Positions 1 through 64,000 of a stretch of 64,000 nt of DNA are shown in pieces. This DNA comes from Eledone cirrhosa (taxonomy: Eukaryota): positions 76,136,001-76,200,000 of the forward strand of contig OZ024745.1 of assembly GCA_964016885.1 (NCBI GenBank). Direction: 5' to 3'. The notes below the pieces were generated by a model. It saw only the letters and a list, made by a program, of their open reading frames with translations, had not been told where the DNA came from and did not search any database. A program made the translations under genes and the position numbers. Position 1 is the stretch's first letter; every line of letters starts with the position of its first letter.

Positions 1-532
1 TTGAAAGTCTCTAAAAGACTTGAAATATTCAACCAAGATATAAAAGTAACATGTTGGGATCAGGATGAACCTTATCTAAACATTTTTGATTTTAATGAAA
101 AATGGAGTTACTTTTTGTATTTTTGACAATACTAAAGATATTTAGTTTTCAGATAAGATGTCAAATAGCAGCTAATACTGTGATATATATATAGAAATTC
201 AGGTTTTTCAAAGTGGGGGGTCATTCATAAGGAAGCATTGTATAGCAGTAAAAGTGTCTCCCTGCATTATAGAAACTTTGCACCCTCCAGAAATTGTAAA
301 GTATGACTGCTAACTTACGGAGTCAGACTGCAATTGTGTCCTTACAGAAACTCAAGTAAATTTTAATAATTTGAAAACAGCACTTTATTCTTAGTTGAAA
401 AGCCACCTCTTGACCTTTTTAATTAGGATGAAAGTGTAGTTAACAATTGGAAAAACTAAAATCATGATTTCTTTCATGGATGGTCAGCTGAATGGAATTT
501 ATATGCTATTATGTGATTTGCTATCATCAAGG

Positions 533-725
533 GTGGTGGATTGGCAGTATCAGTAGAGCATTGGACACCATGCTTCGTGGAATATAGCTACAACCTTTTA
601 CATTCTGATTTCAAATCCTGCTGAGGTTAGCTTTGCCTTTCATCCTTATAGGATCAATAAAATGAAGTACCAGTAACAAACACACTGGAGTTGATTTAAT
701 CGACTTTCCCCTCCCTCAAAATTGT
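533..725 (+). mobile_element. tRNA-derived SINE, diverged copy
   Basis: A-box-like TGGCAGTATCAGTAG, B-box-like TTCAAATCC and the family core GAGGTTAGCTTTGCCTTTCATCCTTA...AAGTACCAGT, which recurs through the window. Confidence 0.75.
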
Positions 726-1365
726 TTTATTTTTTAAATTTTTATTTTAACTTATCTGCTCATGGGATATGCTGTACTAGAGGCTATATACTGAACTAAA
801 TATATTTATAATCATAATTGTATTATAAATTACTCCACAAGTGGCTAGAATAAATTAACTGCCTATAATTTGTATAATTAGTATTTATATACATTCACAT
901 GTATCTTGGCAGAAGATGAGAGCTCTGTAAACCGTAGGAAAGGCAAACCATCTAGAATAAATGAGATTTCACTGGATTGACATGGGCTCTGTAGTTCTTA
1001 ATGAAGGCAACCTCTAGGAGAGCCAGGACTGAATAAAAAATCTCTTAAGTCCTCTTTGACAAGAGTGCAGATAGCATGATAAAATGTACAGTCTAAAGTG
1101 TTTGGTGATAGGAAAAGCATCCAGTTTAGAAAAAACAAGCCCCCCTCCCCCCCATAAAATTTATCAAAAGCACAACATACAATATATATACTAATTGTTT
1201 ATCCAGGACTATTACTAATAATGCCAGTGCTGTGCACGGTAGTGGGGTAGTTAACCTAATCATGTAAGAACCCCTCAACCATCAAGTGATTGTATATCTA
1301 CTTTCCTTTTTGGGTGCAGAAAGCTACTACCAAATGACAATACAAGCACCACTTTCAGATAGCAT

Positions 1366-2705
1366 GCTTCAGGGCTGCTGCACATAATATTGGCACACTT
1401 AAAGGTAAATCTGGGTAATTTGTGGAGATCCTTGAATGGAGATAAGCAGATGTATACTATGTTCATGAGGTGAGATTGAGGAAAATCTGTCAGACTATTT
1501 ACAAGCAAACAGCATAGATATAAGCTCTTCTGGGTAGGAATCAATGATGGGGTGAGTAGAATAGGCATTTCACTAACCGAGAAATGAATAGGTAAAGTAA
1601 TTGGGTAAGTGGCATAATTATGAATCTCAAAATATTCATAGGCAATAGAATAACAACAATTATCTCTAGCTATGTATCACTTTCAGGACTAAGTAAAGAA
1701 CAAAATAACTGTTTTTATGTGGACTTCTTTCAGTCAATTTCAATAATATCAGACTGGTGACTTCAATGGACATGTTGGTCAGCACCAGGATAACTACTTT
1801 AGAGTGCATGGTGGCTATAGGTATGGTTTGAGAAATGAAGAGGGACCAAGGCTCCTAGAATTCTGCAAATGACCTAATCAGAAAACTGGTCAGCTACTTG
1901 ATCACTGATCAATCAGGTGAACATTCTCGCCATGTTAATTTCTTGCTCATTAGAAAATGGAATAGACAGATATTTATGAATGCCAAGTCCTTTCCAGAGA
2001 AGAATGCACCTTACAACATCAGTGAAATCAGATTTGTAGGAAAATCCTAGAGAAGCTAAAATACCTTTTTGTTAAAGCTAGATAACAATTTTACATAACA
2101 TGTTGAGAAGCTGAAAGCAAGAAGTCTTTCGTAACCTAGGTGACCATATTAGCAGTAGAGGAAGTTGCTCTGAAAGCAGAGCAACTAGAATAAGAAAAAG
2201 ATGGAATAAGTTCAATTGTCAACAATTTTGTTGACAAAATGTTTCTTTCCATGAAAATGCTGGTTGTATAATGTCTGTGTACAAAGTGCAATGTTGCATG
2301 AAATTGAACCAAATGCAATAAATATAGAGGATGTGTGGAATCTGGAGAGAAATGACGCAAGCATGGTTTTGCTGTATTTGTGATAACTACTGTGTATGAA
2401 TGGAGAAGCATGAATGAGCTGAGAGATAAAAAGGAATCAAATATAGCATACAAGAGTAATGACTATGCTAGTATGGCTCTGTGATGCATGTGGATGATGA
2501 TCATTGGATGAAGTAGTGCTAGGAGTTTCTCAGTTGAAGAACACTGCAGTAGCGGAAGACCAATGCAAATCTGGGTAGAGTTAGACGAGTGGATCTCAAA
2601 CCTGACAGAGGGGATGACGAAGGAACAAGTGGAGGATAGCTACCCTGGAAAAAACCCCCCAATCCAACCATGGTGAAAATGGATACAAAATGGATGATGA
2701 TATAC
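1366..2705 (+). mobile_element. Old, internally deleted RTE-clade LINE fossil (APE endonuclease remnant plus 3' end)
   Basis: Broken frames give NIGTLKGKSG, GDFNGHVG and VHGGYRYGLRNEEG (APE motifs). The region ends in an RTE-like terminus with GATGAT at ~2693. Boundaries approximate. Confidence 0.6.
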
Positions 2706-5699
2706 ATACATATATGATGATCACCATCACCACCATTTAAAATTCCATTTCCATGCTTGGAAAGGATGGTGGGTCTTTACAGACTAACTCAGTACTGAAA
2801 CAGTTCTACTGACTTCTCAGACAGGTCAGGATATATTCAAACTTAGACAACACCTACATGATCCCGCCTCTCCTGCCCTTGTTTGTGATCTGCATTAATT
2901 CAACTAACTTTGGTCTTCAATAATCTCCAACATCTCCCCAATCTATCTCCACCTCTTCCAACCTTGTTTGTACATTCACCAAATCCACTGACTTGACTTT
3001 GTGATTAACTTTAATCATGCATTGCTTCTTATTTTCATGGCCATTTTTATTTGATATAGTAGATTCTTCATATTTAAATATTTTCCTGAAATTTTCAATG
3101 TATTGTTCTAGTGTATTTGTTATTAGAAAATATTAAATCGATTGAGGCGTAACTTAAATAGTCATCTGGAATACTTCCAGAGTCAGAGATTTTCTCTTTT
3201 TTTCTTTTTACATATTAAGCATTAAAATTACTTTAGTTTGAGAAAACAGCATCCATTTTATCTTCAGGTTTAACTCACAAACCTAGTTTTTCCAGTACAC
3301 ATAGAATATCAAGAAGTAATTAAACAATATTTCTTTCCTTTGTTTACATTTAAGAAAAAGTCCAATGCAATTACAAATCCCTACAATTATATTTTTTATT
3401 TTATTTTTACTGTCACAATGTTTCTATTTGTCATTTAACTTATCTTTTATAAGTAGCTTTTTCTTTATTTCAATTTTAAATCACCTTTATCCTAATCATC
3501 TATTAGAATGGAAGCTAATTTGTTCTTCATATTCTTCATTTTCATTTATTAGTGTTACCTTAATACTTAGATCCAATTAATGACTAATTCAACATTTTTT
3601 CCACTGCTTAAAACTCTGATAATTAACACAGTAGGTGGGATGATGTAATGAATTACATGTGTTGGATTTAAAACAATTCACATCAAAATCCGTGCAAAGG
3701 TTCGTTCTCCTTTATACTCATAGAACTTTTTTTTCTTTATAACTCCTATTCCTATCTAATTGCTAAATTTAGCATACAAATTGATTTTCCTCTATCATTT
3801 TAATTATAATCTTTATCGGATTATTGAATATATATTAAATGAAAATGCTAATTAACAAACAAAACCAATGTATTTTAAATGGTAAAATAGAATTTAGCAG
3901 TAAAATTTCATTAGTAAGCATCATTATCATGATCATCATTTACCATTCACTTTTCCTGCCAGAAATGGTTGGACAGGTCTACATAAAAGCCCAGTGTTAT
4001 CAGCAGAGGTAACAGCTCTCTGAACTTCTTCCAGCCTATTCTTATCCTGCACTTTCAGAGCATCCTCTCCCACTGCTAATTTAATCACCTAGGTGACAAA
4101 TGCTGTCAACTGAAGGTATTCATTTCACATGTGCTCTTAGTTATTACTTCTCATGTGCATCTGCTGCATACAAAGTCTATCTTTTCTGTTAGGCTGCCTG
4201 CAATCTCACTACATTGCTTGTTCATCCATAAATTAAACTGTGTGCACCTTATGGAATTTCTGCTCACCCCTCTGTCATATTGAACAAGGCCACTTCTGTG
4301 ATAGTATTACCCTCCTGTACTCTTTTTTTATTTATTAAAACTTTCATATTTGCTAAGTTTAATTTTATTCACTCTAGGTTCTTCCATGCTTGATATTTTG
4401 TCTCTAAGTCTCTTATGGATTCAGCTGGTCACCAGCATATAGGAGCTCTGACGTAGTGCTAGTTTAAAATTCAATGGTAGCTCCTATATGCTAAATTTAA
4501 TAAATATATATATATATAATAAAATATTGTAGTTTGCTTGAAGCATTGTATATAATATATAATGTGGAAAGTGATGTATGACTAAACAATGCAAAATGGA
4601 TGGTAAGATGAAGGCAACAAAGAAGTTAGTTACCTGGTAATCTTTGTTTTTTTTTGTTGTTATTTCTTTCATCCTAATATTTCGGGACTTAAAATTACCT
4701 TTGTCAGAGTATAAGGAACACCACATACACAGACACAAATCCCAATGTTTTAATTTGATACTTTTTATGTTATGAACATGTACAGATGAATAGATGTATA
4801 TACACTATATACCAATGTTTATATATCTATAATCTAAAAAGTTAGCTAACAAAGGGGCCTTTTTGTAGTTACATGGCTTGTTAGAAATATAAGCCAAATC
4901 TCCCTCAAATTCCACCCTATCATCTCAGAAAATGATGTATTGGATCGTGGTCTTGGTTGTACTATTCCTTGAAAAAAGACCATATGGTCACAGATAAAAT
5001 GTCTTTGATCATAGTTCTGCTTGATTAGGATTGATCTGGAGCTAAACAACACCTCCAACAAAATTGATGTGGTGTCTTGATTAGTAATGGTCAGTGCATT
5101 AGTATAATTTACTTTATCTTTGCTTCATATACTTATTCTCTCAGCCTCACTCTTATATACTTCTACATTTTCAGTCTTCTACATTATCTTATACCTTATC
5201 CTTTCAGAAATTTAGTGCTCATTCTAGTTAATAGCTTTATCCAGAACTAGAGGAAATGATAGAATGATAGTGTGTGGAACCTGCATCTCTAGACTCACTT
5301 GCAGCTCTTTAGCCCATTCCAAGTGGCTATTAAGCACTGTAAATTTTTTATTTTATCAAATCTGCATCCTTATATTAAGATAAACACCATGACTTATGAC
5401 CCAAACATTGAAGCAATTTCTGAAAAGATTCAAAGACGAAAATCGAATTGAATAAGAAAAAAGTTAGCTAAATTCATGTTTTCTTGTCTGTATTTTTGTT
5501 TATAATAAATTATGTAGCTCTGATAGCCTTAATTGCTTTAGCTAAATATGGCTCTTCAGGTTGAATAGCCTCCCTCTGAAGTAGGTGCACTTCCCATATC
5601 ACCATTTCTTTTTGCTGTTTATTTTTCGTTTTAGATATTTCCTCATTTTGATTGAGAGAATTTTAATTGGTCACTATTTACGTATGGTTTTATAATGGC

Positions 5700-7110
5700 T
5701 ATGTACTTTGCTTATAGCTGAGGAATTTTGTCCCTACAAATGATTTCAAGGATATGCTACAGACATCAAATCTGGAAAGCTTCCAAATTTCTGATTTGCT
5801 TCCCATTCATGCTTTGCACCCATACATGAGGGTTGAGATACAGACAGCTTGGTAAATAGTGACATTTGTATACAAACAAAGATCACACTTCAAGAAGATA
5901 TGGTGGCACAGACACCTGAATGTAGAAGTGGCTTGTTTGATTCTGTTATCAAGCTCCTCAGTCAATGTTGTGTCTCTAGAGATGATGCTGCCAAGACACC
6001 CCCAAAAATAGTTATATCCTAAGATATGATTGTTATAGAAATGTTGGTAAGGGAAGGATTATTATTATGTCTGAAAGAAGATTGCAGTGTAAGGGTCCCT
6101 TGAGTGTTCAACTCAAGATTCATCCACCAATAAATCACATGCAAGGACACAGTGGTTCTTTGCAGACTGTCTGAACGAAGCGATACACCAGCAGTATTGT
6201 CTGCTTACTGGAACTCATAAATGATCTTAGTCAAAATGTTAGAGAGGGCAGATAGTCTACAAAGATATCTCATGTGTAATTCATAATTCATATCTACATT
6301 GTATTCTGAGAGAAGTAGCACAGCAAAAGATATAAGTTGAAAAGAATGTGAACTAGAATATACCTCTGTCTAACATCTACACCAACCTCAAAGGGCAAAG
6401 ACAATTGCCCCCAACCCCTACAAACCTTAGCTATCATTTCATCATGAAAGAGCCATAATATGTGAAGAAAGCATGGTGGATACCTGAACTTCTTGAATAC
6501 ATTCCATAGTAGGTCATAACTGACCATGTCAAAAGCATTATACAGATCAAAGAAGACAAAGCAAATCTCCTTTTGGCGCTCTCTAGCTGTTCAAATACAA
6601 AAATGTGCCATACTGAGACCAGAAGCTGATTCAAAACTCAGGGAGCACTCTTGGAGCTATTCTGAGGAGGAGGCATGTGAATGTGGATTTTTCCTGTGAC
6701 ATCCAAAATAGATATGGCACAGCTGTTGTTGCAATCGGAACAATCCCTTTTCTTTTGTAAATGATTATTACGTTGGCATGTTTCCAGGAACTGTATTTTG
6801 CCAACTTTCCAACAAAGTGAGAAGAAATTATATAGTTTCTCCAGTTAGTTTTCTGCTTAGAAGTTGGAACATTGAGTTGGTAATAAAAAGTTAGTTTTCT
6901 GCCCAAAAGGCAAAAAAGGCAAGAAGCTGGAGCCCATTTGAATTCATGTTGACTATACCATGGTTCTCAATTACGTGGTTCCAGACTGTCAAATTCCTTC
7001 CCACGCACGCATTAAAGTTATCCAGAAGAGCCGACTTATCTGATGAATGGGTAATACTCATTTGATCCAGAACAATATAGCACCCTTTTATTTTCCCTTG
7101 AGAATTCAAA
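5700..7110 (-). mobile_element. Degenerate RTE-clade LINE fossil (endonuclease and RT fragments)
   Basis: Minus-strand ORF pieces LLDNFNACVGRN (GDFNARVG-like), WKHANVIIIYKRKG (RT N-terminal region) and FEVGVDVRQRYILVHILFNLY (GVRQG-like). Many stops and frameshifts; boundaries approximate. Confidence 0.65.
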
Positions 7111-7608
7111 GTGAGCACACCACTAAAAATCTATAGAATGGAAAAGGGTTGCTTTCAACACATAATAAAATATTTCTTCTTAACTCTCAACAAATAATAT
7201 TAATTTATTTTATTTCAATGAGATTGTGTAGCTTGTAGCAGTTTCCAGTAACAAATTCTATATCAAGGTAGAAAGTATTTTAAATATGCTAAATTCGATT
7301 CAAGTATGTATGTACTTTATGACGGTAACTCTATAGAATATTGATTTGTGCAAGTTAGTGAGTTCAAATGCTATATGAGCGAGATAAACAAAACAACGTG
7401 CAGTCTAGCAGTTAAATGAATGCCAGTGATATATGCCATATTAAAGTATAACAAAGTATGGGTTGACATTAGAAAGGGTATTCAGCCATAGAAATATTCC
7501 ATCAAGAAGTCTTGTTCAACTCATGTCAGCATGGGAAATCACACAGATAAAATAAATGATGGTGATTGTGCGGATGATAATGATGGATAATGCTGCTGCT
7601 GATGATCT

Positions 7609-9316
7609 TCATCATCATCATCGTTTAATGTCCCTGTTCCACGCTTGCATGGGTTTGGACGGGGGTTTTCCCACTTGAGGCAAGAGTGGTTGTCTTGCTC
7701 GCATAGGACTGTCTGGCGGGTTTTCTACAGTTGGATGCCCTTCCTAACACCAACCACATTTACAGTGTGGGGCTGGGAGGTTTTTACCGTGTTGCCTACA
7801 CGGCCACATTACAGCGTGGACTGTTTTTTGTCGTGACACCTACACGATCTCATTTGTTTCGGCCTGGATATTGTGGCACCAACATAACTTTACATTGAAG
7901 GGGGCGGTGTGGATGGGGTGGGGGTGGTGGGACGGGGGGGGGGGTGTTTTTTGTTAGAAATGCCTACTGACTGTAGTAGGTTTTACTTTGTATTTAGGTA
8001 AGGCGGGTCTTCTCTGTTACTGAGTACCGCCAAAGGTCTCGGTCCAGTGACATTGTCTTGGAGAGGTGTAAGTGTGTGAGGTCGGAATTTATCAGCTCGT
8101 CCCAGGTTTTCCTGGGTCTGCCTACTCCGTGGCTACCATCTATCTTTATTGCCCTGCACTTTGTTATACAGCTGTCGTCTTTCATGCGCATCACGTGACC
8201 ATACCAACGTAGCCTTCTCTCGAGTAAACAACATCTGATCCCTCTTATTTCTAATTTTTTCCTTAGTTCGTTTATGCTTTGCCGTTCACGTATATTACTG
8301 TTACACATCCAGCGGAGCATGCAAGCTTTGTACCTCTCTAGTCTGCGTATATCCTCTGCACACAATGCCCAGGTCTCACTGCCATGCAACATTGCTGTTC
8401 GTATGCACGCATCATACAACCTGCCTTTCATTGGTATAAGCTCTCTGAACTTTTTCCATCCAGTTCTGACTCTAGCTACTGTACTTTCAGAGCACCCTCC
8501 CCCACTGCTGATTTTGTCACTCAGGTAACGGAAGCTGTCCACTATTTCTATAGAACCCTCTGTGCAATTAAAAGAGTTAGTATTTTGTGGGCACTTGCTG
8601 CTACTTATTGCACCAGAGCACCGGCCACATGTAAAATCTGTGTTCTTAGTTAGCTTACCTGTGATCCCACTACATCTTTTATGCACCCATACTTTGCATT
8701 TGGGACATAAAATGGAGTTTCTACCTCCGCCTTTCCTACACACTGAGCATGGCCATTTCCCGGAGGGGACCGGCGCCTTATTTTCTTTCCTACAAACTAG
8801 AACTTTAGTCTTAGCCAGGTTAATTTTAAGGCCTTTTGATTCTAGGCCGTGCTTCCATGTTTGGAATTTCTTCTCTAGCTCGGCTATTGATTCAGCTATG
8901 AGCGTTAGATCATCTGCGTATAGGAGTTCCCATGGGCAGCCGGTCTTGAACTCCTCTGTTATAGCCTGAAGGGCAATAATAAATAGTAGGGGGCTAAGAA
9001 CAGAGCCCTGATGGACAACAACTTTTACGCTAAACTCTTCACTATATTCGTTGTTAATTCTAACCTTGCTGACTGTTTCTTTATACATGGCTTGTATGGC
9101 TCTCACAAGCCATTCGTCAACACCTAGTTTTCTAAGAGCCCACCAGATAATGGAACGGGGGACTCTGTCGAAGGCTTTCTCCATGTTGACAAAAGCTAAG
9201 TATAGGGGTTTACTTTTAGCTAGGTACTTCTCCTGTAGTTGTCGTACAATGAAAAGAGCGTATGTGGTACTTTTGCCTGACACAAACCCGAACTGCATTT
9301 CATCTAGATCAATTCT
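7609..9316 (-). mobile_element. RTE LINE, subfamily A, copy 1 (5'-truncated): RT with PHD-like insert, long 3' UTR, (GAT)n tail
   Basis: ORF 7994-9328 has QFGF, LAFVNMEKAFDRV, HQGSVLSP and LYADD motifs. It carries an in-frame 10-aa deletion (LLAAKGFSLK) relative to copies 2 and 3. (ATC)n tail at ~7609-7622. Confidence 0.93.
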
Positions 9317-9440
9317 TCTTATAGTCATTTATTCAAAACATGCTACATGTATGTCAGGAAAAACCATCCTCAAAGCATATTATTTTAATTGTTTCAATCA
9401 CTGAAATAAGGCTGAAAGATTAGCATTAGATATGACTTAA

Positions 9441-9661
9441 CCTCTTAGCATTTAAACTGGCCGTATCTGGCTAGAATTCTCTCACCTCTTTGTGTTCAAA
9501 CCAGCCATAACTAGCCACTCATACTGATGTTAAGGTATTATTCTCAAAATAAATTATATCAAAATCTCGTAGATTCAATATTATCTGACATAATTATGAG
9601 TGCTAAAGCCTTTACTGTGAAAATACAATAGTAAATATAGAGTAATGTAGATGCTAAAGGG
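9441..9661 (-). mobile_element. TTAA-flanked piggyBac-type MITE (~220 bp)
   Basis: TTAA|CCTCTTAGCATT ... ATGCTAAAGGG|TTGA terminal inverted repeats. It is the reverse-complement homologue of the copies at 22884 and 23471. Confidence 0.7.
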
Positions 9662-10999
9662 TTGATGCAGTAAATATTGTCAGTAATGATCATACAAAAT
9701 ATTTGTTTCATCAATTTATATAAATTTGTCAGAATCCAACTAATCCTGCTAAAAAAAAAACAATTATTCTTTCTCCTTTTAAAATATGTAATAGTGTTCT
9801 TGTATGATCATATAAGTTAGTGTTTAATTGTCAAAAGAAACAAAAAATTTCACTTATTAATTCTTAACATCCTGTAATGATATAGCAGGAAAATATCTAA
9901 AAATGGGTTTGCTAACTCAAATGTTTATAGTATCTTTACTAGTGGGTAAATCATTGTGAAAATTTGCAGTAAACTAAAGTTATGTGATGCAGTCTCAGTT
10001 GCTGTTTTGTACTTATCAAAAATGTCTTGCTAATGATGTTTCATGTAATAGAGGATGTTATGAGTTTAGAAAGTCTTTGCTTTCTATTACAGATTTTCCC
10101 CAGCTACTTTTGTCTTTAATTGACTTTTAAGACAGTTACAAATAGTTTGTAATTAACTCAACATATAGCTAGAATCTGGAGTGTTGCTAATTGAACTTCA
10201 TTAGAGCAAGATTTTGTCTGATTGCATAATACCTGATTTTATGTGATACTCTCATCCAAGAAGATAAGGTATGCTGGCACATATACCAAATTTTATAGAT
10301 GTTAAGTGAAAAAAGACACTTCTCTCTCTTTTATTGAGATTTTTTGTATTTATTTTTAGCAAATGTAAAGTTATAATTTCAAAACAAATTACAGCCATTG
10401 ATACAGCCTCTAGACAAAAAACATAATTTTATACCACAGTCAATGTAAAGATTCCACTCATAATAGATGGAAATTAATTATTGAGAAAGATATTCAGCTG
10501 TAGAAACTATTCCTTTAGTTATGTTATGTCTATGTTTGGTAGAAGAACTCTTCTAAACTATTAAGGAACTAGTGGGACCTGTGGAAAATTCATGGCATGA
10601 AAATGAATTAAGAAGAGCTATTTAAGAAAGAAAGGATTATTTGCATTTTTATTGCATATAAATCTTATTGTTGCCTGTGCAACAAATGATAAAAAAATAT
10701 ACAATAACAATCTATACAATACTTAATATACACATTCGTTAGTATTTAAATCTGTTGAAGATCAATATATAATTGCATATTCCTTATTATACAATATTTT
10801 ATCAGAATTACTTTACATTATATACAATTAATTTACACAAAACGATACAGAGAATATACACAATGTTTATATTTACATGGTTAGTTTCAATGCCATTGCA
10901 ACTTGCAACTCTTTAACTAGGCTCAGATATATCTTTGTTTTTTGTCAGTTTTATTACCTTACCACCCTTGCTTATCAGTGTTCATTGCATTAATTATTA

Positions 11000-11500
11000 T
11001 ATCTGGCTGTCTTCATGCTCTTGGAAAAGTGACATATAATTGCCCATGGCTAAATACTGGCTCAGGAAGAAACAGACCCACCTTATCATATGTTTGACCC
11101 TGTTGATTGTCATAGCATCTGGCAGTCTTACTGGAAACTGGGTTCTTTCCAAAGTATAAGAGATGTTGGGATCACTGGGGGCTAACTTCAGTCTTGGGAT
11201 CAAAACATGCCTGCCGAACAAAAGGACCATTGATATGAGAAGCTTTGATGGAATGTTGAAGCATCCCACAACATCCCTGTTGTCTACTCAATGTCGTCCA
11301 ATTTTCACTGTCATTCTTGTCTTGCACCTCCTGTACTCTGGATACCCATTTAGGTTCAATGTTTCCTCTCTGTTGGTTTTTGGATAGTACTTTTGGCAAA
11401 ATCCATTTTGCATACATAGGGAAGAAGGATTTTCAGAAACACATAACCCATGGATCATAAACTTTTTAACCTGTTCATGTAGTACCAGAACACCTTCCAA
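11000..11500 (-). mobile_element. Helitron remnant: Rep fragment joined to the C-terminal part of a PIF1-like helicase
   Basis: MIHGLC..NPSSLCMQNGFCQKYYPK..NGYPEYRR resembles Helitron Rep (HGPCG..NP..PCM..C.K.YPK..DGYP.YRR). VLIPRLKLAPSDP..TQFPVRLPDAMTINRV resembles the helicase RRQFP.RLAFAMTINK motif. Confidence 0.75.
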
Positions 11501-11749
11501 TGAAGGACGATGCGGTATGGTTCTTTTTTGTTCTCTTTACCATATTGCAGTTATAATTTCTGTGGTCTTATTCATGCCAGTCACCAATCTGGTACTTTGT
11601 AAAACCCACGATGATGAGGCTTTTTTAGAGGTGGCCTTTACTTGCCTCATCATAGCTACTTCACTGGGTTGTGACAGTTTTCTTAGGAGCTACATCTCTT
11701 TCTTTTTCTCTCCACATCTCTGTCACTACACTTCCCTCCTTCTCTTGTA

Positions 11750-11966
11750 ATATTGGTTTCTGATTTAGGCACAAGGACAATGATTTTTTGGGGAGGGGAT
11801 TAAATCAACCCCCAGTACATTACTAGTACTTTATTTTATCGACCCAGTAAGGATGAAAGGCAAAGCTAACCTCGGCAGGATTTGAACTTGGATTGTAAAG
11901 GGGCGTAACCCTATGTCATAAAACATGTTGTCCGACGCTCTACCGATATTGCCAATCCACTGCCCT
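11750..11966 (-). mobile_element. tRNA-derived SINE
   Basis: Reverse complement of the SINE core (GGATGAAAGGCAAAGCTAACCTCGGCAGGATTTGAAC) with the head TGCCAATCCAC. Confidence 0.8.
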
Positions 11967-12536
11967 TCTTTCTCTTATAATATTGACACTGTTATAAAAG
12001 CCAACAGTGACATTTGTTTGTGCCCCACCATAAACAATGTTCTGTAGTGTAATAGTGCAACAAAGATACAGTGTTCCCCTGACATTCACAGTCCCAACAT
12101 TTGTGGTCCTGGTTATTTGCAGAATTTTCCTTAGAACGTAACTAATGATTGTTCGTGGAAACCTCCTCATATTTGCAGAGTCGTAAATATCTTCCGTGAT
12201 TTTTTAATGAGTTTTTCGTGGCAATACATATTTTTTTAACACTAAATTATTAATAACAATATACCGAATTTGCCGGCCTATTGGATGCTCCTTTGCATAT
12301 GACATTTCCTCTTTTTTTAATTATGTTTTACATTATATTTTGACGTTTATAGGAATTTTTATGGATCACGCTCAATATTTGCAGTTTAACACTCTTTGTA
12401 GGTGCTAACCCCCATGAATACCGGGGGACAACTGTACTAAATATTTCTTTCTATGGTTTACATCAAAGCTGGTTTAATGAATATATATCTTTCTAAATTC
12501 TTATTTTCTTTTTCTTTTTTTGTTTTTGTTTTCTAG

Positions 12537-12627
12537 ATTCATGATGGTTCTTATCTGCCTTATATTTAGTGTATTGTCTACAATTGAACAATATGCAGAA
12601 TTTGCAAATGAAACCTTATTTTGGATG
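12537..12627 (+). CDS. KCNQ1: KCNQ1/Kv7.1-like voltage-gated K+ channel, internal exon encoding S1 and the S1-S2 loop (equivalent to human exon 2)
   Basis: Polypyrimidine tract and AG (12535-12536) precede it, GT donor at 12628. After 1 nt it reads [30 protein letters not shown], versus human KCNQ1 [30 protein letters not shown] (recalled). Length 91 nt. Not in the ORF track. Confidence 0.93.
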
Positions 12628-13694
12628 GTAAATATATTTATCTTTTATTGTCACAGTGAAACTATAAAATGAATCTAATTTGTATATTTTTTAATTTTAA
12701 TTCCATCAAATTATTATATATGTTTTTTTTAAATGAAGATTTGCATTATATATTATTTCTATTTATTTTTCAAGTTCTATAGAATATAATTTAGCTGCAT
12801 TTTATACAGATTGAATTTTCAAACAAATTTGCTATAATAGTTTTTCATCTTTCTCACAAATCCAATTAATTAGTGTTTAGAAAATTTTCTAATTCACCAG
12901 CCTCATCATTATCTCACTAAGATGGTTGTGTTGATCTGTTATTTTATTTTCGCCATTTTAACCTCTAACTGAAAACAAATCTTGGAGTGCGACTGTATCT
13001 ATTTGGAAATCCCAAGTCATGAAGTTTATTTTTAACCATAATTAATTGAAATACAAGTACATTGTTTCATGATAGCTATGTTAGGTTATGGGTCTCACTC
13101 TTTCTCTTTCAAACGGACATAAAAAGCGTTCATAAAGTTATTTTAACATCAATTTTTTTTTTTAATGGAATTTGTTCAATGGTTAATCTTCTATTTGTTC
13201 CATATATTCCATTTCTTTTTAAAAAAGGTTAATTAGACCCCCTAGAAATTTGGAAAGATATTTGTTACTCTATTATTTCATGAATATTCTTTTTAGAAAT
13301 TAAGTAATCTGTATTTTGCTTTTGGTTCCTTTACTATTGATGTGATATATAAGATTATTACACTTTATGCTAAAGTAAAGATAATACATTTTGAAACTGG
13401 TTTGTTTAACACCACACTATTATGTATGTAAAATATAAAATAGCAATTGATTTCATTCTAAGGCTATGAAAGAAAGTGTGTTGCATTATATTTGAAATGA
13501 AGGTATTAGGAAGGACATACACTCAGGCTAAAAGTGATGAAATCTTTTTAACACAACAAAACATATATAAACTGGAAGAGAAACAAAATATTCAGTTTAA
13601 AACATTTATTATGAATATAGTTTTTTGTTTGTATAACTTTAGTTATATAGTAAATTACAAAGTTCTATGTCTGGAAATAACTCTTAGCTGCATT

Positions 13695-13750
<56 letters not shown>

Positions 13751-16256
13751 ATATATTTAAGAACAAACATTGAATTTTTAGCCAAAGTTTCTGAAATAAT
13801 ATTACAGAAATTATTTCATTTTACATGCGAAGCCAGCACAATTCAGATAGTGGTGATGGAAATATTGCTTTAAGGCAAAATATTGTGGATTTCAGTAGAT
13901 TTTAAAATAAAGTAAATGAATGTCCTAAACATTTCTATTTTTAGTTACAAGTCATAAATAAAGAGTTGTTTCTTGGTTGTGAATTTCTCTTATGCATCCT
14001 TGAGTGCATGTTGAGTGAATTCCTCTTTTCACCATAAGGTTTTTTTTTAATAAGTATTCTTTAAATTAATTCACACAAGGCTAATAAGTCACAGACACAG
14101 AAAATTGGCTGAGACATTAGAATATCTGTGAGAATAACAAAACTTGATTAGCAATATACTGTACACTGGACACATAAAACCCATGATGATATAAAATGAT
14201 TGTTAAAAGAATAACAATAAGAAGGAAGGACAATGACAATGTTGTTAGTAGGGATGAGGATACATGATGTGGACCAATTTTTCTAATATTGCTTTTATCC
14301 AGCAGCTTTACTATTTTGTCAAATCAATAGGTAAATTTCAAATATCTTTATCTCTATCGTTTTGCCTTGTATGTGCTCTGGTTTCAATTAATAGCTATCT
14401 CCAAATGTAATCAGACACTTAAAGAAGACACATTATTAATTTTACACAGAAGACTAGTGAAAATATTCATGCCTTTCATTGGTGATGTTAAAAGAATTGA
14501 GCAGGCTTGAATTTTAGGAAATAAACCTAACACAAAGATTTACTTCATTAGAAATTTGTCTTTTATCTACTGCATTTATCGAACCTTTCAATCAACATGA
14601 TCTAAAGTATTTTAGATTTTTAAACAAGACATATAATGCATCTGTAGAAAATATGGATGCAAGAGTCAACAATGATTAATAAACTATATATTATAAATTC
14701 TCTTTTATTTTCTACATACTACTAGAAGATAATCCTTTACTATCTTAAGCAGTATGATAATTTAATGTGGTTAAACAGCACATGTTTACTTTCAAAAGAT
14801 TTTTAAAACATAGGGTTGAGCGATATTGTAATTAATGCAGAAAAAAGTTTCCAGTTACAACATTCATAAAAATTTGAGTTAAATGTGTTGTTGCAGTATG
14901 TTATGCATGTGTTCTTCAAATAAAGTTCTTTTGAGTCACACTTGTAGTGTGAATAGAAAATGTTGCTGAGATAAAAGAAAGGCAGTCAACATATGTGGTG
15001 AGATAACGTGGCAGAATTGAAATAGAGAAAATCAATGCCTCATTCAATGGAATTACGTATCATTTAAAGACTAGCTATATAAGAGTAGACAATGACCAAT
15101 TCTGCCAGTATCTGCTGTGGCTGAGAAATGCTAAAGAAAGAGACAGAGAAAGCTTTAAATTCTTGTTTATATATGGAGGAAAATGATGAATGATAAAAAT
15201 ATCCCCTGGTTACACAAGGGTTGCTACATATAAATAAAAAGACCTATGAAACAAAAATACATATATGATCAATCTCTTTTCTACCCAAGAACAAGGAATG
15301 ATATTTAAACTGTGAATTATTGTAGCTCTCAAACTAAAGTTATCAATTTACAGTTGAGTTGCTCACATTAACATAGGTATTCATCTAGTTGTAAAACAAT
15401 TCATTCCTGTTTTTAGTGTGCAGAAATTATTCAGCCATTGTTAATAATATACAATATAAAGTAAATAAAGAATATTAAACCATATAAAAACATGCACCAA
15501 GAAAGAATGAGAATAAATTAGATAAAACAGTAATATAACTTTCCTTATCATATATATATATGAATAGAGAATGGGGAAGTGTAAGAAATTTATTGAAAAC
15601 CGAATCTGTAAATATGTGTGAGAATATCAGTAATATGATTTTCAAGGAAATAGAAATATTTTGTTAAACGTTATTGATGAAATAAAAGATTTCTGGAAGA
15701 ATACTAAGTTCTTAGGACCTTCCATGAAATAAGTAGCTTATTGGGTGTGAAAATTAATTAGAATCATGATAATATTTCACATTCAATGCCTTCCACAAAG
15801 AGAAATGAATAAATAGTATTAACCAATCCAAGTAAAATTCCTTATTGATCAATATGTGCTTTGTACAATTAAATCATGCAAACACTTTCCTGTCAAATCA
15901 CACTTATCATCTCATAAGTAGATTCCTCAATACTAGATATATATATTGATTGAAAAGTGTATGGCGTCTAAATTGATACCCAACAAAATTGTATGGCAAT
16001 TAAACATAGGTTTTCTTTAATTTATATGTTAATGAAATAAATTCTTTCAAATTCTCAGAAGGCTACCTAGATGTAGTTGATAGCTTCTGTTATCTAAGTA
16101 GCCTAATTTTTATTCAGATTTGGGAGTTTATTTCACCTACCTCCTTGGCTGCCATTGATCATTATATTGAGGGTTCTTTCTTTTTATACCTATCTCTACA
16201 CCCACTCTACATCTCCCCATGATTTGTGGTCTCTCCCTGTAGACTCTCTTTATATA

Positions 16257-16340
16257 TAATTGTTTCTACTTTTGGCACAAGGCCAAGAATTATCCCAGTA
16301 TATTACTGGTACTTTATTTTATCGACCACGTAAGGATGAT
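16257..16340 (-). mobile_element. SINE 3' fragment
   Basis: GTTTCTACTTTTGGCACAAGGCC...ACTGGTACTTTATTTTATCGAC, the same tail as the copies at 17500 and 27304. Confidence 0.65.
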
Positions 16341-17221
16341 AATTCCAAGTAATCAGTGTTAGTTGTGGTGTAATCAGATGTAAGCACTTAAGGTATTACC
16401 TAGATGGTATCAGACAGTGTCAATATAAAAACAAGAGAGTATTACATATATATCTTCAATTTATTACATCCTATTATGCATATTTCAAAAACATCGAGTT
16501 CCATAATTGTTACTCAATAACTTTAAGGTCTTTGAAATGTGTATAACGAATGTTGTAATCAAGATATTAAATTAGATATTTTTTACTATAAAACCTGTCA
16601 TTTTTGATAGGTACTATGTTAATATATATATACATGAGAGAGAGGGTGGAATTGGAAATATCTCTCTCTCTCTATATATATATATATAGAGTGAAAGATG
16701 AGTGGGTAGATAGACAGTTATATGGATGAAAAGATTGATAGTAAATATAGAGAAAAAAATGAAAGGAAGAAGGAAAGAGTAAGGGTGAGAAGAACAGAGA
16801 AAAGGACAGTGGATAATGAGAATGATATAAGTTAGCTCATTAAATTGACTAAAAAATACCTCTGATAGAAATTCATTTGAATAAATTAACCTTTTGTGAC
16901 AGTATTAGAAGTGGGAGGGAGAGTGAGAAAGAAAAAGAAATACAAGAAATGTCACTAATTAATTGAAGGTTCATTGATTGTGAGAAATAATTTCTCTTTA
17001 TCTCTAATTACATAAGTAGAAGACAAAAGTTATTGCTGACAATGATAAACCCAAGTCATGGGATAGAGGCAACAAGAGCCAGACGTGTAGGTAATGTTTC
17101 TATTGTCTCATCTTACATTCATTATTATCATTAGCAATCAGCAGCATCATTGCCTGTACATTGTCACCATGATCCATGTTTCTATTATTACATCTCTTGC
17201 ATCGATCATCATTGTTGTCCA

Positions 17222-17222
<1 letters not shown>

Positions 17223-17260
<38 letters not shown>
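17223..17260. repeat. (ATC)n microsatellite in a low-complexity ATC-rich tract
   Basis: About 12 perfect CAT/ATC units. Confidence 0.9.
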
Positions 17261-17499
17261 TGCTATTAGATTCTTTCTTGATGTTGAATTAATCATTCTT
17301 GCTGTTGTCATCATGTTCATCATCACTATCATCGCAATCATTATTATGATAGCCTTCAACATTTTTGCCACTTGGGTGTGTTTTAATTAACGTGTGTATG
17401 TGATGTTGGTGCTTACAAGTGTGTACATGCTCAGAGGAACATGATTATGCATGATTGTGTACAGAATTGTCACAAACAAAATTGGCTGAAGAGAATAAC

Positions 17500-17687
17500 A
17501 ATAATTGTTTCTACTTTTGGCACAAGGCCAGTAATTACCCAGTGCATTACTGGTACTTTATTTTATCGACCCCGTAAGGATGAAAGGCAAAGTCAACCTC
17601 GGCGGGATTTGAACTCAGATCGTAAAGGGACGTAACTATGCTGGAAAGCATGGCGTCCGACCCTCTACTGATGCTGCCAATCCACCA
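17500..17687 (-). mobile_element. tRNA-derived SINE, young copy
   Basis: Near-identical reverse complement of 27304-27476 over ~120 nt, including the B-box GAGTTCAAATCCC. Confidence 0.85.
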
Positions 17688-18144
17688 TAATACAAGCAAG
17701 AACAGTGCATGTATGTATAATGATGCATTGAATGCATCATTATACATTCATGCAAGAATTCATAAACGTATGATGAAAACAAGACTTGGTGGAGTCCTTA
17801 AACTCTTGAGATGTGAAGAAAAATTGATTACATCACATTTCTGTAGAATACATGACTTATAAAGTGGTGAATTCTCTGTTGGTCTAGAACTATGAAAGTT
17901 CATTGTTTGTGAACATCCTATCTCTACTGGAAGTATTGTACATTATCATCCTTGTGCATCATATGCTCTACTGAGGCCTCAATTGCACGCTCCTTATTAC
18001 CTTGCCAAAGCACTGTTAAGTCTGCAATTGGGACGTTTACTGTGAGGTCTGATCATGTTCCATTACTGCAATAAGACTGCAATAAACAAGTGCTCCTATG
18101 AGATCCACCTGAAATTTCCAGACATTAAAGATTAGGATGAGATG

Positions 18145-18188
<44 letters not shown>

Positions 18189-18189
18189 C

Positions 18190-18413
18190 ACCCAGTGCAC
18201 ACTGTAAAGTGGTCATGTAGGTGTCTCAATATAAAGCATCCAATACTCACTGTACATGAGGTTGGTGTTAAGAAGGGCATCCAGCTGTAGAAACCAAGCC
18301 AAAATCAGTTCTGTATGAGCAAGACATGATCACCTGACCTGGCATTGCTCACAACAGGATAACTCGTCTAACCAATGTTAGCGTGGAAAAATGGATGTTA
18401 AACGGTAATGATG
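18190..18413 (+). mobile_element. Short element or fragment carrying the RTE subfamily A 3' UTR and tail
   Basis: GGTTGGTGTTAAGAAGGGCATCCAGCTGTAGAAAC...GGATGTTAAACGGTAATGATGAT, homologous to 25820-25982. Confidence 0.7.
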
Positions 18414-18435
18414 ATTATATATATATATATATATA

Positions 18436-18650
18436 TCATCGTTTAACGTCCATCTTCCACGCTAGCATGGGTTAGACGGTTTTGTTCCATTTGATGTGGG
18501 AATGGTTGGAAGACTGTGTCTCGCTCGTACGGAAATGTCTCTGGCAGGATTTTTACAGCTGGATGCCCTTCCTAACACCAACCACATTTACAGTGTGGAC
18601 TGGGAGCCTTTTTACTGTGTCTCCTACACGACCACCTTACAGTGTGGAGT
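18436..18650 (-). mobile_element. RTE 3' UTR fragment, opposite in orientation to the neighbouring copy
   Basis: CATCGTTTAACGTCC...CTGGATGCCCTTCCTAACACCAACCACATTTACAGTGTGG. Confidence 0.75.
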
Positions 18651-18699
18651 GTTGTGTCATTGTCACAGTGGGCATATTTTTTACATCTGTATATAAGGC

Positions 18700-18862
18700 A
18701 ACTAAGGATATGAAAACATGCAAAGCAACTGGAGCTTTGAGGATAGTTGCTATGAGGCTGATAGAATCTGGGATGGCAGATCACACTATAACTACCTGTA
18801 TTGTAAGCATCAATAACTGCTACAAGAGCAAAAGAGATGCATTAGACAGAAAACTATAGAGG
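18700..18862 (+). mobile_element. Degenerate RTE RT N-terminal fragment
   Basis: KATKDMKTCKATGALRIVA...NCYKSKRDALDR, homologous to IKDMKTGKAAGPSEIVA...NCHKGKGDALDR of the young copies. Confidence 0.7.
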
Positions 18863-19224
18863 CATCACACACACATACATATATCATCAACCTCATTGTC
18901 GTTTTAATGTGTACTTTCCCTGATAGCAAGGGTTGGATGGGTTCACAGAGATCAAGTCAGTACTGAGGCAGTGGCTACTGATCTCCAAGACAGGCCAGGG
19001 ATCTGTTGTCTCTCTTATGTACAGTCTCATATTCTACCGAGTGCATGTAAGACTACATATATATATATATATAACATTTTGAGAATGTGTTGGTTGTTTA
19101 CCGACACCTCAGTATGCAGATTGGAGCACTCAACAAAGTGCGCAGGTTGGTTTGTTTACTCCGGAGTAATGTAAAAATAAGAAGTATAAGTCAACAAGGT
19201 AAAATTGGCTTCATTTATTCACAT

Positions 19225-19291
19225 TCATTGCTATATATATATATTTCAGTGATAGCCATTATTCAACAGCTATGACCTCATCAGACAGTAA
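19225..19291 (-). ncRNA. Degenerate type I hammerhead-like motif
   Basis: Minus strand: TTACTGT-CTGATGA-GGTCATAGCTGTT(GAAT)AATGGCTATCACT-GAAA-TATATATATA-TA-GCAATGA. Core intact, 13-position stem II with one mismatch, weak stem I. Confidence 0.4.
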
Positions 19292-19394
19292 GAATTTAAA
19301 CAGAAAAAAAACAGGAAAACATGATGTTGTAATGGATTTTACCATGTTAATTCATTGATATATATATATATATATATACACATACACACACATA

Positions 19395-20675
19395 CAAAGT
19401 ACGCTCAAGAGGTTTTGAGAGAGTTTTACCAGAGAGACATTTATTGAACTTGGATCAACACGTAACTCTAGTCTCCCTCAAAGTAGGATCTTCCAACTTC
19501 AGTGCACTTGTTGTAACATTCCAGCCACTTCTGAAAGGCTCTCTTGTAGTCCTCCAGAGTGAAGGTGTCCAGGGCACTTCATCTACACATCTTCAAAGTG
19601 GATACCCCTGAGCTTCAGCTTCTGGAGCATTCAGAAGTCGCATGGGGCCAAGTCTAGACTATAAGGAGGATAAGGGACAACCTTCATCCCTGTATTGGCC
19701 AAGTAGTTGGTCACCAGGATGGATTTGTGGTAGAGGGCATTGTCCTGGTGTAGGTGCCACTGACCAGACTTGAAGAGTTCTGGTCTCTTGCGACGAAATC
19801 TCTTTCTGAATTGCCTCAAAACCTCTACATAGTACTCTTTGTTGACTTTCTGGCCATTGGGGACACAGTGGCCAGTGGATATAGATGAATCCCTTGCTGT
19901 TGAAGAATATGATCATCATGAGCTTCCCAGTGGACTTGCTTTGCCTGGCCTTTTTGGGTCTTGGGGAGTCAGAATATTTTCATTGGGCACTCTGTCTCTT
20001 GGTCTCTTGATCATAACAGTAGACCCAGCTCTCGTCACAGGTTACCGGAGATACAAGGACACTTGGATTTGAAGCAATCCACTTGACCATGTCACTGCTG
20101 TCATCAACACACCTCTGCTTTTAATCTTCATTGAGCACCCTGGGAACAAACTTTGCGCATGTTCAGATCATTATTAATGAGTCTGTGCACAGTGCCCTCT
20201 GCCACATCAAATTGTTTGGAAATTGCCAGAAGAGATGCATGACTTCTTGTCCAGAAATTTGTGAATTCTTGTGTCCTGATGTCCCTCTTCCTGCCACAAC
20301 TCTCATTGTCCGTCACCTGCACCCTGCCCACCTGGAATCTCTTGTGTCAGCAGAAAACAGTCACCCAACTCATGAAAGTTAATTTGTAAGCAGTTTTAAA
20401 CATTTCATAGGTTTCTGCAGCATTTTTGCCAAGTTTGACACAAAACGTCATTGCATATTAAGCTTCCAAGTTGTCCTCACGTTCCAACTGTATTGTTGAA
20501 CCCATGTGTATGACAGGCAGTGTTTAAATTGCTGTAGCAATCCCGAACCTTCAACCTGGAAAAAAAAGATTTGGCATGTGAGCTTATAACCATATCAAGG
20601 ATATATTAGAATGACTACATAGGTAAATTAAAAGTGCCTGAAAAGAAAGTCTAAAAACTTCTTGAGTCTCTCTTT
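19395..20675 (-). mobile_element. mariner (Tc1/mariner) DNA transposon fossil, ~1.3 kb
   Basis: Minus-strand fragments WHLHQDNA..H and YPPYSLDLAPCDF (mariner YSPDLAP motif), plus MMIIFFNSKGFIYIHW and an HTH-like SKQFDVAEGTVHRLI. Degenerate TIRs: CTCAAGAGGTTTTGAGA (19404) and TCTAAAAACTTCTTGAG (~20650-20666). Confidence 0.85.
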
Positions 20676-22883
20676 TTCTCTCTCACACATATATATACAT
20701 ATACACATGCATACATACATGATGGCTGCAACTTGATTTCGAGTAATGCCATCACTTGATACTTAAGCATGAGCACCACTAACGTGGCTTTTTAGTCCTG
20801 TTAGGGACTTGCCTATGGCCAGCAATGCCATGCATCACAAAAAATGTCACATACCAAGCAGTGCCTGTGCTTGAAGCTTTTTTAAGTGAGGAAAGGCTTT
20901 GCACAGGGTGAAGCCCACTCTCTGAAAATTGAATACATTTACCCCAAAAGAACTGGTCTACATAATCGGATGCAAACAAAGTCACAGGTTTTATATCAGA
21001 GTGACCTTCTCCTAGACTTGGAGTCTCTCGCTAAAAAAAAAACAAAAAAAAACTTTATTGGTTGGCCATTGACTCTCCTGAGAGGGAGAGGGAAAAGTGA
21101 TAAGTATAAATTCAAATAAGTATATAGATAATTAAATGTCCAGTATGTGTAATATATGTAAAAAAAACAGCTATTATAAGAACTACAATATTTAATCAAG
21201 AGGTTTGCTATATTGCTTTTCTAATAAAGAAGAATGAATTAATGAAATTATTCTTGGTTGTTGGTCTGTGCATCTCAGTTTATGGTGCTGATTTGGAAAA
21301 CATTTGTCATAGTGATAGTTTTAAATGATATATTGGTCAATATTTAGAAAAAAAATTAATAGAATATCAGATTACCAGTAAAAGATTGTTTTTATTACTG
21401 TGATCTGCTATTTGGTCTTTAGAATCTTTGTTTCTCTATTTTGCTATCTGTCTCCACCTAGTGTTACATCTTTCTACCGTCTTTTCCTACCTATTTATTC
21501 ACCTACAACCTAAGACACATCACTTTTTCTCTGTATGTTAGTATCAAATGAAGGGTTTGGCCAAATGTTGCTCTTCACAACAATAAAAATTATCTAGCTC
21601 TGTTATGTGTTCTCCTATTGCTAGCTTAGTCTACCTAGTTTCATAGTTACATTGGAAAAATAAATCTTACCACAGTAAGAAGTATATAATTGTATCATTC
21701 TATGTTATGTTAATGAAATATAAGTGTTTCATTAGCTTGCTCTACTGAGCTCAAATCCTATTTTGGTTATTGCTAAGAAATAAATATACTCTATATGGTT
21801 CATTTTTTTTTTTCTAATTTACTTTTTAGATTAATTTTATGAAGACAAAATATTCAATAATACCCATGTATCATACGGCTTTCAAAGTTAGTTTTTCAGA
21901 ACAGAGGGCTTATTTGGAATACTGTGGACAATCTTTTCCTCTAGTATGAATCATCATTATTTAATGTCCATTTTCCTTGCTACCAAGAGTTGGCTAGATC
22001 TTCTCAGAGCAAGTCAGTACTCAAGCAGGGCTACTGACCTCTTACATACAATCCTAGGCTCTAGTGAGTGCATTCTATCATGATGCCAGCACTAGGGAGG
22101 CTATTATGTCTTTGACACAATTGAAGGGTCCTCCCAATATTTTGTTTGGTAAGCTTTCTATGGCTAGATGTCTTTCCTATCACCAACCACTTTACTTAGT
22201 GCGTTTACCATGTCATTAATACTCGGGAGATTCTCATATTTTTGACACAACTGAAGTTTCCTTGGGTGCCCTTCTTGTCACCAACCCTTTTACAGTATGT
22301 ACTGGGTGCATTTATCGTGTAGATCACTAACACTAGAGAAGTTGCTGCACTGTTGACACAAACAAAGGGTCGTTTTGACCCTTTTTGGCATGGTTTCTAC
22401 AGCATGGTGCTCTTCCTATCACCAACCACCTTACAGGATGTACTGGGTACATTTTCGTGGCACCAGCACTAGAGAAGTTGTCAGTTATTGTCCCAATGGA
22501 AGAGTCCTCTCTGCTCTGATAGATAGATAGAGAGAGAGAGAGAGAGAAGGAAGTTAAGTATGATCTTATGTATGTATGACAGGTGTGGTGGGATTTGATG
22601 TGTGGTGAGTAGGAGTGAAGGAGTGACTTCCAATAGCATGGGGTAGTCACAGGTGTCTGTATTTTTAAAGGGGAGATGCAGTGATGGTGAAAATAGCTAA
22701 GAGGTGATAGTAGTGGGGGCATGGTTAATATAAAAGCAAATATGTAATGATGATAATATTGTATGCAAAGAAGCTGGCTAACTGAGTAGATAAGAGATTA
22801 GATTACCTACACATAGGTCATGAGTTCAAAATTATGTACTCAACATTGTTTATGAGTTGAATAAATGGGAACGTGGACCTTAA

Positions 22884-23087
22884 GTCTTTAGCATTTACAT
22901 TACTCTGTTTACTGTTGTATTTTTGTGGAAAAGTCTTTATCACATAATGTCGAATCTATGAGATTTTGATATTATTTATTTTGAGAACACTACCTTAACA
23001 TCAGTATGAGTGGCGAGTTATGATTGGTTTGAACAAAATAAGGTGAGAGAATTCTGGCCGGATATAGCTGGTTTAGATATTAAAGGG
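22884..23087 (+). mobile_element. TTAA-flanked piggyBac-type MITE
   Basis: TTAA|GTCTTTAGCATTT ... ATATTAAAGGG|TTAA; homologous to 23471-23688. Confidence 0.7.
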
Positions 23088-23470
23088 TTAAATATACCAC
23101 ATAAAGAAAATATGGAATATTTATCACAAATTGTGTGTTCCAACTCATGCAAGCATGGAAAAGTGGGTGTAAAATGGTGGAACTAAAATGGTAATGGCTA
23201 GATTCATGTGCACTTAACATATACTTAAGCATTCCTGATTACTATATACTCCCAGCTCATAATGTTAACAACTGTCATATATTGTGCAAGAGCAACAATT
23301 GAGGTGAATAGTCACTGAGGCAACTTGTGAATATTCCATATTTCCTTTATGTTGTATATTTGAGGTTCATTTTTATCATTTGTTTAATTTACATTAATAT
23401 AAAGTCATAACACCGACTACTTGTTGATTCATTGAGTCATGCACATTCAGTAATAAAAAATCTCACTTAA

Positions 23471-23688
23471 CCCTTTAGCATTTACGTTATTCCATATTTA
23501 TATTATATTTTCATGGTAAACACTTTTATCTTACATAATTATCTCACATAATATCGAATCTGCGAGATTTTGATATTATTTATTTTGAGAATAATACCTT
23601 AACATAAGTATGAGCAGCCAGTCACAGCTGGTTTGAACAGAAGGTGAGAGAATTCTGGCCAGATAAGGCTGGTTTAAATGTGAAAGGG
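23471..23688 (+). mobile_element. TTAA-flanked piggyBac-type MITE (218 bp)
   Basis: TTAA|CCCTTTAGCATTTA ... TAAATGTGAAAGGG|TTAA. CCC/GGG termini with a TTAA duplication are piggyBac hallmarks. Confidence 0.8.
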
Positions 23689-23924
23689 TTAAATGAATAC
23701 ATTTTATACTACTTAGGTACATATCTGTCTGTCTATTATATATATATATATATATCAAACAAGAACTCATTTTCTAGTAGTCACACATTTAGAAGAATAT
23801 TTATGACTATTTGATATGGTCAAAAGTGGAAGACAGAAAGACAGTTGAGCTGTAACAAGTTAATGTTGCAATGTAGTAAAACCTGATAATAATGTAAACA
23901 GCTGGAATTTTGAGAAATCAATTC

Positions 23925-25982
23925 TGAATGGGAGAAAGACAGTCTCCCCCACATTAACCCAATAGAGGGACCAGCAGTGTTAGTCGAAGGTAGTATAATA
24001 AGTAAGGTAATCAAAGATATGAAGACGGGTAAGGCGGCTGGGCCTTCGGAAATAGTTGCTGAAATGCTGAAAGCTTCTGGAACGGTGAGACACACCATGG
24101 TCACCCGGATAGTAAACCAAGTCATACAGAATGGGGTTGTTCCGAAGGACTGGCGTAGCAGCATCATCATTAACTGCCACAAGGGTAAAGGAGATGCCCT
24201 AGATAGGAGTAACTATAGAGGCATTAAATTAATCAACCAGGCCATGAAGATCACAGAAAAAGTAATAGCGCAACTAATCAGAGAGATAATTGAACTAGAT
24301 GAAATGCAGTTCGGGTTTGTGTCAGGCAAAAGTACCACATACGCTCTTTTCATTGTACGACAACTACAGAAGTACCTAGCTAAAAGTAAACCCCTATACT
24401 TAGCTTTTGTCGATTTGGAGAAAGCCTTTGACAGAGTCCCCCGTTCCATTATCTGGTGGGCTCTTAGAAAACTATGTGTTGATGAATGGCTTGTGAGAGC
24501 TATACAAGCCATGTATAAAGAAACAGTCAGCAAGGTTAGAATTAACAACGAATATAGTGAAGAGTTTAGCGTAAAAGTTGGTGTTCATCAGGGCTCCGTT
24601 CTTAGCCCCCTACTATTTATTATTGCCCTTCAGGCTATAACAGTGGAGTTCAAGACCAGCTGCCCATGGGAACTCCTATACGCAGATGATCTAACGCTCA
24701 TAGCTGAATCAATGGCCGAACTAGAGAAGAAATTCCAAACATGGAAGCATGGCCTAGAATCAAAAGGCCTTAAAATTAACCTGTCTAAGACTAAAGTTCT
24801 AGTTTGTAGGAAGGAAAATAGGGCGCCGGTCCCATGCGGGAAATGGCCATGCTCAGTGTGTAGGAAAGGAGTAGGTAGAAACTCCATTTTATGTCCCAAA
24901 TGCAAAGTATGGGTGCATAAAAGATGTGGGATCACAGGTAAGCTAACTAAGAACATAGATTTTATATGTGGCCGGTGCTCTGGTGCAATAAGTAGCAGCA
25001 AGTGCCCACAGAATACTAGCTCATTCCATTGTACAGATGGTTCTATAGAAATAGTGGACAGCTTCCGTTACCTGGGTGACAAAATCAGCAGTGGGGGAGG
25101 GTGCTCTGAAAGTACAGTAGCTAGAGTCAGAACTGGATGGAAAAAGTTCAGAGAGCTTATACCACTATTAGCTGCTAAAGGGTTCTCCCTAAAAATGAAA
25201 GGCAGGCTGTATGATGCCTGCATACGAACAGCAATGTTGCATGGCAGTGAGACCTGGGCATTGTGTGCAGAAGATATACGCAGACTGGAGAGGAACGAAG
25301 CTTGCATGCTCCGCTGGATGTGTAATAGTAATATACGTGAACGGCAAAGCATAAACGAACTAAGGGAAAAATTAGAAATAAGAGGGATCAGATGCTGTTT
25401 ACTCGAGAGAAGGCTGTATAAAAAAGTGCAGGGCAATAAAAATAGACGGTAGCCACGGAGTAGGCAGACCCAGAAAAACCTGGGACGATTTGATAAATTC
25501 CGACCTCACACACTTACACCTCTCCAAGACAATGTCACTGGACCGAGATCTTTGGCACTACACAGTAATAGAGAAGATCCGCCTTACCTAAGTACAAAGC
25601 AAAACCTACTACAGTCAGTAGGCACCTCTAACAAAATACACCCCCGTCCCACTACCCCCACCCCATCCACACCACCCCTTTCAATGTAAAGTTATGTTGG
25701 TACCACAACATCCAGCCCAAAACAAATGAGGTCGTGTAGGTGTCACGACAAAAAAACACACAGTCCATGCTGTAACGTGGCCGTGTAGGTAACACGGTAA
25801 AAACCTCCCAGTTCCACACTGTAAATGTGGTTGGTGTTAGGAAGGGCATCCAGCCGTAGAAAACCTGCCAGGCAGTCCTATACGAGCAAGACAACCAATC
25901 TTGCCTCAAGTGGGAAAACTCCCGTCCAAACCCATGCAAGCGTGGAATATGGACGTTAAACGGTGATGATGATGATGATGAT
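23925..25982 (+). mobile_element. RTE LINE, subfamily A, copy 2 (5'-truncated, with a deletion/frameshift near the C-terminus)
   Basis: ORF 23977-25452 has [30 protein letters not shown] and the PHD-like insert. Followed by the 3' UTR and a (GAT)n tail ending ~25982. Confidence 0.95.
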
Positions 25983-26259
25983 CTTTCTCCATATAAATAA
26001 ATGTTTTGCAGAAAGTGCTCACAACCCTGAAATTATTATGAATAAGAAATCCAAAACAAGCTGCTTTTATTTTTGATGATGTGGCAGTTTAGTTATTTTT
26101 CTCTATTTCCCAAACAGAAAAGTGTAGCCAATTTCTATGTTTCGGTTATAATCAAGGTGAGATTGACAAATTATATTGCTATCTCATTCTGGGTAAACTT
26201 GCACATTATATGTTTGTGTACATATGTATTTACACACGCACGGTCGCTTGCTCGCCCAC

Positions 26260-26314
26260 CCACTCACTCACTCACTCACTCACTCACTCACTCACTCACT
26301 CACTCACTCACTCA
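26260..26314. repeat. (CACT)n microsatellite
   Basis: About 13 CACT units. Confidence 0.9.
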
Positions 26315-27097
26315 CAGGGGAAGAAAGAAAGAGTGATGGAGATGTTTATACAAATGCATACAATATTTGCTTTATATTCAATATATAGCATTTATTATTT
26401 GAATAATTTCAGGCTTGTGGTATATGTGTGAGTGTGGCATTATATATATAGATCTATCATCATTATCATTTAGTTTGTGCTCTTAGCGTTTATTGCACCT
26501 TTATATCTACCATAATCAAAGTCTACTTTATGTGTTAATCTGCCTGCAATCCCATTACATCTCTTGTGTATCTTTAGATTACACTGTATGTACCTTGTGG
26601 AATTTCTGCCCACCTCTTTTCAACATATCGAATAAGAGCTTTTATAAAACTTAATGCTTGTTATATTATCATTAACCAGAATTTCAGGGGAGCAGCAATA
26701 TTCTTTAGGGTATGTGGTAATTTCATTATCTCTATTTTAATTTTGTTTTAAGCGTGGAACTGAAGCATGGATGCATGGAATTCTAAATTGGTAGAGAGTG
26801 TCAGAAATAACAAACAGTCACATTTTTTTTCAATGGCTTTCTTAAGAGTGGAAGGGCAGTGTTCATTATAGAAGCCATATACTATTGTTAGCTATGAAAC
26901 ATAAACGCATACACATGGTTCGAACACAAAAGAACTAAACTCTCACTGCCTCTATCTCTCGCTCTCCCCATCTCTTACTATTATGAGCAAATGAGGGTCC
27001 ATGCGCTGGCTGCCCTGCAGATCTGGCGGACAGAATGGAAAAGGCATTTTCCCAGAGGATAGTGAGGGAGACATGCTGGAAGAGCCATTCCAGCTAG

Positions 27098-27300
27098 TGG
27101 TGAATAGGTAGAATTAGTTGTTTATCAGATAAAATGCTATTGCGTTATTTTTTTGGCTCTTTACATTCTGAGTTCAAATCCTGGTGAGGTCAACTTAGCC
27201 TTTCACCCTTCCAGTCTTGATAAAATAAAGTAGGGTTGATTTAATCAACTTTGCCCTTGCCCCAAATTTACTGGCTTTGTACCTAAATTAGAAATCATTA
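27098..27300 (+). mobile_element. tRNA-derived SINE, older copy
   Basis: GAGTTCAAATCCTGGTGAGGTCAACTTAGCCTTTCACCCTT...CCTAAATTAGAAA. Confidence 0.7.
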
Positions 27301-27303
27301 TTT

Positions 27304-27476
27304 TGGATTGGCAGTATCGGTAGAGGGTCAGACACCATGCTTTCCAGCATAGTTACGATCTGAGTTCAAATCCCGCCGAGGTTGACTTTGCCTTTCATCC
27401 TTACGGGGTCGATAAAATAAAGTACCAGTAATGCACTGGGTAATTACTGGCCTTGTGCCTAAAGTAGAAACAATTA
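27304..27476 (+). mobile_element. tRNA-derived SINE, young copy immediately behind an older one
   Basis: A-box TGGCAGTATCGGTAG, B-box GAGTTCAAATCCC, conserved core, tail GTGCCTAAAGTAGAAACAATTATT. Confidence 0.85.
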
Positions 27477-28679
27477 TTTCTATTTATCCATAAGCTTATG
27501 TTTTCACACAGTCTAAAGTCAGTCTTGAGCCAGAAGGCTCATTAGGCCAGTGCTTTAGTGAAAACAGTTCATTCTTTATGACCAATCTACCTCACTGAAA
27601 TAGGTGGGAAAAATGTTGAAGTTCATAAAGTACACTGCTATAACCAGATCGACCGGGTGGGATGGTATGCTGTAGAATTATATTATTCACAAGTGTTCTA
27701 AGTTCAAATCATTTCCATATTTCCAAAATTTGCCATAGATTGATATTCAATGCAAAGAGTGAAGTAGCTTATCACAGCTCAACACTTTGAAAACTCATGG
27801 GAAATATGTTGAATAGTATTGTGGCAGTTGATAATAGCAATGATTTGTATTGAGGCGAATTCCTGAGAAGGTGAATATAATAACAATAATGATGAGGAGG
27901 AAAAGAGCAATGATGATAATAGTGATGAGAATGATGATGGTGACAACAATGATGCTGATAATGATGATTGCAATAACAATGATAATGTCTGCAGAGGATG
28001 AATCATTGGATCCAGTTAAAGATAGGTTTACAGAGTATATCAACTGTGAACTGGTAATTTATCTTTCAAGATGACTGGAATGAACAAAATCCCAACAGAA
28101 CTGTTGAAGAAGTAATTAGAAAGGAAGTCGGCAGGAAATTATGAAGATCCTTGTCATATTGCCATGAAATCCAGATGAATTATTTTTTGAGCTGAAATAA
28201 TTCAAAATATTGTTACTTGCCTCTGGTTTCCTTAACATCAATAGACAAAATGTAACTCCTGACAACATCTTAATTTATAAAAAGATTCACTGCTATGACA
28301 GATTGCCAATTATTTTTTAGCTTGGTAAACTGAAGAAATACAGTTAAATGCATTTTGAAATAACATAACATAATGTTAGCATTCCAATATCAATTTATTA
28401 TTATTTCTTATAAAAATACACTGGATGGTAAAATCGGTAGGGCATCAGACAAAATTCCTTGTGATATTTTGTTGCATCATTTTACTTTCTACATATGTAT
28501 CTTATCCAGTAGCATATCTAGAGAGGGGTGACATTTTTATGGGTCTGCTGTAGGCTATTATAATTGTGCACAGGCTAGTTAATATAACTTTGAGTTATAT
28601 ATGTGTATATATATATATACACATATATATCATCATCATCGTTTAACGTCTATCTTCCATGCTAGCATGGGTTAGATAC

Positions 28680-28731
<52 letters not shown>

Positions 28732-28876
28732 TTAGAAAGTTAGGAAAAACCACAGACCCTCCATCTCAACTCTACTTTTGAAAAGCAGAAGAACTGCAAA
28801 ACCGGTAAAGGAACCAAATAAATATATATATTTAAAAAAAAATAAGACTCCAGTTGCATTTTCGATTTCATCTTTT

Positions 28877-28922
<46 letters not shown>

Positions 28923-31112
28923 TAAAAGCAATATGTATTTTTTGTGGGGGCCTTGGGGTAGAAAACTGAAGGGCTGCCCCAGGTGGCACACACTCTAGCT
29001 ACGTCACTGATCCCATCAAGTTTGACTTTGCTTTTCACCCTTCTGTGACTATAAAGTCTAAATTTGCCTTTCATACTTCCGTGTTCTATAAAATCTCAAA
29101 ACTTGAATTACTTTGATCTCTTTTATCCTTCCTTAAAATGTATGACTCGGCACTTTTGTTAGAAATCATAATCCCATATAAAAAACACCTTATGAAAACA
29201 AAAATAAAATGTGATCTATAAATGAAGTACAAGCCTGAAAATTTGAATCGATTTAATCACTTTGACTCTTCCTTAATGGATACATTAGAAAGCCTAATGG
29301 ATATATTAGAAATCCTAATCCCAAATGAAAAGTGTATCTTATGCAAACACAAAATGTGATCTGGTTTAATTCCTTTTATCAGAATTCCTATACATTATCA
29401 CAAAAATGTTAAAATAAAATATGCTTCAGAAGCTGATGAGTTGAAACTAGTTTCCCTATTGTAATTCAAAAGAAATAAGCACAAATACTATTTGGGATAA
29501 AATTTTAGCATATATTCCTAATGATAACCAAGAGCCTATATATGATAACATAACTTGTTAGAAACAGCAACCAAATCTTCCTCAAATATGAAAAAGGAAG
29601 GAACACATTGAATAATATAGCTCTAGAAATGAAGGCCCATGGAGCAACTTAAGGCTAAACAACAACTGGAACTTGTAGAGTAGAAAACTAAGTAATCCCT
29701 GACATGAAACAAACTTAAGATTCAAATGTAATTGAAGGAATGGATCTTATTACTCAGCTGATATTGAACAATTATCTCTTATAGATATTCTGCTTTGTGA
29801 ATTCTTAATGTAATAGTATTCCTATAATAAATAACAATTCATGTGAGGGACTTAATTTAACCCTTTTCATACCAAACTGCTTGAAACTGGTTCTGGTTTT
29901 ACAAAATAAAGTTGTTTATTTTAAAGGTGTTTATATGTACGTAAAAATCTTCCATCATAATTATTAATTATGAGCATTTTGAGGTTTTACTGCACAAGAT
30001 CTACCCAAATTATTTGGAGGTGAATAAGAATGAATGTGATGTTAGCAAGATTAATATTTAAATGTCACTATTGAAAGAGGCAGTGAGACAATAGTAACAA
30101 TAATTTCATTATTATTATGTATTATACATGCACCTTTGATGAGTTGTAGTGCACCTGAGCACTGTACACAATAATTTCATTATTATTATTATAAAAAGTC
30201 TACAATAAGACTAAGCATTTTAGCTTTAAGGTGGCTTGGGTGCTCTTTGCATCTAGCTGTATGCCAATATCTTTAGAATACGTGTTTTCTAGTCAAGTTA
30301 TACGCTATGGTAAGATAAGTAGCCTGATGAATGTTTTTATGGAGGAAGTGAAAAAACTTTAAACATATAGTAGGACAGGGATACATAGAAAAATTTCTGG
30401 TATGGCATTTTCATCAGTACCTTGACACTAAAAGGGAGATTCTAAGAAAATGTGGAGTTATTTCAAGTTTGCAAATGAAAGGCATAGGGCTATGAAATTA
30501 ATAACTTATTTACATTGTGGTAGTAGAAATTTAGCATATTTGAGGGTCATTCTAATAATTTGTGTGTGTATGGGAGGGTGTTAATTCAAGTATGCTTTTG
30601 AAAAGCATATGGCTAAGAAATTAATTTAATTTTATTTAATTTTATTTACACTGAGATCTAAGAAAATTTAGTATATTTGCCTTGGAGTAATAATCATAAA
30701 TGAAAGAGGTATGTAATTTTTACATTGAAGCTGTAGAAATATAGCCTATTTGTATTGAAGTGGTAATTAAAGACAAATTTAGATTTGTTTAGAAGTAATA
30801 CATTTTTAGAGGGAATTCTTCACCTATTGATTTGACCAAAAAGCCATGAGTTGAGTTAGTGGTAAGAATATGTCATTGTTTTCTTTCTTTCATTTTCTTT
30901 TCTTTCTCTTCTGTCTTTCTCTCTTTCTGTCTTTGTTTATTTCCTTTTCTGCATTAACCACAAAGGATAGACACTTTTATAATAGATGATCACAAATAGG
31001 TAGCTCTGGATTTTGTCAAATAATCTCGCAAATTTGTTCTTATTTATACATGTACGTTGTATATATATGATTTATTCTTAATTATGTTTTGCATTTGTGT
31101 GTGTATCACCAC

Positions 31113-31278
31113 CATCATCAACATCATCTCCATTTAACATCCATGTTTCCATGGTTGCATGGGTCAAACAGGTCATCTGCGTTGAGAGACGTACCTTGCT
31201 CTTATGGGACCATAAATTTGGCCAGTGTTTTTACAGCTGAATGCCCTTCCTAACACCAACCACATTTACAGTGTGGGA
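31113..31278 (-). mobile_element. RTE 3' UTR/tail fragment
   Basis: CATCATC..CATTTAACATCC...GCCCTTCCTAACACCAACCACATTTACAGTGTGG. Confidence 0.65.
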
Positions 31279-31317
31279 CAAAGTGTATATTATATTATAT
31301 TCATTTGTATATAAATA

Positions 31318-31465
31318 ATAGTTTCTAATTTAAGCACAAGGCCAACAATTTTTTTGGAGAGGAAAGTCGTTTAAATCGACCCCAGTGCAACACTGGTACT
31401 TTAATTTATCAACCTCGTAAAGATGAAAGGCAAAGCTAACCTCAGCGAGATTTGAACTCAGAACG
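31318..31465 (-). mobile_element. tRNA-derived SINE
   Basis: GATGAAAGGCAAAGCTAACCTCAGCGAGATTTGAACTCAG core. Confidence 0.75.
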
Positions 31466-32269
31466 TTAACATTGACACCTTTTTCATTGAATTTTGATGT
31501 CATATTTTGTGTTTTTCATCTTGAATTCATTTCATGTATTTCTTTAATAGCTTGGGTGTTTTCTTGATTATTATCTTTTGGTTTTTGTATTGTGTTGTAT
31601 GAACTAGACTTCCCAATGCATGGCTTCATGTCATCGAGGTGGATAGTTTGGGAGTTTAAAGTCAAGAGACAATGGGAGGAGGTTGAGCAAGGTCTATTAT
31701 ATAATGGGGTTGTAGTCACTACAGATGATAATAGCTTTGGCTTTATTATATAAAAACTACGTAATATGACAGCTGCAGTCCGGTTAAGTATGCCAAGTTT
31801 GGAAAAATGAGCGGCCTACATTTGATTTGCCGAATTTGGTGGGTCATTACAGTTTGGTTTGGCAAGAGTCATGAGTACAAGTTGGTGTTTGATTTAAGCT
31901 GTTTGCTGAGTGTTTGGGAGCTGATTTGAGCAATAATGGTCTTATATGCAAATATAAGAAACTTTAAGTTATAATACAAACATCCAAAAAATAATGAGAA
32001 AATTAGTTATATTACTAAATTCCTCAAATAGGTGGTATCTTTCATTAGAAATATAGTAATAAAACAATTAAGGGGTTTTGTATGACATTTTGGAAAGCTA
32101 TTGAGTTATTTATCCCTAGATTAGATTTCTTGTCTAAAAACTTTATTTTACTTCGCCTATATTTATTTAACTGTTGAGAATAGCTACCAAGTATTCTGTA
32201 AGAGAATGTTATATGATATTCAGAAATTGTTCAATCCCTGGTTAACTAAAATTTAATTTTTTTTTTCAG

Positions 32270-32396
32270 GAAATTGTGCTGGTTCTATTCTTTGGGATAG
32301 AATATATAGTACGCTTGTGGTCTGCTGGATGCCGTAGTAAATATATGGGCCTACGAGGACGAATACGTTTTGCTCGCAAACCAATCTCCATTATAG
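32270..32396 (+). CDS. KCNQ1: KCNQ1/Kv7.1-like channel, internal exon encoding S2 and the S2-S3 linker (equivalent to human exon 3)
   Basis: T-tract + CAG acceptor ending 32269, GTATGG donor at 32397. Reads [42 protein letters not shown], the KCNQ RLWSAGC...RFARKP signature. Length 127 nt; joins in phase 0 to the previous exon. Confidence 0.95.
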
Positions 32397-33707
32397 GTAT
32401 GGTTTAAATGAATTTTCTTCTGAACTGTTAATCCATTTTAACATTGTTATTGCTGTTATTATTCTTAAATAATGTATGTGTAGGCATATGTGTGTCAGAG
32501 AGAGAGAGAACAAATGAACAGATAAAGTTGCAGTTAATTTATGTGCATTTAAGGCTTTAGCAAAAGCTCTCATATTGCTGGTATGGAAATGTGACATGAC
32601 TACTACTTAGTTAACAGTGAAAAGGTATGCAGTCCATGGATTGTACCTGTGAAAGTGTAAGATAGGATGGAGAAGGCATGGGACAACTTGATGTGATCTT
32701 ATTTTAAAATACTGAACTTCACGGAAGGGATAACAAAAAAAACCAAAGGAATTAATGATAATACTATATAGTATAGTTTTAGTTACAATACTATTTATTA
32801 TGACTGCATCACATAAAAAATTAAATCTTTAGTTTACTGTAGATTTTCACAATCTGCCCACTACTAAAACCACTATAAACATTTGAATTGACAAACTCAT
32901 TTTTAGTTATTTTCTGCTAAATCATTATAGGTAACAAGAGGTAACAAGAATGCACAAATACAAACAATACAACAATAAACAAACAAAAGCAATGCAGAAA
33001 TGGAGAGAAATGAAAAACAAGATCCTTGAGAAATGAAAGCTACTGTTGAAATATTTCCCATTGCTCAAGGATGACTAGTACCAAAATAGTTTAACCAGCT
33101 GAGAATCTATACATTGTCATTTAATGGATGGCCTTCTTAATCATCAACAACTTTGTAGGGTTGCCACTGGGACTTGCGAGAATATTTGTTGCATGACTAG
33201 AGAATTCTCTTTACCATGCGTTAATGTTTTAATCAGTGAGTTTCTGTTCTAGACAGGTTGCTTGTGCTGGAGTTTACAAAATCCATGTCTCCTCCATTAG
33301 TTCTTTCCCATTCTTAATTTCCATAAAATGAGCACCATTAATATGGTGTAATCAATGAAATCTATTATACTACAACATTTTTGTTGTTTTTAAATTGGTC
33401 TTCTGCTTATGTAAGAAATCATTATCGGTAAGGTGTTAGATATAACTGATTTACTTATTCGTTGACATCCGTTACATTTGCTTTCTCTGCTTCATTGATC
33501 ACCCTGTCAATATCTGTTAATCCTATTAGCAAAAGTGCACTTCAGTGCAGATATTAACAAGCAGATGTTGTTACAATTCTCTAGTGAGCTATTTGTAAAT
33601 TCAGTCAAAGAGAATATTCAAAGAATATAAGAATATATATAAAAGTGTACCCATGTCAAAATGATGACAATTTTATTAATTATAGAGAATGTTTTCCAAA
33701 TGACAAA

Positions 33708-33738
<31 letters not shown>

Positions 33739-34245
33739 CTATATTATATTTTGAGAATAAACTCTCAGTCGTTTACAATAATTAAGCTCTAAGAAAAGGG
33801 GCATTTCCGAGCAGTTAAATACATTAAAATATATAATAAACACAAAACGTGTTTGCATTGCAACAGACAAAGTTAGCTATTAATGAAATAAACTAATTAA
33901 AGTGAATACAATTTGTCTGTCTCGATATAAGTCAATAAAGACAAGCTTATATTGGCAACGGCCATGATTCCTGGACAGATTTAAATTTCAAAATCCAAAC
34001 CTGTTCCGTAGACGAATTTGAACCTCGAAACCTAAATCCGTTTCGCAATGGTGGTATGTGAATTGAAAAATAAAGAGAATCGAAATGGAATTGAAATAAA
34101 AAGTGAAATATCCAAATCTTCTGTGCTTATCAATAGGAATCCAGTAAAATTAGTACATCTCACATCAAAAATTTTGCAGGTCTGACTACACGTGTGTAGC
34201 CAGGCCAAACTAGCCGTCCCGCATTCCCGGTGCTAGAAATAACAG

Positions 34246-34438
34246 CCGTTTATGCGGGATTAAAGATATATATATATATGTGTGTATATGATATATATAT
34301 ATGTGTGTATATGATATATATATATATGTGTATATATATATATATGTGTATATATATATGATATATATATATATATGTGTATATATATATGATATATATA
34401 TATATATGTGTATATATATATATGTGTATATATATATA
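34246..34438. repeat. (TA/TG)n microsatellite abutting the RTE 3' tail
   Basis: Direct inspection. Confidence 0.9.
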
Positions 34439-36838
34439 TCATCATCATTTAACGTCCATGTTCCACGCTTCCATGGGTTTGGACGGGCGTTTTCCCACTT
34501 GAAGCAAGAGTGGTTGTCTTGCTCGCATAGGACTGCCTGGCGGGTTTTCTGCAGCTGGATGCCCTTCCTAACACCAACCACATTTACAGTATGGGACTGG
34601 GAGGTTTTTACCGTGTTACCTACACGGCCACATTACAGCGTGGACTGTCTGGCGGGTTTTCTACAGCTGGATGCCCTTCCTAACACCAACCACATTTACA
34701 GTGTGGGACTGGGAGGTTTTTACCGTGTTGCCTACACGGTCACATTACAGCGTGGACTGTGTGTTTTTTTGTCGTGGCACCTACACGATCTCATTTGTTT
34801 CGGCCTGGATGTTGTGGCACCAACATAACTTTACATTGAAAGGGGCAGTGTGGTGGGACGGGGGTGTATTTTGTTAGAGATGCTTACTGACTGTAGTAGG
34901 TTTTACTTTGTATTTAGGTAAGGCGGGTCTGAGTACCGCCAAAGATCTCGGTCCAGTGACATTGTCTTGGAGAGGTGTAAGTGTGTGAGGTCGAAATTTA
35001 CCAGGTCGTCCCAGGTTTTTCTGGGTCTGCCTACTCCGTGGCTACCGTCTATCTTTATTGCCCTGCACTTTGTTATACAGCTGTCATCTTTCATGCGCAT
35101 CACGTGACCATACCAACGTAGCCTTCTCTCGAGTAAACAACATCTGATCCCTCTTATTTTTAATTTTTTCCTTAGTTCGTTTATGCTTTGCCGTTCACGT
35201 ATATTACTATTACACATCCAGCGGAGCATGCAAGCTTCGTTCCTCTCTAGTCTGCGTATATCCTCTGCACACAATGCCCAGGTCTCACTGCCATGCAACA
35301 TTGCTGTTCGTATGCAGGCATCATACAACCTGCCTTTCATTTTTAGGGAGAACCCTTTAGCGGCTAATAGTGGTATAAGCTCTCTGAACTTTTTCCAACC
35401 AGTTCTGACTCTAGCTACTGTACTTTCAGAGCACGCTCCCCCACTGCTGATTTTGTCACCCAGGTAACGGAAGCTGTCCACTATTTCTATAGAACCATCT
35501 GTACAATGGAATGAGCTAGTATTCTGTGGGCACTTGCTGCTACTTATTGCACCAGAGCACTGGCCACATGCAAAATCTATGTTCTTAGTTAGCTTATCTG
35601 TGATCCCACTACATCTTTTATGCACCCATACTTTGCATTTGGGACATAAAATGGAGTTTCTACCTACGCCTTTCCTACACACTGAGCATGGCCATTTCCC
35701 GGAAGGGACCGGCGCCTTATTTACTTTCCTACAAACTAGAACTTTAGTCTTAGCCAGGTTAATTTTAAGGCCTTTTGATTCTAGGCCGTGCTTCCATGTT
35801 TGGAATTTCTTCTCTAGCTCGGCCATTGATTCAGCTATGAGCGTTAGATCATCTGCGTATAGGAGTTCCCATGGGCAGCTGGTCTTGAACTCCACTGTTA
35901 TAGCCTGAAGGGCAATAATAAATAGTAGGGGGCTAAGAACAGAGCCCTGATGAACACCAACTTTTACGCTAAACTCTTCACTATATTCGTTGTTAATTCT
36001 AACCTTGCTGACTGTTTCTTTATACATGGCTTGTATAGCTCTCACAAGCCATTTGTCAACACCTAGTTTTCTAAGAGCCCACCAGATAATGGAACGGGGG
36101 ACTCTGTCGAAAGCTTTCTCCAAGTCGACAAAAGCTAAGTATAGGGGTTTACTTTTAGCTAGGTACTTCTCCTGTAGTTGTCGTACAATGAAAAGAGCAT
36201 CTGTGGTACTTTTGCCTGACACAAACCCGAACTGCATTTCATCTAGATCAATTCTCTCTCTGATTAGTTGCGCTATTACTTTTTCTGTGACCTTCATGAC
36301 CTGGTCGATTAATTTAATGCCTCTATAGTTACTCCTATCTAGGGCATCTCCTTTACAGTTAATGATGATGCTGCTATGCCAGTCCTTCGGAACAACCCCA
36401 TTATGTATGACTTGGTTTACTATCTGGGTGACCATGGTGTGTCCCACCGTTCCAGAGGCTTTCAGCATCTCAGCAACTATTTCCGAAGGCTCAGCCGCCT
36501 TACCCGTCTTCATATCTTTGATTGCCTTACTTATTATACTACCTTCGACTAACACTGCTGGTCTCTCTATTGGGTCGATGTGGGGGAGACTGTCTTTCTC
36601 CCATTTATTCTCCTCATTTAGTAGCCTTTCGTAGTGACACTTCCAAGCTACCTTCTTATCAGCGTCAGTGATGGCAAGTACACCATCATCATTAAGTACA
36701 CACTTCTCCCCGACAATATCATGATTTTCCTTGACACATTGCCTAGCAATCCTGAATGGTCTTAATTGACCCCTCCACCTTACTGTTCCACCACCATGTT
36801 ACTCTCCTCCTGCCTACAGGCCTGCTCCAGCCACAGAT
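34439..36838 (-). mobile_element. RTE LINE, subfamily A, copy 3 (longest): ~112-nt tandem duplication in the 3' UTR and an internal deletion near the 5' end
   Basis: ORF 34903-36555 (550 aa RT). The frame extends upstream (FRIARQCVKENHDIVGEKC...WKCHYERLLN), then jumps to CGWSRPVGRRRVTWWWN (RTE WW linker) at ~36760-36838. The UTR block at ~34538-34647 is repeated at ~34649-34759. Confidence 0.95.
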
Positions 36839-36850
36839 ATATATATATAT

Positions 36851-36885
<35 letters not shown>

Positions 36886-36889
<4 letters not shown>

Positions 36890-37155
36890 ATACTTGGGGA
36901 GGGTCATATTTGTGTAATATTGCCAGAATTAATAACAGAACACACTCACTGTTTGGTTGGTTTTCACTTTTCGCTTCTGTGTCTTCTATATCGGTAATCT
37001 AATTTATTCGGTCCTCAATGTTGCCATTGACTGACCAACGGTAAAAAATAATGCAGATACAATATAGACACAAACACATATATATAGTTTATCAAAGTTC
37101 TTTTGTTGCACATCTGCAACATCGTCAGTGGTGCTATTGTTTCGTCCCGTTACAT
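36886..37155 (-). mobile_element. Short Penelope pLTR-like non-autonomous element with a degenerate hammerhead
   Basis: Its minus-strand 3' end ATGACCCTCCCCAAGTATAACA matches the Penelope terminus at 49939-49960. At 37091-37132 it has CTGACGA-T-GTTGCA(GATG)TGCAAC-AAAA-GAAC-TT. Embedded in (TA)n. Confidence 0.6.
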
Positions 37156-37364
37156 TGTATGTATATATATGTATATATGTATGTATATATATGTATATAT
37201 ATGTATGTATATATGTATATATATGTATATATATAATGTATATATGTATATATATAATGTATATATGTATATATATAATGTATATATGTATATATATAAT
37301 GTATATATGTATATATATAATGTATATATATATATATATAATGTGTATATATATATATATAATG

Positions 37365-37398
<34 letters not shown>

Positions 37399-37417
37399 TA
37401 TAATGTATATATATATG

Positions 37418-37494
<77 letters not shown>
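37156..37494. repeat. (TA)n/(TATG)n compound microsatellite
   Basis: Direct inspection. Confidence 0.9.
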
Positions 37495-37500
<6 letters not shown>

Positions 37501-37715
37501 CACACAGTCCACGCTGTAATGTGGCCGTGTAGGCAACACGGTAAAAACCTCCCAGACCCACACTGTAAATGTGGTTGGTGTTAGGAAGGGCATCCAACTG
37601 TAGAAAACCTGCCAGACAGTCCTATGCGAGCAAGACAATCACTCTTGCCTCAAGTGGGAAAACCCCCGTCCAAACCCATGCAAGCGTGGAACACGGACGT
37701 TAAACGTTGATGATG
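37495..37715 (+). mobile_element. RTE subfamily A 3' UTR-only insertion
   Basis: Near-identical to 25750-25975; ends GGACGTTAAACGTTGATGATG. Confidence 0.85.
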
Positions 37716-38269
37716 AAATGTATATATATATATATGTATATATATCTGTATATGGCGACTAAACTGGCAACCCCACCAAGTTTTCTTGGTGAGGAGGGTG
37801 ACTTTGGACATCCTGCAGGACTAAAAACAAAACCTGTCAAAGGGCAAAAGAGCTCTTAAGAGTCAATGGCCATCCAAAATCACCGGGAGAGATGACCCCT
37901 TAGCCTTTGTCAAGGCAGAATTCTAGGAGAAGGAAAACTCTGATATAACACCAGCAACCCTGATGGTATCCAATGATGTTGACTTGTTCTTCTTTTTGGT
38001 AAATATCATCTTGGTTAAGAGAGTGGGACTGGCTTTGTGCAGTGCCTTTGCTCACTATAAAAGCTTCACGGCACAGGCATTGCTTTATATCTGGAGATCT
38101 CTCTGCACTTGTCACATGGTACCATGGGCCCAGCACTGTGTGTCAATAATTGTCACAGGTGTAGTGTTTGTGCCAGAGTTTTCAAGTCGCTGGCTGAACT
38201 CCCATCGGTAGGGGTTCTCCTACATGGATATAAAGTATGACCGTACTCGAAAACGAGTTGACAACCACC

Positions 38270-38301
<32 letters not shown>

Positions 38302-38350
38302 GTATATATATATGTATGTATATATATATGTATGTATATATATATGTATG

Positions 38351-38381
<31 letters not shown>

Positions 38382-38518
38382 GTATATATATATGTATGTA
38401 TATATATATGTATGTATATATATATGTATGTATATATATATGTATATATATATGTATGTATATATGTATGTATGTGTATATATATGTATGTGTATATATA
38501 TGTATATATATATGTATG
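38270..38518. repeat. (TA)n/(TATG)n microsatellite
   Basis: Direct inspection. Confidence 0.9.
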
Positions 38519-39892
38519 TCATCATCATCATCATCATCATCATTTTACGTCCGCTTTTCCCTGCTTGCAAGGGTGGGACGGGTCTTATTCAGCACAGCAT
38601 CTCTCCATTCGTCACGGTCCCTCGTCATCTCCACCGTGAGCTTCAATGATCTGAGGTCTGTTCTCACCACCTCCGCCCATGTTTTTCGTGGTCTACCTCT
38701 ACCACGTCTTCCTTCAACTGGCATTTGCTGGCACTTCTTCACCCATCGGTCATCCTCCATGCGCATCACATGTCCATACCACCCCAGTCTCCTCTCCCGT
38801 ACACTACATTCTATCCCTCTCAGACACAGTTTCTCTCTCAACACATTTATGCTGGGTCGTTCACGCACATTTACACTGCACATCCAACGGCGCATGCTTG
38901 CCTCATTTCTCTCCAGCCGTCGCATATCTTCTGCGGTAGCTGCCCATGTCTCACTACCATGCAGCATCGCGCTCCTCACACAGGCATCATACAACCGGCC
39001 TTTCGTACGCAGGGAGAAACCCTTCTTTGTCAACAGAGGAAGCAGCTCCCTAAACTTCTTCCAACCCGTCCTTATTCTAGATACTATGGCCTCGGAACAC
39101 CCTCCTCCCATGCTAATCTGATCTCCTAGGTACCGGAAGCTATCCACCACTTCTATAGCGCCCTCTCGCATTTGAAAAATGTGTCTATCAGTGCGACTTC
39201 TACTGTCTAATTTCCCTGTACATCTACTGCATACATATTTCTCCCTACCTGTTAGTTTGCCTGCTATCCCGCTACATCTCTTGTGTACCCAGGACCTACA
39301 TTGTGTGCATTTTATAGAATTTATGCCAGTTCCTTTTCTGCATATCGAACATGGCCATTTCCCTGACGGAATCAGGGTTTTGTCCTCTTTTCTACTCATC
39401 AACACTTTTGTCTTAGCTAGATTTACTCTCAGTCCTCTTGCTTCCAACTGCTGTTTCCATAGCCGGAATTTATTCTCTAGCTCCTCTACTGATTCTGCCA
39501 TAAGAGCCAGATCGTCAGCATAGAGAAGTTCCCATGGACAGCCAGTCTTAAACTCCTCTGTTATGGCTTGGAGGACTATAATGAACAAGAGCGGGTTGAG
39601 GACCGAACCCTGATGTACTCCTACTTGTATCTGGAATTCCTCACTAAACTCCATTCCTACCCTGACTTTACTGAGAGTACCTCTGTACAAAGTTTGCACT
39701 GTCCTTACAAGCCATTCCTCAACACCCAGCTTCCTTAGGGAGCACCAGATGACAGATCGGGGTACCCTATCAAAGGCCTTCTCTAGGTCAACAAAAGCTA
39801 AGTATAGTGGCTTATTCTTCTCTAAGAACCTCTCTTGCATTTGTCTCACCAAGAAGAGGGCATCTGTTGTACTCTTCCCAGGCACAAAACCA
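38519..39892 (-). mobile_element. RTE LINE, subfamily B (5'-truncated); the ORF runs up to the (GAT)n tail
   Basis: ORF 38545-39885 has [23 protein letters not shown] and the PHD-like insert. It is clearly diverged from subfamily A. The stop codon is adjacent to the (CAT)8 tract at 38519-38543. Confidence 0.93.
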
Positions 39893-39895
39893 CAA

Positions 39896-39963
39896 TATGT
39901 ATGTATATATATATATATGTATGTATATATATATATATGTATGTATATATATATATATGTATG

Positions 39964-40010
<47 letters not shown>

Positions 40011-41127
40011 GTATGTATATATATATATATATGTATGTATATATATATATATGTATGTATATATATATGTATGTATGTATATATATATGTATGTATGTAT
40101 ATATATATGTATGTATGTATATATATATATATGTATGTATATATATATATATGTATGTATATATATATATATGTATGTATATATATATATATGTATGTAT
40201 ATATATATATATGTATGTATATATATATATGTATGTATATATATATATATGTATATATATATATGTATGTATATATATATATATGTATGTATATATATAT
40301 ATGTATGTATATATATATATGTATGTATATATATATGTATGTATATATATATGTATGTATATATATATGTATGTATATATATATGTATGTATATATATAT
40401 GTATGTATATATATATGTATGTATATATATATGTATGTATATATATATGTATGTATATATATATATATGTATGTATATATATATATATGTATGTATATAT
40501 ATATGTATGTATGTATATATATATATATGTATGTATATATATATGTATGTATGTATATATATATATATGTATGTATATATATATGTATGTATATATATAT
40601 ATATGTATGTATGTATGTATATATATATGTATGTATGTATATATATATATATGTATGTATATATATATATATGTATGTATGTATATATATATGTATGTAT
40701 GTATATATATATATATATATGTATGTATATATATATGTATGTATATATATATGTATGTATATATATATGTATGTATATATATATGTATGTATATATATAT
40801 GTATGTATATATATATGTATGTATATATATATGTATGTATATATATATGTATGTATATATATATGTATGTATATATATATGTATGTATATATATATGTAT
40901 GTATATATATATGTATGTATATATATATGTATGTATATATATATGTATGTATATATATATGTATGTATATATATATGTATGTATATATATATGTATGTAT
41001 ATATATATGTGTATATATATATGTATGTATATATATATGTATATATATGTATGTATGTATATATATATATGTATGTATATATATATATGTATGTATATAT
41101 ATATATATATGTATGTATATATGTATG

Positions 41128-41163
<36 letters not shown>

Positions 41164-41229
41164 TGTATGTATATATATATGTATATATATATATGTATGT
41201 ATATATATATGTATATATATATATGTATG

Positions 41230-41269
<40 letters not shown>

Positions 41270-41395
41270 TATATGTATGTATATATATGTATATATATAT
41301 ATATGTATATATATGTTTGTATGTATATATATATATGTATGTATATATATATATGTATGTATATATATATATGTATGTATATATATATATGTATG

Positions 41396-41429
<34 letters not shown>

Positions 41430-41663
41430 TGTATGTATATATATATATGTATGTATATATATATATATGTGTATGTATATATATATGTGTATGTATATAT
41501 ATATGTATGTATATATATATGTGTATATATATATGTATGTATATATATATATATGTATATGTGTATGTATATATATATGTATGTATATATATATGTATGT
41601 ATATATATATGTAAGTATATATATATGTATGTATATATGTATGTATGTATATATATATGTATG

Positions 41664-41724
<61 letters not shown>

Positions 41725-41851
41725 GTATGTATATATATATATGTATGTATATATGTATATATATATATATATGTATGTATATATATATGTATATATATAT
41801 ATGTATGTATATATATATGTATGTATATATATATGTATGTATATATATATG

Positions 41852-41908
<57 letters not shown>

Positions 41909-41915
41909 CTGTATG

Positions 41916-41946
<31 letters not shown>

Positions 41947-41999
41947 GTATGTATATATATATATATATATATGTATGTATATATATATATATATATATG

Positions 42000-42050
<51 letters not shown>

Positions 42051-42051
42051 G

Positions 42052-42092
<41 letters not shown>

Positions 42093-42097
42093 GTATG

Positions 42098-42130
<33 letters not shown>

Positions 42131-42135
42131 GTATG

Positions 42136-42180
<45 letters not shown>

Positions 42181-42339
42181 GTATGTATGTATATATATAT
42201 ATGTATATGTATGTATATATATATATATATATATATGTATATGTATGTATGTATGTATATATATATGTATATATATGTATGTATATATATATATATATAT
42301 GTATATGTATGTATGTATATATATATATATATATGTATG

Positions 42340-42387
<48 letters not shown>

Positions 42388-42432
42388 TATATATATGTAT
42401 ATATATGTATATATATGTATATATATATATAT
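39896..42432. repeat. ~2.5 kb compound (TA)n/(TATG)n microsatellite
   Basis: Direct inspection; source of the spurious YI/MYV-rich ORFs. Confidence 0.95.
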
Positions 42433-42582
42433 GGTCAGTCAATGGCAACATTGAGGACCGAGTAAGTTAGATCGCAGATATATATATATAAAAGACAGCG
42501 AGAAGCGAAAACCAACCAAACAGTGTGTTCTGTTATAAATTCTGGCAATATTACGCAAATATGACCCTCCCCAAATATAACA
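42433..42582 (+). mobile_element. 5'-truncated copy of the short pLTR-like element
   Basis: GGTCAGTCAATGGCAACATTGAGGACCGA...ATGACCCTCCCCAAATATAACA. Reverse-complement homologue of 36886-37046, flanked by (TA)n on both sides. Confidence 0.7.
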
Positions 42583-44949
<2,367 letters not shown>

Positions 44950-46760
44950 TAACTTTGAATAACTTTGAAATGTTTTGGCCAGTATTGGCCCAGGCCATGT
45001 CTAACTTAATAGCACCACCTGGCGAAGTCTTTCAATTCAGGATTTGGGCACCATGGCCCATTCGAGAAGAGAATTACTGTTTGCGGAGACATATCCGGGT
45101 GTGGGTGGTTTGTCCGGGATTACTTGGAGGAATTTGTCCAAAGACTTCTTGAATTTTGTGTGGTCAGTTTCTGTTTTGACGTGTCCTGGTATGATGTTGA
45201 AGAGAGCAGGGCCGATTGAGGTGAAATAATTGTGCCGTATTGTTGTTATGAGTTGCGATTTAGATTTTTGAATGGGACGGATAGCACTGGGCCCAAGCCT
45301 TGGGTGTATCTTGAAGGCGATGCCAACATCATTTGGGCAGTGATGATGGAACATTTTCCACATCATGCAGATAATATAACGCTCACGGCGACGTTGGAGT
45401 GAGTAAAGTTTCAGGTTTTCTAATCGACCCCAGTAGTCAAGGTCTGACATGCCATCTATCTTTTTCGTGATTGCCCTTTGAGGAGCTTCAAGTTTCATGA
45501 TACTTTGTTTCGTGTGGGGAGACCACAGTGGACAACAGTATTCAAGGTGTGGTCGGGCAAAAGTAGAGAAGAGAAGGATAATGGTGCGGGAATCTCTCGA
45601 CTGGAAGGTTCTGAGGATCCAGGAACACATTCTGCGGGCCATGTCAACTTTGCTGCTTATATGCGTGGTCCAGCTTATGTTGCTGTCCACGGTTACTCCC
45701 AAGTCTCTGATGTTGTTAGATGCCACGAGAGTTTCCCCGGAGGGAAGGGAGTACGGGAGTTTCAGAGCATCCTCTTTTCCAAAGTGGATCAGTTCGAATT
45801 TGTCTTCGTTCAGTAACATGTTGTTCTTTTCTGCCCATTGGGTAACAGCCAGTAGGTCTGACTGAAGGCTTATCCGGTCATCCACGCCATTGATGACCTT
45901 TTGGAGCTTGGAATCATCAGCGAAAATTTTAATGTTGCTGTGTTTGATGATGTCAGTGATGTCATTAATATAGATGATGAAGAGAAGTGGGCCCAACACA
46001 GTGCCTTGTGGGACCCCACTACTGACTTTGGCTGGGCTTGATTTGACTCCCTCAACTACAACATGTTGGGTTCTGTTTGACAGGAAGCTCTTGATCCACT
46101 GCTGCAGCTTTCCAGTGACACCAATATTGGACAGCTTTCTCAGTAGAATGTTATGATCAACCCTGTCAAAGGCCTTGCTGAAATCAAGGTAGATAACATC
46201 AGTGTTGGAACCCTCTCCCAAGGCTCTCAAAATGTCATCAAAGTGATGCAGTAGCTGCGTCAGGCAATCCCTTCCATTACGGAATCCATGCTGGTTGGAG
46301 TTCAGCATATTGTTACTCTCAAGGAAGTGGGTCATTCGCGATCTCACCACTCTCTCAAATACCTTAATGATATGAGAGGTGAGTGAGATTGGACGGTAAT
46401 TCACGGCAAGGGATTTGTTTCCCTTTTTGAAAACTGGGACAACAGACTGGGATAGAAGGTTTTCTGGCACATATCCAGCATCCAGTGAGTTCCGCCACAG
46501 ATTGGCAAGAGGAGATGCAAGTTGGTGTTGACACGCCTTCAAGACACAAGCAGGGAACCTATCGGGACCTACTGCTGAATTATGCTTGATTTCCTTTATT
46601 GCCGCCAAGACATCAGGGGCGCCAAACGTTATGTCTGATAAGGTGTAATGGGGAGTAACATCGCCGATACAGCCCAGATCGGCCATATCAGGATTGCTGA
46701 AAACAGAGCAGTATTGTTTCTGCAGTATCTCACCCATGGTTTTAGCATTGTCTTGAAGAA
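44950..46760 (-). mobile_element. CR1-group LINE (5'-truncated, RT frame intact), 3' tail (TTCAAAGTTA)2
   Basis: ORF 45037-46779 has NYRPISLTS, NQHGFR, YLDFSKAFDRVDH, GVPQGTVLGP, FADD, RDLGV, RPHLEYC and LYSLQRRRER. Tandem 10-mer tail at 44950-44969. Confidence 0.92.
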
Positions 46761-46764
46761 AGTG

Positions 46765-49700
46765 TACTGAAGAAAACAAGTAATGACAGTAGCACAGAAA
46801 TCAGAGAAATAAGAGAAAGTAATAGGATAAAAAGGAAAAGGAGATGGGAGACTAAGGACAAAGAGAATAACCAAGACGAACACACAGACACACAAAATAG
46901 GGTAGATAACAACATTGAGCCAGTGGAAAGAGACAGGAGTAATTATGAGAGACATAGAAACAACCATGAAGCTGAGGCTGCTGGTGGAAATAGAAATAGA
47001 AATAACACAACTAACAATAATAATAGCACTAGTACACATAAAGCAGCAGCCTGGAACTCTCCGTTTTATAACCCCTCCGATAAATCATTCGACCTACGAC
47101 GAGTCCACGCCACGACTTTGCCATTTAACAAACGCACGCAGTTGCCGTCGCAGGTCGATGAACAAACAGAAGCACAATTTAGTATAGCTAAATCCGAACT
47201 TAGAAATATTATAGAGCAGTATAGCAAGAAGCATAATAGAATAGAGGCCCAGCAACTGGGAGAAGAATCTGCAAATGGCTTGCGTAAGCTCATGCAGCGC
47301 TCGCGTAATGGAGAGATAGCATGTTTTCCAACAGACAAGTCTGGCAGAATGTCGGTTGACAGCCTGCCAAACTACATCCAGGCAATGCAACCCCACATCA
47401 CTAACACAAGAGAGGTAACACCACAGGAGCATGAGGATAGAGAAAAAGCCCTCAATGCCCATATGGTGATGTGGACGAATATAATGCAGCCCAACAAAAG
47501 GACTGCCAACAACTTCCAGGCCTGGAACAATGACGTGCCGGCGTTATATGGGCTTTGAAAAGACCATAAAACGGGCTGGGACCCTGTCACGGGACCACCA
47601 ACACGACCAGTCTGTGGGGCTAACATTGCTAGTAACTACAGACTGTCCTACTTCCTCTCCCTGATCATACGCCCCATCATTGAGATGTCCCCAGATGTGT
47701 GTGACAGCACGGAGGACCTCCTCAGCGGAATCGGCGCGGGTAACCGATCTGGGGACCTAACAAACTGCATAATAGGCAGTATGGATGTTGTGTCCCTGTA
47801 TCCATCTATTGACGTGGATTTTGCTGTGGAGAAATGCGTAGAAATGATCAGCGAGAGCAAGGTTGAGTTCCGTGGGATTGATACCAGTGAGCTGGGACTT
47901 CTACTTAAGCTTACCCATAGTAATAGTTACCTAGACACTTATGACCTTAGCAACCTGTGCCCTACAAGACCAGCAAGAGGCAGACCACCTACCATTACCT
48001 CAATGGCCAAGAAAACCCACACAGATAGATGGAACGGGTGGACCAGAGCCATACGGACACCCGAAAACCACGATGAACTGAAGAAAATGATTGCACATGC
48101 AGTAGGGGCCAGCATAAAATTAACCCTTAAGGAACATATGTTCAAATTTAATGGTAAAACATATGCCCAAGAGGAAGGAGCAGCCATTGGTGTTAGCATT
48201 GTAGGCGACATAGCTAACTTATTCATGGTATGGTGGGACAGTAGACTTAAACAAAAACTTAATGAACAATTAGAAGACAGCTTAACCCTGATAATGTACT
48301 CCCGCTACGTAGATGATATAAACATCGTAGTTAAGACACCCCCACTAAAGAACAGTCAGGAACTAGAGAAAAACACAATGGAAAGCATCCAGCAAATAGC
48401 AAACTCCATCCACCAGAGCATTAGAGTTACTATAGACTACCCAAGTAGACACCCCAACCATCGATTACCTGTACTAGACACAGAGCTCTGGTTAGATACC
48501 ATTAACAACCAAAAACAAATCCTCCATTCCCATTATGCCAAACCCATGACTTCCAAACATCTGATCCACCGAAACTCGGCCATTTCGGACCATACCAAAA
48601 TCAACATACTGATTGCGGATTTGGTACGGGTGATGAGAAATGTGTCCCGCATGTGCAACCCCGAAGAACTAGAGAGACACATACAACACTTCATCCACCG
48701 TATGCAGTTCTCTGGCTACAATCAGAGAGATAGAATCAGAGTGTATAAAGGAGCCAGAACCAAATGGGAAAAAATGGTAAATAATGACATAAATGGGACC
48801 TGCCCCTTGTATAGGAGCAAATTTTGGAATAGAATAGAAAGAACTAGGAACAAGGCCAATAGAATAAACTCATGGTATTATAGCAATAAATACCAGAGTG
48901 TAATGTTCATCAATACAACCCCTAGAGGCGAACTAGCCTACAAATTTAGAAGGGCCTTAAATAAACATAATCTCAATATTAAGATAGTAGAAAGACCTGG
49001 TACCTCCGTAAAAACACTTATTAGCAAGACATACCCATTCCAAAGACCCTCATGTATAGATAAGAAATGTATAACCTGTAAAATAAGCCCCCATATTAAC
49101 TGTAAAACTAGAAATGTAGTGTATAGCATAAGATGTACTGAAGGACAATGTAGAAACAAAAATATAGTGTACATAGGTGAGACAGCTCGTAGTATAGGGG
49201 AACGAATAAATGAACACTGGCGAGACCTCCAAGATAATAAAGAATCATCTGTGCTCTACCAACATGCTAAGATAGAACACAGGGGTAGATTAGAGAGCAT
49301 AGAAATAAAAATAGAATCCACGCACAGAAAAGACGCAATGTTTAGGCAAATTACAGAGGCAGTAAGCATAAAAGAATTAAAACCAAAATTAAATAGAAAA
49401 TATGAGTGGAACAGCAACATCACAACTTACAATTAAGGACAAAATGAAAACACACACACACATAGAACAAACAACTTACAATTGAAAACACACACAAAAT
49501 GAAAACACACACAGGACAAAATGAAAACACACACACACATAGAACAAACAACCAACCAACAATAAATAAATAAATAAATAAATAAATAAACAAATAGAAA
49601 AATATAAATAGAAAAATAGAAAAATGAACACAAACACACACAGACACCCGGATGTGGCGCATGCGCAAACTGAGCACACAACACACACACAGAAACAAAA

Positions 49701-49960
49701 TGGCGTAGGATAGAAGAAAGGAAAGGCACAGAAACAAAGAAAGGAATCCCCAGTCACTGAAGAGGTCACAGAGTGTGTGACGAAAGGACTATGACTATAT
49801 ATATAAACAACTATCTGGTTGTGGAACCAACCAACCAACCAGAAATTTATAAGTTTGTAGATTTGTAAATTTATAAATTTATAAATATATAATAAATTGA
49901 AGTGAAAGCAACTGGTGCGTGTGTTTCTTATTGGCAACATGACCCTCCCAAAGTATAACA
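46765..49960 (+). mobile_element. Penelope-like retroelement: RT, Cys linker and C-terminal GIY-YIG endonuclease; 5'-truncated, one in-frame TGA, 3' pLTR region with hammerhead
   Basis: ORFs 46923-47558 and 47685-49436 share a frame, separated only by TGA 47556-47558. Motifs: TDKSG (DKG), LYGL*KDHK, GPPTRPV, SMDVVSLYPSI, RYVDD, LPVLD, CxxxxCxxC, VVYSIRC...YIGETARSIGERINEH. Confidence 0.93.
49752..49796 (+). ncRNA. Minimal type I hammerhead ribozyme motif in the Penelope 3' pLTR
   Basis: AGTCA-CTGAAGA-G-GTCACA(GAGTG)TGTGAC-GAAA-G(GA)C-TA-TGACT. Stem I AGTCA/TGACT, 6-bp stem II, minimal stem III. Predicted cleavage after A49791. Confidence 0.75.
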
Positions 49961-50472
49961 ATATATGTATATATATATATGTATATATATATATGTATAT
50001 ATATGTATATGTATATATATATATGTATATGTATATATATATATGTATATGTATATATGTATATATATGTATATGTATATATATGTATATGTATATATAT
50101 ATATATGTATATATATGTATATGTATATATATATATATGTATATATATATGTATATATATATGTATATATATATGTATATATATATATGTATATATATAT
50201 ATGTATATGTATATATATGTATATATGTATATATATATATGTATATATATATATGTATATGTATATATAATATGTATATATATATGTATATATATATATG
50301 TATATGTATATATATATATGTATATATATATGTATATATGTATATATATATATGTATATATATATATGTATATATGTATATGTATATATATATGTATATA
50401 TGTATATATATATGTATATATATATATATGTATATATATATATGTATATATATATATGTATATATATATATG

Positions 50473-50517
<45 letters not shown>

Positions 50518-51087
50518 GTATATATATATATATGTATATATATATGTATATATGTATATGTATATATATATGTATATGTATATATATATGATATATAATA
50601 TGTATATATATATGTATATATATATATGTATGTAATATATATTTGTATATATATATGTATATATATATATGTATATATATATATGTATATATATATATGT
50701 ATATATATATATGTATATATATGTATATATGTATATATGTATATGTATGTATATATGTATATGTATATATGTATATGTATATGTATATATATATGTATAT
50801 ATATATGTATATATGTATATATGTATATGAATATATATATATGTATATATATATGTATATATGTATATATATATATGTATATATGTATATGTATATATAT
50901 ATGTATATGTATATATATATATGTAATGTATATATGTATATGTATATATATATGTATATAAGTATATGTATATATATATGTATATATATTTATATATGTA
51001 TATATATATGTATATATATATGTATATATATATGTATATATATATGTATATATATATGTATATATATATGTATATATATATGTATAA

Positions 51088-51122
<35 letters not shown>

Positions 51123-51175
51123 ATGTATATGTATATATGTATATATATATGTATATATATGTGTATATTTATATG

Positions 51176-51206
<31 letters not shown>

Positions 51207-51471
51207 GTATATATATGTGTATATGTATATATATATGTATATATATATATATGTGTATATATATATGTGTATATATATATGTGTATATATATATAAATTA
51301 TATATGTATCTATATATATATGTATATATATATATACATGTATATATATATATATAGTATATGTATATATATATATATATATATGTTATATATATATATT
51401 ATGTATATATATATATATATGTATATATATATGTATATATTATGTATATGTATATATGTATATTATATATG

Positions 51472-51504
<33 letters not shown>

Positions 51505-51850
51505 GTATATATATATAATATTATGATTTATATATATATGTAAATATATAAAAATATATATATATATGTATATGTATATATGTATATAGTATATATGTAT
51601 ATATTATATTATGTATATATATATATATGTATATATATATATAGTATATATGTATATATGTATTATATGTATATTATGATATATGTATATATGTATATAT
51701 ATATGTATATATATAAGTATATATATATATGTATATATGTATATATATGTATATATGTATATATGTATATGTATGTATATATGTATATGTATATATGTAT
51801 ATGTATATGTATATATATATATGTATATATATATGTATATATGTATATGT
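49961..51850. repeat. ~1.9 kb (TA)nTG microsatellite
   Basis: Direct inspection. Confidence 0.95.
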
Positions 51851-53004
51851 AATCAAGCATAATTCAGCAGTAGGTCCCGATAGGTTCCCTGCTTGTGTCT
51901 TGAAGGCGTGTCAACACCAACTTGCTTCTCCTCTTGCCAATCTGTGGCGGAACTCACTGATGCTGGATATTGTGCCAGAAAACCTTCTATCCCAGTCTGT
52001 TGTCCCAGTTTTCAAAAAGGGAAACAAATCCCTTGCCGTGAATTACCGTCCAATCTCACTCACCTCTCATATCATTAAGGTATTTGAGCGAGTGGTGAGA
52101 TCGCGAATGACCCACTTCCTTGAGAGTAACAATATGCTGAACTCCAACCAGCATGGATTCCGTAATGGAAGGGATTGCCTGACGCAACTACTGCATCACT
52201 TTGATGACATTTTGAGAGCCTTGGGAGAGGGTTCCAACACTGATGTTATCTACCTTGATTTCAGCAAGGCCTTTGACAGGGTTGATCATAACATTCTACT
52301 GAGAAAGCTGTCCAATATTGGTGTCACTGGAAAGCTGCTGCAGTGGATCAAGAGCTTCCTGTCAAACAGAACCCAACATGTTGTAGTTGAGGGAGTCAAA
52401 TCAAGCCCAGCCAAAGTCAGTAGTGGAGTCCCACAAGGCACTGTGTTGGGCCCACTTCTCTTCATCATCTATATTAATGACATCACTGACATCATCAAAC
52501 ACAGCAACATTAAAATTTTCGCTGATGATTCCAAGCTCCAAAAAGGTCATCAATGGCGTGGATGACCGGATAAGCCTTCAGTCAGACCTACTGGCTGTTA
52601 CCCAATGGGCAGAAAAGAACAACATGTTACTGAACGAAGACAAATTCGAACTGATCCACTTTGGAAAAGAGGATGCTCTGAAACTCCCGTACTCCCTTCC
52701 CTCCGGGGAAACTCGTGGCATCTAACAACATCAGAGACTTGGGAGTAACCGTGGACAGCAACATAAGCTGGACCACGCATATAAGCAGCAAAGTTGACAT
52801 GGCCCGCAGAATGTGTTCCTGGATCCTCAGAACCTTCCAGTCGAGAGATTCCCGCACCATTATCCTTCTCTTCTCTACTTTCGCCCGACCACACCTTGAA
52901 TACTGTTGTCCACTGTGGTCTCCCCACACGAAACAAAGTATCATGAAACTTGAAGCTCCTCAAAGGGCAATCACGAAAAAGATAGATGGCATGTCAGACC
53001 TTGA
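51851..53004 (+). mobile_element. CR1-group LINE, second copy, inverted relative to 44950-46760 and cut off by the gap
   Basis: Near-identical RT ([13 protein letters not shown] ... KKIDGMSDL) with a few 1-nt indels. Confidence 0.92.
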
Positions 53005-53204
53005 NNNNNNNNNNNNNNNNNNNNNNNNNNNNNNNNNNNNNNNNNNNNNNNNNNNNNNNNNNNNNNNNNNNNNNNNNNNNNNNNNNNNNNNNNNNNNNNN
53101 NNNNNNNNNNNNNNNNNNNNNNNNNNNNNNNNNNNNNNNNNNNNNNNNNNNNNNNNNNNNNNNNNNNNNNNNNNNNNNNNNNNNNNNNNNNNNNNNNNNN
53201 NNNN
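53005..53204. other. Assembly gap (200 N)
   Basis: Run of n characters. Confidence 1.
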
Positions 53205-56200
53205 AGTATGTACACGTACATACATATATGTATACCGACGTACAGTAGTATGTATATATATATATACATACATGCACACATATATATATGCACGTATGGA
53301 TTCACCGAACATTTATTATAATGCTCGGTGTGTTTGTAAACAAACATCCCGTATTAAGCCGTAGTGTCTAGCAACCACCGTTGCTCGTTTGTTCAACACT
53401 GACAAAGGAACGCTGTACTAGTTTCAAGCTTGTTAGCTATCGTCAGCAACGTATACCTTCCTGCCAGATTGTTGAACGTATATACTTACCTTATGCATAT
53501 TAACGGCTGAATAGCCCAATATGCATATCGAGTGGGTTAATCGGCCGGGTGCACCGAAAAACGATAAACGGAAAAAATGAAACGATATTTCATTTCCACT
53601 CTTAGTACGGCTGTTACTTAAAATATAAGTATGTTACACGTACATACATATATGTATACCGACGTACAGTAGTAATGTATATATATATATACATACATGC
53701 ACACATATATATATGCACGTATGGATTCACCGAACATTTATTATAATGCTCGGTGTGTTTGTAAACAAACATCCCGTATTAAGCCGTAGTGTCTAGCAAC
53801 CACCGTTGCTCGTTTGTTCAACACTGACAAAGGAACGCTGTACTAGTTTCAAGCTTGTTAGCTATCGTCAGCAACGTATACCTTCCTGCTGATTGTTGAA
53901 CGTATATACTTACCTTATGCATATTAACGGCTGAATAGCCCAATATGGCATATCGAGTGGGTTAATCGGCCGGGTGCACCGAAAACGATAAACGGAAAAA
54001 ATGAAACGATATTTCATTTCCCACTCTTAGTACGGCTGTTACTTAAATATAAGTTGTACACGTACATACATATATGTATACCGACGTACAGTAGTATGTA
54101 TATATATATATACATACATGCACACATATATATATGCACGTATGGATTCACCGAACATTTATTATAATGCTCGGTGTGTTTGTAAACAAACATCCCGTAT
54201 TAAGCCGTAGTGTCTAGCAACCACCGTTGCTCGTTTGTTCAACACTGACAAAGGAACGCTGTACTAGTTTCAAGCTTGTTAGCTGATCGTCAGCAACGTA
54301 TACCTTCCTGCCAGATTGTTGAACGTATATACTTACCTTATGCATATTAACGGCTGAATAGCCCAATATGCCATATCGAGTGGTTAATCGGCCGGGTGCA
54401 CCGAAACGATAAACGGAAAAAATGAAACGATATTTCATTTCCCACTCTTAGTACGGCTGTTACTTAAATATAAGTATGTACACGTACATACATATATGTA
54501 TACCGACGTACAGTAGTATGTATATATATATATACATACATGCACACATATATATATGCACGTATGGATTCACCGAAACATTTATTATAATGCTCGGTGT
54601 GTTTGTAAACAAACATCCCGTATCTAAGCCGTAGTGTCTAGCAACCACCGTTGCTCGTTTGTTCAACACTGACAAAGGAACGCTGTACTAGTTTCAAGCT
54701 TGTTAGCTATCGTCAGCAACGTATACCTTCCTGCCAGATTGTTGAACGTATATACTTACCTTATGCATATTTAACGGCTGAATAGCCCAATATGCATATC
54801 GAGTGGGTTAATCGGCCGGGTGCACCGAAAACGATAAACGGAAAAAATGAAACGATATTTTCATTTCCACTCTTAGTACGGCTGTTACTTAAATATAAGT
54901 ATGTACACGTACATACATATATGTATACCGACGTACAGTAGTATGTATATATATATATACATACATGCACACATATATATGCACGTATGGATTCACCGAA
55001 CATTTATTATAATGCTCGGTGTGTTTGTAAACAAACATCCCGTATTAAGCCGTAGTGTCTAGCAACCACCGTTGCTCGTTTGTTCAACACTGACAAAGGA
55101 ACGCTGTACTAGTTTCAAGCTTGTTAGCTATCGTCAGCAACGTATACCTTCCTGCCAGATTGTTGAACGTATATACTTACCTTATGCATATTAACGGCTG
55201 AATAGCCCAATATGCATATCGAGTGGGTTAATCGGCCGGGTGCACCGAAAACGATAAACGGAAAAAATGAAACGATATTCATTTCCCCACTCTTAGTACG
55301 GCTGTTACTTAAATATAAGTATGTACACGTACATACATATATGTATACCGACGTACAGTAGTATGTATATATATATATACATACATGCACACATATATAT
55401 ATGCACGTATGGATTCACCGAACATTTATTATAATGCTCGGTGTGTTTGTAAACAAACATCCCGTATTAAGCCGTAGTGTCTAGCAAACCACCGTTGCTC
55501 GTTTGTTCAACACTGACAAAGGAACGCTGTACTAGTTTCAAGCTTGTTAGCTATCGTCAGCAACGTATACCTTCCTGGCCAGATTGTTGAACGTATATAC
55601 TTACCTTATGCATATTAACGGCTGAATAGCCCAATATGCATATCGAGTGGGTTAATCGGCCGGGTGGCACCGAAAACGATAAACGGAAAAAATGAAACGA
55701 TATTTCATTTCCCACTCTTAGTACGGCTGTTACTTAAATATAAGTATGTACACGTACATACATATATGTATACCGACGTACAGTAGTATGTATATATATA
55801 TATACATACATGCACACATATATATATGCACGTATGGATTCACCGAACATTTATTATAATGCTCGGTGTGTTTGTAAACAAACATCCCGTATTAAGCCGT
55901 AGTGTCTAGCAACCACCGTTGCTCGTTTGTTCAACACTGACAAAGGAACGCTGTACTAGTTTCAAGCTTGTTAGCTATCGTCAGCAACGTATACCTTCCT
56001 GCCAGATTGTTGAACGTATATACTTACCTTATGCATATTAACGGCTGAATAGCCCAATATGCATATCGAGTGGGTAATCGGCCGGGTGCACCGAAAACGA
56101 TAAACGGAAAAAATTGAACCGATATTTCATTTCCCACTCTTAGTACGGCTGTTACTTAAATATAAGTATGTACACGTACATACATATATGTTACCGACGT

Positions 56201-59200
56201 ACAGTAGTATGTATATATATATATACATACATGCACACATATATATATGCACGTATGGATTCACCGAACATTTATTATAATGCTCGGTGTGTTTGTAAAC
56301 AAACATCCCGTATTAAGCCGTAGTGTCTAGCAACCACCGTTGCTCGTTTGTTCAACACTGACAAAGGAACGCTTGTACTAGTTTCAAGCTTGTTAGCTAT
56401 CGTCAGCAACGTATACCTTCCTGCCAGATTGTTGAACGTATATACTTACCTTATGCAAATTAACGGCTGAATAGCCCAATATGCATATCGAGTGGGTTAA
56501 TCGGACCGGGTGCACCGAAACGATAAACGGAAAAAATGAAACGATATTTCATTTCCCACTCTTAGTACGGCTGTTACTTAATTATAAAGTATGTACACGT
56601 ACATACATATATGTATACCGACGTACAGTAGTATGTATATATATATATACATACATGCACACATATATATATGCACGTATGGATTCACCGAACATTTATT
56701 ATAATGCTCGGTGTGTTTGTAACAAACATCCCGTATAAGCCGTAGTGTCTAGCAACCACCGTTGCTCGTTTGTTCAACACTGACAAAGGAACGCTGTACT
56801 AGTTTCAAGCTTGTTAGCTATCGTCAGCAACGTATACCTTTCCTGCCAGATTGTTGAACGTATATACTTACCTTATGCATATTAACGGCTGAATAGCCCA
56901 ATATGCATATCGAGTGGGTTAATCGGCCGGGTGCACCGAAAAACGATAAACGGAAAAAATGAAACGATATTTCATTTCCCACTCTTAGTACGGCTGTTAC
57001 TTAAAATATAAGTATGTACAACGTACATACATATATGTATACCGACGTACAGTAGTATGTATATATAATATATACATACATGCACACATATATATATGCA
57101 CGTATGGATTCACCGAACATTTATTATAATGCTCGGTGTGTTTGTAAACCAAACATCCCGTATTAAGCCGTAGTGTCCATAGCAACCACCGTTGCTCGTT
57201 TGTTCAACACTGACAAAGGAACGCTGTACTAGTTTCAAGCTTGTTAGCTATCGTCAGCAACGTATACCTTCCTGCCAGATTGTTGAACTTATATACTTAC
57301 CTTATGCATATTAACGGCTGAATAGCCCAATATGCATATCGAGTGGGTTAATCGGCCGGGTGCACCGAAAACGATAAACGGAAAAAATGAAACGATATTT
57401 CATTTCCCACTCTTAGTACGGCTGTTACTTAAATATAAGTATGTACACGTACATACATATATGTATACCGACGTACAGTAGTATGTATATATATATATAC
57501 ATACATGCACACATATATATATGCACGTATGGATTCACCGAACATTTATTATAATGCTCGGTGTGTTTGTAAACAAACATCCCGTATTAAGCCGTAGTGT
57601 CTAGCAACCACCGTTGCTCGTTTGTTCAACACTGACAAAGGAACGCTGTACTAGTTTCAAGCTTGTTAGCTATCGTCAGCAACGTATACCTTCCTGCCAG
57701 ATTGTTGAACATATATACTTACCTTATGCATATTAACGGCTGAATAGCCCAATATGCATATCGAGTGGGTTAATCGGCCGGGTGCACCGAAAACGATAAA
57801 CGGAAAAAAATGAAACGATATTTCATTTCCCACTCTTAGTACGGCTGTTACTTAAATATAAGTATGTACACGTACATACATATATGTATACCGACGTACA
57901 GTAGTATGTATATATATATATACATACATGCACACATATATATATGCACGTATGGATTCACCGAACATTTATTATAATGCTCGGTGTGTTTGTAAACAAA
58001 CATCCCGTATTAAGCCGTAGTGTCTAGCAACCACCGTTGCTCGTTTGTTCAACACTGACAAAGGAACGCTGTACTAGTTTCAAGCTTGTTAGCTATCGTC
58101 AGCAACGTATACCTTCCTGCCAGATTGTTGAACGTATATACTTACCTTATGCATATTAACGGCTGAATAGCCCAATATGCATATCGAGTGGGTTAATCGG
58201 CCGGGTGCACCGAAAACGATAAACGGAAAAAATGAAACGATATTTCATTTCCCACTCTTAGTACGGCTGTTACTTAAATATAAGTATGTACACGTACATA
58301 CATATATGTATACCGACGTACAGTAGTATGTATATATATATATACATACATGCACACATATATATATGCACGTATGGATTCACCGAACATTTATTATAAT
58401 GCTCGGTGTGTTTGTAAACAAACATCCCGTATTAAGCCGTAGTGTCTAGCAACCACCGTTGCTCGTTTGTTCAACACTGACAAAGGAACGCTGTACTAGT
58501 TTCAAGCTTGTTAGCTATCGTCAGCAACGTATACCTTCCTGCCAGATTGTTGAACGTATATACTTACCTTATGCATATTAACGGCTGAATAGCCCAATAT
58601 GCATATCGAGTGGGTTAATCGGCCGGGTGCACCGAAAACGATAAACGGAAAAAATGAAACGATATTTCATTTCCCACTCTTAGTACGGCTGTTACTTAAA
58701 TATAAGTATGTACACGTACATACATATATGTATACCGACGTACAGTAGTATGTATATATATATATACATACATGCACACATATATATATGCACGTATGGA
58801 TTCACCGAACATTTATTATAATGCTCGGTGTGTTTGTAAACAAACATCCCGTATTAAGCCGTAGTGTCTAGCAACCACCGTTGCTCGTTTGTTCAACACT
58901 GACAAAGGAACGCTGTACTAGTTTCAAGCTTGTTAGCTATCGTCAGCAACGTATACCTTCCTGCCAGATTGTTGAACGTATATACTTACCTTATGCATAT
59001 TAACGGCTGAATAGCCCAATATGCATATCGAGTGGGTTAATCGGCCGGGTGCACCGAAAACGATAAACGGAAAAAATGAAACGATATTTCATTTCCCACT
59101 CTTAGTACGGCTGTTACTTAAATATAAGTATGTACACGTACATACATATATGTATACCGACGTACAGTAGTATGTATATATATATATACATACATGCACA

Positions 59201-59976
59201 CATATATATATGCACGTATGGATTCACCGAACATTTATTATAATGCTCGGTGTGTTTGTAAACAAACATCCCGTATTAAGCCGTAGTGTCTAGCAACCAC
59301 CGTTGCTCGTTTGTTCAACACTGACAAAGGAACGCTGTACTAGTTTCAAGCTTGTTAGCTATCGTCAGCAACGTATACCTTCCTGCCAGATTGTTGAACG
59401 TATATACTTACCTTATGCATATTAACGGCTGAATAGCCCAATATGCATATCGAGTGGGTTAATCGGCCGGGTGCACCGAAAACGATAAACGGAAAAAATG
59501 AAACGATATTTCATTTCCCACTCTTAGTACGGCTGTTACTTAAATATAAGTATGTACACGTACATACATATATGTATACCGACGTACAGTAGTATGTATA
59601 TATATATATATACATACATGCACACATATATATATGCACGTATGGATTCACCGAACATTTATTATAATGCTCGGTGTGTTTGTAAACAAACATCCCGTAT
59701 TAAGCCGTAGTGTCTAGCAACCACCGTTGCTCGTTTGTTCAACACTGACAAAGGAACGCTGTACTAGTTTCAAGCTTGTTAGCTATCGTCAGCAACGTAT
59801 ACCTTCCTGCCAGATTGTTGAACGTATATACTTACCTTATGCATATTAACGGCTGAATAGCCCAATATGCATATCGAGTGGGTTAATCGGCCGGGTGCAC
59901 CGAAAACGATAAACGGAAAAAATGAAACGATATTTCATTTCCCACTCTTAGTACGGCTGTTACTTAAATATAAGTA
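53205..59976 (-). repeat. Tandem array of a 422-bp hammerhead-containing unit, left arm (~16 units, ribozyme on the minus strand)
   Basis: Landmark TGCACCGAAA at 57361, 57783, 58206, 58628 and 59050 gives a period of 422-423. Each unit contains ACGCTGTACTAGTTTCAAGCTTGTTAGCTATCGTCAGCAACGT. Confidence 0.97.
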
Positions 59977-62900
59977 CTGTACGTCGGTATACATATATGT
60001 ATGTACGTGTACATACTTATATTTAAGTAACAGCCGTACTAAGAGTGGGAAATGAAATATCGTTTCATTTTTTCCGTTTATCGTTTTCGGTGCACCCGGC
60101 CGATTAACCCACTCGATATGCATATTGGGCTATTCAGCCGTTAATATGCATAAGGTAAGTATATACGTTCAACAATCTGGCAGGAAGGTATACGTTGCTG
60201 ACGATAGCTAACAAGCTTGAAACTAGTACAGCGTTCCTTTGTCAGTGTTGAACAAACGAGCAACGGTGGTTGCTAGACACTACGGCTTAATACGGGATGT
60301 TTGTTTACAAACACACCGAGCATTATAATAAATGTTCGGTGAATCCATACGTGCATATATATATGTGTGCATGTATGTATATATATATATACATACTACT
60401 GTACGTCGGTATACATATATGTATGTACGTGTACATACTTATATTTAAGTAACAGCCGTACTAAGAGTGGGAAATGAAATATCGTTTCATTTTTTCCGTT
60501 TATCGTTTTCGGTGCACCCGGCCGATTAACCCACTCGATATGCATATTGGGCTATTCAGCCGTTAATATGCATAAGGTAAGTATATACGTTCAACAATCT
60601 GGCAGGAAGGTATACGTTGCTGACGATAGCTAACAAGCTTGAAACTAGTACAGCGTTCCTTTGTCAGTGTTGAACAAACGAGCAACGGTGGTTGCTAGAC
60701 ACTACGGCTTAATACGGGATGTTTGTTTACAAACACACCGAGCATTATAATAAATGTTCGGTGAATCCATACGTGCATATATATATGTGTGCATGTATGT
60801 ATATATATATATACATACTACTGTACGTCGGTATACATATATGTATGTACGTGTACATACTTATATTTAAGTAACAGCCGTACTAAGAGTGGGAAATGAA
60901 ATATCGTTTCATTTTTTCCGTTTATCGTTTTCGGTGCACCCGGCCGATTAACCCACTCGATATGCATATTGGGCTATTCAGCCGTTAATATGCATAAGGT
61001 AAGTATATACGTTCAACAATCTGGCAGGAAGGTATACGTTGCTGACGATAGCTAACAAGCTTGAAACTAGTACAGCGTTCCTTTGTCAGTGTTGAACAAA
61101 CGAGCAACGGTGGTTGCTAGACACTACGGCTTAATACGGGATGTTTGTTTACAAACACACCGAGCATTATAATAAATGTTCGGTGAATCCATACGTGCAT
61201 ATATATATGTGTGCATGTATGTATATATATATATACATACTACTGTACGTCGGTATACATATATGTATGTACGTGTACATACTTATATTTAAGTAACAGC
61301 CGTACTAAGAGTGGGAAATGAAATATCGTTTCATTTTTTCCGTTTATCGTTTTCGGTGCACCCGGCCGATTAACCCACTCGATATGCATATTGGGCTATT
61401 CAGCCGTTAATATGCATAAGGTAAGTATATACGTTCAACAATCTGGCAGGAAGGTATACGTTGCTGACGATAGCTAACAAGCTTGAAACTAGTACAGCGT
61501 TCCTTTGTCAGTGTTGAACAAACGAGCAACGGTGGTTGCTAGACACTACGGCTTAATACGGGATGTTTGTTTACAAACACACCGAGCATTATAATAAATG
61601 TTCGGTGAATCCATACGTGCATATATATATGTGTGCATGTATGTATATATATATATACATACTACTGTACGTCGGTATACATATATGTATGTACGTGTAC
61701 ATACTTATATTTAAGTAACAGCCGTACTAAGAGTGGGAAATGAAATATCGTTTCATTTTTTCCGTTTATCGTTTTCGGTGCACCCGGCCGATTAACCCAC
61801 TCGATATGCATATTGGGCTATTCAGCCGTTAATATGCATAAGGTAAGTATATACGTTCAACAATCTGGCAGGAAGGTATACGTTGCTGACGATAGCTAAC
61901 AAGCTTGAAACTAGTACAGCGTTCCTTTGTCAGTGTTGAACAAACGAGCAACGGTGGTTGCTAGACACTACGGCTTAATACGGGATGTTTGTTTACAAAC
62001 ACACCGAGCATTATAATAAATGTTCGGTGAATCCATACGTGCATATATATATGTGTGCATGTATGTATATATATATATACATACTACTGTACGTCGGTAT
62101 ACATATATGTATGTACGTGTACATACTTATATTTAAGTAACAGCCGTACTAAGAGTGGGAAATGAAATATCGTTTCATTTTTTCCGTTTATCGTTTTCGG
62201 TGCACCCGGCCGATTAACCCACTCGATATGCATATTGGGCTATTCAGCCGTTAATATGCATAAGGTAAGTATATACGTTCAACAATCTGGCAGGAAGGTA
62301 TACGTTGCTGACGATAGCTAACAAGCTTGAAACTAGTACAGCGTTCCTTTGTCAGTGTTGAACAAACGAGCAACGGTGGTTGCTAGACACTACGGCTTAA
62401 TACGGGATGTTTGTTTACAAACACACCGAGCATTATAATAAATGTTCGGTGAATCCATACGTGCATATATATATGTGTGCATGTATGTATATATATATAT
62501 ACATACTACTGTACGTCGGTATACATATATGTATGTACGTGTACATACTTATATTTAAGTAACAGCCGTACTAAGAGTGGGAAATGAAATATCGTTTCAT
62601 TTTTTTCCGTTTATCGTTTTCGGTGCACCCGGCCGATTAACCCACTCGATATGCATATTGGGCTATTCAGCCGTTAATATGCATAAGGTAAGTATATACG
62701 TTCAACAATCTGGCAGGAAGGTATACGTTGCTGACGATAGCTAACAAGCTTGAAACTAGTACAGCGTTCCTTTGTCAGTGTTGAACAAACGAGCAACGGT
62801 GGTTGCTAGACACTACGGCTTAATACGGGATGTTTGTTTACAAACACACCGAGCATTATAATAAATGTTCGGTGAATCCATACGTGCATATATATATGTG

Positions 62901-63036
62901 TGCATGTATGTATATATATATATACATACTACTGTACGTCGGTATACATATATGTATGTACGTGTACATACTTATATTTAAGTAACAGCCGTACTAAGAG
63001 TGGGAAATGAAATATCGTTTCATTTTTTCCGTTTAT
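59975..63036 (+). repeat. Same 422-bp array, inverted right arm (~7.25 units, ribozyme on the plus strand)
   Basis: Reverse complement of the left arm. CTGACGA cores at 60198, 60620, 61042, 61464, 61886, 62308 and 62731. Confidence 0.97.
60167..60253 (+). ncRNA. Type I hammerhead ribozyme motif (representative of 23 copies) with extended stem I
   Basis: ACGTTG(60192-97)-CTGACGA-T-AGCT(AACA)AGCT-T-GAAA-C(TA)G-TA-CAGCGT(60229-34). Stem I is extended by AAGG/CCTT, CTGGCA/TGTCAG and GTTCAACA/TGTTGAAC. Predicted cleavage at GUA, after 60228. Confidence 0.8.
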
Positions 63037-63138
63037 ATATATATATTTGTATATATATATATATTTGTATATATATATATATTTGTATATATATATATAT
63101 TTGTATATATATATATATATGTATATGTATGTATATAT

Positions 63139-63188
<50 letters not shown>

Positions 63189-63228
63189 GTATGTATATAT
63201 ATGTATATATGTTTATATATGTATATAT
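63037..63228. repeat. (TA)n/(TATTTG) microsatellite directly after the array end
   Basis: Direct inspection. Confidence 0.9.
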
Positions 63229-64000
63229 CTATCCCCCACATTTACGTATAGACATATCTTCTCACACACACACACTCACATACTTACACCTTCATGCATT
63301 CTCCCACACACTTAAACAGGCATGTAAAAAAAAAAAAAACCTTTTAAAGGGAGACTACTCTTTATCCACCTAACCTTAACTCTTTGACATTAGAGATAGA
63401 ACAGATACTCTATACCATTTCCTGTCAGCATGACTTGGCAAGCTATTTAGAACACTGATTTAACCACTTTACTTCCCTCCGAAGAAGAGATATTATCTCG
63501 AAAATTAAGGACATTTAAATAAACCTAAGGTAAAAGACTAATTGTCAACAATATCTTTTGCATTTGCATTCTTTATTCTATGTCCATACCTGCATTGTTT
63601 TGGCTTTATTATACATATACAAACGTTTATACCTCATTACACAATGCTTCAAGTGAACTATAACCTCCTCCTATATATATTTATGTATATATATGCAGAT
63701 ATATGTATGTTTATATATGTATATATATATATATAAATGAAAAGTATAGAAATTGTTGTAGCGAGAAGCTAACAGTATTCCAAAACATATGTCAAAATGG
63801 GAAAATAGTTAACATAAGATATGGGAAAAATAATTCAGACTCAATTCAAAAGGAATCAGGATATAGATTTATCCAACAGAATTTAGAGAAATCCAGGGAA
63901 AAATCAATAGAGCCTTAACTCATGATAAAACAAAGTCTAAAGTACTCAACCTTCAATTTGGGACAACTTCAAAAGCTCTGTATAGTCTTGAAAAGACTAT

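Follow-up and report, generated by a model that had tools for sequence, protein, structure and literature searches.

The 422-bp hammerhead array of Eledone cirrhosa is one insertion of a young, dispersed family of non-LTR retrozymes. Our analysis of a window of 64,000 nucleotides (contig OZ024745.1) and of the surrounding assembly suggests, on balance, that this two-armed hammerhead insertion, with outer ends about 59 nt apart in (TA)n, was written by the reverse transcriptase and endonuclease of a Penelope-like element (PLE), the likely enzyme, which probably made repeated copies of a single circular RNA monomer, starting on both target strands. The architecture, the fixed ends, the target, the read-through of the predicted cut site, the covariation of the stems and the shared private variants are all observed in the assembly; the features of the window are collected in Table 1.

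Table 1. Features of the retrozyme insertion and its neighbourhood in the window (unit position 1 is window position 60229).
Feature	Positions	Strand	Description
Neighbouring 5'-truncated PLE	46746..49961	+	RT and GIY-YIG frame, stop at 47556-47558
Assembly gap of 200 N	53005..53204	.	Adjoins left edge of the array; left (TA)n flank expected here
Left arm	53205..59976	-	16.05 units of the 422-bp monomer, 16 hammerheads
Head-to-head (5'-5') junction	59975..60002	.	Within the unit's self-complementary TA-rich hairpin
Right arm	59975..63036	+	7.26 units, 7 hammerheads; 3' end is unit position 275, the family's long end
Representative type I hammerhead	60167..60253	+	Extended stem I; U.U at 10.1-11.1
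Stem I	60192-60197/60229-60234	+	Core CUGACGA from 60198
Stems II and III			Stem II of 3 bp with 6-nt loop UAACAA, then GAAA; stem III palindromic ACUAGU; predicted cut after 60228
Cut-to-cut monomer, 422 nt	60229..60650	+	Predicted linear or circular RNA
"Tail", about 59 nt	62978..63036	+	Unit positions 217-275, between the two family-wide 3' ends; long arm only
(TA)n-type microsatellite	63037..63232	.	Inferred insertion target

The first-pass annotation had described a satellite, a label that is misleading because the array arose by retrotransposition, as a two-armed insertion into (TA)n, rather than chiefly by local amplification. The period of 422 bp across 53205-63036 and the 23 hammerhead cores were confirmed, as was the lack of a credible ORF (longest ATG ORF 51 aa, longest stop-free frame 53 aa). 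The units also proved nearly identical, with 0-2 substitutions per unit among the 21 full units, but the single tandem run assumed for them did not hold: seven cores lie on the plus strand and 16 on the minus strand, in two blocks of opposite orientation whose 5' ends meet. At this junction the plus arm begins at unit position 169 and the minus arm at about 208, with a 2-base overlap. Unit-to-unit differences are mostly small indels, denser toward the gap and probably due to sequencing error, and there is no fixed difference between the two arms. The 3' end of the left arm, at the edge of the N gap, corresponds to unit position 211 and adjoins the family's short end (212-216). Segments lying wholly within the array have a GC content of 0.37-0.39. 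The linear monomer has a minimum free energy of -150.4 kcal/mol (z -8.0), a stability of self-pairing that is owed partly to TA-rich hairpins, and folded as a circle it is predicted to reach -146.0 with 71% of its bases paired. The variant found in this array is present at only four loci, of which the array in the window is the largest.

Every unit contains the hammerhead core; the 43-nt minimal motif is matched without any difference in 21 of the 23 and the 87-nt extended stem in 18 of the 23. Stem I (ACGUUG/CAGCGU), its extension over 60167-60253 and stem II fold as had been proposed, and the U.U at 10.1-11.1, the palindrome ACUAGU and the position of the predicted cut, after A60228, likewise agree with that proposal. 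The type I order CUGAnGA...GAAA...UH is present, with core columns invariant across 19 motifs. The canonical G10.1-C11.1 pair closing stem II is absent from the unit, where it is replaced by U.U, whereas sister families have G-C or C-G; this position is unpaired in 8 of 13 aligned motifs. A U.U at the base of stem II is described for the axolotl ribozyme HHR_Amex2, which still cleaves, better as a dimer (PMC7229834). For the Eledone unit, a double hammerhead is predicted at -182.7 kcal/mol against -171.5 for two monomers, 11 kcal/mol in favor of the dimer; without constraints, the predicted fold (-185.1) is an inactive form in which the CUG of the core is paired to stem III.

Searching with covariance models, a check proposed for the motif, did not recover it: the Rfam hammerhead models gave no match to the isolated unit motif at E values up to 10, and among the 150 of 350 Rfam matches listed for 52-64 kb, all were miRNA hairpins below the gathering score and none was a hammerhead. 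A 466-bp relative matched Rfam HH9 with 37.7 bits (E 1.3e-8), below the gathering score of 52. A core-only descriptor matches 529 of 20,000 shuffled units, so little can be concluded from the core by itself; the case for the hammerhead lies in its genome-wide excess together with covariation. We consider the ribozyme likely to be active.

The genome-wide search for copies recovered 1,838 exact cores, dispersed and included among at least 54,000 related motifs, and the motif pattern yielded 40,408 matches compared with 17 for a reversed-pattern control. Covariation of the stems, which had been anticipated for dispersed copies, is present: in an alignment whose rows are related sequences, representing in effect three or four lineages, 92.3% of cells are paired and 12 of 16 pairs are changed on both sides, compared with 0 of 500 shuffles and at most 3 pairs in slid controls. 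This covariation across families indicates selection for the hammerhead fold. Stem III remains palindromic across the motifs, as ACUAGU, ACGCGU or ACAUGU. An LTR pair was found in none of the 72 mapped loci, where the (TA)n flanks mask any target-site duplications, and the dispersed multi-copy family coexists with PLEs in the same genome. Covariation, dispersal and the predicted preference for the double hammerhead thus support the proposed retrozyme with a type I hammerhead, and we assign the array to the retrozyme class with high confidence. The metazoan class itself is already known from the account given in PMC7229834.

The insertions have two fixed outer ends. Nine of the 12 best-matching loci consist of two divergent arms that end at unit positions 271-275 and 209-216, both entering (TA)n, and exact junctions of the long end with (TA)n number 439 genome-wide, against 0 in the control. 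When 60 loci were picked solely by this junction, 24 had an inverted second arm, 5 a short inverted stub and 31 no inverted arm; this mapping accepted only second arms whose end lay no more than 12 nt from position 213, which means that the end positions are not independent, and it missed some arms (for instance, at locus L192). Second arms mapped without an end constraint stopped at 216-219, before the TA run, in 23 of 23 cases. Related families repeat the pattern with ends of their own, at 227-241 and 297-320 in the 466-bp family and at 130-132 and 164-168 in a 310-bp family, giving tails of about 59, 70 and 35 nt among the retrozyme families. Arm lengths range from 26 to 3,584 bases in a smooth series of the kind that truncation would give.

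The retrozyme loci therefore present the inverted 5'-truncated copy, the one-end tail and the AT-rich target of a PLE insertion, which, together with (TA)n targets, are the hallmarks reported for PLEs in the relevant part of bioRxiv 2021.04.23.441226. For a purified PLE protein, PMC11167929 reports that it cuts both strands and extends them, and that reverse transcription begins at two internal RNA sites, one at each boundary of the tail. It is very likely that PLE machinery made the insertions.

Regarding the template, the predicted cut site is crossed by 32 of 60 long arms and by 18 of 24 second arms, and stops within 10 nt of it occur in 1 of 50 sufficiently long arms, compared with 2.5 expected if stops were uniform. 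A scan to which 89 of 109 loci contributed, and which excluded segments below 96% identity, unit positions 112-222 (microsatellite), columns near gaps and variants in more than three loci, identified 19 rare variants common to every unit of an insertion. For instance, locus L201 has four changes, three of them A>G, that are present in 3/3 units across both arms and absent from the rest of the assembly. L080 and L204 each have rare variants of their own in 9/9 and 6/6 units, shared by both of the multi-unit inverted arms as at L201; the L080 variant is not unique, with 8 matches at L080 and 5 elsewhere. A further 12 variants are confined to part of an array, such as 6/9 units on one arm at L042 and alternating units at L104 and L098. 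The A>G excess is weak (6/19 versus 15/122, Fisher p 0.04, post hoc), and A>G against T>C stands at 6 versus 2 (p 0.29). We regard a circular RNA as a reasonably probable template.

For the steps leading to such an insertion, we infer cleavage, expression, the circle and the helper. Tandem transcripts would form double hammerheads through the palindromic stem III and be cut after each GUA, and the monomers would be ligated into RNA circles. A PLE protein would nick both strands of a (TA)n tract, and reverse transcription would be primed at two internal sites, one near unit position 275 and one near 216; each ends in UUAU and might thereby pair with the (TA)n target. Each polymerase would then proceed upstream and pass the ligated cut site repeatedly (in this array about 7 times on one arm and 16 on the other), and the two cDNA ends would be joined head to head via microhomology. 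A broader reading, which we put forward tentatively as somewhat short of an even chance, is that the genome records rolling-circle reverse transcription: a Penelope enzyme would prime both strands of a (TA)n break, two polymerases would circle one ribozyme-made RNA, and its changes, some perhaps A-to-I edits, would be fixed throughout the two arms, in every unit. This route would be used, without detectable pLTR homology, by three or more circle families that are unrelated or only distantly related and together hold more than 54,000 hammerheads, and the 23-unit array of the window may be an active source of three identical daughter insertions.

The most serious alternative retains the PLE and replaces the circle with a linear multimer, transcribed from a homogeneous source array and left uncut because the hammerhead is slow or serves a different step. 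Read-through of the cut site fits such a transcript equally well, possible sources exist as long homogeneous arrays (including that of the window), some variants are restricted to part of an array, and both the U.U closure and the inactive preferred fold are in keeping with it. Of 9 Xenopus retrozyme dimers assayed in vitro, a single one cleaved (bioRxiv 2026.07.22.740005). Insertion in vitro in the PAc system does not depend on cleavage and takes mainly unprocessed RNA as its substrate (PMC11167929), so that uncut multimers have to be taken seriously. We nevertheless consider them unlikely, given that the L201 variant occurs in all units of both arms without a source elsewhere in the assembly, that a 16-unit arm would require a 6.8-kb transcript evading 16 hammerheads, that the cross-family covariation implies selection for the fold, and that the retrozyme RNAs of mussel and axolotl, as described in PMC7229834, are mainly circles.

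The unit number and homogeneity would be uninformative about an RNA template if short PLE-type insertions had later expanded as DNA, through unequal exchange, slippage or gene conversion. Patchwork variants mark older arrays (about 37 units and at least 11, with identity near 90%; L083-84, L081), and these, the duplication of a whole insertion at L076 and the alternation by two units at L104 and L098 speak for such expansion. It is improbable, as both inverted arms of young loci are multi-unit and share rare variants (L080, L204, L201), the window arms lack a fixed difference, and arm lengths are graded as truncations would be.

Still a little less probable is that the unit is the pLTR of an unsampled autonomous PLE family and the arrays are its ORF-less pLTR multimers. 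The PLE-type ends accord with this, and 24 of 57 Xenopus retrozyme families in the analysis reported in bioRxiv 2026.07.22.740005 are homologous to Repbase elements, nearly all PLEs. The first-pass annotation had suggested a pLTR origin, but the unit has no homology to the pLTRs of the two resident PLE families compared, nor was the linkage to Penelope ORFs that it envisaged found: a PLE ORF lies within 900 bases upstream in 0 of 786 motifs (202 loci). The resident PLE hammerheads are, moreover, of the minimal type with a long stem II, whereas that of the unit is canonical, following the types described in PMC4209133. An artefactual origin of the inversion and the unit number, through fold-back reads or repeats collapsed during assembly or library preparation, is very improbable even though the array adjoins an N gap toward which indels increase and the exact unit count may be off, as junction positions vary by locus whereas the outer ends keep to fixed, asymmetric sites, the gap edge coincides with the expected short end, and other head-to-head joints, at many different positions, are present in contigs of another sequencing run (X2).

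The preferred source of the enzyme, a PLE, has representatives in the same genome. The truncated copy in the window, whose best named match is from Octopus vulgaris (68%), carries a separate minimal hammerhead (near 49750-49796) and runs into (TA)n at its 3' end; it represents a candidate type of helper and is not homologous to the 422-bp unit. In two resident PLE families the tails measure 58 and 59 nt, the ends lie in (TA)n and inverted pairs occur; the genome also has young PLE copies with long open frames. The match in tail length does not name the helper because retrozyme tail lengths vary. The PLEs were identified through homologues with weak RVT_1 and GIY-YIG matches and a weak intron-endonuclease match (E 0.17), and through protein motifs that we take to be those of PLEs. 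Pfam returned no family for the PLE pieces in the window or for a full-length PLE copy, pairwise comparison of the PLE protein with an RTE protein revealed no similarity, and no direct retrozyme-PLE joint was identified between one young PLE copy and 49 retrozyme loci. A 15-nt likeness between the tail of the unit and the start of the PLE ORF was rejected, being reached by 84 of 2,000 shuffles.

Hammerhead repeats of Schistosoma also have a weak palindromic stem III favoring dimer cleavage, in a sequence unlike that of the 422-bp unit. The same property is summarized for newt satellite 2 in PMC7229834 and PMC4209133, again with a different sequence. The metazoan non-LTR retrozymes described by Cervera and de la Pena (2020; PMC7229834) share tandem, non-coding units of 150-450 bp, GC below 50%, one type I hammerhead per unit, a self-paired monomer and coexistence with PLEs. 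The passages of that paper bearing on this comparison make no mention of octopus, cephalopod, inverted or microsatellite, whereas the present array has two inverted arms in (TA)n; they report cleavage and circles as demonstrated, which for Eledone are predicted. With the EN+ PLEs of Craig et al. (bioRxiv 2021.04.23.441226), Frangieh et al. (2024; PMC11167929) and Cervera and de la Pena (2014; PMC4209133), as characterized there, the array shares the inverted 5'-truncated copy, the one-end tail, two internal start sites of reverse transcription, AT-rich or (TA)n targets and a hammerhead inside the repeat; it differs in a tail of about 59 nt instead of 30-40 nt, a canonical instead of a minimal hammerhead, no ORF and arms of many whole units.

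The route by which animal retrozyme RNAs return to the genome has been an open question since the newt satellite work. In PMC7229834, PLEs are put forward as a strong candidate and a rolling-circle route is drawn, with mobilization from circles a proposal and the step itself not demonstrated. Li, Clavereau and Pollet (2026; bioRxiv 10.64898/2026.07.22.740005) argue for a PLE origin and PLE-driven mobilization of vertebrate non-LTR retrozymes; the portions of the preprint concerned name no mollusc among the sampled groups and add homology, with reintegration not demonstrated. Their evidence is co-occurrence and pLTR homology, whereas ours is an insertion footprint with no pLTR homology found. 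In Eledone, the retrozyme insertions bear this footprint, which extends to the pair of start sites that an in vitro study measured for a PLE (PMC11167929), and young PLE copies have long open frames, so the template, the two start sites and candidate enzymes are defined for direct assay.

Among the matches listed in our literature search, covering titles and the starts of abstracts, there was no cephalopod retrozyme and no such footprint for retrozymes; Repbase, Dfam, subscription journals and bioRxiv supplements, which lay outside the search, may list such families. For cephalopods, the giant squid genome paper gives, in the section concerned, only a count of 235 Rfam hammerhead matches (PMC6962438). 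Hammerhead repeats in Eledone form a large class of at least 54,000 motifs, the youngest family of which is missed by Rfam.

The tandem 422-bp array proposed in the first-pass annotation at 53205-63036 kept its period but not its single run: Tandem Repeats Finder split the interval into two 422-bp arrays of opposite orientation that meet at their 5' ends. As had been proposed, every unit carries the hammerhead core (16 in the left arm, 7 in the right) and lacks a credible ORF, none in the array exceeding 51 aa; the 43-nt hammerhead motif is exact in 21 of the 23 units. With unit numbering starting at window 60229, the first base 3' of the predicted cut (after GUA, before C), the right arm ends at position 275, followed by (TA)n, and the left arm at 211, adjoining a 200-N gap.

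Coordinates of the array arms, the Penelope-like element (PLE) and related repeat families; L-numbers denote other genomic loci compared
Feature	Location	Strand	Description
Left arm	window 53205-59976	-	16.05 units
Right arm	window 59975-63036	+	7.26 units
Truncated PLE	window 46746-49961		young family
466-bp sister retrozyme family	L073:4215-4875, L114-L143, L155		canonical G10.1-C11.1
310-bp retrozyme family	L154:5800-8000, L224-L253		stem III ACGCGU

Rfam, the covariance-model check that had been suggested, gave no hammerhead match to the 422-bp unit, and a core-only descriptor matches 529 of 20,000 shuffled units, so the case for the ribozyme fold rests on the unit's relatives. The genome-wide copy-number check proved informative: there are 1,838 exact copies of the 36-nt core (control, 0), relaxing the pattern while keeping stem III fixed gives 40,408 matches versus 17 for the reversed pattern, and a non-overlapping pattern in which stem III is spelled differently contributes another 13,884 (control, 0). 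Covariation of the stems, which the annotation had expected among dispersed copies, was also found. In an alignment of 13 motifs, 92.3% of cells are paired and 12 of 16 pairs show changes on both sides, although the rows are related and thus represent a few independent lineages; 0 of 500 shuffles reach this level, and slid controls yield at most 3 pairs. Related motifs retain a loop 2 of 6 nt and the bulge in loop 1, and stem III is palindromic throughout despite its changed letters. In constrained folding, the double hammerhead (-182.7 kcal/mol) was preferred to a pair of monomers (-171.5); without constraints (-185.1), the core is mispaired. In the axolotl HHR_Amex2, stem II has the same U.U at its base, and the monomer is cleaved to 22%, the dimer better (PMC7229834); by contrast, cleavage is reported for only one of nine Xenopus dimers (bioRxiv 2026.07.22.740005). 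Judged from sequence, the hammerhead of the 422-bp unit is likely to be self-cleaving.

At the level of sequence, the repeat has the features of metazoan non-LTR retrozymes. Its identity as an autonomous PLE was rejected. The possible linkage to Penelope ORFs did not materialize: none of the 786 motifs screened across 202 loci has a PLE ORF upstream, and the unit has no sequence in common with either of the two resident PLE families compared. The family of the window PLE (also at L044-L073 and L110-L113) is abundant, with 70 of 70 scored matches 98-100% identical and frames of up to 1,294 aa; the best named match of the window element is from Octopus vulgaris (68%), so that the host is probably a cephalopod. 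It carries its own minimal hammerhead, a tail of 58 nt lying inside the ORF start, and a linker cysteine motif ahead of the GIY-YIG domain, and appears Neptune/Nematis-like by the description in bioRxiv 2021.04.23.441226. The second family (L254-L283, L160) has a minimal hammerhead unlike that of the first, a 59-nt tail and, within its repeat (pLTR), a short (TA) run. Both families end in (TA)n, and their hammerheads correspond to the minimal PLE type (PMC4209133).

The insertions nevertheless resemble those of PLEs. Nine of the 12 best-matching loci have two divergent arms that end at unit positions 271-275 (long end) and 209-216 (short end), both in (TA)n, with a head-to-head junction of variable position. 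The exact long-end junction with (TA)n occurs 439 times genome-wide; from these, 60 further test loci were picked solely by that junction (59 in list order, one later entry for its nearness to a PLE). An inverted second arm was present in 24 and a short inverted stub in 5, while the 5' side was TA in 18 and other sequence in 13. A search that imposed no constraint on the end recovered 23 second arms, every one of which terminates at unit positions 216-219. PLE hallmarks include an inverted 5'-truncated copy, a one-sided tail and (TA)n targets (bioRxiv 2021.04.23.441226). In vitro, purified PLE protein cleaved each of the two target strands and extended it, using two internal start sites that bound the tail (PMC11167929). 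Since ends, inverted arms and (TA)n are as in PLEs, the footprint indicates that the 422-bp family is probably inserted by PLE-type machinery. An assembly artefact is an unlikely cause of the inversion: the junction differs in position between loci although the outer ends are constant, the edge of the gap coincides with the short end, and further head-to-head joints occur, among the matches listed (15 of 44), in contigs from a separate run (X2). No report of a cephalopod retrozyme, or of such a footprint for retrozymes, was found among the open-access papers and preprint main texts searched. These data offer good genomic support for a retrozyme insertion route hitherto proposed but unshown. 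Six of the 24 second-arm junctions (L164-L223) fall at unit positions 390-411, within the hammerhead core and stem II, where polymerase stalling or template switching is possible. At L076, an entire two-armed insertion is tandemly duplicated together with its flanks.

The arms also bear on the RNA template. A cut linear monomer would make arms stop at unit position 1. Instead, the long arm crosses that position in 32 of 60 cases and the second arm in 18 of 24, with stops within 10 nt in 1 of 50 arms against 2.5 expected. The template was thus intact there, either a circle or an uncut multimer, and we moderately favor the circle. Rare variants classed across 89 loci were common to all units of an insertion in 19 cases and to part of them in 12; 122 were confined to a single unit of a multi-unit insertion, and 72 were unclassable. 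At L201, four changes (A>G at three sites, T>C at one) recur in all three of its units, across both arms, a combination found in no other copy in the genome. Such shared changes are expected if both polymerases copied a single RNA over and over, although they may instead derive from a lost or unassembled source. The L080 variant is less clean (8 matches at the locus, 5 dispersed elsewhere), and A>G changes are weakly in excess (p 0.04, post hoc). Variants alternate in every second unit at L104:2587-4901 and L098:2228-3946, as would fit a dimeric circle or the subsequent duplication of two units. Partial and alternating variants, together with older arrays of the family about 90% identical to the window unit, indicate that DNA-level change also acts later. 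These older arrays (L081, at least 11 units; L083-L084, about 37) carry patchwork variants and behave like satellites.

The pattern matches include two further families, of 466 and 310 bp. The 466-bp family shares 65% identity over 183 nt with the 422-bp unit, occurs in arrays that reach at least 31 units and matches Rfam HH9 (37.7 bits, E 1.3e-8), under the gathering score. The 310-bp family, with U.U or A-U at 10.1-11.1 and one core in 2,580 exact copies, has no detectable similarity to the unit outside the hammerhead motif. Each has two 3' ends, about 70 nt apart in the former and 35 nt in the latter.

Window units depart from the family majority at unit positions 317 and 327. The stretch with both variants has 29 exact matches at four loci (window 19, and 6, 3 and 1 at the other carriers C3, C15 and C7), whose aligned units fully match the window unit except for mismatches at arm ends. 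As the largest array of this lineage, that of the window may be its source.

Elsewhere in the window, a LINE (-; RVT_1 frame 45037-46800) and the truncated PLE abut in head-to-head orientation at about 46750-46770, with long (TA)n tracts at both outer ends of the pair (44950-49961); this arrangement resembles either a two-armed chimera, one arm being the LINE, or the insertion of a PLE into a LINE. Another piece of this LINE, nearly identical to the first, lies at 51852-53004 (+), flanked by a (TA)n tract and by the gap. Very long TA-rich microsatellites with strong strand skew occupy 39895-44944 (5.0 kb, adjoining a truncated RT frame) and 49961-51851 (1.9 kb). Several RTE-like LINE copies (34903-36798, 7994-9328, 23914-25452, 38545-39895) include a 631-aa frame with a PHD-finger match downstream of the RT domain.
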